From: Planctomycetota bacterium
GTDB taxonomy: Bacteria; Planctomycetota; JAJSAM01
Direction: 5' to 3'
Length of the DNA stretch: 43,700 bases
Assembly: GCA_025459285.1 (NCBI GenBank)
Contig: JALOQY010000001.1
Coordinates: 1-43,700 of the forward strand
The translations under genes were made by a program, and so were the position numbers. Shown here in pieces: positions 1 to 43,700 of this stretch (position 1 is the first letter of the stretch; every line of letters begins with the position of its first letter). The notes below the pieces were generated by a model. That model was given only the letters and a program-made list of their open reading frames with translations. It did not search any database and was not told the origin of the DNA.

Positions 1-1665
1 GTCTCCTTCGTCCAGGGGGCGGGTTTCGGCCGCCGCGCCGACTTCGGGGACGGCCACTCCCTGGCCGGCGGCATCGGCCTCCTCGTGGAGGCCGGGGGCG
101 ACGACTCCTACCTCGGCGGCGTCTACTGCCAGGGCGCGGGCTACTGGTTCGCGCTCGGCGCCCTGGAGGACCGGGCGGGCAACGACCGCTACTCGAGCGT
201 CCAGTACTCCCTCGGCTCCGCCCCCCACATGGCCGTGGGTTCCTGTGTCGATCTCGACGGAAACGACACCTACAACATCGACACGGCGGACCTCTACATG
301 CAGAGCGTCGGCTGCGCCCGGGATGGATCGCTCGCGGTCTTCATCGACGGTGCCGGAGACGACCAGTACCGGGTGGGGAACCGCTCGGCGGGCTCCGGGG
401 AGGTCAACGCGACAGGGTTCTTCTGGGACCGCGCGGGCGACGACACCTACGTCACGGAGCGGACCACACCCTCGCCGTCCTCGCCGGCCTTCGGTTGCGT
501 GGGCGTGGAGAGTGCCGAACCCGGTTCCTTCCGCGCAACGGTCCCCTCGGCGGGGGTCTTCCTCGACACCGGAGGGCACGACACCTTCGCCGAACGCCGG
601 CCGGAGGAGTTCACGGGGCCGCCCCTGCTCGCCGGGGAGGAGTCCTGCTGGCGACACTCGACGGTTCCGCGCCAGGCGAGCTTCGGCCTTGACGCCAGTC
701 ACTACCGCTCGATGCCGAGGCCAGTCTACTCGGACGAGTCTCTGGAGATCCACCGCTTCGAGACGAGCTGCAACACGTACTTCGTGACCTGCCGCCGGAC
801 CGGGAAGTTCACCGTCGTGGACCCCGGCGCCGGCATCCTCCCCGAGGCGCGGGCGTTCACCTCCGGCGGACGGGACCTTGAGGCGGTGTGGATCACGCAC
901 GAGCATGGCGACCACCTGACGGGGCTTGCGGAGCTGGTCGCGGCGTATCCGGTGGCCGTCTTCGCCCACCCCGAAACGGTCCTCGCGATGCCTTCGGTAC
1001 GGGAGCACTGGACCGACTGGTGGGCTCCCGCGGGTTCGCCCCGCCCACCCATGCCCGACCGCCTCGTGCGGGACGGAGAGGAGATCGCCGTGGGCCGGAC
1101 GAAGACCGTGGCCCTCCATGTCCCGGGCCACGCGCGGGGCTCGCTCTGCTTCCGGTTTGGCGACGCGGTGCTTCTGTCCGGAGACGTGCTTTTCCGGGGT
1201 TCGGTCGGCCGGACGGACCTCGATACGAGTGATCCCGAGCTGTTCCGCCGGGAACTCAGCGCGAAGATCTTCGATCTCCCCGACGAGATGGTCGTCCTGC
1301 CCGGCCACATGGGCGAGACGACGATCGGTGCGGAGAAGAGGGACAACTGGTTGTTCGTGGATTACGTGCGGGCGGCGCGGGGCGAGCCGCCGGTCCCGCG
1401 GCCGTGGATGGGTGTCATGCTCGACCAGGACTACGAGGGGCCGGGCCTCAGGGTCCGCGAGGTGCCCGCGGGCACGCCCGCGGACACGTCCGGGGTGAAG
1501 GCGGGAGACGTCATCCAGCGCCTCGGCGACGCCGAACTGGGGCGTGCCGAGGACCTCGCCACGGTCCTCCGGACCTTTCGGCCCGGTGACCGGGTCGTCC
1601 TGACGATTCTTCGAGATGGCACGGAGATCACCCTCGACTTCACGTTCGGCGAACGTCCGAGGTGA
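1..1665 (+). CDS. 5'-truncated fusion protein: Gly-rich DxxGxDxY repeat region + MBL-fold metallo-hydrolase + C-terminal PDZ domain
   Basis: Frame is open from base 1 (VSFVQGAGFG...). Repeats EAGGDDSY, DRAGNDRY, DLDGNDTY, DGAGDDQY, DRAGDDTY, DTGGHDTF. MBL motifs THEHGDH, PGH, GDVLF, PGH. PDZ-like PWMGV...GTPA..SGVKAGDVI...RPGDRVVLTILRDG. Confidence 0.8.
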   Translation, partial: VSFVQGAGFGRRADFGDGHSLAGGIGLLVEAGGDDSYLGGVYCQGAGYWFALGALEDRAGNDRYSSVQYSLGSAPHMAVGSCVDLDGNDTYNIDTADLYMQSVGCARDGSLAVFIDGAGDDQYRVGNRSAGSGEVNATGFFWDRAGDDTYVTERTTPSPSSPAFGCVGVESAEPGSFRATVPSAGVFLDTGGHDTFAERRPEEFTGPPLLAGEESCWRHSTVPRQASFGLDASHYRSMPRPVYSDESLEIHRFETSCNTYFVTCRRTGKFTVVDPGAGILPEARAFTSGGRDLEAVWITHEHGDHLTGLAELVAAYPVAVFAHPETVLAMPSVREHWTDWWAPAGSPRPPMPDRLVRDGEEIAVGRTKTVALHVPGHARGSLCFRFGDAVLLSGDVLFRGSVGRTDLDTSDPELFRRELSAKIFDLPDEMVVLPGHMGETTIGAEKRDNWLFVDYVRAARGEPPVPRPWMGVMLDQDYEGPGLRVREVPAGTPADTSGVKAGDVIQRLGDAELGRAEDLATVLRTFRPGDRVVLTILRDGTEITLDFTFGERPR

Positions 1666-3118
1666 TTTCGAATGCTGGCGGCGTGGAGCCGTCGGGGGTC
1701 GAAGGCCTTGGCTTCGACCAGCGGTGGCGGATCGAGATCGTGATCGGGCCGGGAGCGGCGGCCTTCAGGCTCCGGTGACGATCGGCATGGGAGATCCCGA
1801 GGAGGCGGAGGAAGAGGATCAGGCAGACGCCGCCGCCGATGGCCACCAGGATGAGGGCTCCGCTCCGTGAGACCTCCTTCGGTGGTTCGGTGGTTGCCTC
1901 CGGTTCGACCTGCTGCTCCGGCGGCAAGGTGTGCCGGTCGAACCATACCAGCCCACCCTGGTTTGCGGGCCCGGGCTGCCGGTCACCGGAAGAAGCCGGT
2001 CCGAGGACGGCCTCGGCGAGGTCCCGGACGGATTCGCTCTCACTGTCCCGGAGTTCCTCCAGGCGGGCATGGACCTCCCGGCGGTGCAGCGTGGACAGGG
2101 AGAGCAGTCGGACGGCTTCGGCGACGGCGTCCGGATCGGGGCTTCCGAGGTCCGCGAGCAACTTCAGGCCGTTCTCCTCCCACCAGCGCTGCTCCGACTC
2201 GAACCACAGCCGCCAGCGTCCGATATCGGCGGGGAGGTCCAGGCCGCTCAGGTTCCGGAGTGCCCAGAGCGCGCTCGACCGGACTGCCTCGCTGTCGTCT
2301 TCGAGAAGGCGGATCAGTTCCCCCGCCGCCAGCGGATCCATGAGCTGTCCGAGGGCCTGGGCGCTCTGCCTTCGGAATGCCGGATCCGGATCCGCGAGGA
2401 AGCCCCGGATGCCCTCGAGCAGAGCCGCGCATTCCTGCCCGGGAGGCATGCGCCCCAGTCCGGAGAGGACGAGCAGGTCCATCGTGCGATTCCGGCCGAG
2501 GAGCCCGGCGAGGTACGACATCGAGGTCGTGCGGGAGGCAAGGAGCACGCACTCCGAGAGGTGAAGCCGATGGGCCTGGGGGATCGAGTCGTCGAGCTTT
2601 CGCAGGACCTCGGGGAGCGCGCGCTCCGGGATCCGGTCGATCGCCGCTACCGCGACGCGCTCCGCGGGCCGGCGGAGGTCAGGACCCGCCGAGCTGACGA
2701 TCGAAAGGAGCGTGGCGAGGTGGTGCGGAGTAGCGAAGTCCCGGAGCAGGTCGAGTGCCGCGAGTCGGATCCGGACATCGGTCTCGCCCGTCACCGTAGC
2801 GAGCAGCCAGGCCGCGGGTTCCGGCTCGGCGACCTTCGCGACGGCGAGCGCGATGGCCTCCCTCCGGCGGGCGTCCCCCCCTTCCGTGTGGAGGATCAGA
2901 AGCCGGGGGTACACGGTGGGTCCCCGGGCGGCGAGGAGCGAGGCCAGACCTTCGGCCCGCGAGGCGGCCGGGGCGTCCAGGATCTTCCGGCACTCGGCCA
3001 GCAGGGGGTCCCCCTCCGGCACCGCGTCCTCCCGGGCCAGGCCGAGCGCGGCGGCCAGCAGCAGGACTGACAGGCCGAGGATCGTGGACGTCAGAGCTGG
3101 GCGGAGCGGTCGGGCCAC
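1640..3118 (-). CDS. HEAT-repeat protein with N-terminal signal peptide and C-terminal TM helix
   Basis: GTG at 3118 lies just after the upstream stop and precedes a hydrophobic leader. HEAT-like units LADPDPAFRRQSAQALG and LEDDSEAVRSSALWAL. TM ALILVAIGGGVCLILFL. Confidence 0.75.
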   Translation of the reverse strand: MARPLRPALTSTILGLSVLLLAAALGLAREDAVPEGDPLLAECRKILDAPAASRAEGLASLLAARGPTVYPRLLILHTEGGDARRREAIALAVAKVAEPEPAAWLLATVTGETDVRIRLAALDLLRDFATPHHLATLLSIVSSAGPDLRRPAERVAVAAIDRIPERALPEVLRKLDDSIPQAHRLHLSECVLLASRTTSMSYLAGLLGRNRTMDLLVLSGLGRMPPGQECAALLEGIRGFLADPDPAFRRQSAQALGQLMDPLAAGELIRLLEDDSEAVRSSALWALRNLSGLDLPADIGRWRLWFESEQRWWEENGLKLLADLGSPDPDAVAEAVRLLSLSTLHRREVHARLEELRDSESESVRDLAEAVLGPASSGDRQPGPANQGGLVWFDRHTLPPEQQVEPEATTEPPKEVSRSGALILVAIGGGVCLILFLRLLGISHADRHRSLKAAAPGPITISIRHRWSKPRPSTPDGSTPPAFEITSDVRRT

Positions 3119-3122
3119 CGGC

Positions 3123-4349
3123 TCAATTCTCCGGGAAGGGAGCGCGGCGGACGGAGACCGAGTGCAACGTCTTCTTCCAGTCGGAGGTCTTCGAGAGCGA
3201 CTCGTCATAGTGGAACGTGGCTCCCCCCGAGATCTTGATCTGGCGCCCCACGAAGCTCCCGAAGATGTCGGTCGTGCCAACCGGTGTCACCACCGCGTTC
3301 GGCGCGTAGAGGGCGCCGTGGAAGCCCGAACTGCCGGTGAAGGCGACCGAGGTCGCCACGGAGTAGACGACGAAGTTCGCCGGGAGCCCGTCGCAGTTCA
3401 GGAGTCCCTGGCCGGTGAGGTCGAGGGTGCTGCCGCGGTGGTACAGCACGACCTTCGCGCCGGGGTTCACGATCCACTGGGACTGGCCGCTCATCTTGAA
3501 GTCGCCGTCGACGTAGACCGTCACCGCGCCGTTGCAGGTGACCGTCCGCGAGGCGGTGAGGCTCACGCTGGTGTAGTGGTAGATCCCGGCATTCAAGGTC
3601 CGCGAGGAGTTCAGACTCCCGGAGGCCGGGATGGGTGGCTCGTACTTCACGGGAGCCAGGGGGCTCGGGGCGGCCGCCGGTGTCGTGGAGCCCGAGATGT
3701 AGCTCGAGCCGCTGATGAGCACGGCATGGCCCGGACCGGGGGTCACGTCCCCGAACACGGTGACGCTTCCGCTGATCTGGATGTTTCCGTTCGAACCGAG
3801 GTGTCCGTGCGCCCGCGCGTAGGTCTCGCCGGTCTTGGGGTCGACGTGGACCGCCTGGCTGGCGTACGTGCCCAGCGTGGTATCGTAGCTGTCGGCGAAG
3901 ATGTTCCCGGTGCCTCGCAGGTCGAGGTCGCCGAAAAGGGCCTTCGCGAAGGGGGAGGTGATCTCCGGAGCGAGGACCATCTCGACGGCCCGCCGCTGCG
4001 CGCCGAGGATGCCGCAGGAGGTGATGGTGAACGTGTCGCCGGCGGGGATCGCCCGGACCCAGTAGGTTCCGCCGCCGAACCCGAGCGGTGCGGTCGATGA
4101 GCCGATGTTCCCGGAGCCGCCCGACTTGATGTCCACGATCGATGCCTGGAGTCCGCCTTCGGCGACGTAGTAGGCGCGGAGGCCCTGCGCCCGGGACGAC
4201 TGGAGCTGCGCTTCGCCCACGCCGCTCCGCGTCATGGCCATGGCCAGTCCGCCGATGGCCACCAGCAGGACGAGTCCGACGACGAGGACCGTGCCGTGTT
4301 CCTCGCGGTTCCCCTTCCCGCATCCGGGTCTCGAAGCAACGTGGTTCAT
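3123..4349 (-). CDS. PilX-like minor pilin with beta-rich adhesin-like C-terminal domain
   Basis: EHG|TVLVVGLVLL prepilin-like N-terminus lacking Glu5, typical of PilX. AYYVAEGGL motif. Gly/Ser/Thr-rich beta-solenoid-like C-terminus (FHGALYAPNA..IFGSFVG..FHYDE). Confidence 0.75.
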   Translation of the reverse strand: MNHVASRPGCGKGNREEHGTVLVVGLVLLVAIGGLAMAMTRSGVGEAQLQSSRAQGLRAYYVAEGGLQASIVDIKSGGSGNIGSSTAPLGFGGGTYWVRAIPAGDTFTITSCGILGAQRRAVEMVLAPEITSPFAKALFGDLDLRGTGNIFADSYDTTLGTYASQAVHVDPKTGETYARAHGHLGSNGNIQISGSVTVFGDVTPGPGHAVLISGSSYISGSTTPAAAPSPLAPVKYEPPIPASGSLNSSRTLNAGIYHYTSVSLTASRTVTCNGAVTVYVDGDFKMSGQSQWIVNPGAKVVLYHRGSTLDLTGQGLLNCDGLPANFVVYSVATSVAFTGSSGFHGALYAPNAVVTPVGTTDIFGSFVGRQIKISGGATFHYDESLSKTSDWKKTLHSVSVRRAPFPEN

Positions 4350-4352
4350 GGT

Positions 4353-4997
4353 TCAGTTCCTTGGTCGAACAGTTGTGGCCGCGGTGGAGCTGAGAATCCG
4401 GCCGGTGGCGTCGGACCGCTCGATGGTCAGCCGGAGGATCCAGACGTCATCGCTCCGGTCCACGCAGAAGCCCCGCTCGTCGATGAGGCCGTTGCCGTTG
4501 TCGTCCAGCCCGTTCGGTATCTCGCCTTCCAGGTACTCCCGGACCCAGCGTGTCATCACGGTCGTACGAGTGGTCCCGGAAGCCGGGATCACCCGCTTCA
4601 CGAGCACTCCCTCGTCGATCAGCCCGTTGCCGTTGTCATCGTTCCCGTTGTTCTGTTCACCGGAGTCGTAGAGCAGCTCGACGACGATCGGATCGCCCCA
4701 CAGCGTCTTGCCTTCCGCGAAGCCGGCGCTCTCCTGGAAGGTGATCTTCGCGGTGCTCAGCGGTGCCACGGGAGCCGGCTCTATGATCTGCTGTCCGGAG
4801 TAGAGGAGGACCTCGGCGATCTCCTCGAGCATGGAGTGCGCGCGCTGGTCGAGCTCGGATCTCGTCACGCCGACGGCATAGGTGTCCGTGCTGGTACCGA
4901 GCAGGGCGTACATGGCGGCCGCGACGACCGACAGCACCCCGCCGACGATCAGGACTTCGACCAGCGTCACGCCGGTTTCCCGCCTGGCCAGGTCCAT
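4353..4997 (-). CDS. Prepilin-type N-terminal cleavage/methylation protein (PilW-like)
   Basis: MDLARRETG|VTLVEVLIV class III signal. ATG at 4997 overlaps the upstream TAA (TAATG). Confidence 0.8.
   Translation of the reverse strand: MDLARRETGVTLVEVLIVGGVLSVVAAAMYALLGTSTDTYAVGVTRSELDQRAHSMLEEIAEVLLYSGQQIIEPAPVAPLSTAKITFQESAGFAEGKTLWGDPIVVELLYDSGEQNNGNDDNGNGLIDEGVLVKRVIPASGTTRTTVMTRWVREYLEGEIPNGLDDNGNGLIDERGFCVDRSDDVWILRLTIERSDATGRILSSTAATTVRPRN
4476..4640. repeat. Two 30-bp imperfect direct repeats (4476-4505, 4611-4640) encoding DDNGNGLIDE
   Basis: ctcgtcgatgaggccgttgccgttgtcgtc vs ctcgtcgatcagcccgttgccgttgtcatc, 27/30 identical. Confidence 0.85.
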
Positions 4998-5536
4998 TAC
5001 CCGTCTCCCAACACCGTCGAGGTTTCCACGGACCGGAGGCCCGTCACTCCCTGCCACGAAACCCTCACCCGGAGGGGCAAGAGGACATAGTCCCCCGAGT
5101 GGTCGTTCCCATCGATGGTCCCGTCCCCGTTCAGGTCGCGGGGCATGCCGAAGTGCGCGTCCGTCGCATCTTCGCGGAGGAGTCCGTCGTCCCCCACGGG
5201 GAAGGAGATCCAGGCGGTGAGGTTCCCCTCTCCTTCGCCGCCGCGGCCGGGATCGAAGCGGAAACTGGCCCCGGGTGCCGTGTAGGCCCCGTCGGGGTCA
5301 TCGTAGGGGTTGCTGTTGAAGGACCGGAACACCACGCAGCACGGTATCGCGTGGAGGCGCTCCACGATCTCCCGCGCCGCCCCCGTGGCGACCGCCGTCT
5401 CCCGATTCACCGACGCCAGGGTCATCGCGTTGACCAGGGCGGCGACGAGCGCGCACGCCCCCACGGCCAGGATGGCCCCGGTCACGATGACCTCGACGGC
5501 CGTGAAGCCTGCGTCACCCCGTTCCGGATTGCTCAT
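4997..5536 (-). CDS. Prepilin-type protein (PilV-like)
   Basis: MSNPERGDAG|FTAVEVIV class III signal. GGAG RBS before ATG 5536. DLNGDG motif and C-terminal VRVSW strand. Confidence 0.8.
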   Translation of the reverse strand: MSNPERGDAGFTAVEVIVTGAILAVGACALVAALVNAMTLASVNRETAVATGAAREIVERLHAIPCCVVFRSFNSNPYDDPDGAYTAPGASFRFDPGRGGEGEGNLTAWISFPVGDDGLLREDATDAHFGMPRDLNGDGTIDGNDHSGDYVLLPLRVRVSWQGVTGLRSVETSTVLGDG

Positions 5537-5683
5537 GGTGCTCCAGTGGACCCGTGATCCGGCCATGCGTCCCTGTCTCCCGCCGCGTTGTCGGGGATTC
5601 TAAGCCATCGACTCTATCGGGATTCTTGCCGGAACGGACTTGAGGGAATTCCATCGGGCCGCGGACCGGGGACCGGGCCCGGA

Positions 5684-5689
5684 TACAAT
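5684..5689 (+). promoter_or_regulatory. Putative -10 box TACAAT, 7 nt before ATG 5697
   Basis: TAnnnT hexamer in GC-rich background. A divergent TAGAAT at about 5598-5603 (minus strand) would serve the pilin operon. Confidence 0.5.
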
Positions 5690-5696
5690 CCCGAGG

Positions 5697-6461
5697 ATGG
5701 TGCGGATCGTCTCCCTGGTGCCGAGCCTCACCGACGCACTCGCCGCGATGGGCCGGGACGGGTGCGTCGTCGGGCGGACCCGCTACTGCCCCCCGTCCCT
5801 CGACGGAGGTTCCGAGGATGTCGGTGGGACGAAAGACCCCCGGGTCGACCTCATCGTCTCGCTTCGACCGGACGCGGTCCTCGCGGTGAAGGAAGAGAAC
5901 CGGGAACGGGACGTCGAGGCGCTGCGGGCGGCGGGCCTCGTCGTCGTCGTTTTCGAGCCCCGCCGCCTCTCGGACGTTCCGGCCCTGGCGTGGAGCCTCG
6001 GCCGGCTCGCCGGCGCGGCCCGGCAGGGGGAGGCCATGGCCGCGCGCGCGGCGGCGGCGATCCGGATGGCCCGGGGGCGAGCCGCGGAGCGCCGGCGGAT
6101 CCGGGGAGCCTGGCTTGTCTGGAGAGGCCCCTTCCGGATCGCCGGGCCCGATACCTACATCGCCGATCTGCTCCGCGCCTGCGGAGTCGATGATCTCTTC
6201 CCCTCGGGGGAGTCCAGGTACCCCGAGGTTGCCCCCCCGGCGATCGCCGCCGCCGGAGCCCGCATCGTGTTCCTGCCGAACGAACCGTTCGCCTTCGGCG
6301 CCGAGCACGTGCCGGAGTTCCGCGCGCTCGCCGGCCTCGGCACCGAGGGCCCTCCCGCCACCGTGCTCTGCCGGGGTGATCTCGTCGGCTGGTACCCGGC
6401 CCGGACCGCCGAGGCGCTCCGCCACGTCGAGGAGATCCTGCTCCGGGAGTTCCCCGGGTGA
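5697..6461 (+). CDS. Helical-backbone metal receptor (BtuF/cobalamin-binding-like), no signal peptide
   Basis: RIVSLVPSLTD, VGRTRYC, VGGTKDP, PDAVLAVKEEN, LPNEPFAF family motifs. Confidence 0.85.
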   Translation: MVRIVSLVPSLTDALAAMGRDGCVVGRTRYCPPSLDGGSEDVGGTKDPRVDLIVSLRPDAVLAVKEENRERDVEALRAAGLVVVVFEPRRLSDVPALAWSLGRLAGAARQGEAMAARAAAAIRMARGRAAERRRIRGAWLVWRGPFRIAGPDTYIADLLRACGVDDLFPSGESRYPEVAPPAIAAAGARIVFLPNEPFAFGAEHVPEFRALAGLGTEGPPATVLCRGDLVGWYPARTAEALRHVEEILLREFPG

Positions 6462-6528
6462 CCGTTCTCTCAGGAGAGCGTGACGTCGCCGTGGCCGGCG
6501 GCGTTTACTCTGATGGGCGGGAGGTCTG

Positions 6529-8208
6529 ATGCGCGCGACCCTGTTCTTCCCCCTCGGGCTTGTCATCGGGGCGGCGGTGGCGTGGGCCGTCCGGTCCGGG
6601 TTCGACTCGACCCCGGCGAAGGCCCCCCCTCCGCCCGTTGCCGCCCCGAAGGCTGCCCGTGAACCTCCCGCGGCTCCGCCCCTCGAGGCCGGCGCTCCAG
6701 AGCCGGCTTCTCCCGGGGATTCCCAACCGGGCCGCGCCGCCTACCACGTCCTTCTCGCCGGCGCCCGGGCCTCGGAAGGGAACGGCACGGACCTCGAAGC
6801 CGAACTCGATCTCGCACTGGCCGCCGAGGCGACGCCGGAGCAGTTCTCGGCGGTGCTCGGTCTCCTCGAGCCGGGGGCGAGTCGCCTGCTGCTCGAGGCT
6901 CTCGCGTCGAGGTTGCCGCGGCCCGGCTTCAACTCCGCGAGGGCCGCGCAGTGGTTTGCCGAGGCGGACCTGACCGAGGGCAGCTTCCGGCTCCTCGCGG
7001 CCGCGATCGAGGAGCCGGGTGCCGACATCCCGAGCCTTTCGGGACGACTGGTCGAGGCCGACCCTGAAGCGGCCGCCACGCTGCTCCTTCGGCTCTCCGC
7101 CGAGATGGACTTCGACCAGCAGCTGCTCATGGCCATCGCGGAGGGCCTCGCGGATGAGGGCCGGCCGGATCTCGCCCGGCCGTTCCTCGATCGGGTGCTG
7201 GCCGGGGACCCCGGGAGCTTCCGGGCCGTGGACGTGCTGTCGCGGATGGACCCCGGGGCCGCGCTCGCCGCCGCGGAGGCGGGTGTCCGCCACGCGCCGG
7301 AGAATGCCGGCCTGTGGGGGAAGCTCGGCGAGCTGCGCCGGGCGGGCGGGGACACGAGGGGCGCCTTCGAAGCCTATCGGCAGGCCGCACTCCTCGCGTC
7401 GGACGAGGACGACCGGCGGACCTGGCTCGTCGGGATGGCCGGGGCGGACCCCCTCGCGGCCCTGCCGCTCATCCGGCGCTACGCCGCGGACGGTGACGAC
7501 GAGACGATGGGGGTTCTCGGGCGGACGCTCTCGGTGGTCGGAGAGCGGGCGGAGGCGTTCGAGGTGTTCCTCGCCGCGCACCGGAGGGACCTGTCGGACG
7601 CCGAGTGGCTCCACCGCCTCGTGGCCCTGGATCCGGCGCGAGCCGAATCCATCCTGCGCGAGGAGATGGACCGCCCGGATGCGGAGGTGAACGACGAGGT
7701 GGTCGGAGCCTACGCCCAGGCGGTGCTCCGGGACGGGCGGGCCGACGCGGCGTTCGACGCGTTCCTCCGCGCGCACGAGATGGACCGGGAGGACTGGGAG
7801 TGGCTCCGCGGCCTCGCCCGCTCGAACCCCGCCCGCGCCGCGCCGCTGCTCGAAGCCCTCCGGGACGAGATGCCGGAATCGGCGAACGTCCTCGGGGCCC
7901 TGGGCGATGCCTGGGCGGGCCTCGGGAGGCGGGCGGAGGCGGCGGAGCTCTTCCTCGAGGCGATCGAGTCGGACGACTCGCCCGCCCGCTGGATGGCCGC
8001 CCTCGTCGCGGTGGAACCGGGGCGGGGGCTGCCCATGCTCCTCTCGGCCGTCGAGGCGAAGTCCGGCGACGATGAGTACTGGGGCGCCCTGGGCGATGCC
8101 TACCGGTCCCTGGGACGGATCGAGGAGGCGCGAGAGGCCTACGACAAGGCCCTTGCCCTCGACCCCGACGACTGGGAGTGGAACCTGAACCGCGAGCAGA
8201 TCCGCTGA
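6529..8208 (+). CDS. TPR-repeat protein with N-terminal signal/anchor
   Basis: GGAGG RBS, hydrophobic N-terminus, TPR units such as YWGALGDAYRSLGRIEEAREAYDKALALDP. Confidence 0.85.
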   Translation: MRATLFFPLGLVIGAAVAWAVRSGFDSTPAKAPPPPVAAPKAAREPPAAPPLEAGAPEPASPGDSQPGRAAYHVLLAGARASEGNGTDLEAELDLALAAEATPEQFSAVLGLLEPGASRLLLEALASRLPRPGFNSARAAQWFAEADLTEGSFRLLAAAIEEPGADIPSLSGRLVEADPEAAATLLLRLSAEMDFDQQLLMAIAEGLADEGRPDLARPFLDRVLAGDPGSFRAVDVLSRMDPGAALAAAEAGVRHAPENAGLWGKLGELRRAGGDTRGAFEAYRQAALLASDEDDRRTWLVGMAGADPLAALPLIRRYAADGDDETMGVLGRTLSVVGERAEAFEVFLAAHRRDLSDAEWLHRLVALDPARAESILREEMDRPDAEVNDEVVGAYAQAVLRDGRADAAFDAFLRAHEMDREDWEWLRGLARSNPARAAPLLEALRDEMPESANVLGALGDAWAGLGRRAEAAELFLEAIESDDSPARWMAALVAVEPGRGLPMLLSAVEAKSGDDEYWGALGDAYRSLGRIEEAREAYDKALALDPDDWEWNLNREQIR

Positions 8209-8251
8209 CGGACCTGTTCCGCGTCCCGGGTCCCGCCGGTATCATCGCCTT

Positions 8252-9247
8252 GTGGTGCTCTTCCCGGACGCCAGTCCCGACCGGCCGGTCTACCTGTCCT
8301 GCGACTGCGGGGGCCGGCTGACGCTCGATGCACCTCCCGAGAGCTGGCCCCTCGCCTGCCCCGGCTGCGGGCGCCCGCTCGTCCGGGTGGATGGTGCGAC
8401 CATCGGGTCGCCGGGGGCGGGGACGAAGCTCCTGGCCTCCACCGGCGCCACGGAGGTCCCGGCGCGGGTCGTTCCGCTCTCCGGAGCGGTGGAGCGGTTC
8501 CGCTCCGGCCTGCCCGCTCCGCGGGAGACCGAGCCCGTCATGGAGATCGCGGGGCGGGACTTCCGGAATCGCCCGGTGCGGCGCATCGTGAAGGTCGAGC
8601 CGCCGGAGACGTTCGGCATGGAGACCTTCGCCCTCGCGCTCTGGCTCGCCGTCGTGCTCGGCGTGATGCTCGGCCACGCGCTGCTCACCGAGGCGGAGTT
8701 CACCGCCGTCAGCGTGCTCCTGTCGAGCGCGCTGTTCGCCGGCGCGACCGTGGTCTTCGTCCTGCTCCAGACCTCCACCGTGTTCCCCACACTCCGTCAG
8801 CCGTCCCGGGCCGGGCCGTGGTTCACCTTTGCCGCTGCGGGCGTGCCGGTGTCGGTGGGGGTGGTGGCGCTCTACTTCCGCGCGCTCCGGGGCTCGGGGG
8901 AACTGCCCCTCTCGGACCCGCTGCAGGACCTGCTCCGGGACCCGGCGTCCTCGCTCCCGATCCTGGTCCTCGCCGTGGGCGTGATGCCCGGCTTCTTCGA
9001 GGAACTGGGATTCCGGGGCTGGATGCAGTCCACCTGGCGGGAGATCGTCTCCCCGCGCCGTGCCATCGTGCTCACCGCCTGTGTCTTCACGGTGGTCCAC
9101 TTCTCGATCCTGTCGATCGCCTGGCTCCTCCCCATGGGGCTCTGGCTCGGCTGGCTCCGGGAGCGCTCCGGGAGCCTCTGGCCGGGCGTGCTCGCCCACG
9201 CCGGCCACAACATCGGCATGGTCCTCCTCATGCGATTCACTGGCTAG
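8252..9247 (+). CDS. CPBP (CAAX/Abi family) intramembrane metalloprotease with N-terminal Zn-ribbon
   Basis: EELGFRG, FTVVH and HAGHN motifs. CDC...CPGC at the N-terminus. Multiple TM helices. Confidence 0.9.
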   Translation: MVLFPDASPDRPVYLSCDCGGRLTLDAPPESWPLACPGCGRPLVRVDGATIGSPGAGTKLLASTGATEVPARVVPLSGAVERFRSGLPAPRETEPVMEIAGRDFRNRPVRRIVKVEPPETFGMETFALALWLAVVLGVMLGHALLTEAEFTAVSVLLSSALFAGATVVFVLLQTSTVFPTLRQPSRAGPWFTFAAAGVPVSVGVVALYFRALRGSGELPLSDPLQDLLRDPASSLPILVLAVGVMPGFFEELGFRGWMQSTWREIVSPRRAIVLTACVFTVVHFSILSIAWLLPMGLWLGWLRERSGSLWPGVLAHAGHNIGMVLLMRFTG

Positions 9248-9355
9248 CAGCCCTTCGGAGTAAGCCCTCATGCGCGCGGGAGCTTCTCGGCGACGGGCCG
9301 CTGGCGGCCGCCGGGGGGAGCGGTTAGAATGCGGCACCCCGGGGAGGGACGTGCC

Positions 9356-9967
9356 GTGGGTATTGCCATCAACGTGATCATCGCCGTCGTCGGCGGAGTA
9401 GTCTGCGCCGCCGTGGCCGCATCGAAGGGGCGGAACGCCGTGGGCTGGTTCTTCTTCGGGTTCCTCCTCCCGCTGCCCGGCATCATCGTCGTGCTGGTGG
9501 TTGCCAACCTGAAGACGGAACGGGCGCGGTTCGAGCACGCCGCGGCGGAGCGGCGCCGGCTCCGGGAGGAACTCCGCCTCGAGCGCATGCGGAACCAGCA
9601 GTTCCGGAGCCTCGCGCAACAGCGCCTCGATGTCCATGACCGGGCTCTCGGTGTCGACACCCGGCACCTCGCGCCGTCCCTCGGGGCGGCGGGCGACCCG
9701 GTGCGCGAACTCGGGCCGTCCGTGGCCGCGGCGACCGCGGACCCGCCACTCGCGCAGACGGGCGCGCCTCCCGTCGCTCCGCCGCCGGCCATCTGGCACT
9801 ACGCCACCCACGACGGCGTCCAGCGGGGGCCGGTGCCCTTCGAGGACCTCTGCCTGGCGTGGCAGTCGGCGGAGATCGACGGGGGATCGCTGGTGTGGAG
9901 GGCCGGGTGGAAGGACTGGCACCGCGTCGCCGACGTTCCCGAACTCCTCAACCGGCTGGAGGTCTGA
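9356..9967 (+). CDS. Membrane protein with C-terminal GYF_2 (DUF4339) domain
   Basis: GGAGG then GTG 9356. Two TM helices with SKGR..GWF, a coiled coil, then WHY....QRGP...SLVWRAGWKDW. Confidence 0.85.
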   Translation: MGIAINVIIAVVGGVVCAAVAASKGRNAVGWFFFGFLLPLPGIIVVLVVANLKTERARFEHAAAERRRLREELRLERMRNQQFRSLAQQRLDVHDRALGVDTRHLAPSLGAAGDPVRELGPSVAAATADPPLAQTGAPPVAPPPAIWHYATHDGVQRGPVPFEDLCLAWQSAEIDGGSLVWRAGWKDWHRVADVPELLNRLEV

Positions 9968-9968
9968 C

Positions 9969-10838
9969 GTGGACGGCGAACGGGGAGTCGCGAGGTTCGA
10001 CGGGCTCTTCACCGGGGCCTTCGCGATCCATCCGGGCCTCGAGGGCGAGCGGGAGGAAGCGATCCAGGCCCTGCTGGCGGCCTCTCCGGTCCGCTTCCAG
10101 GTCCAGCGGGAGCCGGGCGCGGCCACCCTGCTGCCCGATCTTTCCCCCGTGGAGTTCACGGTGCCGAATCGCCCCTCGGAACGCCTGCTCGGCGCGCTCC
10201 GTGACTTCGTCCTCTCCCTCGGGCCCGAGGGAGAGTGGCGCGTGGAGAGCACGCTCCGCGTCCAGGAGTTCGTCGGGAACCGGGTGTTCGAAGGGGTCTA
10301 CGTCCACGAGGACCTCGCGGGCATCACGCTGACCGCCCGCGAGCGGGCGGCGCGACCCGGGGAGGCGCCGTGTTCGCCGCAGGGGGGGGTCGCGGAACGG
10401 GCCGAGACCTTCGCGCGGCGGTGGCGGTGGCCTCTCGTGGGCGCCGCCGCTGTTCTCGCGGTGCTCGTGCTCCTCGGTTTCCAGACCGGGTTCCTCGGCT
10501 TCGGGGCGAGCGGCGTGGAGGGGCCGGCCATCGATCCGGGTCCACTCGCGGCCATCCTCGAGTTCACGGTGGTCCGCGGGGCGGGAGGAAGGCTCACGTT
10601 CCACCTCCGGCCGGGTCCCGAATTCGCCCGATTCCCGGAGGTCGCGGCATCCTGTGACCTTTCACCGGGCGTGTTCCGCGTGCTCCTCGTGAAGGAGAGG
10701 CGGGCTTCGGGTCCGATCCTCGCCCTGGATCTGCGGGACCTGCCGAGTCGAGCCGCGAAGCTCGGGGCCGGAGAGACCCTCACCGAAAGCCTTCCCTGGA
10801 ACGGCGCGAAGTTCGACGAGGTCCTCATTTGCCGTTGA
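9969..10838 (+). CDS. Hypothetical membrane protein
   Basis: GTG at 9969 just after the upstream TGA. GC3-biased codons and one central TM segment. Confidence 0.65.
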   Translation: MDGERGVARFDGLFTGAFAIHPGLEGEREEAIQALLAASPVRFQVQREPGAATLLPDLSPVEFTVPNRPSERLLGALRDFVLSLGPEGEWRVESTLRVQEFVGNRVFEGVYVHEDLAGITLTARERAARPGEAPCSPQGGVAERAETFARRWRWPLVGAAAVLAVLVLLGFQTGFLGFGASGVEGPAIDPGPLAAILEFTVVRGAGGRLTFHLRPGPEFARFPEVAASCDLSPGVFRVLLVKERRASGPILALDLRDLPSRAAKLGAGETLTESLPWNGAKFDEVLICR

Positions 10839-12081
10839 GGACGCTGCTCCTCGCCCTGCTGGCGCTGCCCCTTCTCCCCGCTCCCCGGACCGCACCGGCT
10901 CTCGTGCCGGTGCGGGTGGACTTCCCGGCCGGGGCGGATCCCGCCCTCGCCGTACCGGTGACCGGCGGTGTCCCGTTCCCGGCAGGGGCCGTGGCCGAAG
11001 CCTCCCGGGTCCGGCTCGTCCGGGGCGAGGAGGAGGTTCCCGCCCAGGCCGACGTCACCGCCGTCTGGCCCGACGGCAGTGTCAAGTGGCTCACCGTCTC
11101 GACCGTGCTGGCGCCGATCGCGGCACGCGACCTCGCCCTCCAGTACGGAGCGGGAGTGGAGCGAGCGGCGGTGCCGGACCCGGTCCCGGTGCCCGATTCG
11201 GCGTTCCGGGTTCGGGTCGGCGGGCAGAGCGTGGACCTCGCTCTCCGCCTCGAAGTGACCCGTGTCCGGGGTCCGGACGCCTTCGCCGGTCCGGGGCGGC
11301 GCTGTCTCGATCCGAAGGGTGCAACCGCCGGGGACACCGTGGAATCCGGATCCTTGGAGGTTGAATTACGCGGCCCGGTCCGCGCCCGGGTCCTCGTCCG
11401 CGGCGCCTTCCGGATCCCGGGGTTCGGCGCCACGCTGCCCGACCAGGTTCGGGCGGTGGAGCCGGCGGAACGCGTGCCGTTCACGTTCCGGGTCACGGTC
11501 TTCCGGGGACTCCCGATCATCCTCGTGGACCACCAGATCGTCTACACCGGCGAGCCGGACCGGGACTTCATCCGGCGCTGGGCACTCGTGCTGCCGGACC
11601 GCGGGGCGGGGACGGAGCGGCTCGTCCTGGAGCCGGGAGTCACGATCGACCGGCGGGATGGCGGCGAAACGACCATCCCCGAACCGGCCGCGCGCCTCTG
11701 CCGCGCGCCGATCGCCGGCGGCGTCGCCCTCCTGCGCAACGGGTTCGAGGACCGTCCGGCCCGCGTGGGAGGGCCGAGAGGCCGGGACGCCGCCGTCGAC
11801 TTCTGGCCGGTGGAGGCGGGTCCCTTCGACCTCTCGATGATCTCGACTACGGCGGGAACATCGGTCTTTTCGCGCTCCGGTTCCTCCTGTCGGAGACGCA
11901 CCAGGTCGGACCGGGTCCGTGGAAGGAGAGGCTCGCGGACCTCGGCATCGAGCCCCGTGAACTGCTCCTCTCGATGGAGTGGCGCGAGGGCCTCCGCCGC
12001 CACTGCGAGAGGCGCGGCGTCCGCTACGACCCCGACCGCCCCGACGAGAGCGTGCGGCGTCTGATCGCGACGTACCGCTAG
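10829..12081 (+). pseudogene. Exo-rhamnogalacturonan lyase (PcRGLX/YetA-like) family gene broken by a frameshift or internal deletion near 11833
   Basis: Signal peptide and VPVTGGVPFP...EVPAQ..TAVWPDGSVKWL N-terminal domain. After FDLS (11836) the frame turns non-coding-like, while a shifted frame 11833-12081 (LDDLDYGGNIG...LIATYR*) is coding-like. Confidence 0.65.
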
Positions 12082-13634
12082 CGGAAGCAGGCCGGCAGGC
12101 CGCGGCGGATGAAGATCCGCCAGGCCTTGCGGAAGCCCGCGCGGGCGGTCTCGGCGGCCTCGTCCTGCGTGCGGATCAGCTGGCCCATCGCCAGCGCCGT
12201 CCGGAGGGACTGCTTGCCGCGCGCGGGAAGTGCCGCGGCGAGCCGGCGCAGCTCGTGACCCGCGACGAAGGCATCCTGGTGCGCGCCGAGCAGGTCCTGC
12301 AGCGCCGTGAGGCGAGCGACGAGCGGAGGCGCCTGACGGGCGTAGAGAGGAGCGAAGGCCTCCGCGGCGTAGCGCAGGCGCTTGCCGAGGATCCGGAGCC
12401 GGTGCAGTTCCTCCGGTCGCGGGTTACGGGCGTGGATGCTCCCGCCGTAACGCGCGACCTTCCTGAACGCGCGCCGGACGATGGCCGGGGCGGCGACGAG
12501 CACCGGCTCGCGGGCCGGGAGGAGGGTCGGCCGGCGGGCCGGGCCGCGCGCCAGGAAGGCGTCGAAGCCGGTCAGGAACCGCTCGCAGCGCCGGGAGTCG
12601 AGGGTTCGCAGCAGGTCTCTCCGTGCCCGCGCCCGGCGCCTCTCGAGGCTGTGACGGAAGGGGATGAGGTGGGCGCGGTCCTCCTCGGGCAGGGGCGCGG
12701 CGTAGGCATCGATGTTGCCCAGATAGACGTCGAGGTCGCGCACGGCGCCCAGGGCGGCGGCGATGTGCCGGAGGTGGACGACGAAAGCGGTGGCCCGCTT
12801 CTCCGGGAGCGCCCCGGCGAAGGTGCGGAAGGCGGCGCGGAGCCGGCGGGTGGCCACGCGCATGTCGTGGAGCGCCTCGGGGTCTTCGCCGAGCCGGGTC
12901 CCCGGCTCCCGGGACTTCACCTTCTCGAACTGCTGGCGCAGGACGCGGAACGCCGTGTCGACGAGGCGGTCCGTGCGGCGGGGCACGACATCGAAGACGC
13001 GGTCTTTGCCGCGCGCCCGCTCGAAGAGCTCGAGCGCGAGGAGTGCGCGCTCGAGCTTGGTCCGGGTCGAAGGCTCGAGCCCCCGGACCTCGAGGCATTC
13101 CCTCGCCGCGGCATCGAGCGTTCCCGCCGGGGCTCCCCGATCCTCGATCTCCACCTCCAGGAACGACTGGACTGTGGACCGTCCGTCGCCGTCGAGGATC
13201 GCGACCCGGTCGAGTGCCAGCTCGGCGTCCGCGCCGAGTCTGAAGTGGATCCGGTGGGTCCGAATCCGTGCGACGGCTTCGATCGCCCGCCCCGACAGCA
13301 GAGGGGCGAGTCTCCGCGAGATTGCGCCGTCGGGGCGGAAGATCGTGCGGGAGGGCAGGAGGTCCTCGGTCATCTCGCCGCGGTCCCGCCAAGGGGCGAG
13401 GGAGGAGGTCACCTCCTTCACGGTGGCTTCCCGGGCGGCGTCCTTCGCACGAACGCGGAGGGAGAGGCCGGCCCGGTAGAGCCGGAAGTCGCCCGTGTCG
13501 TAGTAGGTGTCCTCGTGGCGGCTCTCGCCGGCCGCGGTGAGCGGCAACCCGCCGAGAACGGGGGTCGCGGCCAGCGCGGTGAGCTGCTCCTCGGAGGAGG
13601 CGGTCCACTTGATTTCGAGTTCGCGGCCTTCCAT
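12078..13634 (-). CDS. CYTH + CHAD domain protein (polyphosphate-associated)
   Basis: ELEIK, DTYYDT..FRL, LRVR and EVEIE (CYTH). ALHDMRVATRRLRA, VRDLDV, LHRLRILGKRLRY and QDLLG..QD (CHAD). GGAGG before ATG 13634. Confidence 0.9.
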   Translation of the reverse strand: MEGRELEIKWTASSEEQLTALAATPVLGGLPLTAAGESRHEDTYYDTGDFRLYRAGLSLRVRAKDAAREATVKEVTSSLAPWRDRGEMTEDLLPSRTIFRPDGAISRRLAPLLSGRAIEAVARIRTHRIHFRLGADAELALDRVAILDGDGRSTVQSFLEVEIEDRGAPAGTLDAAARECLEVRGLEPSTRTKLERALLALELFERARGKDRVFDVVPRRTDRLVDTAFRVLRQQFEKVKSREPGTRLGEDPEALHDMRVATRRLRAAFRTFAGALPEKRATAFVVHLRHIAAALGAVRDLDVYLGNIDAYAAPLPEEDRAHLIPFRHSLERRRARARRDLLRTLDSRRCERFLTGFDAFLARGPARRPTLLPAREPVLVAAPAIVRRAFRKVARYGGSIHARNPRPEELHRLRILGKRLRYAAEAFAPLYARQAPPLVARLTALQDLLGAHQDAFVAGHELRRLAAALPARGKQSLRTALAMGQLIRTQDEAAETARAGFRKAWRIFIRRGLPACFR

Positions 13635-13638
13635 GGCC

Positions 13639-15186
13639 TCAGGCCTCCTCGATGCGGACTTCGAGACCGAACACTTCGGCGAAGAGACCGGTCTTCTCCC
13701 GCGCTGCCCACTTGGAGAGAGCCAGATCGCCGTCGGCCCTGACCCGAAGCCGGAGCTTGTCGCCATTGCGCTCCGCGTGGACGGACCGGACGCGCTGGGC
13801 GTGATCGCGGTCGAGGAGGTCCGCCGTGCGGAGAATGGCGGCGAGCTTGCGGACCGTCTCCCGGTCCTTGACCGTAAGCGCGTCGAAGTGGTCGTGCTGG
13901 CGGGTGGGGTGGCGGCGGCGATGGTAGCGGGCAACATTCGCGGCGAGCTGGCGCTGGCGTCGATCGAGGCCCACGATGTCGGACTGAGAGATGAGGTAGT
14001 GGGAGTGTTTGTGGTGTGAATCGGCGGAGACGTAGAGGCCGACGTCGTGGAGGATGGAGGAGGCTTCCAGCAGGGACCGGGCCTCCGAGGGGAGTTCGTG
14101 CAGATCGGCGAGCTGGTCGAAGAGGGAGAGGGCGAGTTCGGTCACCTTGAGCGCATGAGGCTCGTCCAGGGCGTAGCGCCGTCCCAGGCCGAGGGCGGCG
14201 GCGCGGATCTCCCGGCGCCGGGATTCGAGGGCCCCCTTCCGCTCGAGTTCCTCTACCAGGTCGAGGAGGATGCCGTCCTTCAGGCCGACTCCGGGTACGA
14301 GGATCCGGTCCACCTTGAAGACGTCCGCGATCTTGGTGCAGACAACGGCGGCGGGCAGGATGACGTCGGCGCGATCCTCGCGGAGGTTGAACTCCGTGAC
14401 CCGCTGGCGGAAAGTGCTCGAGGCGAGCCGGAGCACGAGATCGCGCAGCGCGCCGACGGAGACGGCCCGGCATCCGCCGTCGAGAGCGGGCGGTCCCTTC
14501 AGGTCCTGGCCCGCGATCTCCGCGAGGCTCTCCGCGGAACCCCCGGTGGCGGCCACGAAGTCCACCGGCTCGCGTCCCAAGGCGGTGCGGATCCGCGCGC
14601 GGATGGCGTCCACGTAGTGGTCGAGGAGCGAGAGGAAGTCGTTGCCCTTGCCCCGGCCGGGGACGGGGAGCGCCTCGAGCAGCCGCACGGCTCCGAACGG
14701 GTAGGACTCGGCACGGACGACGTCGCCGTGGTCGATGACGAGGACCTCCACGCTGCCGCCGCCGATGTCCACCGCGGCGGAGCGCCCCTTCGAGAGATCC
14801 AGGCGGCTGCCCACGGCCCGGCGGACCAGGTGGGCCTCCTCGGCGCCGTCGATCACGGTGATGGTGAGGCCCGTCTCAGCCCGGATCCGCTCGACGACCT
14901 CGGCCGAGTCCGAGGCCTCCCGGAAGGCGCTCGTGGCGATCGCCCGGACGTGTTCCGCGCCGTGGCGCTCGATGGCCCGGAGGAACTGCCGGAGGGCGGA
15001 GATCGTGCGCCCGGCGGCGGCTTCGCCGATCCGGCCCATGAGGAACACCTGCGTGCCGAGGCGCACCGGCTCCCGGAGGTTCTCCAGGACGCGAACTTCC
15101 CCCCGGGCGCCTGCTTCCGCGACGAAGCAGCGCATGGCGTTGGTGCCGATATCGATGGCCGCGAACCGACTCACGCGAACCCCCAA
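13639..15186 (-). CDS. ppx: Exopolyphosphatase / pppGpp phosphohydrolase (Ppx/GppA)
   Basis: AAIDIGTN, ATSAFREA, GAEEA, DIGGGSVE, GLKDG, and HD domain (LHDVG..HHKHS). Start may be GTG 15174. Confidence 0.93.
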   Translation of the reverse strand: MGVRVSRFAAIDIGTNAMRCFVAEAGARGEVRVLENLREPVRLGTQVFLMGRIGEAAAGRTISALRQFLRAIERHGAEHVRAIATSAFREASDSAEVVERIRAETGLTITVIDGAEEAHLVRRAVGSRLDLSKGRSAAVDIGGGSVEVLVIDHGDVVRAESYPFGAVRLLEALPVPGRGKGNDFLSLLDHYVDAIRARIRTALGREPVDFVAATGGSAESLAEIAGQDLKGPPALDGGCRAVSVGALRDLVLRLASSTFRQRVTEFNLREDRADVILPAAVVCTKIADVFKVDRILVPGVGLKDGILLDLVEELERKGALESRRREIRAAALGLGRRYALDEPHALKVTELALSLFDQLADLHELPSEARSLLEASSILHDVGLYVSADSHHKHSHYLISQSDIVGLDRRQRQLAANVARYHRRRHPTRQHDHFDALTVKDRETVRKLAAILRTADLLDRDHAQRVRSVHAERNGDKLRLRVRADGDLALSKWAAREKTGLFAEVFGLEVRIEEA

Positions 15187-15328
15187 TGTAACTCTACAAG
15201 ATTAGCGATCCGCGCCGCTCTCCACGACGCAGATTCCCCGTCTTTATGAAAGCTTGACCGGTTGACGAACTTGGGGCCTGGCCGCAAAGTGATCAGGATG
15301 AAAGCACGGCCGGCCACACCGACTCTCG

Positions 15329-15334
15329 TAGAAT
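15329..15334 (+). promoter_or_regulatory. Putative -10 box TAGAAT, 8 nt before ATG 15343
   Basis: TAGAAT-tccccgcc-ATG with no Shine-Dalgarno. Confidence 0.55.
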
Positions 15335-15342
15335 TCCCCGCC

Positions 15343-15747
15343 ATGAGACCGAGAATCATCGCCGTATCCCTTGCCGTGGTCGTGGCCGCCCTGCTGGTCG
15401 GAACCCTCGCCGGCCGGGCCATCGGGGACGAGGACGAAGTGAAGGCCGCCGCCGCCCTGAAGAAGGCGGTGGATGAGGGCAACCGTCTGTTCCGGGATGC
15501 CGCCCTCGGCTCTGGCGGGAAGGCGTGCGCGGCGTGCCATGAGGATCCCGAGAGGCCCAAGCTCGCGCTGGCCTCCCGCGCCGGCGGCTACCCGAAGTGG
15601 GACCGCCGCGAGGACGCGGTCATCACGCTCGGGCAGAAGATCCGCCAGATGATCGAGAAGAACCTGAAGGGGACCCCGCCGGAACTCGGCTCGGTCGCCC
15701 TGGTATCGCTCGAGGCCTACATCGCCTCGCTCGCCAGCGCCCGCTAG
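15343..15747 (+). CDS. Secreted monoheme cytochrome c, SoxA/TsdA-like domain
   Basis: Signal peptide, CAACH heme motif, YPKW...ITLGQKIRQMIEKNLKG..GS..LVSLEAYI. Confidence 0.8.
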   Translation: MRPRIIAVSLAVVVAALLVGTLAGRAIGDEDEVKAAAALKKAVDEGNRLFRDAALGSGGKACAACHEDPERPKLALASRAGGYPKWDRREDAVITLGQKIRQMIEKNLKGTPPELGSVALVSLEAYIASLASAR

Positions 15748-15848
15748 CAGTCCGTCGGGGTGAAGGGTCGCACCGCAGAGATCGTCCTTGGCCCCGACGG
15801 GCTGCTAGCCTCGTACCTCCCGGGGCCGTCTTCTGGTGAAATGGTGGC

Positions 15849-16886
15849 GTGGACCGCCAGGTATACCTATGCGCTCCGGGCTTCGAGGAGCCCCTGCGCC
15901 GTGAGATCGGCGAGGGGGCGGAAGCGCTCTGCACCGGCGTCGTGCGGGGGGGGACGGCTCTTCGACCGCTTTCGGAGGATGACCACGTCTTCGCCCGACA
16001 GGTGCTCCCCGCGGCGGCGAGCCTGCTGGCACCCTCGGTGCGGCAGCTCGCCGGCCGGGCATTCGACGCGCTCCTGCCCGGGCTCGACTCTTCGGCGGAG
16101 ACGTGGACCCTTCATGCGCTGGTCCCGGATGACCCGGCGGACCCCCACCTCCCCGGGGAACTCCGCCGCCGCGCGGACCTCGTCGCGGCAGCCTTCCTCG
16201 ACATCGCGAAGGAGCGGCGCCGGCGGGTCTTCCGCCGGTACCACCCCGACGGAGGAGCCGAGTCGCTCGTTCAGCTTCTCCTCGTCGGACGCGAGCAACT
16301 GCTCGTCAGCGCCGCCGCGCCCGCTCCCCTCCCTCGCGGAGGCCTATGGCCCGTGCCTTTCCCGGCCGGTCTGGTGTCGGTTCCCGAGGACCCGGCGGCG
16401 CCGTCCACCGCCTCCCGCAAGCTCCGCGAAGCCCTGGCGTGGATGGGGCGTTCCCTCCGGGAGGGGGAGAGGGTCGTGGACCTCGGGGCCGCTCCGGGCG
16501 GCTGGACCCACGTGGCTCTCCTGGGCGGAGCGCACGTCACGGCCGTGGACCGGGCCGGCCCGGGGCCGGCAGTGGAAGGCCACCCGCGGCTGCGATGGCT
16601 GCGGGGCGATGCCTTCCGCCACGAGCCGGAGAATCCGCCCGTGGACTGGCTCCTCTGCGACGTCATCGCGTATCCGGACAAGAGCCTCGAACTGCTCCGG
16701 CGCTGGGTCGAGAGGGGCTGGTGCCGGCGGCTCGTCTATCACCTGAAGTTCAAGGGTCGCGAGGACTACGGCCCGGCTTTCGAGGCGCGGGAGATGCTTC
16801 GCACCTCGCGCTTGCGCTTCGTCCGGGCGAAGCATCTCGGGAACGACCGGAACGAGGTCACTTTCATGGCGATGGAGACCACATGA
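15849..16886 (+). CDS. rlmM: RlmM-like (FtsJ-fold) rRNA 2'-O-methyltransferase
   Basis: APSTASRKLREA, VDLGAAPGGWT, VDWLLCDV, LKF, and KHL..DRNEVT motifs. Confidence 0.8.
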   Translation: MDRQVYLCAPGFEEPLRREIGEGAEALCTGVVRGGTALRPLSEDDHVFARQVLPAAASLLAPSVRQLAGRAFDALLPGLDSSAETWTLHALVPDDPADPHLPGELRRRADLVAAAFLDIAKERRRRVFRRYHPDGGAESLVQLLLVGREQLLVSAAAPAPLPRGGLWPVPFPAGLVSVPEDPAAPSTASRKLREALAWMGRSLREGERVVDLGAAPGGWTHVALLGGAHVTAVDRAGPGPAVEGHPRLRWLRGDAFRHEPENPPVDWLLCDVIAYPDKSLELLRRWVERGWCRRLVYHLKFKGREDYGPAFEAREMLRTSRLRFVRAKHLGNDRNEVTFMAMETT

Positions 16887-17647
16887 GCGGACCCCGGGAA
16901 CGGGAGCGCAAGGTCTTCGGGCTCAACGCCGTGCGGGCGCTCGCGGCCTGCCGGCCGGAGGACGTTCTTCGGCTCTATGTGACTCCGGAGCGCGTGAAGG
17001 AGTGCGGCGCGCTGCTCAAGGCCTGCGCCGCCCGGCGACGACCGTACCGGATCGTGCCGGAGGACGAGATGGCGCGGGTCTCGGGCAGCGACCACCACGA
17101 GGGGGTCTGCGCGGTCGCCCGGCGGCGGGAGGTCCTGAGCCTCGCGGAGTTTCGCGCGCGGATCCCGGACTCGCCCGATCCGGTTCTTGTGGCCCTTCTT
17201 CACGACGTCCGCAATCCCCACAACCTCGGGGCGATCCTGCGTACGGCCGCGCACTTCGGAGCGTCCGTGGTTCTCACCGGCCGGTCCGGCGGGGCGGAAG
17301 TCTCGGGCGCGGCCTGCCGCCTGGCCGAGGGCGGCGCCGAGCACGTCCTCCTCGCGCGGGAGGCCGATCCGCTTGCCGTCGTGACCGCGCTGCGATCGCG
17401 GGAGGTCGCGGTCTACGCCACCGCGGTGGGGAAGGCGAAGCCGGTCCACGAGGTCGCGCTATCTCCCCGCGCGGCATTCCTCTTCGGCGCGGAGGAGGAG
17501 GGTCTGCCGAGGGCCCTCCTCGCCGCGGCCGACGCCGCCGTGACGATCCCGGGCAGTGGCGCGGTGGAGAGCCTCAACGTCTCGTGCGCCGTCGCGGTGG
17601 TGCTGGCTGACGCCCGCCGCCGTCACCCGCTTGCGTCCCGGCCCTGA
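16883..17647 (+). CDS. SpoU/TrmH-family RNA methyltransferase
   Basis: ATGA overlap with the upstream gene. NPHNLGAILRTA, FGAEEEGL and ESLNVS SPOUT motifs. Confidence 0.92.
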   Translation: MSGPRERERKVFGLNAVRALAACRPEDVLRLYVTPERVKECGALLKACAARRRPYRIVPEDEMARVSGSDHHEGVCAVARRREVLSLAEFRARIPDSPDPVLVALLHDVRNPHNLGAILRTAAHFGASVVLTGRSGGAEVSGAACRLAEGGAEHVLLAREADPLAVVTALRSREVAVYATAVGKAKPVHEVALSPRAAFLFGAEEEGLPRALLAAADAAVTIPGSGAVESLNVSCAVAVVLADARRRHPLASRP

Positions 17648-17654
17648 GAATCGA

Positions 17655-17686
17655 AAGAGGCGCGGAACCGGAGTCCCGCGCCTCTT
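17655..17686. terminator. Stem-loop between convergent genes (possible bidirectional terminator)
   Basis: aagaggcgcgg / ccgcgcctctt perfect 11-bp stem with a 10-nt loop. Confidence 0.7.
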
Positions 17687-17707
17687 CCCGTCTTCGGTCC
17701 CGGGCGA

Positions 17708-18031
17708 CTACTTGCCCGTGACGATTGTCGTCCACTTCGAATACAGTCCCAGAATGCTCCAGCCGTGGTGGTCGACGGTGTGGATCTTCGAGATCCCGCC
17801 GGCCTTGCAGGCTGCCTGGACGCTGGCGTCGCCGATGCCCACCAGGAACAGGAAGTTCTGCGCCATGGCGGTTCCCGTCTTCTCGCCCGGCCCGAGAGTG
17901 TCGGCGCCGTCGTAGTAGGACGGGTACTTCACGTCGGTGTAGATCACGCCGGCCATGGGGGTCGACATCATCCCGCAACCGCCGAGCAGCAGGAACGGAG
18001 CGACGAGCAGCAAGGCAAAGAGGACCTTCAT
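17708..18031 (-). CDS. TRL-like family lipoprotein
   Basis: AGGAGG RBS, lipobox LLGGC, GVIYTDVKYP..KTGTA...GDASVQAA..GGISKI..VD...TTIVTG. Confidence 0.8.
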   Translation of the reverse strand: MKVLFALLLVAPFLLLGGCGMMSTPMAGVIYTDVKYPSYYDGADTLGPGEKTGTAMAQNFLFLVGIGDASVQAACKAGGISKIHTVDHHGWSILGLYSKWTTIVTGK

Positions 18032-18128
18032 CCGAAACCTCCTGAAAAGGGGTTCTGCCCACCGGAGATGCCGGTCAAGCCGCGACCGTTCGCGTCCTTG
18101 CCCGCCCCGGCAACTCCCTCGAACGTTC

Positions 18129-18157
18129 TTTATGCGACTTTGTCCATCCGATGTCAA
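18129..18157 (-). promoter_or_regulatory. Putative sigma70 promoter (TTGACA-17nt-CATAAA) for the TRL gene
   Basis: Perfect TTGACA on the minus strand at 18152-18157, with an AT-rich hexamer 17 nt downstream. Confidence 0.45.
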
Positions 18158-18221
18158 GACCCGGGTGGAACTCCGGTGAGAAGGAATGGCCCGAAAACCG
18201 GCGCGTGCCGGCAGGGCGGCG

Positions 18222-18827
18222 CTATTCGTGGACGCCCTCGGTCTCGAGGACGAGGTTCATGCCGGGGCTGAAGCGGACCACGATCTTCTCGGCGAACGTC
18301 CCGCGCCGCCACACCCACGTGTCGAAGTTCTCGATCTGCTCCAGAGTCATCGCGTCGGTGTCGTAGTCCCCGACCATGTGCGGCGGGCCGAGGGCAGCGT
18401 AGATCTCCCGGCGGGTCATCCCGATGCGGGCGACGCCCTTTTCGATCGCCTCGCGGGCTTCGGGGGAGAAGTCGCCGGACGACCGGGGGGAGGAGACGAC
18501 GAATTTCTCCAGGAAGTCGTCACCCGGCGCCCCGATATCGAGGTTGAAGGTCCGGCCGTTGCGGGGATCCCTCAGCACGTACTCCCTCGGTCCTCCGCTC
18601 AGCAGCAGCTCCGTGCCGACCGGCAGGAACTCGTCGACCGATTGCCAGTTTCGCCAGGTGATCTCCGTCTCGTCGAGGACCCGGAGGTTGCAGCAGGCGA
18701 AGACGGTACGTTCCGCCCCCAGCGGCTTCGGGGGGTCCCGGGGGAGCCGGATGGCCGAAAGCTCCGGGAATGTGTTGCAGGAGGTTGCGGCGAGGAGCAG
18801 GATCAGGCCCCAGAACCTCGGAAACAT
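18222..18827 (-). CDS. Lipoprotein with SmpA/OmlA(BamE)-like C-terminal motif
   Basis: AGGAGG RBS, lipobox AATSC, IGMTRREIYAALGPP...TWVW. Confidence 0.7.
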   Translation of the reverse strand: MFPRFWGLILLLAATSCNTFPELSAIRLPRDPPKPLGAERTVFACCNLRVLDETEITWRNWQSVDEFLPVGTELLLSGGPREYVLRDPRNGRTFNLDIGAPGDDFLEKFVVSSPRSSGDFSPEAREAIEKGVARIGMTRREIYAALGPPHMVGDYDTDAMTLEQIENFDTWVWRRGTFAEKIVVRFSPGMNLVLETEGVHE

Positions 18828-18921
18828 CGTCTTCCTCCTTCCGGAACGACGCGACGTCAGGCGATCATATCCGGCAAGCCGGCGATGTCAACGGCGGGAA
18901 GGACGGAGGCGGGAGGACGAC

Positions 18922-20004
18922 ATGGACCAGGCCCAGACTCCGGAGACCGTGCGTGCCCATCCGCGGGTGAGCGGCGTGAGGTTCCTGGTCGGCGCGGCGA
19001 GCTTCGTGATCGTCGTGGCGGGCCTGCAGGCCGCGCGACCCATCGTGATCCCCATCCTCATCGCGGTCTTCCTCGCCTTCGTCTGCGTCTACCCCATGCG
19101 CCGGTTGATGCGGCTCGGACTGCCTTCCTGGCTCGCCATGCCCCTGGTGTTCATCGGGCTGCTCGCGGTGCTCGCCGGTACCTCGCTCCTGGTGGGGAAC
19201 TCCGTGGCGAGTTTCACCGCCTCGTCCGGATACTGGAACGAGCGGATCGTGGACCTCGTCGATCGCGCGCTCTCCACCAGCCGTTCGCTCGGCCTGCGGA
19301 TCTCCCGGGAGAAACTCGCCGGTCTTCTCGAGACCGACCGGATCCTCACCTTCGTGTCCGACACCGTGGCCGCCGTCCTCTCGGCGCTCTCGAGCTTCAT
19401 CGTCATTCTCGTCATCTCGATCTTCCTCGTGCTCGAGGCGCACGGCCTGCCCGCGAAGCTCCGGAAGATCCACGGCGACGGCGACGCCCTCACGGGCTAC
19501 GTGGCGGTTTCGGATCGGATCCACGGCTACCTCTACCTGAAGGCCGTCACGAGTCTCTTCACCGGCGCTCTCGCCGCCGGGCTGTTCGCGATCTTCGGCG
19601 TGAGCTTCGCCGTCGTGCTCGGGCTCATCACCTTCCTGTTCAACTTCATCCCCACGATCGGCTCCGTGATCGCGGGCATACCCGCCGTGCTCCTCTGCCT
19701 CGTGGAGCACGGGCCTGGTCGCGCCCTGCTGCTCCTCGCGATCTACGTGGGCATGAACATGCTGATCGGCAACGTGCTCGAACCGAGGCTCATGGGCCGG
19801 CGGCTCGGCCTCTCGCCCGCCGTGGTGCTCCTCTCGCTCATTTTCTGGAACTGGGTCCTCGGCCCGGTGGGGATGCTGCTCTCCCCGCCGCTGACGATGA
19901 TGGTGAAGATCCTCATGGAGCAGAGCGCCGACCTGCGGGGCGCCGCGATCCTCCTCGGCACACCGGACGAGGACCCGCCGGCCCCTGACGCGCCCCCGGG
20001 CTGA
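18922..20004 (+). CDS. AI-2E family transporter (TqsA/YhhT-like)
   Basis: GGAGG RBS. FNFIPTIGS, GNVLEPRLMG..LGLSP..V.LSLIFW..VLGPVGMLLS motifs. Confidence 0.92.
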   Translation: MDQAQTPETVRAHPRVSGVRFLVGAASFVIVVAGLQAARPIVIPILIAVFLAFVCVYPMRRLMRLGLPSWLAMPLVFIGLLAVLAGTSLLVGNSVASFTASSGYWNERIVDLVDRALSTSRSLGLRISREKLAGLLETDRILTFVSDTVAAVLSALSSFIVILVISIFLVLEAHGLPAKLRKIHGDGDALTGYVAVSDRIHGYLYLKAVTSLFTGALAAGLFAIFGVSFAVVLGLITFLFNFIPTIGSVIAGIPAVLLCLVEHGPGRALLLLAIYVGMNMLIGNVLEPRLMGRRLGLSPAVVLLSLIFWNWVLGPVGMLLSPPLTMMVKILMEQSADLRGAAILLGTPDEDPPAPDAPPG

Positions 20005-20005
20005 T

Positions 20006-22255
20006 TCAGGCCCGCAGGGCCGCCGCTTCCACCACGCCCACCGTGGTCAGGTTCACGACCTGCTCCACCGTCGCTTCGTACTGGAGGACGTGGGCCGGGA
20101 GCGCCGTGCCCATGAGCACCGGGCCGATGGGGATCGCCTCGCCCATGTACTGGAGCGAGTGCATCGTGAGGTTCCCGGACTGGAGGTCGGGGAACACGAG
20201 GACGTTGGCGTCCCGATCGATGTCGGCGAAGGGGAAGCATGTCCGGCGGAGCGCGCCATCGCGTGCCGCGGCGAGCTGCATCTCCCCGTCGATCCGGAGG
20301 TCCGGCGCCATCTCGCGGGCGAGTGCCACGGCGCGGCGGACCTTCCTCGTGTGGGGGTGGTCGACGCTCCCGAAATTCGAGAACGAGAGCATCGCGACGC
20401 GGGGCTCCACGCCCAGGGCGCGGCTCGTGCGGGCCGCCAGCACGGCGATCTCAGCGAGGTCCGTGGCGTCCGGGTCGACCTGCACCGCGCAGTCCGCGAG
20501 GAACACGACGTCCCGCGGCAGCAGTACGAGGTAGTGGCTCGAGACCTTCCGCACGCCGGGCGCCGGACCGATCGCCTGGAGCATCGTGCGCAGCGTCTCC
20601 ACGTAGTGACTCGCATACCCCGCGATCAGCATGTCGGCGTCTCCGCAGCGGACCATCATCGCCGCGAAGATGTCCGGCCTCGTCACGAGCCTGGCGGCGG
20701 CATCGCGCATGACGCCGCGGCGCTTCCGCAGCTCGAAATAGGCCTCCACACAGGCCCCGAACCGGGGGCTGCGCTCCGGCTCCACGATCGGTACCCCCCC
20801 GAGGTCCAGGGAAAGCCGGTCGGCCTTCTCGCGGATCTCGCGCTCCCGGCCGAGCAGCACGGGGCTCGCGATCCCCTCGTCGAGGAGGATGCCGCAGGCG
20901 CGGAGGATCGCTTCGCTCGTCCCCTCGGAGAAGACCACGCGGAGTTTCGCCTGCCGGGCGCGGAGGATCAGCCCCCGCATGGTCTCGCGGCCGGTCCCGA
21001 TCCTCGTCGTGAGGATCTCGTGGTAGGCCGCCGCCTCCAGTGGTCGCCCCGCCACCTCCTCCCGGACGGCCTGCTCGGCCACGGCGGCCGACTCGCGCAC
21101 GAGGATCCGCGGGTCGATGGGCTTCGGCAGGAGGTAGCTCGGGCCAAACGCCATCGTCTCGTCCGCGTAGGCCCGCACGACCTCCTCCGGCACCTCCTCG
21201 CGCGCAAGGTCGGCGAGAGCCCGGGCCGCGGCGAGGAGCATCCCCTCGGTGATGCTGGTGGCCTGCACGTCGAGAGCGCCCCGGAACACATAGGGCACGG
21301 ACAGCAGGTCGAGGATGGCGTTCGGATACTGGCCGAGGCCGGTGGCCACGATCACGTCCTTGCGGCAGGCCCGGGCCACCCCGTAGTCGATCTCCGGCTC
21401 CGGGGTGGCCAGGGCGAAGACGATGGGGAACCGGGCCATGGACCGCACCATCTCCGGGGTGAGGACCCCGGCGGCGGAGGCCCCGACGAAAACGTCCGCG
21501 CCTCGAAGCCCTTCGCCAAGGGACGCCGAAGGGTGCGGGCGGGCGAACTCCCGCTGGTAGGCGTGGAGGTCCGTCCGGTCGGAATGGAGGAGGCCGTCCC
21601 GATCGTAGACGAGCAGGTTCTCCGGCCGGACGCCGAGCTTCACGAACAGACGGGCGCAGCCGGTGCCCACGGTCCCCGCTCCGCAGAGGACGACGCGCGC
21701 GCCGTCGATCCGCTTGTCGGTCAGATCGAGGGCGTTGAGCAGCGCCGCCGCGGCCACCACCGCCGTGCTGTAGAGGTTTTCGTGGAACACGGGGATCCGG
21801 AGGCGCGCGAGCAGGCGCTCGTAGATGATCAATCCCTCGGGCGCCCGGATGTCCTTCAGGTTCACGGCCCCGAATGTCGGCTCGAGCATCGCCACGGTCT
21901 CCACGAACTTCTCCGGATCCGTGGTGTCGATCTCGAGGTCGAAGACGTCGAGGTCCGCGAGCCGCTTGAACAGCACGGCCATGCCCTCCTGCATGGGCTT
22001 CGCGGCGAGCGGACCGACGGCCCCGAGCCCGGGGACGGCGGTACCGTTCGTCACGACCCCCACGAGGTTCCCCCGCGAGGTGAAGCGGAAGGCCGCCGAG
22101 GGATCGGCGGCGATCTCCTCCGCGGGGAACGATGCCCCGGGGAGGTAGGCGAGCCGCATCTCCCGCGGCGTGACGCAGGGCTTCGCCGGTCGGACCTCGA
22201 TCTTCCCGGGCCGGCCCGCGGCGTGATACTCGAGCGAATCGTGTCTCCGGATCAT
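20006..22255 (-). CDS. maeB: MaeB-type malic enzyme/phosphotransacetylase fusion (749 aa) with substituted active site
   Basis: LEYH..RPGKIEV, GNLV.VVTNGTAV.GLG, FALATPEPEI, PKP.DPR, then a PTA domain (VVFSEG, FLADC, AMLSFSNFGS, DGEMQ, ANVLVFPDLQSGN). ATGA overlap with the upstream gene and GGAGG RBS. Confidence 0.9.
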   Translation of the reverse strand: MIRRHDSLEYHAAGRPGKIEVRPAKPCVTPREMRLAYLPGASFPAEEIAADPSAAFRFTSRGNLVGVVTNGTAVPGLGAVGPLAAKPMQEGMAVLFKRLADLDVFDLEIDTTDPEKFVETVAMLEPTFGAVNLKDIRAPEGLIIYERLLARLRIPVFHENLYSTAVVAAAALLNALDLTDKRIDGARVVLCGAGTVGTGCARLFVKLGVRPENLLVYDRDGLLHSDRTDLHAYQREFARPHPSASLGEGLRGADVFVGASAAGVLTPEMVRSMARFPIVFALATPEPEIDYGVARACRKDVIVATGLGQYPNAILDLLSVPYVFRGALDVQATSITEGMLLAAARALADLAREEVPEEVVRAYADETMAFGPSYLLPKPIDPRILVRESAAVAEQAVREEVAGRPLEAAAYHEILTTRIGTGRETMRGLILRARQAKLRVVFSEGTSEAILRACGILLDEGIASPVLLGREREIREKADRLSLDLGGVPIVEPERSPRFGACVEAYFELRKRRGVMRDAAARLVTRPDIFAAMMVRCGDADMLIAGYASHYVETLRTMLQAIGPAPGVRKVSSHYLVLLPRDVVFLADCAVQVDPDATDLAEIAVLAARTSRALGVEPRVAMLSFSNFGSVDHPHTRKVRRAVALAREMAPDLRIDGEMQLAAARDGALRRTCFPFADIDRDANVLVFPDLQSGNLTMHSLQYMGEAIPIGPVLMGTALPAHVLQYEATVEQVVNLTTVGVVEAAALRA

Positions 22256-25200
22256 GACCATTCCTCCGAACCCGCCGAAAGCGGGAATCTCCCGAGCGTC
22301 GCCTCGAGCGCCGGGAGGAGAACCGGCACGGGGCGCACCTGAAGGATGAAGACACGGCTCCTCTCGATGCCGAACTCCACGTCCACCGGATGGCCGAAGA
22401 CCTCCTCGAGACGGGCGGCAAGGCGGACGAGTTCGGCGAGTTCCACGTACTCGAGCGCCGGCCGCAGGCGCTGGTGATAGAGGCTCTCCGCGCGGATCGT
22501 GCCCCGACCGGCGCGGCGGTCGAAGACGATCCGTTCCCGTTTGTCCGCCACCGCGTAGCTCATCCGGAAGCCGCCCCGCGTCAGGTCTCCCTCCTTCGAG
22601 ACGGTGACGTGGTCCGCGGCGACCGTGCCGGAGACGATGCCCTCTCCGAGCCCGAGTCCGGCATTGATGACCATCTCGCCCTCCTCCCCTCGCGCCACGT
22701 CCACGGTGAGCAGCACTCCGGACACCCGGGAGTCGACCATGCGCTGGACGAGGACTCCGCCGCCCCCGGCGCCGGGGCCGAAGAGAGTCCGGTTGTGGAT
22801 CGCGCGCTCCGTCCAGAGACCGCTCCAGCAGTTCGCGAGCGTTTCGAGCAGGGCCGCCTCGCCCCGGACGAAGAGGAAGGTCTCGAACTCGCCGGCGCGG
22901 GACGCGGCCTCCGCGTCCTCCTCGCGGGAGGAGGAGCGTACGGCCACGAACGTCTCCTCCCCGTCCGGTCCGAGGGCCCGGTAGGCCGAGCCGATCTCCT
23001 CGGCGAGGTCCTTCGGGGGGCGAACCTCGGCGAAGAGCCCGCGGATGAGCGCGGCCTTCTCGGCGGCGGTGGGCCCGTCGCGCGCGAGCACGGTGTCGAT
23101 GGCCGCGCGGAGGCTCCCGGACCGGCTCCGCTCGGCGGCGAGTCGCGGAGCGACCTCCGCCAGCGGACAGTCGAGAACGCGGCGCAGCGCGGCGTCGGTG
23201 ACCGTGAACCAGGGCGGCACGAACTCGGCCCCGAGGATGCGGGCGGTCTCCGCGAGGTTCGCCGCCTTGGCCCCCGCCAGCGGCAGCAGTTCGAACCCGC
23301 CGTCGGCGGCGGTGAGGATGGTCCGGCCGGCAAGGCGCCGCTCGCGCTCCGCGTCCCGGGCCGCAAGGTCTCTCGCCGGTCGCGCGAGGTCCTCGTGCCC
23401 GCCCTCCGGCGTTCCGAGCAGGGCGTCCGCGCGCGCCGCCCGGCGCAGCAGATGGCGGAGGTGGGGGTGCTCCGGTGAGATGGAGATCGCGGCGGCGTCG
23501 CGCAGTTCGTGGAGCCTCCGGCGGGCAAGTACATCCAGCGGGGCGGTGGAAGGCGCCCCTCCCGCGGGACCGGCGAGGGCCCTCGTGGCCCGTAGGGCTT
23601 CGAGGCGGGGGGCCAGCACCTCGAAGAGGCCGATGGCGCGCGGAATGCGGTCCTCGGCCCTCCGGAAGGCCCTCCGGCGGCGTGCCTCGAGTTCGCGGGC
23701 GGTCTGCGCGACGAAGGTCGGGACCACCGCCGTGACGGCGGGGTTCTGTCCGAGGGTCGCGAGGAGTTCCTCGCGATCCGTGACGGTCTCCCCGAGCAGG
23801 AGCTCCCGGACCGCGAACCGCGCGAGCACGGGATCGACGAGGCGCCCGAGCACTTTCGCCACCTGATGTCGGGCGCGCAATCGCCGGCCGCGGAGCACGA
23901 GCGCGTCGGCATCCGACGGGGCGGCGCCGAGGCACTGCTCGGCCTTCGCGAGGTGGCGCAACCCCTCGGCGAGGGCGAGGGTGTCACGGTCCTGGCCCAG
24001 GACTCGCAGGGTTCCGGCGGTGGCGTTGAGGACGAGGAGGTCCCCTTCGACGAGTCGGTGTTCGCGTTCCCGGAGGTTCCGGCGTTCGCCGATCCGGAAG
24101 CCGCGGACCTCGTATTCCTCCTCCCGATACTCGGGAACGGTGAAGAGGAGGATCGGAGCTCCGGAGGCATCCGCCGTCCAGCGTCCGGGGATCACCAGCG
24201 CGGGTTTGCGGAACTGGAGCGCGATGAGCCCGGCGTGGGAGAGGGCGCCCCCTCCGGTGGAGACGACGCCCGCCGCGCGGTAGAGGCCCGGGGTATCCTC
24301 CGGCCGGACCGCGGCCTTCACGAGGATGGCGCCCTCGAGGGCTTCCGCCGGGGTATCGCCGTTCCCGAAGACGGCGTGGCCGGAGGTCCGCCCGGGAGCC
24401 GCCGGCAGTCCGGTGATCACCCTCTCCCCGGGAAGTGGCCCCGGCTCCCGGACCAGATCCCCGGCGGCGATTTCGCGGAGCAGCCGCCGGGCCTCCTCGC
24501 GGGCCTCGGACGAGGACGGCTCGACCTCCACCAGGGGGAAGTTGGCCCGGCGGAGCTTCCCGGCGAGAGCCGGCAGCGGCACGCCGGGGCACCGGGCGAG
24601 TCGGATGATCCCCGCCTCGTCGCGCAGCACCGACAAGGCCAGTCCTTCCCCGGGCAGACCCAGCCGCGCGCTGAGGACGTCACGGCCCGCGACGTGGCCA
24701 ATGGTCCGGAACGACAGCGTCCGCGCCACGGGTCCCGTGAGGCGGGCGCAGGCCACCGCCTCGGCCACCGCGGCCTCGCCCTCCGCGAGGAGCTCCGCGA
24801 ACCGCACCGCCTCGTGCCGTCGGCCGGAGGCGGGCCGCGGGCCCTCCGGCCCCGGGATGATCTCGCCGCGGGCCAGGGCTTCCGCGAGTGGGGTGAGGAC
24901 CGTCTCTTCGAGCCGGATCTGCCCGAGGGCCCGCCTCCGGTCTTCCCCCCCGAACGATGGCTCGGGCAGGCGAAGGGCGGCGAGTCCGGCCGCGAGACGG
25001 TCGAGGAGCCCCGGGAGGGGCGGGCCGCCGAAGCGGTCCCCCGGGGGGCCCTCGCCGGTCCACGGGATCTCCTTCTCGCCGAGGGGACCCCGCTCGATCG
25101 CGGCGAGGACGCCCCGGCGGTCCTTCGTGAGGAGCGCGCGCAGGGGAAGCGCGCCGTGGCGCGCGAAGGACGCCGCCCACTCCTCCGCCAGCGTCTCCCG

Positions 25201-27030
25201 GGCCCCGGGCGGGAGATCCAGGGAGCCGAGGACCCAGTCGAGATCCATGAGATACGGCGCGAGGCGCAGCATCGCCGCGGCCCGGTCGCAGAGCGTCCCG
25301 AGGTCCACGACCGACTCCTTGTCCGCCCGCGCGTGGACCCGCGTGCCGCGGACTTCCACGTCGAAGCCGAGCGCGGCGAGGAAGGCGCGAAGAGACTCGA
25401 GGCCCGGTGCCGGGTGGGCGTCCAGCTCGTAGTTGCTGACCCCGAAGAACTCGAGGTCCACCATCCCGCCCCGCAGTGGGGGCGAGAGGTCGAGGCGCAG
25501 GAACGCCGGGTGGTTGCGGAACGAGAGATAGACGTGGACCTCGTTGCCGTAGGAGTGGACCTCCACCCAGGGGAACTTCTCCTGTCCGGCGAGGAGTTGT
25601 CGCGCGATGCCGTCGAGGGCGGCGCGCACGGGCCAGGGGAGGCCCGCGTCGCCGGAGAAGTCGGCGTACTTCACCACCTTCGCGCTGGCGAGGCGCCCCT
25701 TCGTCGCCACGACGACGTCGGCGGTGCGGCGCGGCGCCCGCCCGGCGCCGACGAACGAGAAGCCGAGGCGCAGACCGCGCTGGTGGAGATAGCGCTTCAG
25801 GCCGTGCAGCGTGCGGACCTCCCCCAGGTTCCGAGGGTCCTCGAACGCGTTCACGAGCCGGGTCAGCTCCGGGGACAGATGCTCCCGGCCGGCCTCGCGC
25901 CCGAGTTCCCGCGCGATGGCGTCGCGGAGATCCCGCCACGCCCCGGGGAGGAGCGCGCACTCTTCCGAGAGGTTCGCGAACAGCGCGATGAAATCTTCAA
26001 CGACCGCGCCCATGTCGGCGACGAGCGACTGTACGCGTTCCTTCGTCAGGGGCGCGAGATCGAGGATCCGCTCGAGAAGGGCGGCGTGACGGAGGTTGAG
26101 CGTGCGGAAGCGGTCCACGGGGGCGCCGGTTTCGCGCGCGTTGTCCGGACTGCCGGCCTCCCCGCCGTGGGCGAAGAAGATGACCGATTCGCCGGCGCGG
26201 CGGAGCCCGTCCGCGCCATCGAGGAGGGAGGCGGCGTAGGGGGGAACGAACAGCGGCAGGGCGCCGCCGGTGACGAAGCCCGCGAGGCGCTTCGCCTCGA
26301 TGCCGTGGTTCACCCTGGCCCAGCCGAGAGAGGCGACGACCTCGCGGAGGAGCTCGAAGCCGGCGACTTCCTCCGCCCGGCGCATGGCCGCGACGGTGCC
26401 GGCCGTCAGGTGCGAAAGATCGAGGTGCGACGCCCGCGTGTAGTCGAGATACCCGGCCAGGAAGTCGTGATCCGCGGGGGCGAGAAGCTGCCGGGCGGTC
26501 TCTGGTGGGGCGGGTTCGCCGGAAAGATCGAGGATGCGGGCGGCCAGCCTCCGGACGCTCTCGTCGCGGGCGTCGAGGAAGTGGCCGGTCAGCGGCCCCG
26601 CGCGGGCGAGGATGCGCCCGGCGTCGGCGATGGCGTCCGGTCCGGCGAAGGGCGAGTCATCGATCTCGACGCGCTCCGCGATCGCGGCGAGGATCGCCCC
26701 GCCGGGGAGTGCGTCCCGCTCCGCGGCGAGACGCAGCGCGCGGCGGGCGAGTGAGGGGTCGCGCGCGCCAAGGAGCGATCTGAAGAGGGGCCAGGGATCC
26801 GCGAGACCGGCGGCGGCCTCGGCGAGGAGGTCGAAGACCGGCACCAGGACCGCGCCCGCCCGCTCGCCGAGGAGGTCGCCGAGAGGGTGGAGCGGGGCCG
26901 GGTCCGGAAGCGGGAAGTACCGGCGGAGTCGATCGCAGTGGCCGGCGACATCCACGGGATCGGCCGTCGCGAGCCGCGCTGCGGCGGCCACGCGCCCGAC
27001 AAGGTCGGCGATCTCGTCCCGCGAGGACAT
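22252..27030 (-). CDS. 1592-aa PEP synthase/PPDK-family dikinase-like protein with order unknown N-terminus, phospho-His domain, ATP-grasp
   Basis: His domain GLPAAPG..SG...GVVSTGGGALSHAGLIA (His932). C-terminal nucleotide-binding domain GAKAANL, VAVRSS..ED...S.AGEFETFL, VLVQRMV..SGV, GLGEGIVSG, DVEF, ILQVRP. Confidence 0.88.
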   Translation of the reverse strand: MSSRDEIADLVGRVAAAARLATADPVDVAGHCDRLRRYFPLPDPAPLHPLGDLLGERAGAVLVPVFDLLAEAAAGLADPWPLFRSLLGARDPSLARRALRLAAERDALPGGAILAAIAERVEIDDSPFAGPDAIADAGRILARAGPLTGHFLDARDESVRRLAARILDLSGEPAPPETARQLLAPADHDFLAGYLDYTRASHLDLSHLTAGTVAAMRRAEEVAGFELLREVVASLGWARVNHGIEAKRLAGFVTGGALPLFVPPYAASLLDGADGLRRAGESVIFFAHGGEAGSPDNARETGAPVDRFRTLNLRHAALLERILDLAPLTKERVQSLVADMGAVVEDFIALFANLSEECALLPGAWRDLRDAIARELGREAGREHLSPELTRLVNAFEDPRNLGEVRTLHGLKRYLHQRGLRLGFSFVGAGRAPRRTADVVVATKGRLASAKVVKYADFSGDAGLPWPVRAALDGIARQLLAGQEKFPWVEVHSYGNEVHVYLSFRNHPAFLRLDLSPPLRGGMVDLEFFGVSNYELDAHPAPGLESLRAFLAALGFDVEVRGTRVHARADKESVVDLGTLCDRAAAMLRLAPYLMDLDWVLGSLDLPPGARETLAEEWAASFARHGALPLRALLTKDRRGVLAAIERGPLGEKEIPWTGEGPPGDRFGGPPLPGLLDRLAAGLAALRLPEPSFGGEDRRRALGQIRLEETVLTPLAEALARGEIIPGPEGPRPASGRRHEAVRFAELLAEGEAAVAEAVACARLTGPVARTLSFRTIGHVAGRDVLSARLGLPGEGLALSVLRDEAGIIRLARCPGVPLPALAGKLRRANFPLVEVEPSSSEAREEARRLLREIAAGDLVREPGPLPGERVITGLPAAPGRTSGHAVFGNGDTPAEALEGAILVKAAVRPEDTPGLYRAAGVVSTGGGALSHAGLIALQFRKPALVIPGRWTADASGAPILLFTVPEYREEEYEVRGFRIGERRNLREREHRLVEGDLLVLNATAGTLRVLGQDRDTLALAEGLRHLAKAEQCLGAAPSDADALVLRGRRLRARHQVAKVLGRLVDPVLARFAVRELLLGETVTDREELLATLGQNPAVTAVVPTFVAQTARELEARRRRAFRRAEDRIPRAIGLFEVLAPRLEALRATRALAGPAGGAPSTAPLDVLARRRLHELRDAAAISISPEHPHLRHLLRRAARADALLGTPEGGHEDLARPARDLAARDAERERRLAGRTILTAADGGFELLPLAGAKAANLAETARILGAEFVPPWFTVTDAALRRVLDCPLAEVAPRLAAERSRSGSLRAAIDTVLARDGPTAAEKAALIRGLFAEVRPPKDLAEEIGSAYRALGPDGEETFVAVRSSSREEDAEAASRAGEFETFLFVRGEAALLETLANCWSGLWTERAIHNRTLFGPGAGGGGVLVQRMVDSRVSGVLLTVDVARGEEGEMVINAGLGLGEGIVSGTVAADHVTVSKEGDLTRGGFRMSYAVADKRERIVFDRRAGRGTIRAESLYHQRLRPALEYVELAELVRLAARLEEVFGHPVDVEFGIERSRVFILQVRPVPVLLPALEATLGRFPLSAGSEEWS

Positions 27031-27130
27031 GGCGCCCTGTGCGCGGCCCGTGGATTGTACGCTTCCGCGGAGCGCGGCGCCACCCCGTTGTGGCGACCGT
27101 CCGGCCTGGCCGCCCGTCGCCGAGAGGCTG

Positions 27131-27646
27131 CTAGCGGCGTGAAGCGAGGCGGACGATTCCGGAGCCGAGGAGGCCGAGGAGGGCCACCGCGGTCCCGGTG
27201 AGGAGCAGGGCAGCCGTGCTGCTGACCCCGTTCGCGATGTCTGCCGGGGTCACTTGTGCGCTGAGCCGGCCGATCGTGTCCATGGCGCCCCGCAGGCCAG
27301 TCAGGGCGCCGAGCAGCGCGAAGAGGAACGCCGCTTCGCCGAGGCCCCGGACGAGCGCACCCCAGCAGGGCCACGCCCCTTCCCGGCGCACCGCGCAGGC
27401 CCCGAGCAGTGTGGCGGCGAGCACGGCGACCCCGAGCGCGAGGAGGGTCCACTGTCCCCACCCGCGCGCGGTGCCCACCCCCGGAAAGCCGGTCCCGGGC
27501 CTTCCCGTGTCCGGCCCGGCCGCCTCGGCCGCTTCGACCGTCCAGTCCGTGATTCGCACGGCGGGGATCTGCACGAAGGTGAAGGGCAGCGTGAGGAGCA
27601 GGAGTACCACCGCACCCCGCGCCGCGACGAAAGCCGCTCGTCCCAT
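27131..27646 (-). CDS. Small membrane protein with MotA/TolQ/ExbB-like C-terminal helices
   Basis: GGAGG RBS. LLGALTGL..AMDTI....TPADIANGVS...LLTGTAVAL resembles the proton-channel TM pair. Confidence 0.55.
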   Translation of the reverse strand: MGRAAFVAARGAVVLLLLTLPFTFVQIPAVRITDWTVEAAEAAGPDTGRPGTGFPGVGTARGWGQWTLLALGVAVLAATLLGACAVRREGAWPCWGALVRGLGEAAFLFALLGALTGLRGAMDTIGRLSAQVTPADIANGVSSTAALLLTGTAVALLGLLGSGIVRLASRR

Positions 27647-27727
27647 GGTCCGCCTCCCGGCTGTTCGATCCGGGGTCACTCTACCGGATGCGGCAGTCGC
27701 GGCGCAAGCAGGCGAAACGACTCCGAG

Positions 27728-28540
27728 TCACTTCGTCGTTTCGCCGAACAGCTCGCGGAAGAAGGACTCCGTCGCGGCGAAGGAGCGGCGGGCGGCCTTC
27801 TCGTCATAGGCGGAGCCGCGCGAGGGGTCGCTGCCGGCGCCGGGGTCGGAGAAGGAGTGGACCGCACCGCCGTAGAGGATCATCTGCCAGTCGGCCTCCG
27901 CCGCGTCCATCTCGGCGGTGAACGTCCGGACGTGCTCGGCGACCACGTGGGGATCCGCCGCGCCGTGGAGCACCAGGACCTTCGACCGGAGCGTCTCCGC
28001 GGCGGCGGGGAGGGGCGTGTCGAGGTTGCCGTGGAAGGAGACGACGCCCAGGACCTCCGCGCCGGACCGCGCCAGTTCGAGTACCGTGCCGCCGCCGAAG
28101 CAGAACCCCATCGCGGCGGTGCGCGCGGGATCCTCCCGCGGGTGGGCCTTCAGGAAGGCGAGACCCGCCGCCGCGCGGGCCCGGAGCAGGGGGCGGTCGC
28201 CGCGGTACTTTCCGGCCTGCCGGGAGGCTTCCGCCGTGTCCGCCGGCCGGACGCCCTTCCCGTAGATGTCCGCGGCGAGGACGACGTACCCCAGGCGGGC
28301 GAAGCGGCGAGCCGTCTCCTGCTCGTGCGGGCCGATCCCCTTCCAGGCGTGGACCACGAGGACGCCCGGGAGGTTCGTCGCCTCCCCCGGGGGCTGCGCG
28401 AGGAAGCCCTCCAGCACGGTCTCCCCGTGCCGGTACTCCACGGTTCCGGTCACGACGTCGGGCTCCGGGTCGCGCTCCGCCGCCGCCGGTGCGCAGGCCG
28501 CCGCGGCGAGGGCGAGGAGGATGATGTGCGCGTGTCTCAT
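27728..28540 (-). CDS. Dienelactone hydrolase family protein, secreted or lipoprotein
   Basis: GFCFGG nucleophile, LHGAADP, VHSF catalytic His, N-terminal signal LAAAAC. Confidence 0.92.
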   Translation of the reverse strand: MRHAHIILLALAAAACAPAAAERDPEPDVVTGTVEYRHGETVLEGFLAQPPGEATNLPGVLVVHAWKGIGPHEQETARRFARLGYVVLAADIYGKGVRPADTAEASRQAGKYRGDRPLLRARAAAGLAFLKAHPREDPARTAAMGFCFGGGTVLELARSGAEVLGVVSFHGNLDTPLPAAAETLRSKVLVLHGAADPHVVAEHVRTFTAEMDAAEADWQMILYGGAVHSFSDPGAGSDPSRGSAYDEKAARRSFAATESFFRELFGETTK

Positions 28541-28632
28541 GGTCCCATGCTGCCATGGACGGGCTAAAATAGGACAAGAACATCCGAAATATGTCGGCCG
28601 GCCGGGCGCTTCCCGCCCCGGGCGGCGTCCGA

Positions 28633-28638
28633 TACAAT
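28633..28638 (+). promoter_or_regulatory. Putative -10 box TACAAT, 8 nt before ATG 28647
   Basis: TACAAT-gcgccgca-ATG with no Shine-Dalgarno. Confidence 0.55.
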
Positions 28639-28646
28639 GCGCCGCA

Positions 28647-28943
28647 ATGTCGCCTCTCTGTCCGACTCGCGAAGAACTCCTCGTGGATTGCCGGGGTCGT
28701 CCCTATTTCCTCTGGGACTGCGAGCTGACGCTGGACGAATTCCGCGCGAAACTCCGGACGGGAGACCGTGCGCAGCGGGCCTACCTCGCCGGGAAGCTCA
28801 TGCGCCAGGCGAAGCCCGACGACGTCTTCTCCTTCGTGAGTCTCTCTGAGATCCGGGACCTCTGGCCCGACCTGGCGGGCACCCTCGGCCGCACGCGCGA
28901 CTTCTGGGAGTGGATTCTCGGCGAGTGGGGGGTGGTGTCATGA
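28647..28943 (+). CDS. Small protein, putative antitoxin of the AbiEii toxin
   Basis: 98-aa ORF MSPLCPT...RPYFLWD...FWEWILGEW with ATGA overlap into the toxin gene. Confidence 0.75.
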   Translation: MSPLCPTREELLVDCRGRPYFLWDCELTLDEFRAKLRTGDRAQRAYLAGKLMRQAKPDDVFSFVSLSEIRDLWPDLAGTLGRTRDFWEWILGEWGVVS

Positions 28944-29605
28944 CCGACTCGCGACTGACTCCCCTCCAGCAGAATGTCCTCGGGACCCTGGCCGGCATCG
29001 AACCGCCCTGGACCCTGACGGGGGGAGGCGCCCTGGCCGGCTTCCACCTGTGTCACCGCGCAACGCGGGATCTCGATCTGTTCTGGCACGCTCAGGTGAA
29101 GCTCGGTCCGTGGAGGGAGGAGTGCGCGCATCGCCTGCGCGACGCCGGATTCGAGGTCGCGATCCTGCAGAGGTTCGACACCTTCGAGAGGCTCCTCGTG
29201 TCGGACGGTGCCGATCGAGTGGTCCTGGACCTGGTCGCGGAGCCGGTGCCGGCGATCGAGCCGCCGCAGCAGGTCCCTCTCGGTGCCACCCGGATCCTGG
29301 TGGACACGCCGCACGAGATCCTCGTGAACAAGCTGTGTGCGCTTCTCGGCCGGGCCGAGCTCAGGGACCTCCACGAGCTGAGGGAACTGCTGGCCGTCGG
29401 AGGCGATCTCCCGCGGGCACTCCGCGACGCGCCACGGAAGGACGGCGGGTTCTCCCCGCTCATGCTGGCCTTCCTGCTCCGCGACATGCCCGTGGAGATG
29501 ATGGCCGCGGCGAGTGGACTCGGCGAACCGCTGGCCGGGGAACTCCTCCGCTTCCGCGACGAACTCGCGCCGCGCCTGCTCGCCGCGGCACGGCCCGGGC
29601 ACTAG
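28940..29605 (+). CDS. AbiEii/AbiGii-family nucleotidyltransferase toxin
   Basis: LTGGGAL...HRATRDLDLF NTase motif and NKLCALLGR.E.RD. Confidence 0.88.
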   Translation: MTDSRLTPLQQNVLGTLAGIEPPWTLTGGGALAGFHLCHRATRDLDLFWHAQVKLGPWREECAHRLRDAGFEVAILQRFDTFERLLVSDGADRVVLDLVAEPVPAIEPPQQVPLGATRILVDTPHEILVNKLCALLGRAELRDLHELRELLAVGGDLPRALRDAPRKDGGFSPLMLAFLLRDMPVEMMAAASGLGEPLAGELLRFRDELAPRLLAAARPGH

Positions 29606-29658
29606 CGGCCCGTCGCCGAGAGGCTTCCGCGCGCCTGAGGGCTTACGGCGACGGGCTG

Positions 29659-30351
29659 CTAGCGAACCACGGCGGGGCCCCCGGGGAGGAGGGCGGCGAA
29701 GACCTCCATCTGGGTGCTGCCGTCGGCTTCGTGCACGGAGAGGAGCGGTGAGCCGTCGCGGCGGCGCAGTTCGAAGATTCTCCCGCCGCAGTGCGGGACG
29801 GCCTCGACGTCCGCCTCCGCGAAGCCCGGGTCGCGGCCGAGGAACGGGAGGAAGCCCTGCCGAAGGGCTGCCTCCATCGCCTCGCGCGGCTGGCCGAAGC
29901 CCTCCGCGTAGCCGTCGATCTTCGAGGCGAAGAGGCGAAGGAGCGTCCCCTCGTCCCCGGCCCGGAACGCCTCCCCGAGAGCGACCGCGAAGGCCCGCAT
30001 CGACGCCTCTCCGGACACCGTCGCCGCAGCGAGCACCTTCGCGAGGGGCGCGATCTCCGAGTCGAACCGCCACTCCCGGTTATCTCCCGAGGGCAGCGCG
30101 AGCGGCCCGCCGCCGGCCTCCACCACCGTCCCCCGCCTCGACACGGTGATCCGGCCCGAGAGGCTCGCGCCGGGGCCGCGGTCCTTCACGGCGACCTTCA
30201 GGACGTTCCCCGCGCCGATGAGCAGCGGGTTGAGGGGCATGCCGCCCCCGGCCTGCTCCGGCCCGCGGTGGCGGAAGACCGGAAAACCGTTCAGGGCGAC
30301 CGTGACGTCGCAGTCCGCCGCGCTGATCCCGAGTTGGAAGATGTCCGCCAT
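29659..30351 (-). CDS. Hypothetical protein
   Basis: GGAGG RBS and upstream TACCAT. Coding-like codon usage. No family recognised. Confidence 0.7.
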   Translation of the reverse strand: MADIFQLGISAADCDVTVALNGFPVFRHRGPEQAGGGMPLNPLLIGAGNVLKVAVKDRGPGASLSGRITVSRRGTVVEAGGGPLALPSGDNREWRFDSEIAPLAKVLAAATVSGEASMRAFAVALGEAFRAGDEGTLLRLFASKIDGYAEGFGQPREAMEAALRQGFLPFLGRDPGFAEADVEAVPHCGGRIFELRRRDGSPLLSVHEADGSTQMEVFAALLPGGPAVVR

Positions 30352-30384
30352 CGTCTTGTCCTCCGGAGGTCTCCGGTCATGGTA

Positions 30385-31818
30385 CTACGCCCCTCGCCGA
30401 TCTCCGCGCCGTCTCGAAAGGAGGAGGGTCGCGGGGAGCACCACGAGAAGGAAGGCCCCGGCCGTCCAGAGCAGGCCGAGCCACAGGCTCGCCGGCGACC
30501 AGGTCCTCGTCCGGAGCGAGCACTCCCCCGTGACCGGCAGCACGTAGACCGTGCCGCTGTAAGAACCGAGGACGAGAGCCTCGTCCCCCGCGGCCTCGAC
30601 CACCGCCGGCGAGCCCCACTGGACGTCTCCCTTGGCGACCTTGTCCCAGATCGGCGTGCCGGTGAAGTACGAGGTGAGGACCTCCCCGGTCGAGGCGTCG
30701 AGGACGTAGGCGTGGTTGTCGAGGCAGGCCACGGCGAGGGCTGGACGGCCGCCCCGGGAGAAGAACGCCGGGGCGGCGAAGACTTCACCGCCGAGTGCCC
30801 GCGTGAAGAGCGGCTCCCCGGATCCGGCGTCGAAAGCATGGACCTTGTAGTCGTGGGAGCCGGCGTAGACCACGGTCCGTCCGCCGATCTCCCCCGCGCA
30901 GACCGTGTTGTCGATCCAGTTCCCGGCCATCCGCTTCCAGACTTCCCCGCCGGTCCGGGCGTCGAGGGCCACCAGGTTGCCGTACTTCGAGCCCAGGAAG
31001 AGGAGTTCCCGGCCGCCCGCGGCCGCGAGGCACGGGGCGCCGAGCACCTCGTGGGGCATCTGGTAGCGCCAGCGGATGGACGGCCTTCGCTCCGTCACGT
31101 CGACGCAGGAGAGGAGCCCCTTCTGCGCCGCCGCGAAGACGAGAGAGCGGCCGTCGATGACCCTGCCGGCCGGCGAGCCCACGGGTCCCTGGCTCACCTC
31201 CACCTCGAAGCGGCGGATCCCCGTCTCCGCCGCGAGGCCGTAGAGGCGGCCGGTCTGGCGGCTGCGGGGCAGCGCCTTGTCGTGGGTGAAGCCCGAAACC
31301 ACGAGCAGGTCGCCGATGAGGAGCGGCGAGGAGAACCGGGAGTCGCCGAGCGTGGTCGTGGGGGCGACGAGTTCCCGGCTCCAGAGCCGCGTCCCGTCGC
31401 GCGCGAGACAGGCGTAGACCGAGCGGTCCGCCGATGAGAAGTAGACGATCGGTTCGTCCCGGACGAGGCCCACCACCGGCGCGTCGAGGATCGGACCGTT
31501 CGTCATCCGCGACCAGCGGCGCTCCTTCGCCGCGAGGTCGAGGGCGGTGAGCGCGTGGTCGCAGCCGCCGAGGAAGGCGAGCGGCGTGCCGTCCACGACC
31601 GCGAGCGCCGGGGAGGTCCAGACGGGCACGCCCGGGCGGTACTTCCGGTCGGTGAGGCGCGCGTAGTGCCACTCCGGGAGCGGGGCGCCGCCGGGACAGC
31701 CGAGGGCCGCGCGCGCCGAGGCCTCCCGCCGGACCATGGGCCAGGGCGGTTCGGCGAGGGCGGCGACCGCCGCCGCGAGGAGAAGGGCTGCGCCGGCGAG
31801 CGCGGCGAGGCCCCTCAT
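30385..31818 (-). CDS. PQQ-like beta-propeller repeat protein, signal peptide plus C-terminal TM anchor
   Basis: WPMVR start. Repeats such as GSKYGNLVALDARTGGEVW and GSHDYKVHAFDAGSGE. ATGA overlap with the upstream stop; alternative start 31863. Confidence 0.85.
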   Translation of the reverse strand: MRGLAALAGAALLLAAAVAALAEPPWPMVRREASARAALGCPGGAPLPEWHYARLTDRKYRPGVPVWTSPALAVVDGTPLAFLGGCDHALTALDLAAKERRWSRMTNGPILDAPVVGLVRDEPIVYFSSADRSVYACLARDGTRLWSRELVAPTTTLGDSRFSSPLLIGDLLVVSGFTHDKALPRSRQTGRLYGLAAETGIRRFEVEVSQGPVGSPAGRVIDGRSLVFAAAQKGLLSCVDVTERRPSIRWRYQMPHEVLGAPCLAAAGGRELLFLGSKYGNLVALDARTGGEVWKRMAGNWIDNTVCAGEIGGRTVVYAGSHDYKVHAFDAGSGEPLFTRALGGEVFAAPAFFSRGGRPALAVACLDNHAYVLDASTGEVLTSYFTGTPIWDKVAKGDVQWGSPAVVEAAGDEALVLGSYSGTVYVLPVTGECSLRTRTWSPASLWLGLLWTAGAFLLVVLPATLLLSRRRGDRRGA

Positions 31819-32912
31819 CGGGACGACCCGGCGGCGGGCCGGGGAGCGGGAGCCCGCCCGCATCGCTTCCAGTCGTCCACGATCCGGATCGCCTTCGTGG
31901 GGCAGTGGTCCACGCACTTGAGGCAGAGGTGGCACTCGTGGGGATCGACCGCGCCGTTGTCGATCGCGTCCACCGCGCAGCCCTCGGTGCAGGCGCCGCA
32001 GGCGTTGCACTTCGCGGGGTCGGTCACGAGGCTCCGGACGCTGTGGCGGGAGGCCCAGGCGATCGCCTCCCGCCACGGGCAGAGGTAGCGGCACCAGATC
32101 ATGGGCACGGCGAGGGCGGCGAGGATCACCATGACCGTGGCGAGGAGCGACGCCGGGTCATAGACCTTGCTGAAGCCGAAGTGCACCGGGGAGGTGATCC
32201 GCAGGCCGACAATCGCCGCGAGCAGGATGATCGCGAAGGAGAGGACCCGCAGGCGCCGGAGCTTCCCGTCCCACCGTTTCATCCCGAAGAGCAGGACGAG
32301 GAGGATGAGGACGAGCACCTCGGACCAGTAGATGCTCGCGTCCTCCACGAAGAAGATCCGCGTCTTCGCGAGGTAGGCCATCCACAGGAGGAAGACGCCG
32401 GCGATGGCGAGGGTGAGGAGCGCCGCCCCGCGGGAGAACCGCCAACCTCCCCGCTTGCGGCGCGCGGTCCAGCGCCGGGTGAGCATCCCGGTGAACTCCT
32501 GGAGCGCGCCGGTGGGGCAGATCCAGCCGCAGAAGCTCGGGCCGAAAAGGAGGGAGGTCACGAGGACGGTCACCGGCACCGAGCAGTAGTAGAGCGCCAC
32601 GATGTTCTCGCGGCCGATCTCCGAGAGGCCCCGGAAGAGGTTCCGCACCATCCCGAACACGCCGAGACAGGTGAAGACGACGAAGATGAAGATGACGATG
32701 CCGAAGACCTGGTTCAGGTGGCGGAAGAGTTGCCGTCGGCGCTCGGGGACCACGACGGGGACGATGGCGAGGAGGCCGAGGGCGAGGATCGTCAGCAGCT
32801 CGACGTAGCTGCCCTCGAGCCCCATGAGGGCCTTGTCCACGAGCTTCAGGTTGGCGGAGACGCCCTCGAAGACCTCCTCGAGGGCGGCGAAGAACCCGGA
32901 CTTCTCGGGCAT
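31815..32912 (-). CDS. Membrane-bound 4Fe-4S polyferredoxin (NapH/MauN/YccM-like)
   Basis: Two CxxxCP motifs (FCGWICP, WCRYLCP), two ferredoxin motifs (CNACGACTEGC, CHLCLKCVDHCP), several TM helices. Confidence 0.9.
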   Translation of the reverse strand: MPEKSGFFAALEEVFEGVSANLKLVDKALMGLEGSYVELLTILALGLLAIVPVVVPERRRQLFRHLNQVFGIVIFIFVVFTCLGVFGMVRNLFRGLSEIGRENIVALYYCSVPVTVLVTSLLFGPSFCGWICPTGALQEFTGMLTRRWTARRKRGGWRFSRGAALLTLAIAGVFLLWMAYLAKTRIFFVEDASIYWSEVLVLILLVLLFGMKRWDGKLRRLRVLSFAIILLAAIVGLRITSPVHFGFSKVYDPASLLATVMVILAALAVPMIWCRYLCPWREAIAWASRHSVRSLVTDPAKCNACGACTEGCAVDAIDNGAVDPHECHLCLKCVDHCPTKAIRIVDDWKRCGRAPAPRPAAGSSR

Positions 32913-33083
32913 GGGGTCACCGGCGGATGGCGGAACCGGAATCAGGATACGCCACGGGCCGAGGAAATGCCGGTCTCGCCGCTCGTCCGCCCGCGCGTCG
33001 GGACCGTGTCGGCCTTCGGCGGTTCCCGGTAATAGGATCGCGTGGAGCGGCGCCACCGCCTCCCGGCAGCTGCGGCCCGGTGG

Positions 33084-34055
33084 TCAGGCCCGGTGCCGGA
33101 AGAGCGGCTCGACGCCTTCGAGGCGGGCGAGGAGGGCCTGGCGCTCCCTGGCGGTGAGAGGCCGATGGCGGGCGGCGAGCTCCACCGCCAGGCGGAAGAG
33201 CCGCGCGTCCCCCGGGGGTATCGTGGAGGCGACCGGCAGGTCGAGGGCGTAGCGCAGAAGCAGGCCGGCAAGTTCCGGGTCGTCGGCGGGGCGGTACCAG
33301 CACTTCGGGTACGTCCGCTCCTCGCCCTCCTTCCACTTCGTCCACGCCAGCGCCTTGAGTCCGAGGAGGGTGGTGCCGGTCTCCTTCGCCTTGTCCACGA
33401 CCGTCGGGCCGAACTTTCCGTTCTCCACGCAGACCGCGTTCAGGGGGACGAGGACGCTGTCGAAGCGGAACCGGGAGAGCGCGTCCACCGCGAGGTCCGC
33501 GTCGTGGGCCGAGAAGCCGAGCCAGCGGACGAGCCCCTCCTCCCGCGCCGAAACGAGGGTCTCCAGCGCGCCGCCGGGGCCGAAAGCCGTCTCCACGTCC
33601 TCCTTCTTCGCGAGGCCGTGGAGCTGGTAGAGGTCGAAGTGGTCGGTCTTCAGCAGTTCGAGGGAGCGCGTGAGTTCCGCGCGCGCCCCGGCGGCGTCGC
33701 GCTTCGCGGTCTTGCACGCGAGGAAGACCTTCTTGCGGTGCGGGGCGAGCGCCGGTCCCAGCCGCTCCTCGGCGTTCCCGTAGGAGGGGGCGACGTCGAA
33801 GTAGTTTACGCCGCGGTCCACGGCCCAGGCGACGACCTCGGCGGCCTCCTGCGGCTCGATGCCGCTCACCACGATCCCGCCGAATCCGATGACGGACAGC
33901 TCCGGCCCCTGCGCGCCGTAGCGGCGCCGGGGAAGGGGGGCGGGAGCCGGTGGAGGCGCCGCCGTGGGCGGGTCTTCCGCCGCCAGGCCGGCGCGCGCCG
34001 CCACCGCTCCGGCTCCCGCCGCCGCCACGAGTTTCAGGAACTCCCTCCGATCCAT
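33084..34055 (-). CDS. Aldo/keto reductase with Tat signal peptide
   Basis: MDRREFLK twin-arginine motif. Tetrad D (FDVA), Y (SYG), K (ACKT), H (QLHG). GGAGG RBS, TACAAT at 34074-34079. Confidence 0.92.
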   Translation of the reverse strand: MDRREFLKLVAAAGAGAVAARAGLAAEDPPTAAPPPAPAPLPRRRYGAQGPELSVIGFGGIVVSGIEPQEAAEVVAWAVDRGVNYFDVAPSYGNAEERLGPALAPHRKKVFLACKTAKRDAAGARAELTRSLELLKTDHFDLYQLHGLAKKEDVETAFGPGGALETLVSAREEGLVRWLGFSAHDADLAVDALSRFRFDSVLVPLNAVCVENGKFGPTVVDKAKETGTTLLGLKALAWTKWKEGEERTYPKCWYRPADDPELAGLLLRYALDLPVASTIPPGDARLFRLAVELAARHRPLTARERQALLARLEGVEPLFRHRA

Positions 34056-34171
34056 GCCGCACCTCCGATGGCCATTGTATCGGGGCGGGGGAGCGGGTCC
34101 CGTATCGGTGACCGATCCTGCTCCTGACTCGTGTCACGTGACGCGGGACATCGGATCCCGCGCCGGCTTCG

Positions 34172-36760
34172 TCAGCGACGGAAGAGGACCTCGGTTTCCT
34201 CGCCGGAGCGGACCGTGACGGGCAGGGAGTTGCCGTAGTGCTTGCCGGACCACGTGCGGAGATCGAAGGTGCCCGGCGGGATGCCGTCGAGGAGGAACGA
34301 GCCGTCCGCGGCCACCGGGGTCCAGAGGTCGAGGATCGCGATGCCGATCAGGAGCGACTCGGAGGCGGCCGGTGGCTCCACGCTGCCCCGGATCGTGCCG
34401 CCGGGCTGCGCGATGAGCATGCCGAGATCGAGCGTCTCCCCGGCCTTCACGGTCTGTACCCCGAGGTCGCGGACCGCGAACCCCCCGACGACGAGGCGCA
34501 TCCGGTAGCGGCCGGCGGGAACGTCCCGCACGGTGAAGTCCCGTCCGTCGAACTCGGCGGGCACCCGCGACCAGGAGCCGGGTCGGGCCGGAGGCCCGTC
34601 TTGCCCGGCGAGGAGCAGCGCGACGCCGCCGAGGCGGGGAGGCATGAACAGGCGTCCGGTGATCCCCGGAGAGAGCGCGGCGAGCGCGAAGTCCGCTTGC
34701 TCCTCCAACGGTTCGAGGCGGACCTGCCGGCCAGCCCTGCCGTAGCCCACCGCGCTCACCGTGACGTGGCAGCCTTCCTCCCCGGTCGCTGGCCCGCGCT
34801 GGGACCAGGTGCCGTCCGGGCCGGTCCTCGTCTCGTAGACGGCCGCGCCGCCGAAGTCGACACGCACGCGCGCGCCGGGGATCGGTTCCCCGGCCTCGTC
34901 GGCGATCCGGCCGCGCACCTCGACGCCGGCGCGGGAGAGGACGAGGTCGGGAAGGTCGAGCCGCTCCTCCGCGGGCAGTGCGACCAGGACCGCCCGGGTG
35001 GGGGCGTAGCCGAGGGCGAAGGCCACGACGGAGGCCGTCCCGGCCGGGAGCCTCGCGGCCTCGAACCGCCCGTCGGCACCGGCCTCGAATGGTCGCCCGC
35101 CGATCAGTACCACCGCCCCCGGCACCGGCCGTGCCTGGTCGTCGATCATCCGGCCGCGCACCGAGGCCGTGCCCTCGACGCCGGTGCGCAGGACGATGCG
35201 GCCGGTCTCCGGGCCTCCGGCCCACGTGGCGGCCTCGGCGAGGATGACTCCCGACCTCGGGTCGATCACGCAGAAGGCCATGCGACCCAGGGGCGGCAGG
35301 CCTTCGAACGAGAAACTCCCGTTCGCTCCCGTGGGCGCCTCGCGCCGGAGGTCCGGCGGGCGGGGCGGTCGGTCCTCCGGCACCGTGCCGACATGGAGCG
35401 AAAGGAGGACGCGCGCCCCGGCCACCGGCCGATCGTCGGGCGCCCGGAGGACGACGCCGGAGACGGTCCGCTCGGGCAGGACCGTGAGGTCGTGGCGGGT
35501 CGTCGTCTTGTCCCCGACGGCCAGGAGTCTCGAGGTTGGTGGACGGCCTTCCACGCCGAGGAGCCAGGGCACGCGCGACCCCGGCCGGCGCGCCTCCGCG
35601 TACCAGATGCCCGGGGACAGCCACACCTCGTAGTCGCCCTTGGGCTCGGCGGAGATTCGGAGGGCCCCGCCGTCTTCGGACAACGGATCCGCATCGAGGG
35701 TCCGGACTCGGAAGAAGGCGACCTCGGCCCGGCCCACGCGCACCGGTTCCGGTGAGCCGTCGAGGACGAACCCCTCTACCCGCGCGCGTCTGGTGGCGGT
35801 CAGGGTGAGCTCCGGTGGCGCGCGGCCGGCCTCGACGGCGAACTCCCCGGGGGTGAACGCTTGTCCGGCGGCACTCCCGCCGATGCGGTAGCGGCCGCGC
35901 ACCAGGCCGCGCAGGATGAAGCGTCCGCCCCCGGTCAGTTCCACCTCGCAGGGCGGATCCGTCCGGATGGCGAGCCCGTCCCCCTTCGGCGCCCGGCCCG
36001 TGACCTCGATCGTGTCGAGGAGGCGGACGTCGATCCCGTCGACGGGGCAGGCCACGGCGGGGACGACGATCGTCTCCCGGCGCTCGGCGCGGACCTCCAG
36101 ATCGGTGAGGCCGGCGGGCAGGGACGACAGGCGGAAGACACCCGCGGCGTCGGTGCGGGCCTCGATCCGCTCGAGGGCCTCGCTCGAAAATCGCCCGAGC
36201 ATCGCCTCGTAGTAGGGTCGCAGCACGCCGCCCACGTCGGCGGTCACGACGGCGCCGGCCACGGGGGCGCCGTCCTCGCCGACCACCCGGCCCGAGACCG
36301 CGCCGCTCTCCATGAGCCGGATCACGCAGCAGACCGGCTCCCCGCCGATCCGCACGGCGGGCACGAAGCCCCGGGCATCCCCGGCCCGGGCGTCGAGGAG
36401 ATACGCCCCGGGCGCGAGTTCCCGGAAGGTGAAGCGGCCATCGGGACCGGCGGTGGCCCGGGGTGCGGGCGGGCCGTCCGGCCGGGGCCAGAGGTCTTCT
36501 CCGAGGAGGATCGCGCGGACCTCGGCTCCCGGCGCGGGCTCTCCAGCGAACGTGTGTACGACCCCGGACAGCGGCGCGGCCGAAGGCGGTGTGGCGGGGA
36601 GGGGCGGGTTCTCCGCCTCGGCTTCCCGCGCGGGGACCGTGGCCCGGCCGGCGGCCGAAGAGTCTCTTCCGGGTGTTCCCGAGGTGGCGACAAGCCAGAC
36701 GATCCCACCGAGCCCGGCAACGAAGACGACGAGGAGGAAGACCCGCCTTTCAAGCCCCAT
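34172..36760 (-). CDS. Carboxypeptidase-regulatory-like (beta-sandwich) repeat protein, N-terminal TM anchor
   Basis: About 8 repeats of xSGxVxxxxGxPxxGAxV...TxxDGxFxxxxLxxGxY. Confidence 0.85.
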   Translation of the reverse strand: MGLERRVFLLVVFVAGLGGIVWLVATSGTPGRDSSAAGRATVPAREAEAENPPLPATPPSAAPLSGVVHTFAGEPAPGAEVRAILLGEDLWPRPDGPPAPRATAGPDGRFTFRELAPGAYLLDARAGDARGFVPAVRIGGEPVCCVIRLMESGAVSGRVVGEDGAPVAGAVVTADVGGVLRPYYEAMLGRFSSEALERIEARTDAAGVFRLSSLPAGLTDLEVRAERRETIVVPAVACPVDGIDVRLLDTIEVTGRAPKGDGLAIRTDPPCEVELTGGGRFILRGLVRGRYRIGGSAAGQAFTPGEFAVEAGRAPPELTLTATRRARVEGFVLDGSPEPVRVGRAEVAFFRVRTLDADPLSEDGGALRISAEPKGDYEVWLSPGIWYAEARRPGSRVPWLLGVEGRPPTSRLLAVGDKTTTRHDLTVLPERTVSGVVLRAPDDRPVAGARVLLSLHVGTVPEDRPPRPPDLRREAPTGANGSFSFEGLPPLGRMAFCVIDPRSGVILAEAATWAGGPETGRIVLRTGVEGTASVRGRMIDDQARPVPGAVVLIGGRPFEAGADGRFEAARLPAGTASVVAFALGYAPTRAVLVALPAEERLDLPDLVLSRAGVEVRGRIADEAGEPIPGARVRVDFGGAAVYETRTGPDGTWSQRGPATGEEGCHVTVSAVGYGRAGRQVRLEPLEEQADFALAALSPGITGRLFMPPRLGGVALLLAGQDGPPARPGSWSRVPAEFDGRDFTVRDVPAGRYRMRLVVGGFAVRDLGVQTVKAGETLDLGMLIAQPGGTIRGSVEPPAASESLLIGIAILDLWTPVAADGSFLLDGIPPGTFDLRTWSGKHYGNSLPVTVRSGEETEVLFRR

Positions 36761-36800
36761 GAGAATCTCTGACGCCCCCCGCCCCCCGTACTTCCATACA

Positions 36801-36883
36801 GGGGACGTACGTACCTAATCACCTTTTTCGACAGCCGGTGAGCCGGGGGAAGGCCAAAAAGGTGAAAAGGTACGTACGTCCCC
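36801..36883. repeat. 28-bp inverted repeat (26/28) with 27-bp spacer; REP/MITE-like element or hairpin
   Basis: Left arm ggggacgtacgtacctaatcaccttttt (36801-36828), right arm aaaaaggtgaaaaggtacgtacgtcccc (36856-36883). Confidence 0.85.
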
Positions 36884-37843
36884 CAGGGGGTGAGGGGGGG
36901 CGCGGCGGTGGAGGGGGAGGGGGGAGCCGTGGGCGAGGCCGCGGATCGCGGCGGGGGGGACGCGGGCGAGGAGGACGGTGCCGTCGGGAAGGCGCACCCG
37001 GAGTTCGGCAAAGGCGCCGCGATCGGTGACCGCGGTGAGCGTCCCGGCGTAGTGCGCCTCCTCCCCGGGCGCCGCGGGGACGAGGTCCTCCGGGCGCACG
37101 TAGACGAGGTTCCCCTCCGTGCCGAGCACGTTCCCGCCTCCGAGGAACTCGGCCACGAAGCGGTTCGCGGGGCGGCGGAAGACCTCCTCGATCGGGCCGT
37201 CCTGCATGAGCCTCCCACCGTCCATCACCGCGCAGCGGCCGGCCAGGAGCCAGGCTTCCTCGCGATCGTGGGTCACATGGATCGTGGCGGTCCGCGTGCT
37301 CTCCCACGCCTCGCGGAGCGCCTCGGCCATCGAATCGCGCGCCCGCCCGTCGAGACCGGCGAGCGGTTCGTCGAGGAGGAGGAGCGAGGGCCGGAGCACG
37401 AGGCTTCGCGCCAGCGCTACCCGCTTCGCCTCGCCCCCGGAGAGGCCGGCCGTCCGCCGGCGCGCGAGCGGGGCGATCCCGAGGAGTTCGAGGACCCCGG
37501 CGACGCGCGCCGCCCGCTCTCCCGCCGGGAGCCCGATCGACCGCAGGCCGAAGGCCACGTTGCCGGCGACGTCGAGGTGCGGGAAGAGCGTCGCGGCCTG
37601 CGGTACGTACCCCACGTCACGCCGCTCCGGCGGCAGGTCCGAGACGTCGCGGCCCTGAAGCCGGATCCGGCCCTCGTCGGGCGCCGCGAGCCCGCAGAGG
37701 CATCGCAGCAGCGTCGTCTTTCCGCCGCCGCTCGGCCCGAGGAGCACGAGGCGCTCTCCAGGCCCTAGCGCGAGCGAAACCGGACCGAGGACGAAGCCGC
37801 CGCGGGCGAGCGTGAGGCCCTCGATGGAGAGGAGCGTGTTCAT
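36815..37843 (-). CDS. ABC transporter ATP-binding protein (WtpC/ModC/PotA-like, TOBE C-terminus)
   Basis: GPSGGGKT, LSGGE, LLLDEP and HVTHD motifs. ATGA overlap with the permease. Confidence 0.92.
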   Translation of the reverse strand: MNTLLSIEGLTLARGGFVLGPVSLALGPGERLVLLGPSGGGKTTLLRCLCGLAAPDEGRIRLQGRDVSDLPPERRDVGYVPQAATLFPHLDVAGNVAFGLRSIGLPAGERAARVAGVLELLGIAPLARRRTAGLSGGEAKRVALARSLVLRPSLLLLDEPLAGLDGRARDSMAEALREAWESTRTATIHVTHDREEAWLLAGRCAVMDGGRLMQDGPIEEVFRRPANRFVAEFLGGGNVLGTEGNLVYVRPEDLVPAAPGEEAHYAGTLTAVTDRGAFAELRVRLPDGTVLLARVPPAAIRGLAHGSPLPLHRRAPPHPLGDVRTFSPFWPSPGSPAVEKGD

Positions 37844-39225
37844 CGCGCGTCCCCCTCGCCCGCCGCCCCGGCCGGCAGGAGCCGGATCGCGGTCTGCAGC
37901 AGGAAGAACATCACGAAGGAGAACAGGAGCAGCGTCACCACGAGCGGCGCCGTTTCCGCCGCGCCGGCGCTGAGGAACCGGGTGTAGGCCTCCACCGGGG
38001 CGGTCACCGGGGTCGGCGCGAGGATCACGATCGCGCCGAACTCCCCTGCGGCGCGCGCGAAGGCGAGGACCGCCCCGAGGAGGATCCCCCGCGAGGCGAG
38101 TGGCAGCGTGACCCGCCGGAAGGCCCCGAACGCCGAAGTCCGGAGCGTCCGTGCCACCGCCTCCAGTTCCGCGGGGACCGCGTCGAAAGCCGCGATGGCC
38201 GCCTTCGCGAGGAAGGGGAGCGAGACGAGGACCTGGGCCACGACGATCCCGAGCCGCGTGTTGTCCACCGGCACGCCGATGAGGCCGTGGACGAACTCTC
38301 CGAGGTACTGGTTCCGCCCGAGCACCGAGATGAGCGCGATGCCGGCCACCGACTGCGGGATCACCACCGGCAGGTCGATGACCGAAAGCAGCACGGTCCG
38401 GCCGGGAAAGCGGAGGCGGGAGATGCCGTAGGCCAGCGGCACGGTGACGGCGAGCAGCACGCCGGTGGAGATCGCCGCCGTTTCGAAGGTGAGAGCCAGG
38501 GCGGCGCGCACCCGCGCGTCCTTCAGGACGTTCCCCACGTTGAGGAGGTTCTCGCCGAGGACGGAGACGACCACCGGGAAGAAGACCAGCGTGAGGAGGG
38601 CGAGGCCGGCGCCCAGGAAGACCTTCGCGAGCCCGGCGCGGGCCGCTCCGCGCGCGCCGAAGACCGCGCTGAGGGCGAACCACGAGACGAGGAGGGTTTC
38701 GAAGGCGAAGGGCTGGAAGAACGTGAACGCGAGGACGAGCGCCCAGAAGTAGGCGAGGAGTCGGAAGCTCCGCGCGGCGGCGCAGAGCAGCAGGAGGAAG
38801 AGGAGGAACAGCGCCTCGGCGTTGTCGAGGAGGAGGACGAAGGTCGCGTAGAGGACGAAGTAGCTCGCGACGAAAGCCGCGAGGAACCGGAACGGCAGGT
38901 GGCGCGCCACCTTCGTTCCCACGTAGACCACGAGGACGTTCACGAGGAGAATCGCGCCGCTCGTGAGCGCGTCCGGGGCCACGAGGTCGCCCACGAAGGC
39001 GTGGGCGGCGACGAGGAACATGACCGCGCCGCCGAGGAGCGGTTCGCCGCGCCCGGTCAGGAGGAGCAGGAAGACGACCGCGTTCGCGGCGAGGAGCAGG
39101 AGCGGGAGCAGGCCGAAGGGCTCGGTCCCGCCGGAGGCCGAGAGGACGATGTGGGCCGCGACGTGGGCGGCGAGGAGTGCCCCCGTGAGGCTCGCCACGG
39201 TCCGCCCCCCCCCGCGCCCCGTCAC
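37840..39225 (-). CDS. ABC transporter permease (WtpB/ModB-like) with extra N-terminal membrane domain
   Basis: DLPVVIPQSVAGIAL, EAVARTL, AFARAAGEFGA in the C-terminal half, preceded by about 200 hydrophobic residues. Confidence 0.88.
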   Translation of the reverse strand: MTGRGGGRTVASLTGALLAAHVAAHIVLSASGGTEPFGLLPLLLLAANAVVFLLLLTGRGEPLLGGAVMFLVAAHAFVGDLVAPDALTSGAILLVNVLVVYVGTKVARHLPFRFLAAFVASYFVLYATFVLLLDNAEALFLLFLLLLCAAARSFRLLAYFWALVLAFTFFQPFAFETLLVSWFALSAVFGARGAARAGLAKVFLGAGLALLTLVFFPVVVSVLGENLLNVGNVLKDARVRAALALTFETAAISTGVLLAVTVPLAYGISRLRFPGRTVLLSVIDLPVVIPQSVAGIALISVLGRNQYLGEFVHGLIGVPVDNTRLGIVVAQVLVSLPFLAKAAIAAFDAVPAELEAVARTLRTSAFGAFRRVTLPLASRGILLGAVLAFARAAGEFGAIVILAPTPVTAPVEAYTRFLSAGAAETAPLVVTLLLFSFVMFFLLQTAIRLLPAGAAGEGDAR

Positions 39226-39247
39226 CGGCCGGCCTCCGCGGCACCCA

Positions 39248-40210
39248 TCAGCGGAGATCCCCGCCGAAGCGGACGAGCGTCCCGAGCAGGTCCCGCGCGC
39301 GCTGCGTCGCGGCGCCGGTCCGCCCGCGCAGGACCGGTGGAGCGAGCGGCCGGAGTCCCAGCGCCTCCAGCAGTCCGGAGCGCTTCATGAGCAGGTACTC
39401 GATGAACCGCCTCGTCTTCGCGGGGAGCCCCTCGGCGTCGGGCACGGTGAGGCACCAGTAGACCGGCATCCCCGCGACCCGCAGGGTCCGGTCGCCGCGC
39501 GTGCCGCGGACGGGGAGTTCGAGCGTGGCCGCCGAGTAGTCCGTCTCCGGGTTGCCGAGGTTCACCGCGGGATCGAGCTCGATGAACCGGATGCCTTGCG
39601 CGAGGCAGGTGGAGCGGTAGAGGAATGCGTAGTCAACGGAGCCGCTCTCGAGAAGTGCCGCGAGGATCGAGACGTTCTCCACCACCTGGGCCGGCTTCGC
39701 CCGGAGCGCGGCGAAGAGCCCGGGCCGCTTCGCCTCCATCAGCTTCCAGACGAAGAAGGTCCGGTATCCCGTCGGTGCCTGTTCCTCGTCGGCGCGGGCG
39801 AGGGAGACGTCGTCGCGGAGCAGGACCGAAGGCCAGTCCGCCTCCGCCTCGTCGACGAGCGGGGCGCGCCGGCCGACGCCGAGGACCATGGAGTCGGAGG
39901 CGAAGTCGATGCGGAAGGAGGCCACCCCGCCGAGGAGTTCCGCCACCAGCTCCGGATCCGCGAGCATGAGCAGGTCGCAGGGCTTGCGGAGTTCCGAGAT
40001 CTTCCGGCAGACCACCTGGGACGGGCCCGGCTCGTTCACGATCTCGATCCCGAGAGTGCGCGCGCAATCCTCGCGGAGGGCGTCGACGAGGGGAGTGAGC
40101 CCGGCGGCGTGGAGGATCCGGAGTTCCTCGAGAGGCCGGGGCGGGCCTTTCCCGCACGCCGCGGCGAAGGCGACGAGCCCCGCGAGAATCACGCGGCGCA
40201 GTCTCAGCAT
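39248..40210 (-). CDS. ABC substrate-binding lipoprotein, WtpA (tungstate/molybdate)-like, divergent
   Basis: Lipobox AAAC, RKISELRKPCD, PTGYR..WKL.E, LESGSVDYAFLYRS, VNLG. Confidence 0.8.
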   Translation of the reverse strand: MLRLRRVILAGLVAFAAACGKGPPRPLEELRILHAAGLTPLVDALREDCARTLGIEIVNEPGPSQVVCRKISELRKPCDLLMLADPELVAELLGGVASFRIDFASDSMVLGVGRRAPLVDEAEADWPSVLLRDDVSLARADEEQAPTGYRTFFVWKLMEAKRPGLFAALRAKPAQVVENVSILAALLESGSVDYAFLYRSTCLAQGIRFIELDPAVNLGNPETDYSAATLELPVRGTRGDRTLRVAGMPVYWCLTVPDAEGLPAKTRRFIEYLLMKRSGLLEALGLRPLAPPVLRGRTGAATQRARDLLGTLVRFGGDLR

Positions 40211-41007
40211 CCCTCCTTTCCGCGGTGCTTCGCGAGGGTCCGGAGGCCCTCTACCGCGGCCCCGAGGGCCACGACCATCTGGAACCGGGGCGGCACGCGG
40301 ACCTTCTCCCCGAGGTGTTCCTCCACCGCCCGGACCAGCGCGGTGTTGGCGGCCCCGCCGCCGACGAAGCAGATCTCCCCCTCGTGGCGCACCCGGCGCA
40401 CCATCGAGGCGACGCGGAAGGCGATGGAGTCGTGTGCCGCGGCGGAGAGGTTGGCCTTGCTGACATTGCGGGCGAGGAGGCCCACCACCTCGCTCTCGGC
40501 GAAGACGGCGCAGGTGGAGTTCATCTGGATCTCCTGGTCCGCCTCCGCCGCCACCCGCACGAACTCCTCATAGGGGAGTTCGAGCTTCCCGGCCAGCATC
40601 TCCAGGAACCGGCCGGTGCCCGCGGCGCACTTGTCGTTCATCGAGAAGTCCCGGATCTCGCCGTCCTCCTCGAAGGCGATGACCTTCGTGTCCTGGCCGC
40701 CCACGTCGATCACGTTCCGGACCGCCGGGGGGAGGCCCGAGTTCCGCACCCCGGCCACGCAGGCCTTGATCTCGGTCATCACGACGTCGCCGAAATCGGC
40801 GAGGCGTCGCCCGTAGCCGGTGGTGGCGACGACATCGACATCGCTCTCGACGAGGCTGTTCTCCGAGAGGAGCCGACCGTAGACCTCTCGGGCGGTCTGT
40901 CCCGGGAGGTTGCCGGTCCGCGTCAGGACGTGAGCCGTCCCGGCGCCTTCCCGGAGCAGCACGGCCTTCGTGGTGGTGGACCCGATGTCGATGCCGACGG
41001 AGATCAT
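40204..41007 (-). CDS. ATP-dependent [4Fe-4S] activase (HgdC/BadFG/BcrAD family; DCCP-reductase-like)
   Basis: GIDIGSTTTK, TTGYGR, IDVGGQDTK, MNDKCAAGTGRFLE, STCAVFAESE. GGAGG RBS. Confidence 0.93.
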   Translation of the reverse strand: MISVGIDIGSTTTKAVLLREGAGTAHVLTRTGNLPGQTAREVYGRLLSENSLVESDVDVVATTGYGRRLADFGDVVMTEIKACVAGVRNSGLPPAVRNVIDVGGQDTKVIAFEEDGEIRDFSMNDKCAAGTGRFLEMLAGKLELPYEEFVRVAAEADQEIQMNSTCAVFAESEVVGLLARNVSKANLSAAAHDSIAFRVASMVRRVRHEGEICFVGGGAANTALVRAVEEHLGEKVRVPPRFQMVVALGAAVEGLRTLAKHRGKEGC

Positions 41008-41032
41008 CCGGCCTCCGACCCCTTCGCCGGGG

Positions 41033-41041
41033 AATGTACCA
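41033..41041 (-). promoter_or_regulatory. Putative extended -10 promoter (TGgTACATT) for the activase-ABC operon
   Basis: TGnTAnnnT on the minus strand about 25 nt before ATG 41007. Confidence 0.5.
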
Positions 41042-41308
41042 CGCGCCGCGTCCCCGGTGCCCGTCAGACCCGGTACGTGTCCGGGCGCCACTCGCGCATG
41101 GCGCGCTTGATGGCGTCCCCGGAGAGACCCTGTTCCGCCGCCCGGTGGGCCAGGTCCGCGAACTCCGCGTCGGAGGATCTGCCTCCCCCGCGTGATCGAC
41201 AGCGCGGGCGCGCCCGTCACCTTGGGCTGCGGGCGTGCCCGCACTGTGGTGATCCCGCCGGCGGGCGAGGATGTCCGGGGTCTCGCGGGGCGCGGCATGG
41301 GCCGCCCG

Positions 41309-41330
41309 TGTTACCGCTCCCTGTTACCGC
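41309..41330. repeat. Direct repeat TGTTACCGC x2 (13-bp period) in a divergent intergenic region
   Basis: tgttaccgc-tccc-tgttaccgc, read directly from the sequence. Confidence 0.6.
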
Positions 41331-41406
41331 CGGGTGACGGCGGGATCCGCCGGCTGCGTCCGGCGGGCGGCGGAGCGTGCGGCATCCGGCTTGCGAAGTG
41401 GCCCGC

Positions 41407-42684
41407 ATGCGGCCCGCGGGACTCCTGATCGCCCCATCGCTCCTCCTCATGGCCGCCCTCTCCGCGGCGAGGCTGAGCGACGGCGAGTGTGCCGACCTCA
41501 TTGCTCCCTCCGCGGCGCTCCGGCAACTCGCCTCCCCGGAACCACGAGAGGTGGCCTGGGGGGCGCGGTTTGCCGGTGAGACCGGTCTCCGGGAGGCGGT
41601 ACCCGGCCTCCTCGCCGTCCTGCGCCGCGAGGCCGGGGCGGAGCTGGACCGCGAGAGCCTGTTCCTCCGGGCCACGGTGCTCGACGCCCTGATCCGGCTC
41701 GGCGCGGAAGTGCCCGCCGCGGATCTGCTCCCGCACGCGAAAGACCTCCTCGTGCCGGCGGTGGTCATTGCCCTCTCCCGGCGGCCCGCCGATCACCGGC
41801 CGGAGCTTTCGCGGCTCTTCGACGAGCTCGAGACCGGCGACCCCGACGCCTGGCTTGCCGCGGGGAACCTCCTGTTCGCCTTGCGGGCGCCGGAGTTCGC
41901 GGCGCGGCTCCTCGGGCGGCTCCGCATGGACCTCCGGGTCCGGGTCTTCAGCGACGACAAGCCGTGCCTCGAACCCGGCGGCTCGGTCACCGGGTGCAGC
42001 TACGCCGACGTCCCCGAGGGCTGGCCTCCTCTCGCCGTCTACAAGCTCGGCGGGCCGCCGCCATCGGACTGGCCGGCGAGCCTGCCGCCGCTCCTCCCGC
42101 GGTTCCTCGTCGCGGACGGGATCCGCCCGATCTTCGCCCGCCGCGTGGGGGGGGAGCGCGTCTGGTTCTGCTGCGCGGGAGACGGGACCGACCGCGACGA
42201 GTGCCGGGCGGAATGGCTTGCGGAACTGCTGCGCGGGGCGAGGGCGAAGCCGGGAAAGGACGACGTGAGGCGGCGGCGCTGGTGGCGCCTTCGCCCGCTC
42301 GATCTGCCCCTCGACCTCGGCCCCCCGGCCCGCATCGTCGTGGACGTCCGCTGGACGGGCCGGCAGCCGTTCCTGCGGCAGGTCCGGGCGGAGGAGGAGG
42401 CTCTCCGGGCGACCTTCCGGGACGGCGTGCGCCACCTCGCCGCGGCCGGCGTGCTGACCCGCGAGGAGGGCCGCGCGCTCCGCCCGGAGGTCCGCGTGAC
42501 CGTGGACGACCGGCGGACGGACCGGCGGGCGCCACTCCCTCCCCTGGCGCCCCTCTCCGCGGCGAGAGGGACCCCGCGCCGACGGGCTGCTGGCGGGTTC
42601 AGGCCAGGGTTTCGAGGAAGGCCTCCAGGCGGACGCGGAGCTGCTCGGTGTCCTCGAGGCTGTAGTCGGTGCGGAGGCTCATGA
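41407..42684 (+). CDS. Hypothetical secreted helical-repeat protein
   Basis: Signal-like N-terminus and coding-like codon usage. The 3' end runs 86 nt into the convergent gene. Confidence 0.6.
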   Translation: MRPAGLLIAPSLLLMAALSAARLSDGECADLIAPSAALRQLASPEPREVAWGARFAGETGLREAVPGLLAVLRREAGAELDRESLFLRATVLDALIRLGAEVPAADLLPHAKDLLVPAVVIALSRRPADHRPELSRLFDELETGDPDAWLAAGNLLFALRAPEFAARLLGRLRMDLRVRVFSDDKPCLEPGGSVTGCSYADVPEGWPPLAVYKLGGPPPSDWPASLPPLLPRFLVADGIRPIFARRVGGERVWFCCAGDGTDRDECRAEWLAELLRGARAKPGKDDVRRRRWWRLRPLDLPLDLGPPARIVVDVRWTGRQPFLRQVRAEEEALRATFRDGVRHLAAAGVLTREEGRALRPEVRVTVDDRRTDRRAPLPPLAPLSAARGTPRRRAAGGFRPGFRGRPPGGRGAARCPRGCSRCGGS

Positions 42685-43700
42685 AGGGGATGCGCCGTTC
42701 CTTCAGGACCGCGGAGAGCCGCGGGACCTCCATGTCGAAGAGCTGGCAGAGGCGAAGGCCATAGTGGACCACCCCGTCGGCGCGGTGCCGCTCCGCCAGT
42801 TCGAGGACGCGGTTCAGGCGTTTCGCCGAGGAGACGAAGCAGGGACAGGGGGCGGCGAAGAAGTACCGCTGGGCGAGCGCGCGAAGGAGCGCGGCACGCC
42901 CCCTCTCGTCCACCACCACCGGGTCGTAGAGGCTCTGGACCCCGGAGCAGAGCGTGTCGGCCACCACGTCCGCCCCGCACTCCTCGATCAGGTTCAGCGG
43001 CTTGAAGTTCGGCCAGATGATCGGGGCGCCGGTGAGGACGAGCCGCGGGCGCAGGCGCTCCCGGGTCGGCGCGAAGGTGCGGACATCCTCGAGGACGGCC
43101 TCGGTCCGGCGGATCCACTCCTCCGGTTCGGTGAGGACGAAGCCCGACTGTACGATGGCGGTCAGGTCGCGCACCGACAGGGCCTCGGGCTTCTCCGCGC
43201 GCACCTCCGCGAGTTCGCGGACGAGGCGCGTGCGCCGCCGCGTGAGGTCGATGGCGCTCCGGAGCGCACCGGTCCGGAGCCGTTCGCCGATGTGCTCCTC
43301 GAGGAACCCCACGAGCCGCTCGATCTCGGCCACCGCGGGTTTCCAGTAGCGATCGTAGTCCTGTTCCGGCGGCAGCGGCAGGACGAACGTGGGCTTGTAG
43401 TCGGCGAGCGCCTCGCCGAGCTTGCGCTTGGCGTCGCAGGTGCCGGCCACCACGATGCAGGCGGCGCGCGCCGGCAGGGAAGTCTCGTCGAGGAAGCCCG
43501 CGAACGTGGCCTTGGCGAGAGGACAGATCTCCCCGGAGAGCACCTCCTCGCCCGCCGGGACCAGCGCGGGGTTGCCGCAGTCGATCCGGGCGGGGACCGC
43601 GCCGAGGGCGAGGATCGGCTCCACCGGGACCGTGTTGCAGAGCGTCGCCACGACCTTCGAGCCCGGGGGGATCTGCGGATCGCCGAGCCGGTCGACGAAC
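42599..43700 (-). CDS. 5'-truncated 2-hydroxyacyl-CoA dehydratase (HgdAB/FldBC) family protein, double-cubane-cluster (DCCP)-like
   Basis: Frame open to the window end. TLC, IDCG, ICPL, GTCDAKRK, PRLVLTG.P..PNFK, TLCSG, CPCF, DGVV...LC, TDYS.ED.EQL..RLEAFLE. Confidence 0.88.
   Translation of the reverse strand, partial: FVDRLGDPQIPPGSKVVATLCNTVPVEPILALGAVPARIDCGNPALVPAGEEVLSGEICPLAKATFAGFLDETSLPARAACIVVAGTCDAKRKLGEALADYKPTFVLPLPPEQDYDRYWKPAVAEIERLVGFLEEHIGERLRTGALRSAIDLTRRRTRLVRELAEVRAEKPEALSVRDLTAIVQSGFVLTEPEEWIRRTEAVLEDVRTFAPTRERLRPRLVLTGAPIIWPNFKPLNLIEECGADVVADTLCSGVQSLYDPVVVDERGRAALLRALAQRYFFAAPCPCFVSSAKRLNRVLELAERHRADGVVHYGLRLCQLFDMEVPRLSAVLKERRIPFMSLRTDYSLEDTEQLRVRLEAFLETLA

Follow-up and report, generated by a model that had tools for sequence, protein, structure and literature searches.

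Rifampin phosphotransferase (RPH) carries its domains in the order ATP-grasp, substrate domain, and His domain. In GWD1, the glucan, water dikinase of potato, the acceptor domains stand first, followed by the His domain (residues 931-1050) and, after a short linker, the C-terminal ATP-binding domain (residues 1069-1387) (PMC13553574). Two CBM45 modules are also described, together with a central domain that is all-alpha and comprises 20 helices (PMC13553574). The PTA domain of the hybrid malic enzyme MaeB assembles into a hexamer that senses acetyl-CoA, and K107, E149, D174, and Y52 of Bdellovibrio bacteriovorus MaeB (BbMaeB) are named as catalytic-site residues (PMC7902834). Within the literature searched, no published description of a dikinase paired with a MaeB-like protein was found, in agreement with the first-pass annotation of the DNA analysed here, which knew of none.

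The window (the whole stretch of 43,700 nucleotides that was analysed) carries such a pair, gene A and gene B, on its minus strand (Table 1). Both open reading frames were open at the coordinates given. At the junction, which reads ...GGAGGAATGGTCATGATC... on the minus strand, the gene B start codon ATG occupies positions 22255-22253 and the gene A stop codon TGA positions 22254-22252; the ATGA overlap between two intact genes reported in the first-pass annotation is therefore real. The junction was also bridged by short contigs from two other metagenome runs, with 0 and 2 differences. Purine-rich GGAG-like runs preceded the partner start in other loci too. The proposal of a shared promoter stood in part. 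The TACAAT hexamer is present, and the motif occurs four times in the window against 0.45 expected, a count reached in 0 of 100 shuffles; however, a two-hexamer sigma-70 scan of positions 19500-27400 called no promoter, so that the upstream region of gene A offers only a lone -10-like element.

Table 1. Features of the gene A/gene B locus (positions in the window)
Feature	Position	Strand	Remarks
Gene A	22252..27030	-	1592-aa dikinase, putative new family: N-terminal region, His swivel, linker, ATP-grasp
Gene A residues 1-240, helical (ARM/HEAT-like) repeats	26311..27030	-	AF2 model, pLDDT 85.9; weak matches
Gene A residues 243-433, beta segment and four-helix bundle	25732..26304	-	Alignments, AF2
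Gene A residues 435-866, conserved alpha+beta core	24433..25728	-	Alignments; AF2 model, pLDDT 84.8
Gene A residues 870-1012, phospho-histidine swivel domain	23995..24423	-	PF00391; His932 codon 24235-24237
Gene A residues 1013-1249, linker of ~240 residues	23284..23994	-	No family match; conserved within the family
Gene A residues 1250-1569, ATP-grasp nucleotide-binding domain (PPDK_N)	22324..23283	-	PF01326, 185.7 bits
Gene B	20006..22255	-	749-aa MaeB-derived protein without malic-enzyme catalytic residues
Gene B residues 1-420, malic-enzyme-like domain	20996..22255	-	Remodelled pocket, Rossmann features kept
Gene B residues 425-749, PTA-like domain, MaeB type	20009..20983	-	PF01515 at 312 bits
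ATGA start/stop overlap, gene A/gene B	22252..22255	-	Read from sequence
GGAGGAA, ribosome-binding-site-like, within gene A end	22261..22267	-	5 nt before gene B ATG
TACAAT, -10-like hexamer	27054..27059	-	23 nt upstream of gene A ATG at 27030

Judged by its domain matches, PF01326 and PF00391, and the conserved residues kept in them, gene A is a member of the PEP-utilising dikinase superfamily. In Pfam searches, the PF01326 score of residues 1250-1569 exceeded a cut-off of 27 bits, and PF00391 matched residues 899-952 at 38 bits (cut-off, 23.1). Among 30 full-length gene A homologues, G926, G927, L930, S931, H932, and A933 were invariant in the swivel domain, as were K1255, R1365, S1366, S1367, E1371, D1372, Q1429, D1550, E1552, Q1564, and R1566 in the ATP-grasp. 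The His domain aligned with its counterparts in structures of PpsA and PPDK, and the ATP-grasp with the RPH structures 5fbs and 5hv1 (E = 2e-34). No match to the PEP/pyruvate TIM barrel (PF02896) was obtained in gene A with Pfam, while the same model does detect barrels elsewhere in the window's genome, on C21 and C386. The AF2 secondary structure, considered for residues 1-870 only, was not that of a beta/alpha barrel, and the linker at residues 1013-1249 matched no Pfam or NCBIfam entry. These results bear out the first-pass description of a dikinase with an ATP-grasp and a phospho-His domain and no recognisable barrel. The domain order that it had called permuted was also found, the His domain preceding the ATP-grasp in the reverse of PEP synthase, PPDK, and RPH, but this order has a precedent in the potato glucan, water dikinase (PMC13553574). 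Gene A was also tried as a PpsA or PPDK and as an RPH, and was rejected as each: the scores were 200 against a cut-off of 598 for NF005057, 192.4 against 739.75 for TIGR01418, 47.9 against 843.45 for TIGR01828, and 170.6 bits against 999 for the RPH model NF041857.

The N-terminal 870 residues appear, from sequence searches, to be found only in the gene A family, and they hold dense invariant His, Arg, Lys, Asp, and Glu residues. Pfam matched nothing in this region of gene A; within the family, 28 of 29 members likewise lacked a Pfam family here, the remaining one giving a weak HEAT_2 match, and a profile of the region found nothing below E 0.2 among PDB sequences. Its relatives formed 192 clusters at 50% identity, whose members are about 1600-1750 aa long or are shorter fragments, and 114 of the best 120 matches in a second database bore both PF00391 and PF01326. 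The likeness of residues 1-240 to ARM/HEAT repeats was weak (Foldseek E of at least 0.012; VIA Z of about 8-10 over residues 1-148). For residues 243-433, VIA returned helical-bundle matches only, with Z up to 12.1, and the four-helix bundle contains the invariant motif H409-G-L-K412-R413-x-L-H416-Q417. The core at residues 435-866, in which E497, H507, R512, D525, H539, R568, D570, K571, D596, and D598 were invariant, gave no Foldseek match at E of 0.001 or below and a best VIA-wide Z of 5.8. Despite confident models, this core thus seems to match no known family or solved fold.

Gene B descends from a hybrid malic enzyme whose catalytic residues were replaced clade-wide. PF00390 (malic N-terminal domain), PF03949 (Malic_M), and PF01515 (PTA_PTB) were found by Pfam, and residues 6-745 aligned end to end with the solved MaeBs 6zng and 8jzo (E = 4e-194), although the MaeB model NF009501 scored 693.1 bits, below its cut-off of 1178. 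The remodelled pocket comprises M92, K134, E159, N160, Q234, T284, L315, D316, and a new R34, the last present in 26/26 partners. The general-base Lys (K107 in BbMaeB) was kept in none of the 26 partners, which have Met, Ile, Val, Leu, or Ala instead, nor was the metal-ligand Glu (E149), replaced by Lys in 24 partners and by Arg in two. D150 and D175 of BbMaeB, which we take from human ME2 to be metal ligands, fared differently: the equivalent of D150 was kept in all 26 partners and that of D175 in only two, the other 24 having Asn (20), Ser (3), or Gly (1). At the position of the Lys contacting the NADP 2'-phosphate (K250), 24 partners have Gln and two have Arg; the nicotinamide-contact position (N300) holds Thr, Phe, or Ala, and gene B has also lost Asn residues close to the nicotinamide and the substrate. 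The Tyr of the malic-enzyme site was kept in 23 of 26 partners and is not invariant, while the Rossmann features G192, G194, G197, D218, and R227 were retained in every one. The first-pass reading of gene B as a full-length MaeB with substituted catalytic residues therefore extends to the whole clade. In the C-terminal half, a non-catalytic domain of the MaeB type, the Ser-Arg of the Pta motif DLSRG, catalytic in Pta, was present as D(L/V)SRG in 4/4 genuine Ptas from relatives; the PTA-like domains lack it, nine aligned partners reading L(L/V)(Q/P/E)(Y/F/H)(G/E) and canonical MaeB VLNHW. A canonical MaeB is encoded separately in the window's genome, as are PEP-utilizer barrels.

The first-pass annotation had also proposed testing whether homologues of the N-terminal region lie beside a substituted MaeB, and the outcome was positive. 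Thirty loci were compared, from MAGs assigned to about seven phyla. In 29 of them the partner immediately follows gene A; in the 30th, the contig stops within gene A. A 4-nt NTGA overlap joined the genes in 19 of the 29 loci; the others had a 14-nt overlap (one), gaps of less than 85 nt (eight), or an inserted MFS transporter gene (one, L036). Among 201 genomes belonging to one class, the N-terminal profile matched six, and partner-type matches (57-75% identity) occurred in exactly those six, on the contig of gene A; the other 147 genomes with a match reached at most 50% identity among the matches listed (nine lower-ranked ones lie outside the list). Among the matches listed, both genes were thus present in 6 genomes and neither in 195. 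By identity, the partners form a class of their own (57-75% versus 50% or less), in strict linkage with gene A, and the loci compared support a conserved, co-inherited, and mostly translationally coupled unit. The carriers come from wetland, sediment, and soil metagenomes. All are MAGs, and the phyla assigned to them hence hinge on binning. A sample of 400 further genomes from the phylum of the window yielded no copy of the module, so the contig analysed here may have been transferred recently or binned wrongly.

The partner was more conserved than the N-terminal region of the dikinase in all 276 locus pairs, and the two identities correlated (r = 0.86). Within the partner, median identity was 67% for the malic-enzyme-like half and 59% for the PTA-like half. 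In three genomes carrying both, the partners were 67-74% identical among themselves and the canonical MaeBs 57-58%, a comparison in which horizontal transfer could inflate the apparent conservation of the partner. No other conserved neighbour of the pair was found in the loci compared, and 20 neighbours examined at other loci showed no defence or mobile-element theme. A pyruvate/oxaloacetate carboxyltransferase gene adjoins the pair at L021, where it overlaps the start of gene A, and at L026. In the window, an AbiEii toxin gene lies 1.9 kb upstream. Against PADLOC-DB 2.0, which covers systems described by 2023, gene A matched no family, and gene B gave weak matches to E1-E2 models over its Rossmann region (E of 4e-4 to 4e-3).

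The interpretation offered in the first-pass annotation is partly supported: the pair holds up as a unit of barrel-less dikinase and substituted MaeB, for which metabolite-sensing phosphotransfer, with the two proteins binding each other, is a candidate function. The reading that we favour, to which we give a probability of roughly 0.45, is that genes A and B make up a self-contained, horizontally mobile two-gene module encoding a two-subunit phosphotransfer enzyme. It would be a heteromeric dikinase in which the MaeB-derived pseudoenzyme is a ligand-binding or scaffold subunit. By analogy with PpsA, PPDK, rifampin phosphotransferase, and glucan, water dikinase, gene A would split ATP and place the beta-phosphate onto His932, and the His domain would then swing towards the conserved N-terminal core and reach an acceptor site there, the arrangement known from glucan, water dikinase. 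It is conservation alone that would place this site in the core, where no ligand site was recognised, rather than in the partner. Gene B would be made in step with gene A and stay bound as a non-redox subunit; it may bind a nucleotide or an acyl-CoA-type ligand, and its PTA-type oligomeric hub may scaffold or gate the dikinase.

A different division of labour would put the phosphoryl-acceptor site in gene B, its remodelled malic-enzyme pocket serving in trans for the missing barrel. His932~P would dock on gene B and phosphorylate a small anion bound there, such as a hydroxy- or keto-acid, and gene A's N-terminal region would serve mainly as a scaffold. We consider this rather unlikely, and its specific form, in which the malic-enzyme site, cationic and without metal and redox residues, is the trans acceptor for phosphorylation of a C3/C4 hydroxy- or keto-acid or related anion, is more doubtful. 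Conservation within the system peaks in the malic-enzyme-like half (67% median identity), and the changes there cluster in the substrate, metal, and nicotinamide pocket, making this pocket more cationic and metal-independent (Glu to Lys/Arg in 26/26, the new Arg34 in 26/26, and the second metal-ligand Asp replaced in 24/26). The pocket from which it derives accommodates malate and pyruvate, gene A lacks a barrel, and a pyruvate/oxaloacetate carboxyltransferase gene lies next to the pair at L021 and L026. However, that gene accounts for only 2 of the 20 neighbours examined, loss of the metal site speaks against PPDK-type enolate chemistry, and a mere scaffold would not need the dense invariant charged residues of the N-terminal core. 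The strict linkage and high conservation of the partner would be just as compatible with a catalytic role for it, involving new chemistry. Gene B might be active in a two-step pathway, carrying out new metal-independent chemistry on the product or substrate of gene A, for which a stable complex would be unnecessary. Strong purifying selection on the pocket, the invariant Rossmann motif, and the new invariant basic residues are in line with this, as is the place of malic enzymes in a broader dehydrogenase fold, where Lys residues act as bases. We nevertheless regard such a pathway as doubtful, for the nicotinamide-contact position is Thr, Phe, or Ala, the general-base position is hydrophobic or Ala in 26/26, and the Tyr is kept in 23/26; the 4-nt overlap in 19/29 loci suggests matched protein amounts, more usual for subunits.

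It is distinctly improbable that gene B is itself the substrate, phosphorylated by gene A via His932~P and thereby switched in its oligomeric state or binding activity. PTS enzyme I, which phosphorylates HPr, is a precedent for a protein acceptor in the dikinase superfamily, and the partner has clade-specific hydroxyl residues (T195, T284, S319, Y322, T336, S389, and S573); against this, the partner alignments contained no new invariant His or Cys, and an enzyme of 1600 aa with a conserved extra core would be large for a kinase of a single protein. A xenobiotic or antibiotic phosphotransferase, or a defence module, resembling rifampin phosphotransferase would account for the patchy occurrence in many phyla, the lack of conserved neighbours, the MFS transporter gene between the pair at L036, and the AbiEii toxin gene in the window. 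We judge it very unlikely, given that gene A had no PADLOC family and gene B only weak Rossmann-type E1-E2 matches, that the RPH equivalog score fell far short (170.6 of 999 bits), that the neighbours had no defence or mobile theme, and that the MaeB-like partner would be left without an obvious role. That these are ordinary genes, a PEP synthase beside a working NADP-malic enzyme, is barely credible. Some sources do name homologues 'pyruvate, water dikinase', and the best NCBIfam rows are PpsA and MaeB, but the PpsA equivalogs scored 192-200 bits against 598-740 and MaeB 693 against 1178, there is no barrel, the catalytic Lys and Glu are absent in 26/26, and the genome has its canonical MaeB elsewhere.

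The enzyme families from which the two parts derive are well studied and belong to central carbon metabolism, and the pair fits the known function of neither. The dikinase keeps its ATP-splitting and phosphate-carrying machinery, with the substrate barrel swapped for about 870 residues, and a malic-enzyme copy without its chemistry is held more constant than the working enzyme of the same genomes. The strict linkage (6/6 carriers versus 0/195 non-carriers in one class, and 29/29 assessable loci) makes the pair a concrete one. If our inferences hold, it would represent a new branch of the dikinase superfamily with a phosphorylated product yet to be named, and gene B would probably be the first pseudoenzyme derived from malic enzyme. 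Were the acceptor site in gene B instead, the pair would catalyse a reaction not yet described, at the PEP-pyruvate-malate node or close to it, and a malic enzyme would for the first time be seen to serve, without redox chemistry, as a subunit that presents the substrate. Metabolic models built on annotations such as 'pyruvate, water dikinase' and 'NADP-dependent malic enzyme' would go astray for the carriers, whose wetland, sediment, and soil habitats yield metagenomes in which many genes still lack a function.

Compared with known systems, gene A shares with PpsA and PPDK homologous ATP-grasp and swivel His domains that keep the conserved catalytic residues, and differs from them in its reversed order, the absence of PF02896, and its own 870-residue N-terminal region. 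RPH is, like gene A, a stand-alone, barrel-less dikinase of patchy distribution, with a family-specific substrate-binding domain instead of the barrel; unlike gene A, it is about 865 aa long and lacks a partner gene. Gene B has the same three Pfam domains as MaeB of E. coli and B. bacteriovorus and a PTA-like domain without Ser-Arg, whereas, relative to the residues of BbMaeB, K107, E149, K250, and N300 are replaced, and D175 mostly by Asn. GWD1 (PMC13553574) resembles gene A in being a giant protein with the acceptor side first, then a phospho-His domain and a C-terminal PPDK_N-type ATP-binding domain, and no PEP/pyruvate barrel. No Pfam family was found on residues 1-870 of gene A, and entries for the GWD1 central domain were perhaps absent from the structure library searched. 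Gene A differs in its linker of ~240 residues, where that of GWD1 is short, and in its modelled alpha+beta core in place of 20 helices; and unlike GWD1, gene A has a MaeB-like partner.

The reading frames of gene A (the dikinase) and gene B (the MaeB-derived partner) were both intact and overlapped by ATGA in the window, as the first-pass annotation had read them, and a GGAGGAA run was found 5 nt upstream of the gene B start. The MAG to which the window belongs comprises 5.0 Mb in 534 contigs with a completeness of 88%, and the G+C content of the window is ~72%. The annotation had also proposed an upstream TACAAT shared by the two genes; the hexamer itself is present, but no two-hexamer sigma-70 promoter was called in a scan around the pair. 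TACAAT occurred four times in the window versus 0.45 expected, and two of the copies precede likely start codons (27030 and 34055) by 18-23 nt. Judged by sequence, TACAAT may be the -10 element of this organism, with short leaders. On the other side of the pair, the end of an AI-2E-family transporter gene was only 1 nt from the gene B stop (20006), too close to fit a terminator between the two genes, and the scan detected none. The genes flanking the pair are unrelated to it; besides the transporter, they encode a SpoU methylase, a dienelactone hydrolase, an AbiEii-family protein, and a Ppx/GppA phosphatase, and adjacency of the phosphatase gene to the pair was not conserved in other loci.

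Positions of the genes, sequence elements, and protein regions discussed in the text
Feature	Sequence	Position	Strand	Remark
Gene A	window	22252-27030	minus	1592 aa, open reading frame intact
Gene B	window	20006-22255	minus	749 aa, open reading frame intact
ATGA overlap, gene A/gene B	window	22252-22255	minus	read from sequence
TACAAT	window	27054-27059	minus	23 nt upstream of gene A start (27030)
TACAAT	window	5684-5689	plus	
TACAAT	window	28633-28638	plus	
TACAAT	window	34074-34079	minus	
AI-2E-family transporter gene	window	18424-20004	plus	converges on gene B
Ppx/GppA phosphatase with HD domain	window	13639-15186	minus	5 kb from pair
AbiEii-family nucleotidyltransferase (type IV toxin-antitoxin)	window	28910-29605	plus	1.9 kb upstream of gene A, opposite strand
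Helical repeats	gene A protein	1-240		AlphaFold2 model
Beta segment	gene A protein	243-290		AlphaFold2 model
Four-helix bundle	gene A protein	295-433		AlphaFold2 model
Alpha+beta region	gene A protein	435-660		AlphaFold2 model
Mixed region	gene A protein	up to ~860		AlphaFold2 model
Phospho-histidine swivel domain	gene A protein	899-952		Pfam
ATP-grasp (PPDK_N)	gene A protein	1250-1569		Pfam
Dikinase-like protein gene	L004 (contig C146, window's genome)	457-3237	plus	926 aa
Pyruvate/oxaloacetate carboxyltransferase gene (PYC_OADA + HMGL-like)	L021 (other genome)	2151-3458	plus	overlaps gene A start
Similar carboxyltransferase gene	L026 (other genome)	17584-19434	minus	1.2 kb downstream
H+-pyrophosphatase gene	L023 (other genome)	20459-22660	minus	3.2 kb downstream
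MFS transporter gene	L036 (Eisenbacteria MAG)	14918-16144	plus	between gene A and gene B homologues, same strand

Linkage was examined in one genome per prokaryotic species, which gave 30 gene A loci. According to the record titles, these belong to Acidobacteriota (Thermoanaerobaculia, Vicinamibacteria, Holophagae, and Terriglobales), Bacteroidota (Ignavibacteriales included), Candidatus Eisenbacteria, Methylomirabilota, Gemmatimonadota, Polyangiaceae, a 'delta proteobacterium', and one Hyphomicrobiales MAG; a Latescibacterota label was present among the protein matches to the N-terminal region of gene A (residues 1-870), and all carriers of the pair are MAGs. In 29 of these loci, gene A was followed directly by a gene B homologue in the same orientation; the exception, L032, is truncated within gene A by the end of its contig. 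The two genes shared a 4-nt NTGA overlap in 19 of these 29 loci and a 14-nt overlap in one, gaps below 85 nt were found in eight, and a 1.4-kb insert, containing an MFS transporter gene, was found in one (L036). No neighbor besides the pair itself was common to at least five of the loci, neighbor groups common to three or four represented local synteny of related loci, and 20 flanking proteins examined in other loci had mixed, unrelated functions. Carboxyltransferases accounted for 2 of these 20 (L021 and L026), and an H+-pyrophosphatase gene was observed near the pair at L023. The neighbors at L021, L026, L023, and L036 point weakly to the pyruvate/oxaloacetate node or to transport of small molecules.

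From the class of one carrier, 201 genomes were sampled, and the N-terminal profile matched six of them; the non-carriers include five genomes marked unpublished. Gene B matches fell into two identity classes. Those at 57-75% occurred exactly in the six N-terminal carriers, on the same contig as gene A and just beyond it, and matches were present in a further 147 genomes, where those listed, all but nine of lower rank, were ≤50% identical. The co-occurrence with an adjacent partner-type MaeB, for which the first-pass annotation had suggested a search, was thus found at 29 of 30 loci and in all six class carriers. These results confirm the observation of the pair and strongly support conserved linkage of gene A and gene B. 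Separate canonical enzymes were found in part of the carriers: a canonical MaeB is encoded in the window's genome, and canonical-type MaeBs were found in five of the six class carriers and two of five further carriers, but none was detected in the other three at E ≤ 1e-30. The window's genome also encodes PEP-utilizer barrels, on two contig-end fragments. A sample of 400 further genomes from the phylum of the window yielded no match to the N-terminal region, so the contig may have been acquired recently by transfer or assigned to the wrong bin.

In gene A, Pfam detected only the swivel and ATP-grasp domains; residues 1-870 were left unmatched, and a PEP/pyruvate barrel was not detected. Likewise, the equivalogs of PpsA, PPDK, and rifampin-phosphotransferase matched through these two domains only, with scores far under their cut-offs; solved PpsA, RPH, and PPDK chains, and the proteins of 40 relatives of the window's genome, also aligned through them alone. 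Across 30 full-length homologues, the predicted phospho-His, His932, was invariant together with its GG..LSHA context, as were ATP-grasp residues K1255, R1365-S1367, E1371, D1372, Q1429, D1550, E1552, Q1564, and R1566. The initial description of a dikinase with ATP-grasp and phospho-His and without a recognizable barrel was therefore correct, and, by the invariance of these residues, the ATP-splitting and phosphate-carrying parts look functional. A second atypical dikinase-like protein is encoded on contig C146 of the window's genome; it contains PPDK_N alone (residues 349-718), and neither a His domain nor a barrel was detected.

The sequence matches indicate that residues 1-870 define a family of their own. 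A search of 1.84 billion representatives returned 192 clusters at E ≤ 0.001, and among the 150 listed, most were 1600-1750 aa and the remainder were shorter pieces. In a second protein database, 197 proteins matched; among the best 120, both PF00391 and PF01326 were present in 114, and the remaining six were 902-1496 aa long. Pfam gave a match, a weak HEAT_2, in only 1 of 29 members. AlphaFold2 modeled the region from a 29-row alignment with a pLDDT of 85.9 and a pTM of 0.83, and the invariant residues in the alignments cluster at 396-600, including H409, K412, R413, H416, Q417, E497, H507, R512, D525, H539, R568, D570, K571, D596, and D598. Fold search with the whole model gave ARM/HEAT repeat and helical-bundle likenesses only. 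With a core model (residues 384-866, pLDDT 84.8), Foldseek found no match at E ≤ 0.001, and the top VIA-wide match, the T4 MotA C-terminal domain, had Z 5.8, which is under the level where a match means more than a common arrangement. The N-terminal profile found nothing below E 0.2 among PDB sequences, and an ESM Atlas search gave no usable match. No known fold was thus found for the modeled core, from which novelty of the fold does not follow.

Gene B contains all three MaeB Pfam domains and can be aligned from one end to the other with MaeBs of known structure (for 6zng, E 4e-194 over residues 6-745), and it scored 693 bits on NF009501 versus a cut-off of 1178. In their report on Bdellovibrio MaeB (BbMaeB), Harding et al. 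identify four residues as catalytic: E149, a putative donor of the proton at the Mg site; K107, the general acid/base; D174, which holds K107; and Y52. They further assign nucleotide binding to the GAGASA motif (207-212) and NADP+ binding to K250, R242, and D233, and they place N300 and V330 at the nicotinamide (PMC7902834). Between that numbering and chain 6zng_A we infer an offset of 11, with which all four named catalytic residues fall on matching alignment letters. The corresponding positions were compared in 26 partners.

Residues of 26 partners at positions aligned with BbMaeB
BbMaeB residue	Partner position	Partners (n = 26)
Y52	37	Tyr 23, Ala 2, Ser 1
K107	92	Met 9, Ile 8, Val 4, Ala 3, Leu 2; Lys 0
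E149	134	Lys 24, Arg 2; Glu 0
D150	135	Asp 26
D174	159	Glu 24, Asp 2
D175	160	Asn 20, Ser 3, Gly 1, Asp 2
K250	234	Gln 24, Arg 2
N300	284	Thr 22, Phe 3, Ala 1
N331	315	Asn 0
N332	316	Asp 23, Gly 3

The absence of the catalytic Lys and Glu from every partner agrees with the original view of gene B as a full-length MaeB with substituted catalytic residues. All 26 partners also carried Arg34, which is new relative to MaeB, and kept G192, G194, G197, D218, and R227 of gene B; the adenine-dinucleotide-binding half looks preserved. The canonical MaeB of the window's genome (contig C55) retained the canonical residues throughout the motifs compared. In the PTA-like half of gene B, the Ser-Arg pair of the ...DLSRG motif, which we take to be the catalytic residues of Pta, is absent, as it is in canonical MaeB; all 4 genuine Ptas compared, taken from relatives, contained the motif. 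Given the catalytic replacements and the missing Ser-Arg, gene B is very probably neither a malic enzyme nor a Pta.

Across 24 loci, the pairwise identity of the N-terminal region of gene A was correlated with that of gene B (r = 0.86). Gene B was better conserved than this region in every one of the 276 pairs, with a median identity of 64% versus 42%, figures for which the compared sequences are related and hence non-independent, and for which HGT can shorten divergence times. Within gene B, the ME-like half was 67% identical versus 59% for the PTA-like half, and in three genomes with both types, the partners were 67-74% identical to each other and the canonical MaeBs 57-58%. Non-independence and HGT notwithstanding, these identities indicate that the 'dead' malic-enzyme-like domain is plainly under purifying selection.

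One protein, P0087 (2410 aa), contained domains of both gene A and gene B. It was rejected as a true dikinase-MaeB fusion: its alignment to gene A breaks in the linker and ATP-grasp, and the intervening text seems out of frame, so we read it as a probable frame-disrupted dikinase sequence running into the partner's frame. No further fused forms were present among the best 120 of the 197 proteins or the 150 listed of the 192 clusters. A predicted complex of gene A 384-960 with gene B 1-420, obtained for this one domain pair from separate alignments and without controls, gave a score of 0.00 and a mark of 0.32, which speaks neither for nor against binding.

We tentatively favor, at a probability of about 0.45, a dikinase with an N-terminal acceptor site and gene B as its bound ligand-binding subunit. 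Gene A would split ATP and place the beta-phosphate on His932, and the His domain would then swing to an acceptor site, which we place in the conserved core of the N-terminal region. Gene B, as a non-redox subunit, would scaffold or gate gene A through a MaeB-type oligomeric hub. This model builds on the intact dikinase core of gene A and its lack of a barrel, on an N-terminal region that is conserved and specific to the family, on a partner that is remodeled yet conserved, and on genes that are strictly co-inherited and frequently overlap at their start and stop codons.

The main rival, which we consider unlikely, takes the same lack of a barrel and places the acceptor site in trans, in what was the malate pocket of gene B and is now cationic and metal-free; the model with the acceptor site in gene A draws instead on the conservation of the N-terminal region. 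Somewhat less probable still is a two-step pathway in which gene B has acquired new chemistry, and we regard as improbable that gene B is itself phosphorylated by gene A. A role in resistance or defense is very unlikely; an AbiEii-family gene is present near the pair in the window, and the flanking proteins in other loci are of mixed function. An ordinary PpsA beside MaeB is scarcely credible with no barrel in gene A and the catalytic residues of gene B replaced.

The first-pass annotation knew of no such pair, and a search of the main text of articles in one literature collection likewise found no description of a dikinase-MaeB pair of this kind. On that basis, the pair is an undescribed system built from two known enzyme families. 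Its nearest parallel in domain order is potato glucan, water dikinase, which has the succession of acceptor, His, and ATP-binding parts that we propose for gene A (PMC13553574). The acceptor-side domains of that enzyme are described there as CBM45 modules and an all-alpha domain, whereas the core of gene A is modeled as alpha+beta.

Follow-up and report, generated by a model that had tools for sequence, protein, structure and literature searches.

A MaeB-like protein with a remodelled malic-enzyme pocket is encoded directly behind a putative giant His-swivel dikinase

Hybrid NADP-malic enzymes of the MaeB type, with solved examples from Bdellovibrio (6zng/6znj) and E. coli (8jzo, 9kru), consist of malic_N, Malic_M and PTA_PTB domains in about 750 residues. 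The roles of their catalytic residues, including the nicotinamide contact of Bdellovibrio N300 and the supply of the catalytic Tyr by the other monomer, are described in PMC7902834. Members of the His-swivel dikinase superfamily combine a phospho-carrier His with a PPDK_N ATP-grasp, and in PEP synthase and PPDK the order is ATP-grasp, swivel His and TIM barrel. In the plant alpha-glucan, water dikinases (GWD/PWD), a large N-terminal acceptor-binding region is followed by the phosphohistidine domain and a C-terminal nucleotide-binding domain. Catalytically dead paralogs that act as subunits of active enzymes are known from trypanosomatids as 'prozymes'. The His domain of GWD/PWD and its homology to PPS/PPDK are covered by PMC12892837. 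In the literature searched, neither a MaeB clade with remodelled catalytic residues nor the gene pair reported here was described; the supplementary trees and alignments of PMC12704298, which lay outside that search, might include members.

The window analysed here is a 43,700-nucleotide stretch of DNA, and on its minus strand lies the MaeB-like gene P0001 (22255..20006). Its frame runs from an ATG at 22255-22253 to a stop at 20008-20006 and holds 749 codons; as the initial annotation had stated, it has no internal stop or frameshift. P0001 has the MaeB architecture (PF00390, 46 bits; PF03949, 65 bits; PF01515, 312 bits), and it aligned end to end with the solved MaeBs, with the same three domains and the same length (HMMER E-values of 3.6e-194 for Bdellovibrio 6zng_A and 1.2e-190 for E. 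coli 8jzo_A). In databases its relatives are labelled 'malate dehydrogenase (oxaloacetate-decarboxylating)(NADP+)', NADP-malic enzyme or phosphate acyltransferase. The PRK12861 profile was non-discriminating: P0001 scored 693 bits, the canonical paralog of the same genome 819 and a canonical representative 822, all below the cut-off of 1178. Metagenome contigs from two independent runs (X2 and X3) showed 0 differences at the key codons; X4 differed at 16 places, at least one of them silent (21779, third position of the Glu159 codon).

The substrate, metal and nicotinamide pocket is remodelled in the malic-enzyme-like half of the protein (approximately residues 1-410; 21026..22255, minus strand). 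The range of 21300-22150 given in the initial annotation falls inside this half and covers only part of it, while the four altered motifs that it listed were all recovered by the alignment and by re-translation of the codons. Met92 (21980..21982; KPVMEGK to KPMQEGM) replaces the general acid/base Lys, which is K107 in Bdellovibrio and K94 in E. coli; the metal-site Glu (Bdellovibrio E149) is replaced by Lys134 (21854..21856; NLEDI to NLKDI), and the Asp pair D174-D175 of Bdellovibrio by Glu159-Asn160 (21776..21781; HDDQHGT to HENLYST), all on the minus strand. The metal ligand of this pair is the second Asp, which is Asn160 in P0001, and of the ligands of the Glu-Asp...Asp metal site only Asp135 is kept. 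Moreover, GRSDYPNQVNN is replaced by GLGQYPNAILD (21308..21340, minus strand; alignment and re-translation). Three Asn of the canonical motifs thus read Thr284 (Bdellovibrio N300), Leu315 and Asp316 in P0001; the role of the PNQVNN Asn pair is presumably that of its counterpart in human ME2. The retention of Tyr37 (22145..22147, minus strand, re-translated codon; Bdellovibrio Y52) and of the Rossmann loop, here GAGTVG (21665..21682, minus strand; GxGxxG), agreed with the earlier description, and the dinucleotide-site Asp after strand 2 is present as Tyr217-Asp218.

Because residues 6-228 aligned without a gap to both 6zng_A and 8jzo_A, the missing residues cannot be restored by a shifted register; the positions of E. 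coli K94, E136 and D162 fit with an offset of +2. Since the general-base Lys, two of the three metal ligands and three Asn are exchanged, the metal-dependent oxidative decarboxylation of malate is very probably not catalysed by P0001, judging from its residues.

The same positions were then compared among the relatives of P0001, in sets of 120, 64 and 49 clade sequences that may overlap in some proteins, the last being from metagenomes. Lys92 and Glu134 were each found in 0/120, 0/64 and 0/49, and Asp160 in 0/120, 0/64 and 1/49, while Tyr37 was present in 120/120, 64/64 and 45/49. The replacement residues are themselves conserved among the 120 relatives (Lys134 in 115, Asp135 in 119, Glu159 in 118, Asn160 in 117 and Asp316 in 118). 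Position 92 is a variable hydrophobic residue (M/V/I/L). Some members have Ser, Leu, Arg, Met, Asn or Gln at position 134, and in one side branch both Lys134 and Asp135 are missing from the motif, which reads VLSNV. Of 52 sequences, 51 contain GxGxxG and 47 have Tyr-Asp after strand 2; one diverged member, L161, has no GxGxxG. Among 32 full-length cluster representatives, 26 are canonical MaeBs, and all 26 have Lys, Glu and Asp-Asp intact; the other six comprise three of this clade, two that are otherwise degenerate and one without the region. The active-site replacement is beyond chance, because every canonical representative keeps these residues.

The dN/dS ratio was 0.03-0.12 in all 11 computable pairs, with 0.029-0.117 for the malic-enzyme half and 0.034-0.116 for the PTA half. 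The mean column entropy was 0.70 in the malic-enzyme half and 0.85 in the PTA half, which indicated that the former is constrained at least equally. The mean alignment identity was 77% over 66 members from many phyla. In a midpoint-rooted tree of MaeB representatives, the clade was nested among them and monophyletic (SH-aLRT 100, stem length 0.62), with tips mostly shorter than the canonical ones; a gap in score, from 989 down to 653 bits, separates it from the nearest canonical representative. The P0001 clade is a distinct, slowly evolving lineage derived from hybrid (MaeB-type) malic enzymes. Random degeneration of the orthologs is contradicted by the replacement set conserved across the clade (n = 120). 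The conserved replacements, the entropy, the dN/dS, the monophyly and a co-existing canonical MaeB all favour the earlier proposal of an altered or non-catalytic function rather than decay.

The PTA_PTB domain comprises residues 428-738 (20042..20974, minus strand; Pfam and alignment). It had been described as entirely kept, which holds for the fold; the catalytic Ser-Arg of Pta is absent, as in all MaeBs compared. At this position, which is Ser309-Arg310 in M. thermophila numbering and whose residue roles are given in PMC6461089, P0001 has Gln725-Tyr726 (20078-20083, minus strand) and reads HVLQYE instead of the DLSRG motif. The clade reads H-L-[LI]-Q-Y-G where Ptas read NDLSRG, as did all eight sequences over the TIGR00651 cut-off in the comparison set, and the TIGR00651 scores were 237-240 bits, below the cut-off of 311.2 bits. 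The acetyl-CoA contacts of Bdellovibrio MaeB, as named in PMC7902834, were mapped by hand on the alignment, and their conservation was taken from 66 members. Six of eight are kept, with R535, Y576, N718, P735 and Q748 unchanged; T614 is altered to Ala, and the acetyl-pocket Tyr721-Lys722 to Met698-His699 (20159-20164, minus strand). In the clade the acetyl-contacting Tyr-Lys is Met/Leu-His, and conservation does not extend to the E. coli-type effector residues. The clade and MaeB have the trans Tyr, GxGxx[GA] and most Bdellovibrio-type CoA contacts in common, as well as the absence of the Pta catalytic residues, but differ in the Lys, two metal ligands, N300 (Thr284), the Asn-Asn of PNQVNN, the acetyl-contacting Tyr-Lys, the effector residues and the co-encoding with a giant gene. 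We infer from the retained motifs that P0001 still binds a dinucleotide, and it probably also binds a CoA compound.

The giant gene lies directly upstream on the minus strand (22252..27030; 1592 aa from an ATG at 27030, in a frame open to 27249), a context that the initial annotation did not include. Its product is predicted to be an orphan His-swivel dikinase. A PEP-utilizers mobile (swivel) domain (residues 899-952; 24175..24336, minus strand; PF00391, E 1.2e-9) carries the putative catalytic His932 (24235-24237, minus strand) within a TGG..LSHA motif, and this His is invariant in 42/42 aligned giants. A PPDK_N ATP-grasp forms the C-terminal part (residues 1250-1569; 22324..23283, minus strand; PF01326, E 1.8e-54). 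With this invariant His and this ATP-grasp match, the giant looks active. The swivel His domain and the ATP-grasp are shared with PEP synthase, PPDK and rifampicin phosphotransferase, but here the swivel comes first and the ATP-grasp second, the opposite of the order in those enzymes; Pfam matched no PEP-utilizers_C barrel, about 860 extra N-terminal residues are present, and the dikinase family scores were 192-200 bits against curated cut-offs of 598-740. The domain order is that of GWD/PWD, whereas the giant is bacterial, has a MaeB-derived partner, contains no starch-binding module found by Pfam, and shows no similarity seen beyond the two shared dikinase domains.

The N-terminal region of about 860 residues contains invariant His, Arg, Asp and Lys and belongs to no Pfam family; a Pfam search of 42 such regions gave only weak HEAT_2 matches, in 7/42. 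Its most conserved part is residues 396-669 (25024..25845, minus strand), with invariant HGLKRYLHQ, HP, R-D-K and DW. For a model of residues 25-865 (pLDDT 86.9), Foldseek returned nothing at E <= 1e-3 and VIA wide returned only helical bundles (Z up to 11.7, model residues 268-408). For a model of residues 396-669 (pLDDT 89.6), the best matches were 2plg_A by Foldseek (E 2.6e-3) and MotA by VIA (Z 6.6), both within noise, and the ESM Atlas gave no usable match for residues 1-890. An absent fold match for these predicted models does not establish a new fold. Among the PADLOC defence models, none matched the giant, and P0001 gave only weak E1-like Rossmann matches.

The linkage of the two genes was examined from both sides. 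In the window, the stop of the giant and the start of P0001 overlap as ATGA (22252..22255, minus strand), which suggests translational coupling. The giant was found directly upstream of the MaeB-like gene, on the same strand, in 79/79 genome loci, all from metagenome-assembled genomes, and from the giant side the MaeB-like gene was downstream in 55/55 testable metagenome loci. Of 42 loci, 28 had an overlapping start and stop, with ATGA as the overlap in 22, and no gap in the 42 exceeded 221 nt. Canonical MaeBs are not co-encoded with a giant dikinase. A wider conserved operon was ruled out: 0/12 other window genes were retained (0/79 loci), and de novo clustering returned minority neighbours only. 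A canonical large malic enzyme was directly upstream in 7/159 loci, and Na+-decarboxylase alpha/beta-like genes were nearby in 11/159. Two apparent fusions of the pair, P0271 (2410 aa) and P0124, were rejected as Rosetta-stone evidence; they have lost the ATP-grasp end and carry a junk-like linker, so they are probably frameshift read-throughs, and the search for longer proteins was weak anyway. A promoter and terminator scan was uninformative (0 promoter-like and 3 terminator-like signals, against 1.7 expected), and a complex prediction of giant residues 286-865 with residues 1-412 of the malic-enzyme half scored 0.00 in two runs without controls, which counts neither way.

The window's genome also has a canonical MaeB paralog, on another contig and 47% identical to P0001, and a canonical MaeB or malic enzyme was present in 5/5 other module genomes, or 6/6 with the window's. 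For two module genomes, the top canonical match has 67-68% identity and spans the malic-enzyme half only, and a separate PTA-like stretch adjoins it. Replacement of PPDK or PEP synthase by the module was ruled out by a canonical PPDK in 5/5 module genomes; it scored over the cut-off in 4/5, and the copy of the window's genome is split over two contig ends and falls below it. A plain PEP-forming role of the module is therefore not needed. A search of 301 genomes from the phylum of the window's genome recovered P0001-type proteins from that genome alone, the next best match being 51% identical. The giant's domain, sought around one carrier in 201 genomes at phylum level and 151 at class level, was found in the seed genome only. 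The module is too rare for co-occurrence by taxon sampling, and reciprocal linkage was obtained from the metagenome loci instead.

Because a different residue set is conserved and the place behind the giant is constant, the gene pair looks like an undescribed two-protein system and not like an ordinary or decaying malic enzyme. On balance, we regard P0001 as a MaeB-derived non-malic protein that is the obligate partner of the orphan dikinase, likely as a ligand-sensing or scaffolding subunit. P0001 keeps the whole MaeB fold and the cross-dimer Tyr, as well as the dinucleotide site (GxGxxG/Asp) and the greater part of the Bdellovibrio-type CoA pocket, and would be made together with the 1592-aa dikinase. 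The dikinase would pass the beta-phosphate of ATP, bound in its C-terminal ATP-grasp, to His932 and on to some acceptor. For the MaeB-derived subunit, the expected ligands are NAD(P)(H) together with either a CoA compound or a C3/C4 acid; it would form oligomers through its PTA domain, like MaeB, and would gate or organise the dikinase. The substitutions, the purifying selection, the monophyly, the two-way linkage and the intact His and ATP-grasp of the partner are observed, and from them we infer loss of malic activity, physical association, retained ligand binding and a regulatory role of the MaeB-like protein. The freely varying hydrophobic residue at position 92, the non-universal Lys134 and the loss of GxGxxG in L161 speak for a non-catalytic role. 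With about 860 residues of its own and their invariant His, Arg, Asp and Lys, the giant may bind its acceptor without a partner, which counts against this explanation.

A new catalytic site would also account for the strong conservation of the polar set Lys134, Asp135, His158, Glu159, Asn160, Asp316 and Tyr37. It is conceivable, though we doubt it, that the remodelled pocket is an NAD(P)-dependent, metal-independent site acting on the product or substrate of the dikinase (e.g., a phosphorylated C3/C4 acid), or an acceptor site visited by the phospho-His swivel, with Lys134 as a positive charge in place of the metal. The replacements are as conserved as a catalytic site (from Lys134 in 115/120 to Tyr37 in 120/120), GxGxxG is nearly universal, the malic-enzyme half shows tighter constraint than the PTA half, and the occasional malic-enzyme and Na+-decarboxylase-like neighbours belong to the malate/oxaloacetate/pyruvate node. 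However, the metal-charge idea is weakened by the six other residues seen at position 134 and by the side branch that has lost Lys134 and Asp135; position 92 is merely hydrophobic, GxGxxG is lost in one member, the N-terminal region of the giant could itself hold the acceptor, and an ordinary PPDK in all five module genomes makes a plain PEP-forming role unnecessary. A bolder proposal, which we consider rather unlikely, is a new two-component dikinase at the malate/oxaloacetate/pyruvate/PEP node: in the ex-malic pocket, now lacking metal and general base, the phospho-His932 swivel domain would meet its acceptor, either a C3/C4 acid or a nucleotide, or the phosphorylated product would be processed there using NAD(P)(H). 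This would be an ATP-to-AMP-driven reaction outside the enzyme catalogue, and its genes would form a rare cassette that spreads by horizontal transfer across sediment and soil bacteria of more than ten phyla.

Loss of catalytic residues under strong purifying selection is a trait that P0001 shares with the prozymes. The catalytic Tyr of MaeB comes from the other monomer (PMC7902834), Tyr37 is invariant in the 120 relatives, and a canonical malic enzyme or MaeB occurs in all six genomes examined; a dead paralog could thus donate Tyr37 in mixed dimers or hexamers with canonical MaeB and tune malic activity. We nevertheless consider this improbable. The linkage (79/79 and 55/55) is to the giant, an unrelated enzyme rather than an active paralog; the canonical MaeB lies on another contig and is only 47% identical, and the best canonical match of two module genomes is confined to the malic-enzyme half. 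The intact fold, domains and open frame, together with the database names of the relatives, would suit an ordinary malic enzyme using other residues or a recently inactivated, decaying gene. Such a reading is very improbable, as the gap-free alignment of residues 6-228 offers no alternative Lys, Glu or Asp in register, 26/26 canonical representatives keep the residues, and decay is excluded by the dN/dS of 0.03-0.12 and the clade-wide conservation.

These results bear on how such proteins are annotated. Relatives of P0001 carry NADP-malic enzyme or phosphate acyltransferase labels, and in metabolic reconstructions of many uncultured Acidobacteriota, Calditrichota, Ignavibacteria-type Bacteroidota, Eisenbacteria, Krumholzibacteriota and Desulfobacterota these proteins are therefore credited with a reaction of which they are probably incapable. 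The strict pairing with an orphan dikinase of 1600 residues provides a testable handle on what may be an ATP-dependent phosphotransfer or regulatory device at a central metabolic junction. Furthermore, the clade would represent a clean natural case in which an allosteric enzyme scaffold, the malic-enzyme dimer with its PTA ring, was re-used once catalysis had been lost.

The MaeB-like protein of the window (P0001, 749 aa) is encoded on the reverse strand, from the start codon ATG at 22255-22253 to the stop codon at 20008-20006. Its Pfam matches were malic_N (46 bits), Malic_M (65 bits), and PTA_PTB (312 bits), and the closest solved structures were the MaeB of Bdellovibrio (6zng_A, E 3.6e-194) and that of E. 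coli (8jzo_A, E 1.2e-190), both aligned end to end. The alignment with 6zng was gap-free over query residues 6-228. In this register, KPVMEGK is changed into KPMQEGM (Met92), NLEDI into NLKDI (Lys134), and HDDQHGT into HENLYST (Glu159 and Asn160); beyond one single-residue gap, GRSDYPNQVNN is changed into GLGQYPNAILD. According to Harding et al. (2021, PMC7902834), K107 of Bdellovibrio MaeB is the general acid/base, the catalytic site includes E149 and D174 at the Mg2+, Y52 is the tautomerisation Tyr and comes from the opposite monomer, and nicotinamide is contacted by N300 and V330. By the alignment offsets, these residues correspond to Met92, Lys134, Glu159, Tyr37, Thr284, and Ile314 of P0001, respectively. 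The motif replacements and residue correspondences confirmed, at the same codons, the initial annotation of a MaeB homolog with the catalytic Lys and two metal ligands replaced. The key codons showed no difference in contigs of two independent metagenome runs (X2 and X3), which reproduce the region. An AI-2E family transporter gene (18424-20004, forward strand) is convergent with the MaeB-like gene, the stops (20004 and 20006) lying 2 nt apart. Pfam matched nothing in the N-terminal ~190 residues of the transporter, and its start may be over-extended.

A canonical MaeB is also present in the window's genome (contig C55, 771 aa), with every canonical motif and 47% identity to P0001. When 5.8 billion clustered proteins were searched, 120 were listed with 67-75% identity, the query among them, and all 120 carried the same kind of replacement. 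Position 92 was Met, Val, Ile, Leu, or Thr and never Lys (0/120), while Lys134 was found in 115, Asp135 in 119, Glu159 in 118, Asn160 in 117, Asp316 in 118, and Tyr37 in all 120. The pattern recurred in complete genes taken from genome loci (64) and metagenome loci (49), sets that may overlap with the 120. When 1.84 billion cluster representatives were scanned exhaustively with HMMER, a score gap separated the full-length representative of this clade (989 bits, 62% identity) from the best canonical MaeB (653 bits, 42% identity). Among 32 full-length representatives, 26 were canonical at all three motifs, 3 belonged to the clade, 2 were otherwise degenerate, and 1 lacked the region. The two degenerate proteins, P0143 (KPVAEGR/HGGCCGL) and P0152 (KPLLEGR/DLVGM/DSERWGQ), differ from the clade in their motifs, so MaeB catalysis may have been lost more than once.

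In an ML tree (a quick run of 43 rows, made after 10 truncated representatives had been removed), all 21 clade members lay beyond one branch (SH-aLRT 100, length 0.62), and their tips were short compared with those of canonical MaeBs. The clade adjoined the window genome's own canonical paralog, the rooting being midpoint only. Alignment columns of the malic-enzyme half varied less than those of the PTA half (mean column entropy 0.70 versus 0.85). The dN/dS (Nei-Gojobori) of 11 pairs was 0.029-0.117 in the malic-enzyme half and 0.034-0.116 in the PTA half; a twelfth pair was saturated and left out. These values and the shared clade residues agree with the earlier proposal of a non-catalytic or altered function rather than decay. 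We are confident that P0001 is under strong selection and is not an ordinary malic enzyme.

The gene directly upstream (27030..22252, reverse strand) encodes a giant protein of 1592 aa, whose TGA (22254-22252) shares bases with the P0001 start as ATGA. Pfam placed a PEP-utilizers mobile domain at residues 899-952 and a C-terminal PPDK_N ATP-grasp at 1250-1569; residues 1-890 were left unmatched, and PEP-utilizers_C was not detected. The NCBIfam and PDB matches were limited to those two domains and scored far under family cut-offs. All 42 aligned homologs have His932, which lies in T-G-G-x-x-L-S-H-A. Plant glucan, water dikinase has the order acceptor region, swivel His, and nucleotide domain, and the giant has the same domain order. 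The His domain of the plant enzyme is described in PMC12892837. The N-terminal region was modeled confidently (pLDDT 86.9, pTM 0.83) as HEAT-like repeats, a small beta unit, a helical bundle, and two alpha/beta domains, and structure searches gave no convincing solved-fold match. Its most conserved stretch, residues 396-669, contains invariant HGLKRYLHQ, H-P, R-x-D-K, and D-W. With ~860 N-terminal residues outside any Pfam family or clear solved fold, this orphan dikinase, its swivel His ahead of a C-terminal ATP-grasp, merits study for its own sake.

The giant gene lay directly upstream on the same strand at all 79 genome loci (one genome per species scanned), all from metagenome-assembled genomes labeled to more than ten phyla. 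At the 42 loci with complete giants, the largest gap was 221 nt, and the giant's stop overlapped the MaeB-like start in 28, 22 of them as ATGA. A reverse metagenome search with the giant's central domain gave 80 loci, of which 55 were testable, containing the giant's end and at least 400 nt beyond; in 20 the contig ended before the giant's C-terminus, and 5 had less than 400 nt after it. A MaeB-like gene followed in 55/55: 53 had an identity above 55% and a start no farther than 400 nt away, one started at 446 nt, and one was diverged (50% identity). We are confident of a functional link between P0001 and the giant dikinase. None of 12 other window genes was conserved at the 79 loci. Elsewhere in the window, a CYTH-CHAD protein adjoins a Ppx/GppA phosphatase as a polyphosphate-related pair (12081-15201, reverse strand), and an 880-aa protein with five CarboxypepD_reg-like repeats (34175-36814, reverse strand) lies near genes for a PQQ-type beta-propeller, a 4Fe-4S protein, and an aldo/keto reductase.

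The two-gene module is rare and patchy: a sample of 301 genomes from the phylum of the window gave a single carrier, as did samples around another carrier (201 genomes of the same phylum as that carrier and 151 of the same class). Between metagenome-assembled genomes whose labels name different phyla, the MaeB-like proteins of L075 and L035 (labeled Zixibacteria and Desulfatiglandales) were 92% identical, and those of L015 and L019 (Deltaproteobacteria and Calditrichaceae) 98.5%, which suggests recent horizontal transfer or binning error. The copy at L078:10001-12222, in one Eisenbacteria-labeled genome, had frame changes and stops in translation and is a broken copy or an assembly error.

The initial annotation had the entire PTA domain kept; this held for the fold and failed at the Ser309-Arg310 motif. 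These residues affect kcat in Methanosarcina Pta, according to PMC6461089. Eight true phosphotransacetylases of related genomes, all above the TIGR00651 cut-off, read NDLSRG...D[IV] there; P0001 reads HVLQYE, the clade H-L-[LI]-Q-Y-G, and canonical MaeBs likewise lack Ser-Arg. Judged by this motif, the domain, like its counterpart in MaeB, is not a Pta. No phosphotransacetylase above the cut-off was found in the window's genome (88% complete). The acetyl-CoA contacts of Bdellovibrio MaeB named in PMC7902834 were mapped by hand through the 6zng alignment. R535, Y576, N718, P735, and Q748 are kept as R510, Y551, N695, P712, and Q725, which were invariant or nearly so in the clade; T614 is Ala590, and the acetyl-contacting Y721-K722 is Met698-His699 (clade motif GNL[TA][ML][HQN]). 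The effector residues of the E. coli type (R475, R482, and Y510; PMC12704298) align with R470, K477, and C502 and are not conserved. The PTA half may plausibly bind a CoA-type ligand whose acyl end differs.

With less confidence, we favor a role of P0001 as a sensing or scaffolding subunit. A serious rival is that the remodeled pocket forms a new catalytic or acceptor site, since the new polar residue set is highly conserved in the main clade. A sensing or scaffolding role would better fit a position 92 that is merely hydrophobic, a side branch (P0121, P0123, and P0124) that reads VLS[NH][VI] without Lys134 and Asp135, and the diverged member at L161:10752-12992 (forward strand, 50% identity to P0001). 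The latter reads KPFLEGT/TLQNI/NLDLYSE and has lost the GxGxxG loop, yet the giant gene still precedes it.

Some neighboring genes hint at a pathway. At 7 of 159 loci (L116:4009-5727 and six more), the gene immediately preceding the giant encoded a large malic enzyme of the canonical type (NF010052; 747 bits, cut-off 326). Genes resembling Na+-translocating decarboxylase beta and carboxyltransferase alpha lay near the module in 11 of 159 (L012, L017, L021, L026, L041, L054, and others). Canonical PPDK was matched in all five module genomes examined, above cut-off in four, that of the window's genome being split over two contig ends (C386 and C304); PEP synthase exceeded its cut-off in none of the five. 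Canonical malic enzymes were present in the window's genome and five other module genomes. As the canonical enzymes co-exist with it in the genomes examined, the module adds to PPDK and malic enzyme and does not take their place.

Follow-up and report, generated by a model that had tools for sequence, protein, structure and literature searches.

The gene at positions 22252 to 27030 on the minus strand of the window (the whole stretch of 43,700 nucleotides that was analysed, from a Planctomycetota bacterium) encodes, in one intact frame, a dikinase in which an N-terminal region of 870 residues precedes a phosphohistidine swivel domain and a C-terminal ATP-grasp, and the gene is strictly paired with a downstream gene for a MaeB-like protein whose catalytic residues are substituted. 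The protein is probably a working swivelling-phosphohistidine dikinase with a new, family-specific acceptor module, and it would function as a unit with the pseudo-MaeB encoded beside it. The two genes look like a unit of central carbon metabolism. Members of the dikinase superfamily serve in PEP synthesis, C4 photosynthesis, starch turnover, antibiotic inactivation, and phenol activation, and to our knowledge every new acceptor domain in the superfamily has meant a new reaction. In the present family, conserved ATP/His machinery is joined to an 870-residue module resembling nothing known. The parts of the dikinase gene are as follows.

22252..27030, minus strand: whole dikinase gene (P0001), 1,592 aa, from the ORF and its translation, GC3 of 0.89, and 197 homologues
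26323..27030, minus strand: predicted helical ARM/HEAT-like repeat, residues 1-236, from DSSP of model m75d60171221a
25735..26304, minus strand: predicted beta-hairpin module (243-290) and four-helix bundle (295-432), residues 243-432, from DSSP
25780..25806, minus strand: invariant motif HGLKRYLHQ, residues 409-417, in the last bundle helix, invariant in 46 and 28 aligned sequences
25015..25734, minus strand: self-contained alpha/beta core, residues 433-672, the most conserved part, from the model and the alignments
24421..25014, minus strand: further predicted helices and a four-stranded sheet, residues 673-870, less conserved, from DSSP
24175..24336, minus strand: phosphohistidine swivel domain PF00391, residues 899-952, Pfam E 1.2e-9, 38 bits against a cut-off of 23.1
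24235..24237, minus strand: codon of His932, the predicted phosphocarrier histidine, aligned with the catalytic His of PPDK
23284..24174, minus strand: linker rich in Arg, Ala, and Leu, probably mostly helical, residues 953-1249, from its composition
22324..23283, minus strand: PpsA-type ATP-grasp PF01326, residues 1250-1569, Pfam E 1.8e-54, 185.7 bits against a cut-off of 27
22252..22323, minus strand: C-terminal tail with the family consensus LRETxERxPL (alignment A1) and the TGA stop

The catalytic parts are homologous to those of PpsA (EC 2.7.9.2) and PPDK (EC 2.7.9.1), with which the protein shares the ATP-grasp, the swivel domain, and the aligned catalytic His, and by this homology the chemistry presumably runs from ATP to His to acceptor, as in those enzymes. 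The swivel domain aligns to PPDK residues 390-465, and His932 lies within VVSTGGGALSHAGL opposite the catalytic His of PPDK (GGMTSHAAV). The segment S924-T-G-G-G-A-L-S-H932 fits the superfamily motif T/S-x-x-G-G-x-x-x-H, which the parts of PMC12167813 drawn on here give as the catalytic-His motif of dikinases together with a rule on Thr at position -2. That position is occupied by Leu930, where PPDK and PpsA have the regulatory Thr, and the original prediction was thus right that the Thr targeted by PpsR/PDRP is lost. The columns of the ATP-grasp and of the His motif are nearly invariant in 46 sequences. In the PDB, the ATP-grasp matches the PEP synthase 8a8e (E 1.7e-39) and the rifampin phosphotransferase 5fbs (E 2e-34), and among curated models it is nearest to those of PpsA (NF005057, 200 bits). 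No Pfam match was found for the linker at E<=1.

The architecture departs from that of PpsA and PPDK in several respects. Those enzymes run from ATP-grasp to His to PEP domain, whereas here the order is reversed and the His domain precedes the ATP-grasp; furthermore, the PF02896 TIM barrel is missing, Leu replaces the regulatory Thr, and the protein gains 870 N-terminal residues together with a helical linker about 300 aa long. The ORF at positions 22252..27030 and the order of unknown region, His swivel, and ATP-grasp had been read correctly in the original prediction, which expected a Pfam scan to give PF00391 before PF01326 without PF02896; PF00391 was found at 899-952 and PF01326 at 1250-1569, and no PF02896 (the PEP/pyruvate barrel) was found anywhere in the dikinase even at E<=1. 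The absence of a PEP/pyruvate barrel, likewise foreseen, extends to the N-terminal models, which consist of helical repeats and antiparallel sheets and are without a (beta-alpha)8 pattern. The further claim of a permuted PpsA found no support over an independent assembly of domains. Against the curated cut-offs, the dikinase scores 200 vs 598 bits (NF005057), 192 vs 740 bits (TIGR01418), and 48 vs 843 bits (TIGR01828).

Two other groups resemble the protein in the order of their domains. The RPH group (HpeHI, CreHI, and PpsAB) has in common with it the ATP-grasp, the swivel motif S/T-x-x-G-G-x-x-x-H, and the lack of Thr at -2, and its two-component members carry a subunit with substrate domain and His, followed by a separate ATP-grasp subunit, which is the order seen here (as described in the portions of PMC12167813 used for the comparison). 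Unlike that group, the dikinase is twice as long and has no link to aromatic catabolism genes. The RPH model NF041857 reaches 170.6 vs 999 bits, with the ATP-grasp part alone matched, and no RIF-binding-type domain was found in the N-terminal region, either as an RPH chain by PDB profile or among the fold matches listed. Plant glucan water dikinase (GWD1) shares the order of acceptor-side domains, His domain, and ATP-binding domain. In the sections of PMC13553574 on which we draw, GWD is described as running from CBM45s through a central domain and the His domain to the ATP-binding domain, and in a modelled 'transfer conformation' the histidine is taken up by the domain immediately preceding the His domain. 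The likeness to GWD that the original prediction proposed therefore stands for the published domain order, by which GWD was compared, and did not extend further, no sequence or fold similarity outside the family being present among the listed matches. Pfam found no carbohydrate-binding module in the dikinase, which, unlike GWD, is bacterial and is linked to a MaeB-like gene and not to starch metabolism.

The N-terminal region is predicted by its models to be a folded, family-specific unit without a convincing counterpart among solved structures, in searches with the whole and core models. The model of all 870 residues has a pLDDT of 87.7 and a pTM of 0.83, and the core model m4f709857d2b2 (residues 433-672) reaches 93.4 and 0.89; no Pfam family was found in residues 1-870. 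The suggestion that this large region could carry the acceptor site is in keeping with a region that is folded in its predicted structure and falls in no Pfam family. Conservation is strong throughout much of it. Residues 1-236 hold the conserved patch RRLAARLLD...PYLxYTRAxHxDL in two family alignments, and 48 columns of the whole region are invariant in the alignment of 46 sequences, including H409, K412, R413, H416, and Q417; within the core, the invariant residues are E497, H507, R512, H539, R568, D570, K571, D598, and W599. The motifs quoted in the original prediction are all found, at 308-312 (FRTLN), 406-416 (RTLHGLKRYLH), 554-568 (LGFDVEVRGTRVHAR), and 595-598 (MDLD), and they are not accessory domains of other Desulfobacterota PEP-synthase-like proteins: within the present family, which spans about 11 phyla, no motifs are better conserved. 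That the core is so strongly conserved could be due to a protein interface and not to a catalytic pocket. The window's copy is without a segment of about 35 residues that is present in most relatives (alignment A2, columns 946-982).

Fold searches of the region covered the whole 870-aa model and the core model. Foldseek, which the original prediction had proposed for residues 1-870, gave no match at E<=1e-3 with the whole model, and its VIA wide matches, as listed, were filled by helical repeats and bundles. Residues 1-236 had weak matches to designed armadillo proteins at most (best Foldseek E 9.6e-3). The four-helix bundle aligned with the helical bundle of P-Rex1 at a VIA-align Z of 12.1 and with vinculin-tail/FAT-like bundles at about 10, and on the model these matches of residues 243-432 are of a kind generic for helical bundles. 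For the core, the best Foldseek E was 5.1e-3 and the best VIA wide match was 6k4y_M (the MotA C-terminal domain; Z 6.0, rmsd 4.5, 103 aligned), with a ferredoxin-like sub-domain also matched at Z of about 5; a predicted fold with a best Z of 6.0 gives no hint of the substrate. The ESM Atlas yielded neither a usable match nor a deposited model for residues 384-672, and a profile of the N-terminal region met designed repeats alone among PDB sequences, at E 0.01 or worse. Against 1.84 billion representatives, the same profile had 292 matches at E<=1e-3, and all of the 150 listed belong to the same dikinase family or are its fragments.

A MaeB-type gene lies directly downstream of the dikinase gene on the same strand at all 44 related loci, which are spread over about 11 phyla. 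The features of the pair in the window are the following.

20006..22261, minus strand: partner gene for a 751-aa MaeB-like protein with a remodelled active site, with Pfam domains malic, Malic_M, and PTA_PTB
22252..22261, minus strand: stop/start overlap ATGGTCATGA, with the dikinase TGA over the partner ATG and GGAGGA upstream
27031..27130, minus strand: 100-nt spacer upstream of the dikinase, with TACAAT about 25 nt before its ATG

An overlap of this kind recurs in 26 of the 43 related loci that could be assessed, and in eight more the genes stand no more than 30 nt apart; in the other nine, gaps exceed 30 nt and reach 1,399 nt, so the coupling is not universal. Over 325 pairs taken from 26 loci, the pairwise identities of the N-terminal region track those of the partner (r = 0.88), a correlation that only describes the data, since common descent by itself can give rise to it. 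None of the nine other neighbours in the window occurs at any of the 44 related loci, and unbiased clustering of 515 flanking ORFs produced no recurrent neighbour family besides a FlgD_ig cluster; that cluster, from nine loci, consists of unrelated secreted proteins with a common FlgD_ig-type domain. Two apparent dikinase-MaeB fusions, P0086 (2,410 aa) and an ORF at locus L034 (2,430 aa), were rejected as frameshift read-throughs in high-GC DNA: P0086 has PF01326 as 57 residues only, and the L034 ORF has no PF01326 in frame, with a normal ATGA stop/start in the proper frame.

The partner has the three-domain architecture of the hybrid NADP-malic enzyme MaeB (Bdellovibrio 6zng; E. coli 8jzo/9kru) and matches 6zng at E 3.5e-194 over residues 8-747, with about 50% identity over 740 residues. 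The catalytic set of MaeB comprises Tyr52, Lys107, Glu149, and Asp174, with roles that include a general base Lys and metal/proton-relay acids, according to the parts of PMC7902834 drawn on here. In Bdellovibrio numbering, the window's copy carries K107M, E149K, D174E, and D175N, and the linked partners follow the same pattern: Lys107 is replaced by M, I, V, A, or L in 38/38, Glu149 by Lys in 35/38 (with Glu kept in none of the 38), Asp174 by Glu in 36/38, and Asp175 by Asn in 38/38, while Tyr52 is retained in 36/38 and the GxGxxG motif is kept. In these alignments, the active site is not decayed but exchanged for a different conserved set of residues. Unlike MaeB, the partner is without Lys107, forms a clade of its own, and always lies downstream of the giant dikinase (44/44 loci). 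Y/K/E/D/D is retained in three ordinary MaeBs encoded by these genomes, and a quick tree sets them apart from the linked partners across a branch that has 100% SH-aLRT support. The malic-enzyme-like half of the partner is more densely conserved than the PTA half, and the PTA-like domain has Val where PTA has the catalytic Asp (mapped by hand from the 6zng alignment), which points to a non-catalytic domain, as in MaeB. The original prediction had overlooked this invariable partner with its remodelled active site, which we regard as the most informative feature of the locus.

What follows on phosphotransfer, on the position of the acceptor site, on the nature of the acceptor, and on binding between the dikinase and its partner is inferred. 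In the mechanism proposed from the conserved parts, ATP would be bound by the C-terminal PpsA-type ATP-grasp, the beta-phosphate would pass to His932 with release of AMP, and water or Pi would take the gamma-phosphate. Anchored by the N-terminal region on one side and by the long helical linker on the other, the swivel domain would then ferry the phosphate to an acceptor site placed in the HGLKRYLHQ helix and the alpha/beta domain of residues 433-672. This putative acceptor core is rich in invariant His, Lys, Arg, Asp, and Glu and would be the counterpart of the 'central domain' before the His domain of GWD. The dikinase would work in a translationally coupled unit of two genes with a MaeB paralogue stripped of malic-enzyme chemistry, and the partner would be its ligand-binding subunit, non-redox or re-purposed; the ligand that it would present or sense may be a C3/C4 acid, a nucleotide cofactor, or an acyl-CoA. 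The true activity of the pair could be a novel ATP-driven reaction or a new regulatory device.

An unlikely alternative moves the acceptor site into the partner, where a metal-free, Lys-substituted pocket would hold the C3/C4 acid (pyruvate enolate, malate, or oxaloacetate) that receives the phosphate; the 870-aa region would then serve as a clamp or scaffold, and the pair would be a new ATP-driven enzyme of the pyruvate/malate node. Such a pocket is suggested by the strictly conserved replacements (K in 35/38, N in 38/38, and E in 36/38) beside the retained Tyr52 and GxGxxG, by the denser conservation of the malic-enzyme-like half, by the ARM/HEAT-like repeat as a typical protein-binding element, and by the tight coupling of the genes (44/44 loci, with overlap in 26/43). 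The N-terminal core, however, holds many invariant charged residues for which a scaffold alone would have no use, and no true fusion supports direct contact. Moreover, we know of no dikinase precedent for phosphoryl transfer at a site from which two metal or proton-relay acids are gone, which also argues against a site in the partner. In a heterocomplex prediction of the full partner (751 aa, A4) with the core of residues 433-672 (A3), three scores of 0.33, 0.24, and 0.06 were obtained; their median, 0.24, falls short of the 0.32 from which a verdict would be drawn. That dikinase and partner are one new ATP-driven enzyme, phosphorylating a C3/C4 acid in the partner's pocket or in a composite site with the N-terminal core, is likewise improbable. 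If it were so, the reaction would be absent from the metabolic map, for example an ATP-driven activation of pyruvate or malate, and such activation might couple to carboxylation, reduction, or CoA chemistry.

A VadK-like regulatory protein kinase, which would autophosphorylate and then phosphorylate or allosterically control the partner or an ordinary malic enzyme through mixed oligomers, is quite unlikely. The precedent is VadK (Rv1127c) of mycobacteria, a PPDK-derived histidine autokinase that binds metabolic enzymes and is reported to regulate central carbon enzymes, and that resembles the dikinase in being a superfamily protein without the usual PEP/pyruvate chemistry (in the parts of PMC13400623 considered here). 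A regulatory role would also suit the hexamers that MaeB proteins form through their PTA domains, which serve as sensors (in the sections of PMC7902834 used above), the ARM-like repeat at the dikinase N-terminus, and the further Malic_M-bearing genes of the module genomes, at least one of which was found in each of the 37 searched. As far as the same parts of the VadK report go, however, VadK is a truncated PPDK whose domains follow the usual order, and it has neither an N-terminal region comparable to the large orphan one of the dikinase nor a MaeB-like partner. A regulator also leaves the rebuilt, conserved site of the partner unexplained, where drift would be expected.

Malic enzyme and PpsA together make up the textbook gluconeogenic route, and this counts in favour of a PEP synthase with an unusual pyruvate-binding domain that would run from malate through pyruvate to PEP with the adjacent malic enzyme. 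The reading is nevertheless very improbable. Its other support comes from the public annotation of relatives as 'pyruvate, water dikinase' and from the nearness of the ATP-grasp to PpsA models. The partner has lost the general base Lys (38/38) and two acidic catalytic/metal residues, so it should not make pyruvate, and the dikinase is without PF02896 and scores 200 against the 598 bits of the PpsA cut-off. Furthermore, ordinary PEP-utilizers_C (PF02896) proteins, usually a pair of about 600 aa and 900-1,000 aa, are present in 36 of the 37 module genomes, so there is no metabolic gap that the dikinase would need to fill; for the same reason, the module was rejected as a replacement for PpsA or PPDK. 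In the window's own genome, PEP-utilizers_C is matched twice, and PPDK_N matches occur at two other loci. In the databases, the pair is labelled 'pyruvate, water dikinase' and 'malic enzyme', and if these labels are wrong, two steps at the pyruvate/malate/PEP node are wrongly assigned in metabolic reconstructions of the MAGs that carry it.

The dikinase gene itself is confirmed as genuine, intact, and a single ORF. The unbroken frame of 1,592 codons opens at the first start codon that follows a stop and closes with the TGA, and its GC at the three codon positions (0.79/0.54/0.89, in surrounding DNA of 72% GC) is typical of a real gene. A word-indexed search found 197 homologues (E<=1e-3), nearly all of which measure 1,600-1,750 aa and share both Pfam domains. 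Full-length relatives are also encoded collinearly at 44 loci in many independent assemblies, and together these numbers far exceed chance. Three other studies supply short contigs that tile the gene with 95-100% identity and that bridge both the junction between the N-terminal region and the His domain (24160-24459 and 24265-24522) and that with the next gene (22137-22817 and 22069-22620). No reliable joint was seen in the tiled contigs, the three apparent 'joints' having sides of 20-21 nt, and with the junctions bridged there is thus no sign of the chimeric assembly that the original prediction had raised against itself. Scans of the whole protein found no Walker A, HKD, HExxH, or CxxC motif. 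A chimera, a pseudogene, or a bacterial homologue of GWD, which the fragmented source MAG (534 contigs, 88% complete) and the domain order equal to that of GWD (in the sections of PMC13553574 cited above) might suggest, has a negligible chance of being correct against the collinear full-length relatives, the bridged junctions, the intact frame with coding-type GC3, and residues 1-870 that hold neither a carbohydrate-binding module nor any other Pfam family.

In terms of distribution, the pair is carried by uncultured wetland, sediment, and soil bacteria that belong to about 11 phyla, with a few Desulfobacterota and Myxococcota MAGs among them. The module was found in none of 300 other sampled genomes of the window's phylum; it is therefore rare and has probably moved horizontally. 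No prior description of this dikinase family or of a dikinase-linked MaeB paralogue was found in open-access papers and bioRxiv. The spacer upstream of the dikinase is possibly the pair's own promoter, as its TACAAT suggests, and a consensus scan found no sigma-70-type promoter site. Rfam families were absent from the whole window, and a terminator scan gave three terminator-like sites, which is not above chance. The pair of dikinase and partner is compact (7 kb) and well defined.

The dikinase is encoded by a single open reading frame of 1,592 codons (ORF and translation analysis) and is followed directly, at its 3′ side and on the same strand, by a gene for a MaeB-type protein; this pairing is the decisive contextual feature of the dikinase. 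The genes concerned are as follows.

window:22252-27030(-), dikinase, 1,592 aa
window:20006-22261(-), MaeB-like partner, 751 aa
window:27131-27679(-), putative 182-aa ORF immediately upstream of the dikinase, without a Pfam family

The TGA of the dikinase gene overlaps the start of the partner gene (ATGGTCATGA), which is preceded by GGAGGA, and the gene after the partner encodes a convergent AI-2E transporter. At the 5′ side, a 100-nt spacer separates the dikinase from the unrelated 182-aa ORF, which has no counterpart among the 44 related loci. A homologue of the partner (57–75% identical) lies 3′ of the dikinase gene on the same strand in all 44 loci, some copies being cut by contig ends. 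Among the 43 assessable loci, stop and start overlap in 26 (by 4 nt in 20 and by 14 nt in six), the gap is 0–30 nt in eight, and it extends over 31–1,399 nt in nine, including L040 (497 nt) and L020 (1,399 nt). None of the nine other window neighbours was seen in any of the 44 loci, and clustering of 515 approximate gene calls revealed no other recurrent flanking family except for a nine-locus set of unrelated secreted proteins with a common FlgD_ig-type domain. Furthermore, the N-terminal region and the partner have correlated pairwise identities (r = 0.88; 325 pairs from 26 loci), which shows that the two proteins travel together, although common descent alone could yield such a value. Two apparent dikinase–MaeB fusions (L034:9812-17104 and the public protein P0086) are frameshift read-throughs and were discounted as evidence. 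The dikinase gene is often frameshifted in high-GC MAGs (these two and also L018, L040, L042, and L044), and because the partner lies in the +1 frame and the alternative frame reads into it, false "fusion" proteins of 2,400 aa occur in public databases.

The codon-position GC of the dikinase ORF (0.79/0.54/0.89) is the coding pattern for the surrounding 72% GC DNA. The gene and domain layout of the original prediction is confirmed, and the motifs quoted in it are present at the positions given there: the His domain (PF00391, PEP-utilizers mobile domain; residues 899–952, E 1.2e-9) stands ahead of the ATP-grasp (PF01326, PPDK_N; residues 1250–1569, E 1.8e-54), PF02896 is absent even at E ≤ 1, and no Pfam family falls within residues 1–870 at the same threshold. 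Matches to the NCBIfam models for PpsA, PPDK, rifampin phosphotransferase, and PigC/RedH are confined to the swivel and ATP-grasp parts, with scores far under the cut-offs (best 200 vs 598 bits). Among PDB sequences, the ATP-grasp matched PEP synthase 8a8e (1.7e-39) and rifampin phosphotransferase 5fbs (2e-34), and the His domain was matched by PPDK. His932 lies within VVSTGGGALSHAGL, is aligned with the PPDK catalytic His (GGMTSHAAV), and conforms in its context to the swivel motif S/T-x-x-G-G-x-x-x-H, for which an excerpt of PMC12167813 describes a Thr at −2 as common to PEP synthase, PPDK, and enzyme I. In the dikinase this position is Leu instead, and the Thr targeted by PpsR/PDRP is missing, as predicted.

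The N-terminal 870 residues were modelled with AlphaFold2 on an alignment of 45 homologues as a confident single unit (pLDDT 87.7, pTM 0.83), and the core modelled alone reached pLDDT 93.4 and pTM 0.89.

Predicted parts of the N-terminal region (AlphaFold2 model)
Residues 1–236, helical ARM/HEAT-like repeat
Residues 243–290, beta-hairpin module
Residues 295–432, four-helix bundle, the last helix bearing the invariant HGLKRYLHQ
Residues 433–672, alpha/beta core
Residues 673–870, more helices and a four-stranded sheet

The model of residues 1–870 contains no (beta-alpha)8 barrel, and hence not the PEP/pyruvate TIM barrel that had been named as counter-evidence. Fold searches with the two predicted structures, whole region and core, were uninformative. 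Briefly, Foldseek matched the whole region solely to designed armadillo proteins (best E 9.6e-3) and VIA to generic helical bundles (Z 12.1 to P-Rex1, in a range common for helical folds), and the core gave a best Foldseek E of 5.1e-3, a best VIA Z of 6.0 (T4 MotA C-terminal domain; rmsd 4.5, 103 residues), and a VIA Z of ~5 for a ferredoxin-like sub-domain. By sequence, the region is restricted to its own family: a profile built from 28 such regions gave 292 matches at E ≤ 1e-3 among 1.84 billion representatives (238 at ≤ 1e-10), the matches listed (150 of 292) being family members or fragments of them and nothing else; the profile found nothing better than E 0.01 among PDB sequences, and the ESM Atlas returned no usable match. 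Conservation is strongest in residues 384–432 and 487–670, and the invariant residues include H409, K412, R413, H416, Q417, E497, H507, R512, H539, R568, D570, K571, D598, and W599; a motif scan of the dikinase found no Walker A, HKD, HExxH, or CxxC motif. At window:24421-24600 (residues ~812–870), the window's copy is without a segment of ~35 residues, present in most relatives after the last sheet and before the linker that leads to the His domain (alignment A2 columns 946–982; family consensus around ...LxRRR...PW..N.S.D...).

The partner comprises malic, Malic_M, and PTA_PTB domains (Pfam) and matches Bdellovibrio MaeB 6zng at E 3.5e-194. The catalytic set of the latter, as given in part of the report by Harding et al. 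(PMC7902834), consists of Tyr52, Lys107 (general acid/base), Glu149 (proton donor), and Asp174, clustered round the Mg2+ site. Equivalent residues were mapped by the 6zng alignment and the motif contexts AYSPG, MEGK, NLEDI, and HDDQHGTA.

Catalytic positions of the partner (Bdellovibrio numbering; counts over 38 dikinase-linked copies)
Tyr52, Tyr in the window's partner; Tyr in 36/38
Lys107, Met in the window's partner; Met/Ile/Val/Ala/Leu in linked copies, Lys in 0/38
Glu149, Lys in the window's partner; Lys in 35/38, Glu in 0/38
Asp174, Glu in the window's partner; Glu in 36/38
Asp175, Asn in the window's partner; Asn in 38/38

GxGxxG is retained as GAGTVG, and Val occupies the PTA catalytic Asp position, as it does in MaeB (mapped by hand on the alignment). 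Three ordinary MaeBs, from another contig of the window's genome and as second copies in L027 and L029, retain Y/K/E/D/D, and a quick tree sets them apart from all 38 linked copies, with 100% SH-aLRT on the separating branch; in that tree the phyla of the linked clade are intermixed. The conserved substitutions and the separate clade imply a distinct paralogous lineage, with an active site that, judged from its residues, is rebuilt and not merely lost, which sets the partner apart from ordinary malic enzymes. The second copies (L027:1279-3531(-) and L029:1693-3945(-)) lie ~11 kb upstream of the pair, which places both paralogues in one neighbourhood.

The dikinase would resemble PpsA/PPDK/GWD/RPH-type dikinases in its manner of working. 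From the homology of the conserved ATP-grasp and swivel-His parts, ATP-dependent autophosphorylation of His932 followed by onward phosphate transfer is the most likely chemistry. The acceptor site would lie in the invariant, basic N-terminal core, by analogy with GWD1, where the histidine of a modelled transfer state is received by the domain immediately N-terminal to the His domain (PMC13553574, in part). Because synteny is strict, the genes are coupled, and the active site is rebuilt, the MaeB-like protein is read as a putative obligate partner presenting or sensing a ligand. A complex prediction of the core with the full-length partner scored 0.33, 0.24, and 0.06, the median lying under the 0.32 mark. 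It is rather unlikely that the partner's rebuilt cleft is itself the acceptor pocket and the N-terminal region a scaffold. A regulatory autokinase similar to VadK, as portrayed in a portion of PMC13400623, acting on the partner or on an ordinary malic enzyme, is improbable. At least one Malic_M match beyond the linked copy is present in 37/37 searched module genomes. PF02896 proteins are present in 36/37, typically one of ~600 aa and one of 900–1,000 aa; these matches and the further Malic_M matches ruled out the pair as a substitute for absent standard enzymes. In the window's genome, PF02896 matches twice, and PPDK_N matches at two loci besides the dikinase. An odd PEP synthase is very improbable. 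The dikinase shares the phosphotransfer parts of PpsA/PPDK but fails membership tests, with no barrel, a reversed domain order, no Thr, and sub-threshold scores.

Contigs of three studies besides the likely source tile the dikinase gene at 95–100% identity, and independent contigs span both the N-terminal/His junction and the junction of dikinase and partner; no reliable joint was found in them over the gene, the sides of the listed joints being just 20–21 nt. The chimeric assembly considered in the original prediction thus left no sign, and the dikinase is a real gene. The predicted GWD-like order stood as far as the order itself, but no further likeness of the N-terminal region to GWD was found by Pfam or among the profile matches listed, and an artefact or a GWD homologue is extremely improbable. 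The open-access and bioRxiv literature yielded no description of the dikinase family, nor of a MaeB paralogue linked to a dikinase, and the pair is regarded as familiar phosphotransfer machinery combined with a putative new acceptor module and a pseudo-enzyme partner.

When residues 1–870 were used in a word-indexed search, 197 proteins matched at E ≤ 1e-3; almost all are 1,600–1,750 aa long, carry both Pfam domains, and show 35–53% identity, and they are named "pyruvate, water dikinase", "phosphohistidine swiveling domain-containing protein", or "PEP/pyruvate-binding domain-containing protein". The 44 loci (scan of one genome per species) are all in MAGs, assigned by record titles and tree labels to Acidobacteriota, Bacteroidota, Ignavibacteriota, Calditrichota, Gemmatimonadota, Eisenbacteria, Krumholzibacteriota, Planctomycetota, Myxococcota, Thermodesulfobacteriota, and one Hyphomicrobiales MAG. 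In most, the dikinase gene is a single open frame of ~1,600–1,850 codons; it is broken or shorter in L010, L017, L018, L040, L042, and L044, as expected of draft assemblies. The module is rare, being found in 0/300 other sampled genomes of the window's own phylum (191 of high quality), a scarcity that fits horizontal spread.

Elsewhere in the window, a Ppx/GppA phosphatase (13639-15186) adjoins a CYTH+CHAD protein (12078-13937) at window:12078-15186(-); the two make up a pair for handling polyphosphate/triphosphate that lies 5 kb from the module and is not kept beside it in the 44 related loci. An ORF at window:28850-29605(+) carries an AbiEii nucleotidyltransferase toxin domain (type IV toxin-antitoxin; E 6.6e-13). 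Furthermore, an 862-aa protein with five CarboxypepD_reg repeats and DUF4198 and fn3_3 domains (window:34172-36760(-)) neighbours a TAT-signal aldo/keto reductase (33084-34055), a 4Fe-4S protein (31815-33056), and a PQQ-like beta-propeller (30385-32094); as all four are on the same strand, they may represent an exported redox cluster.
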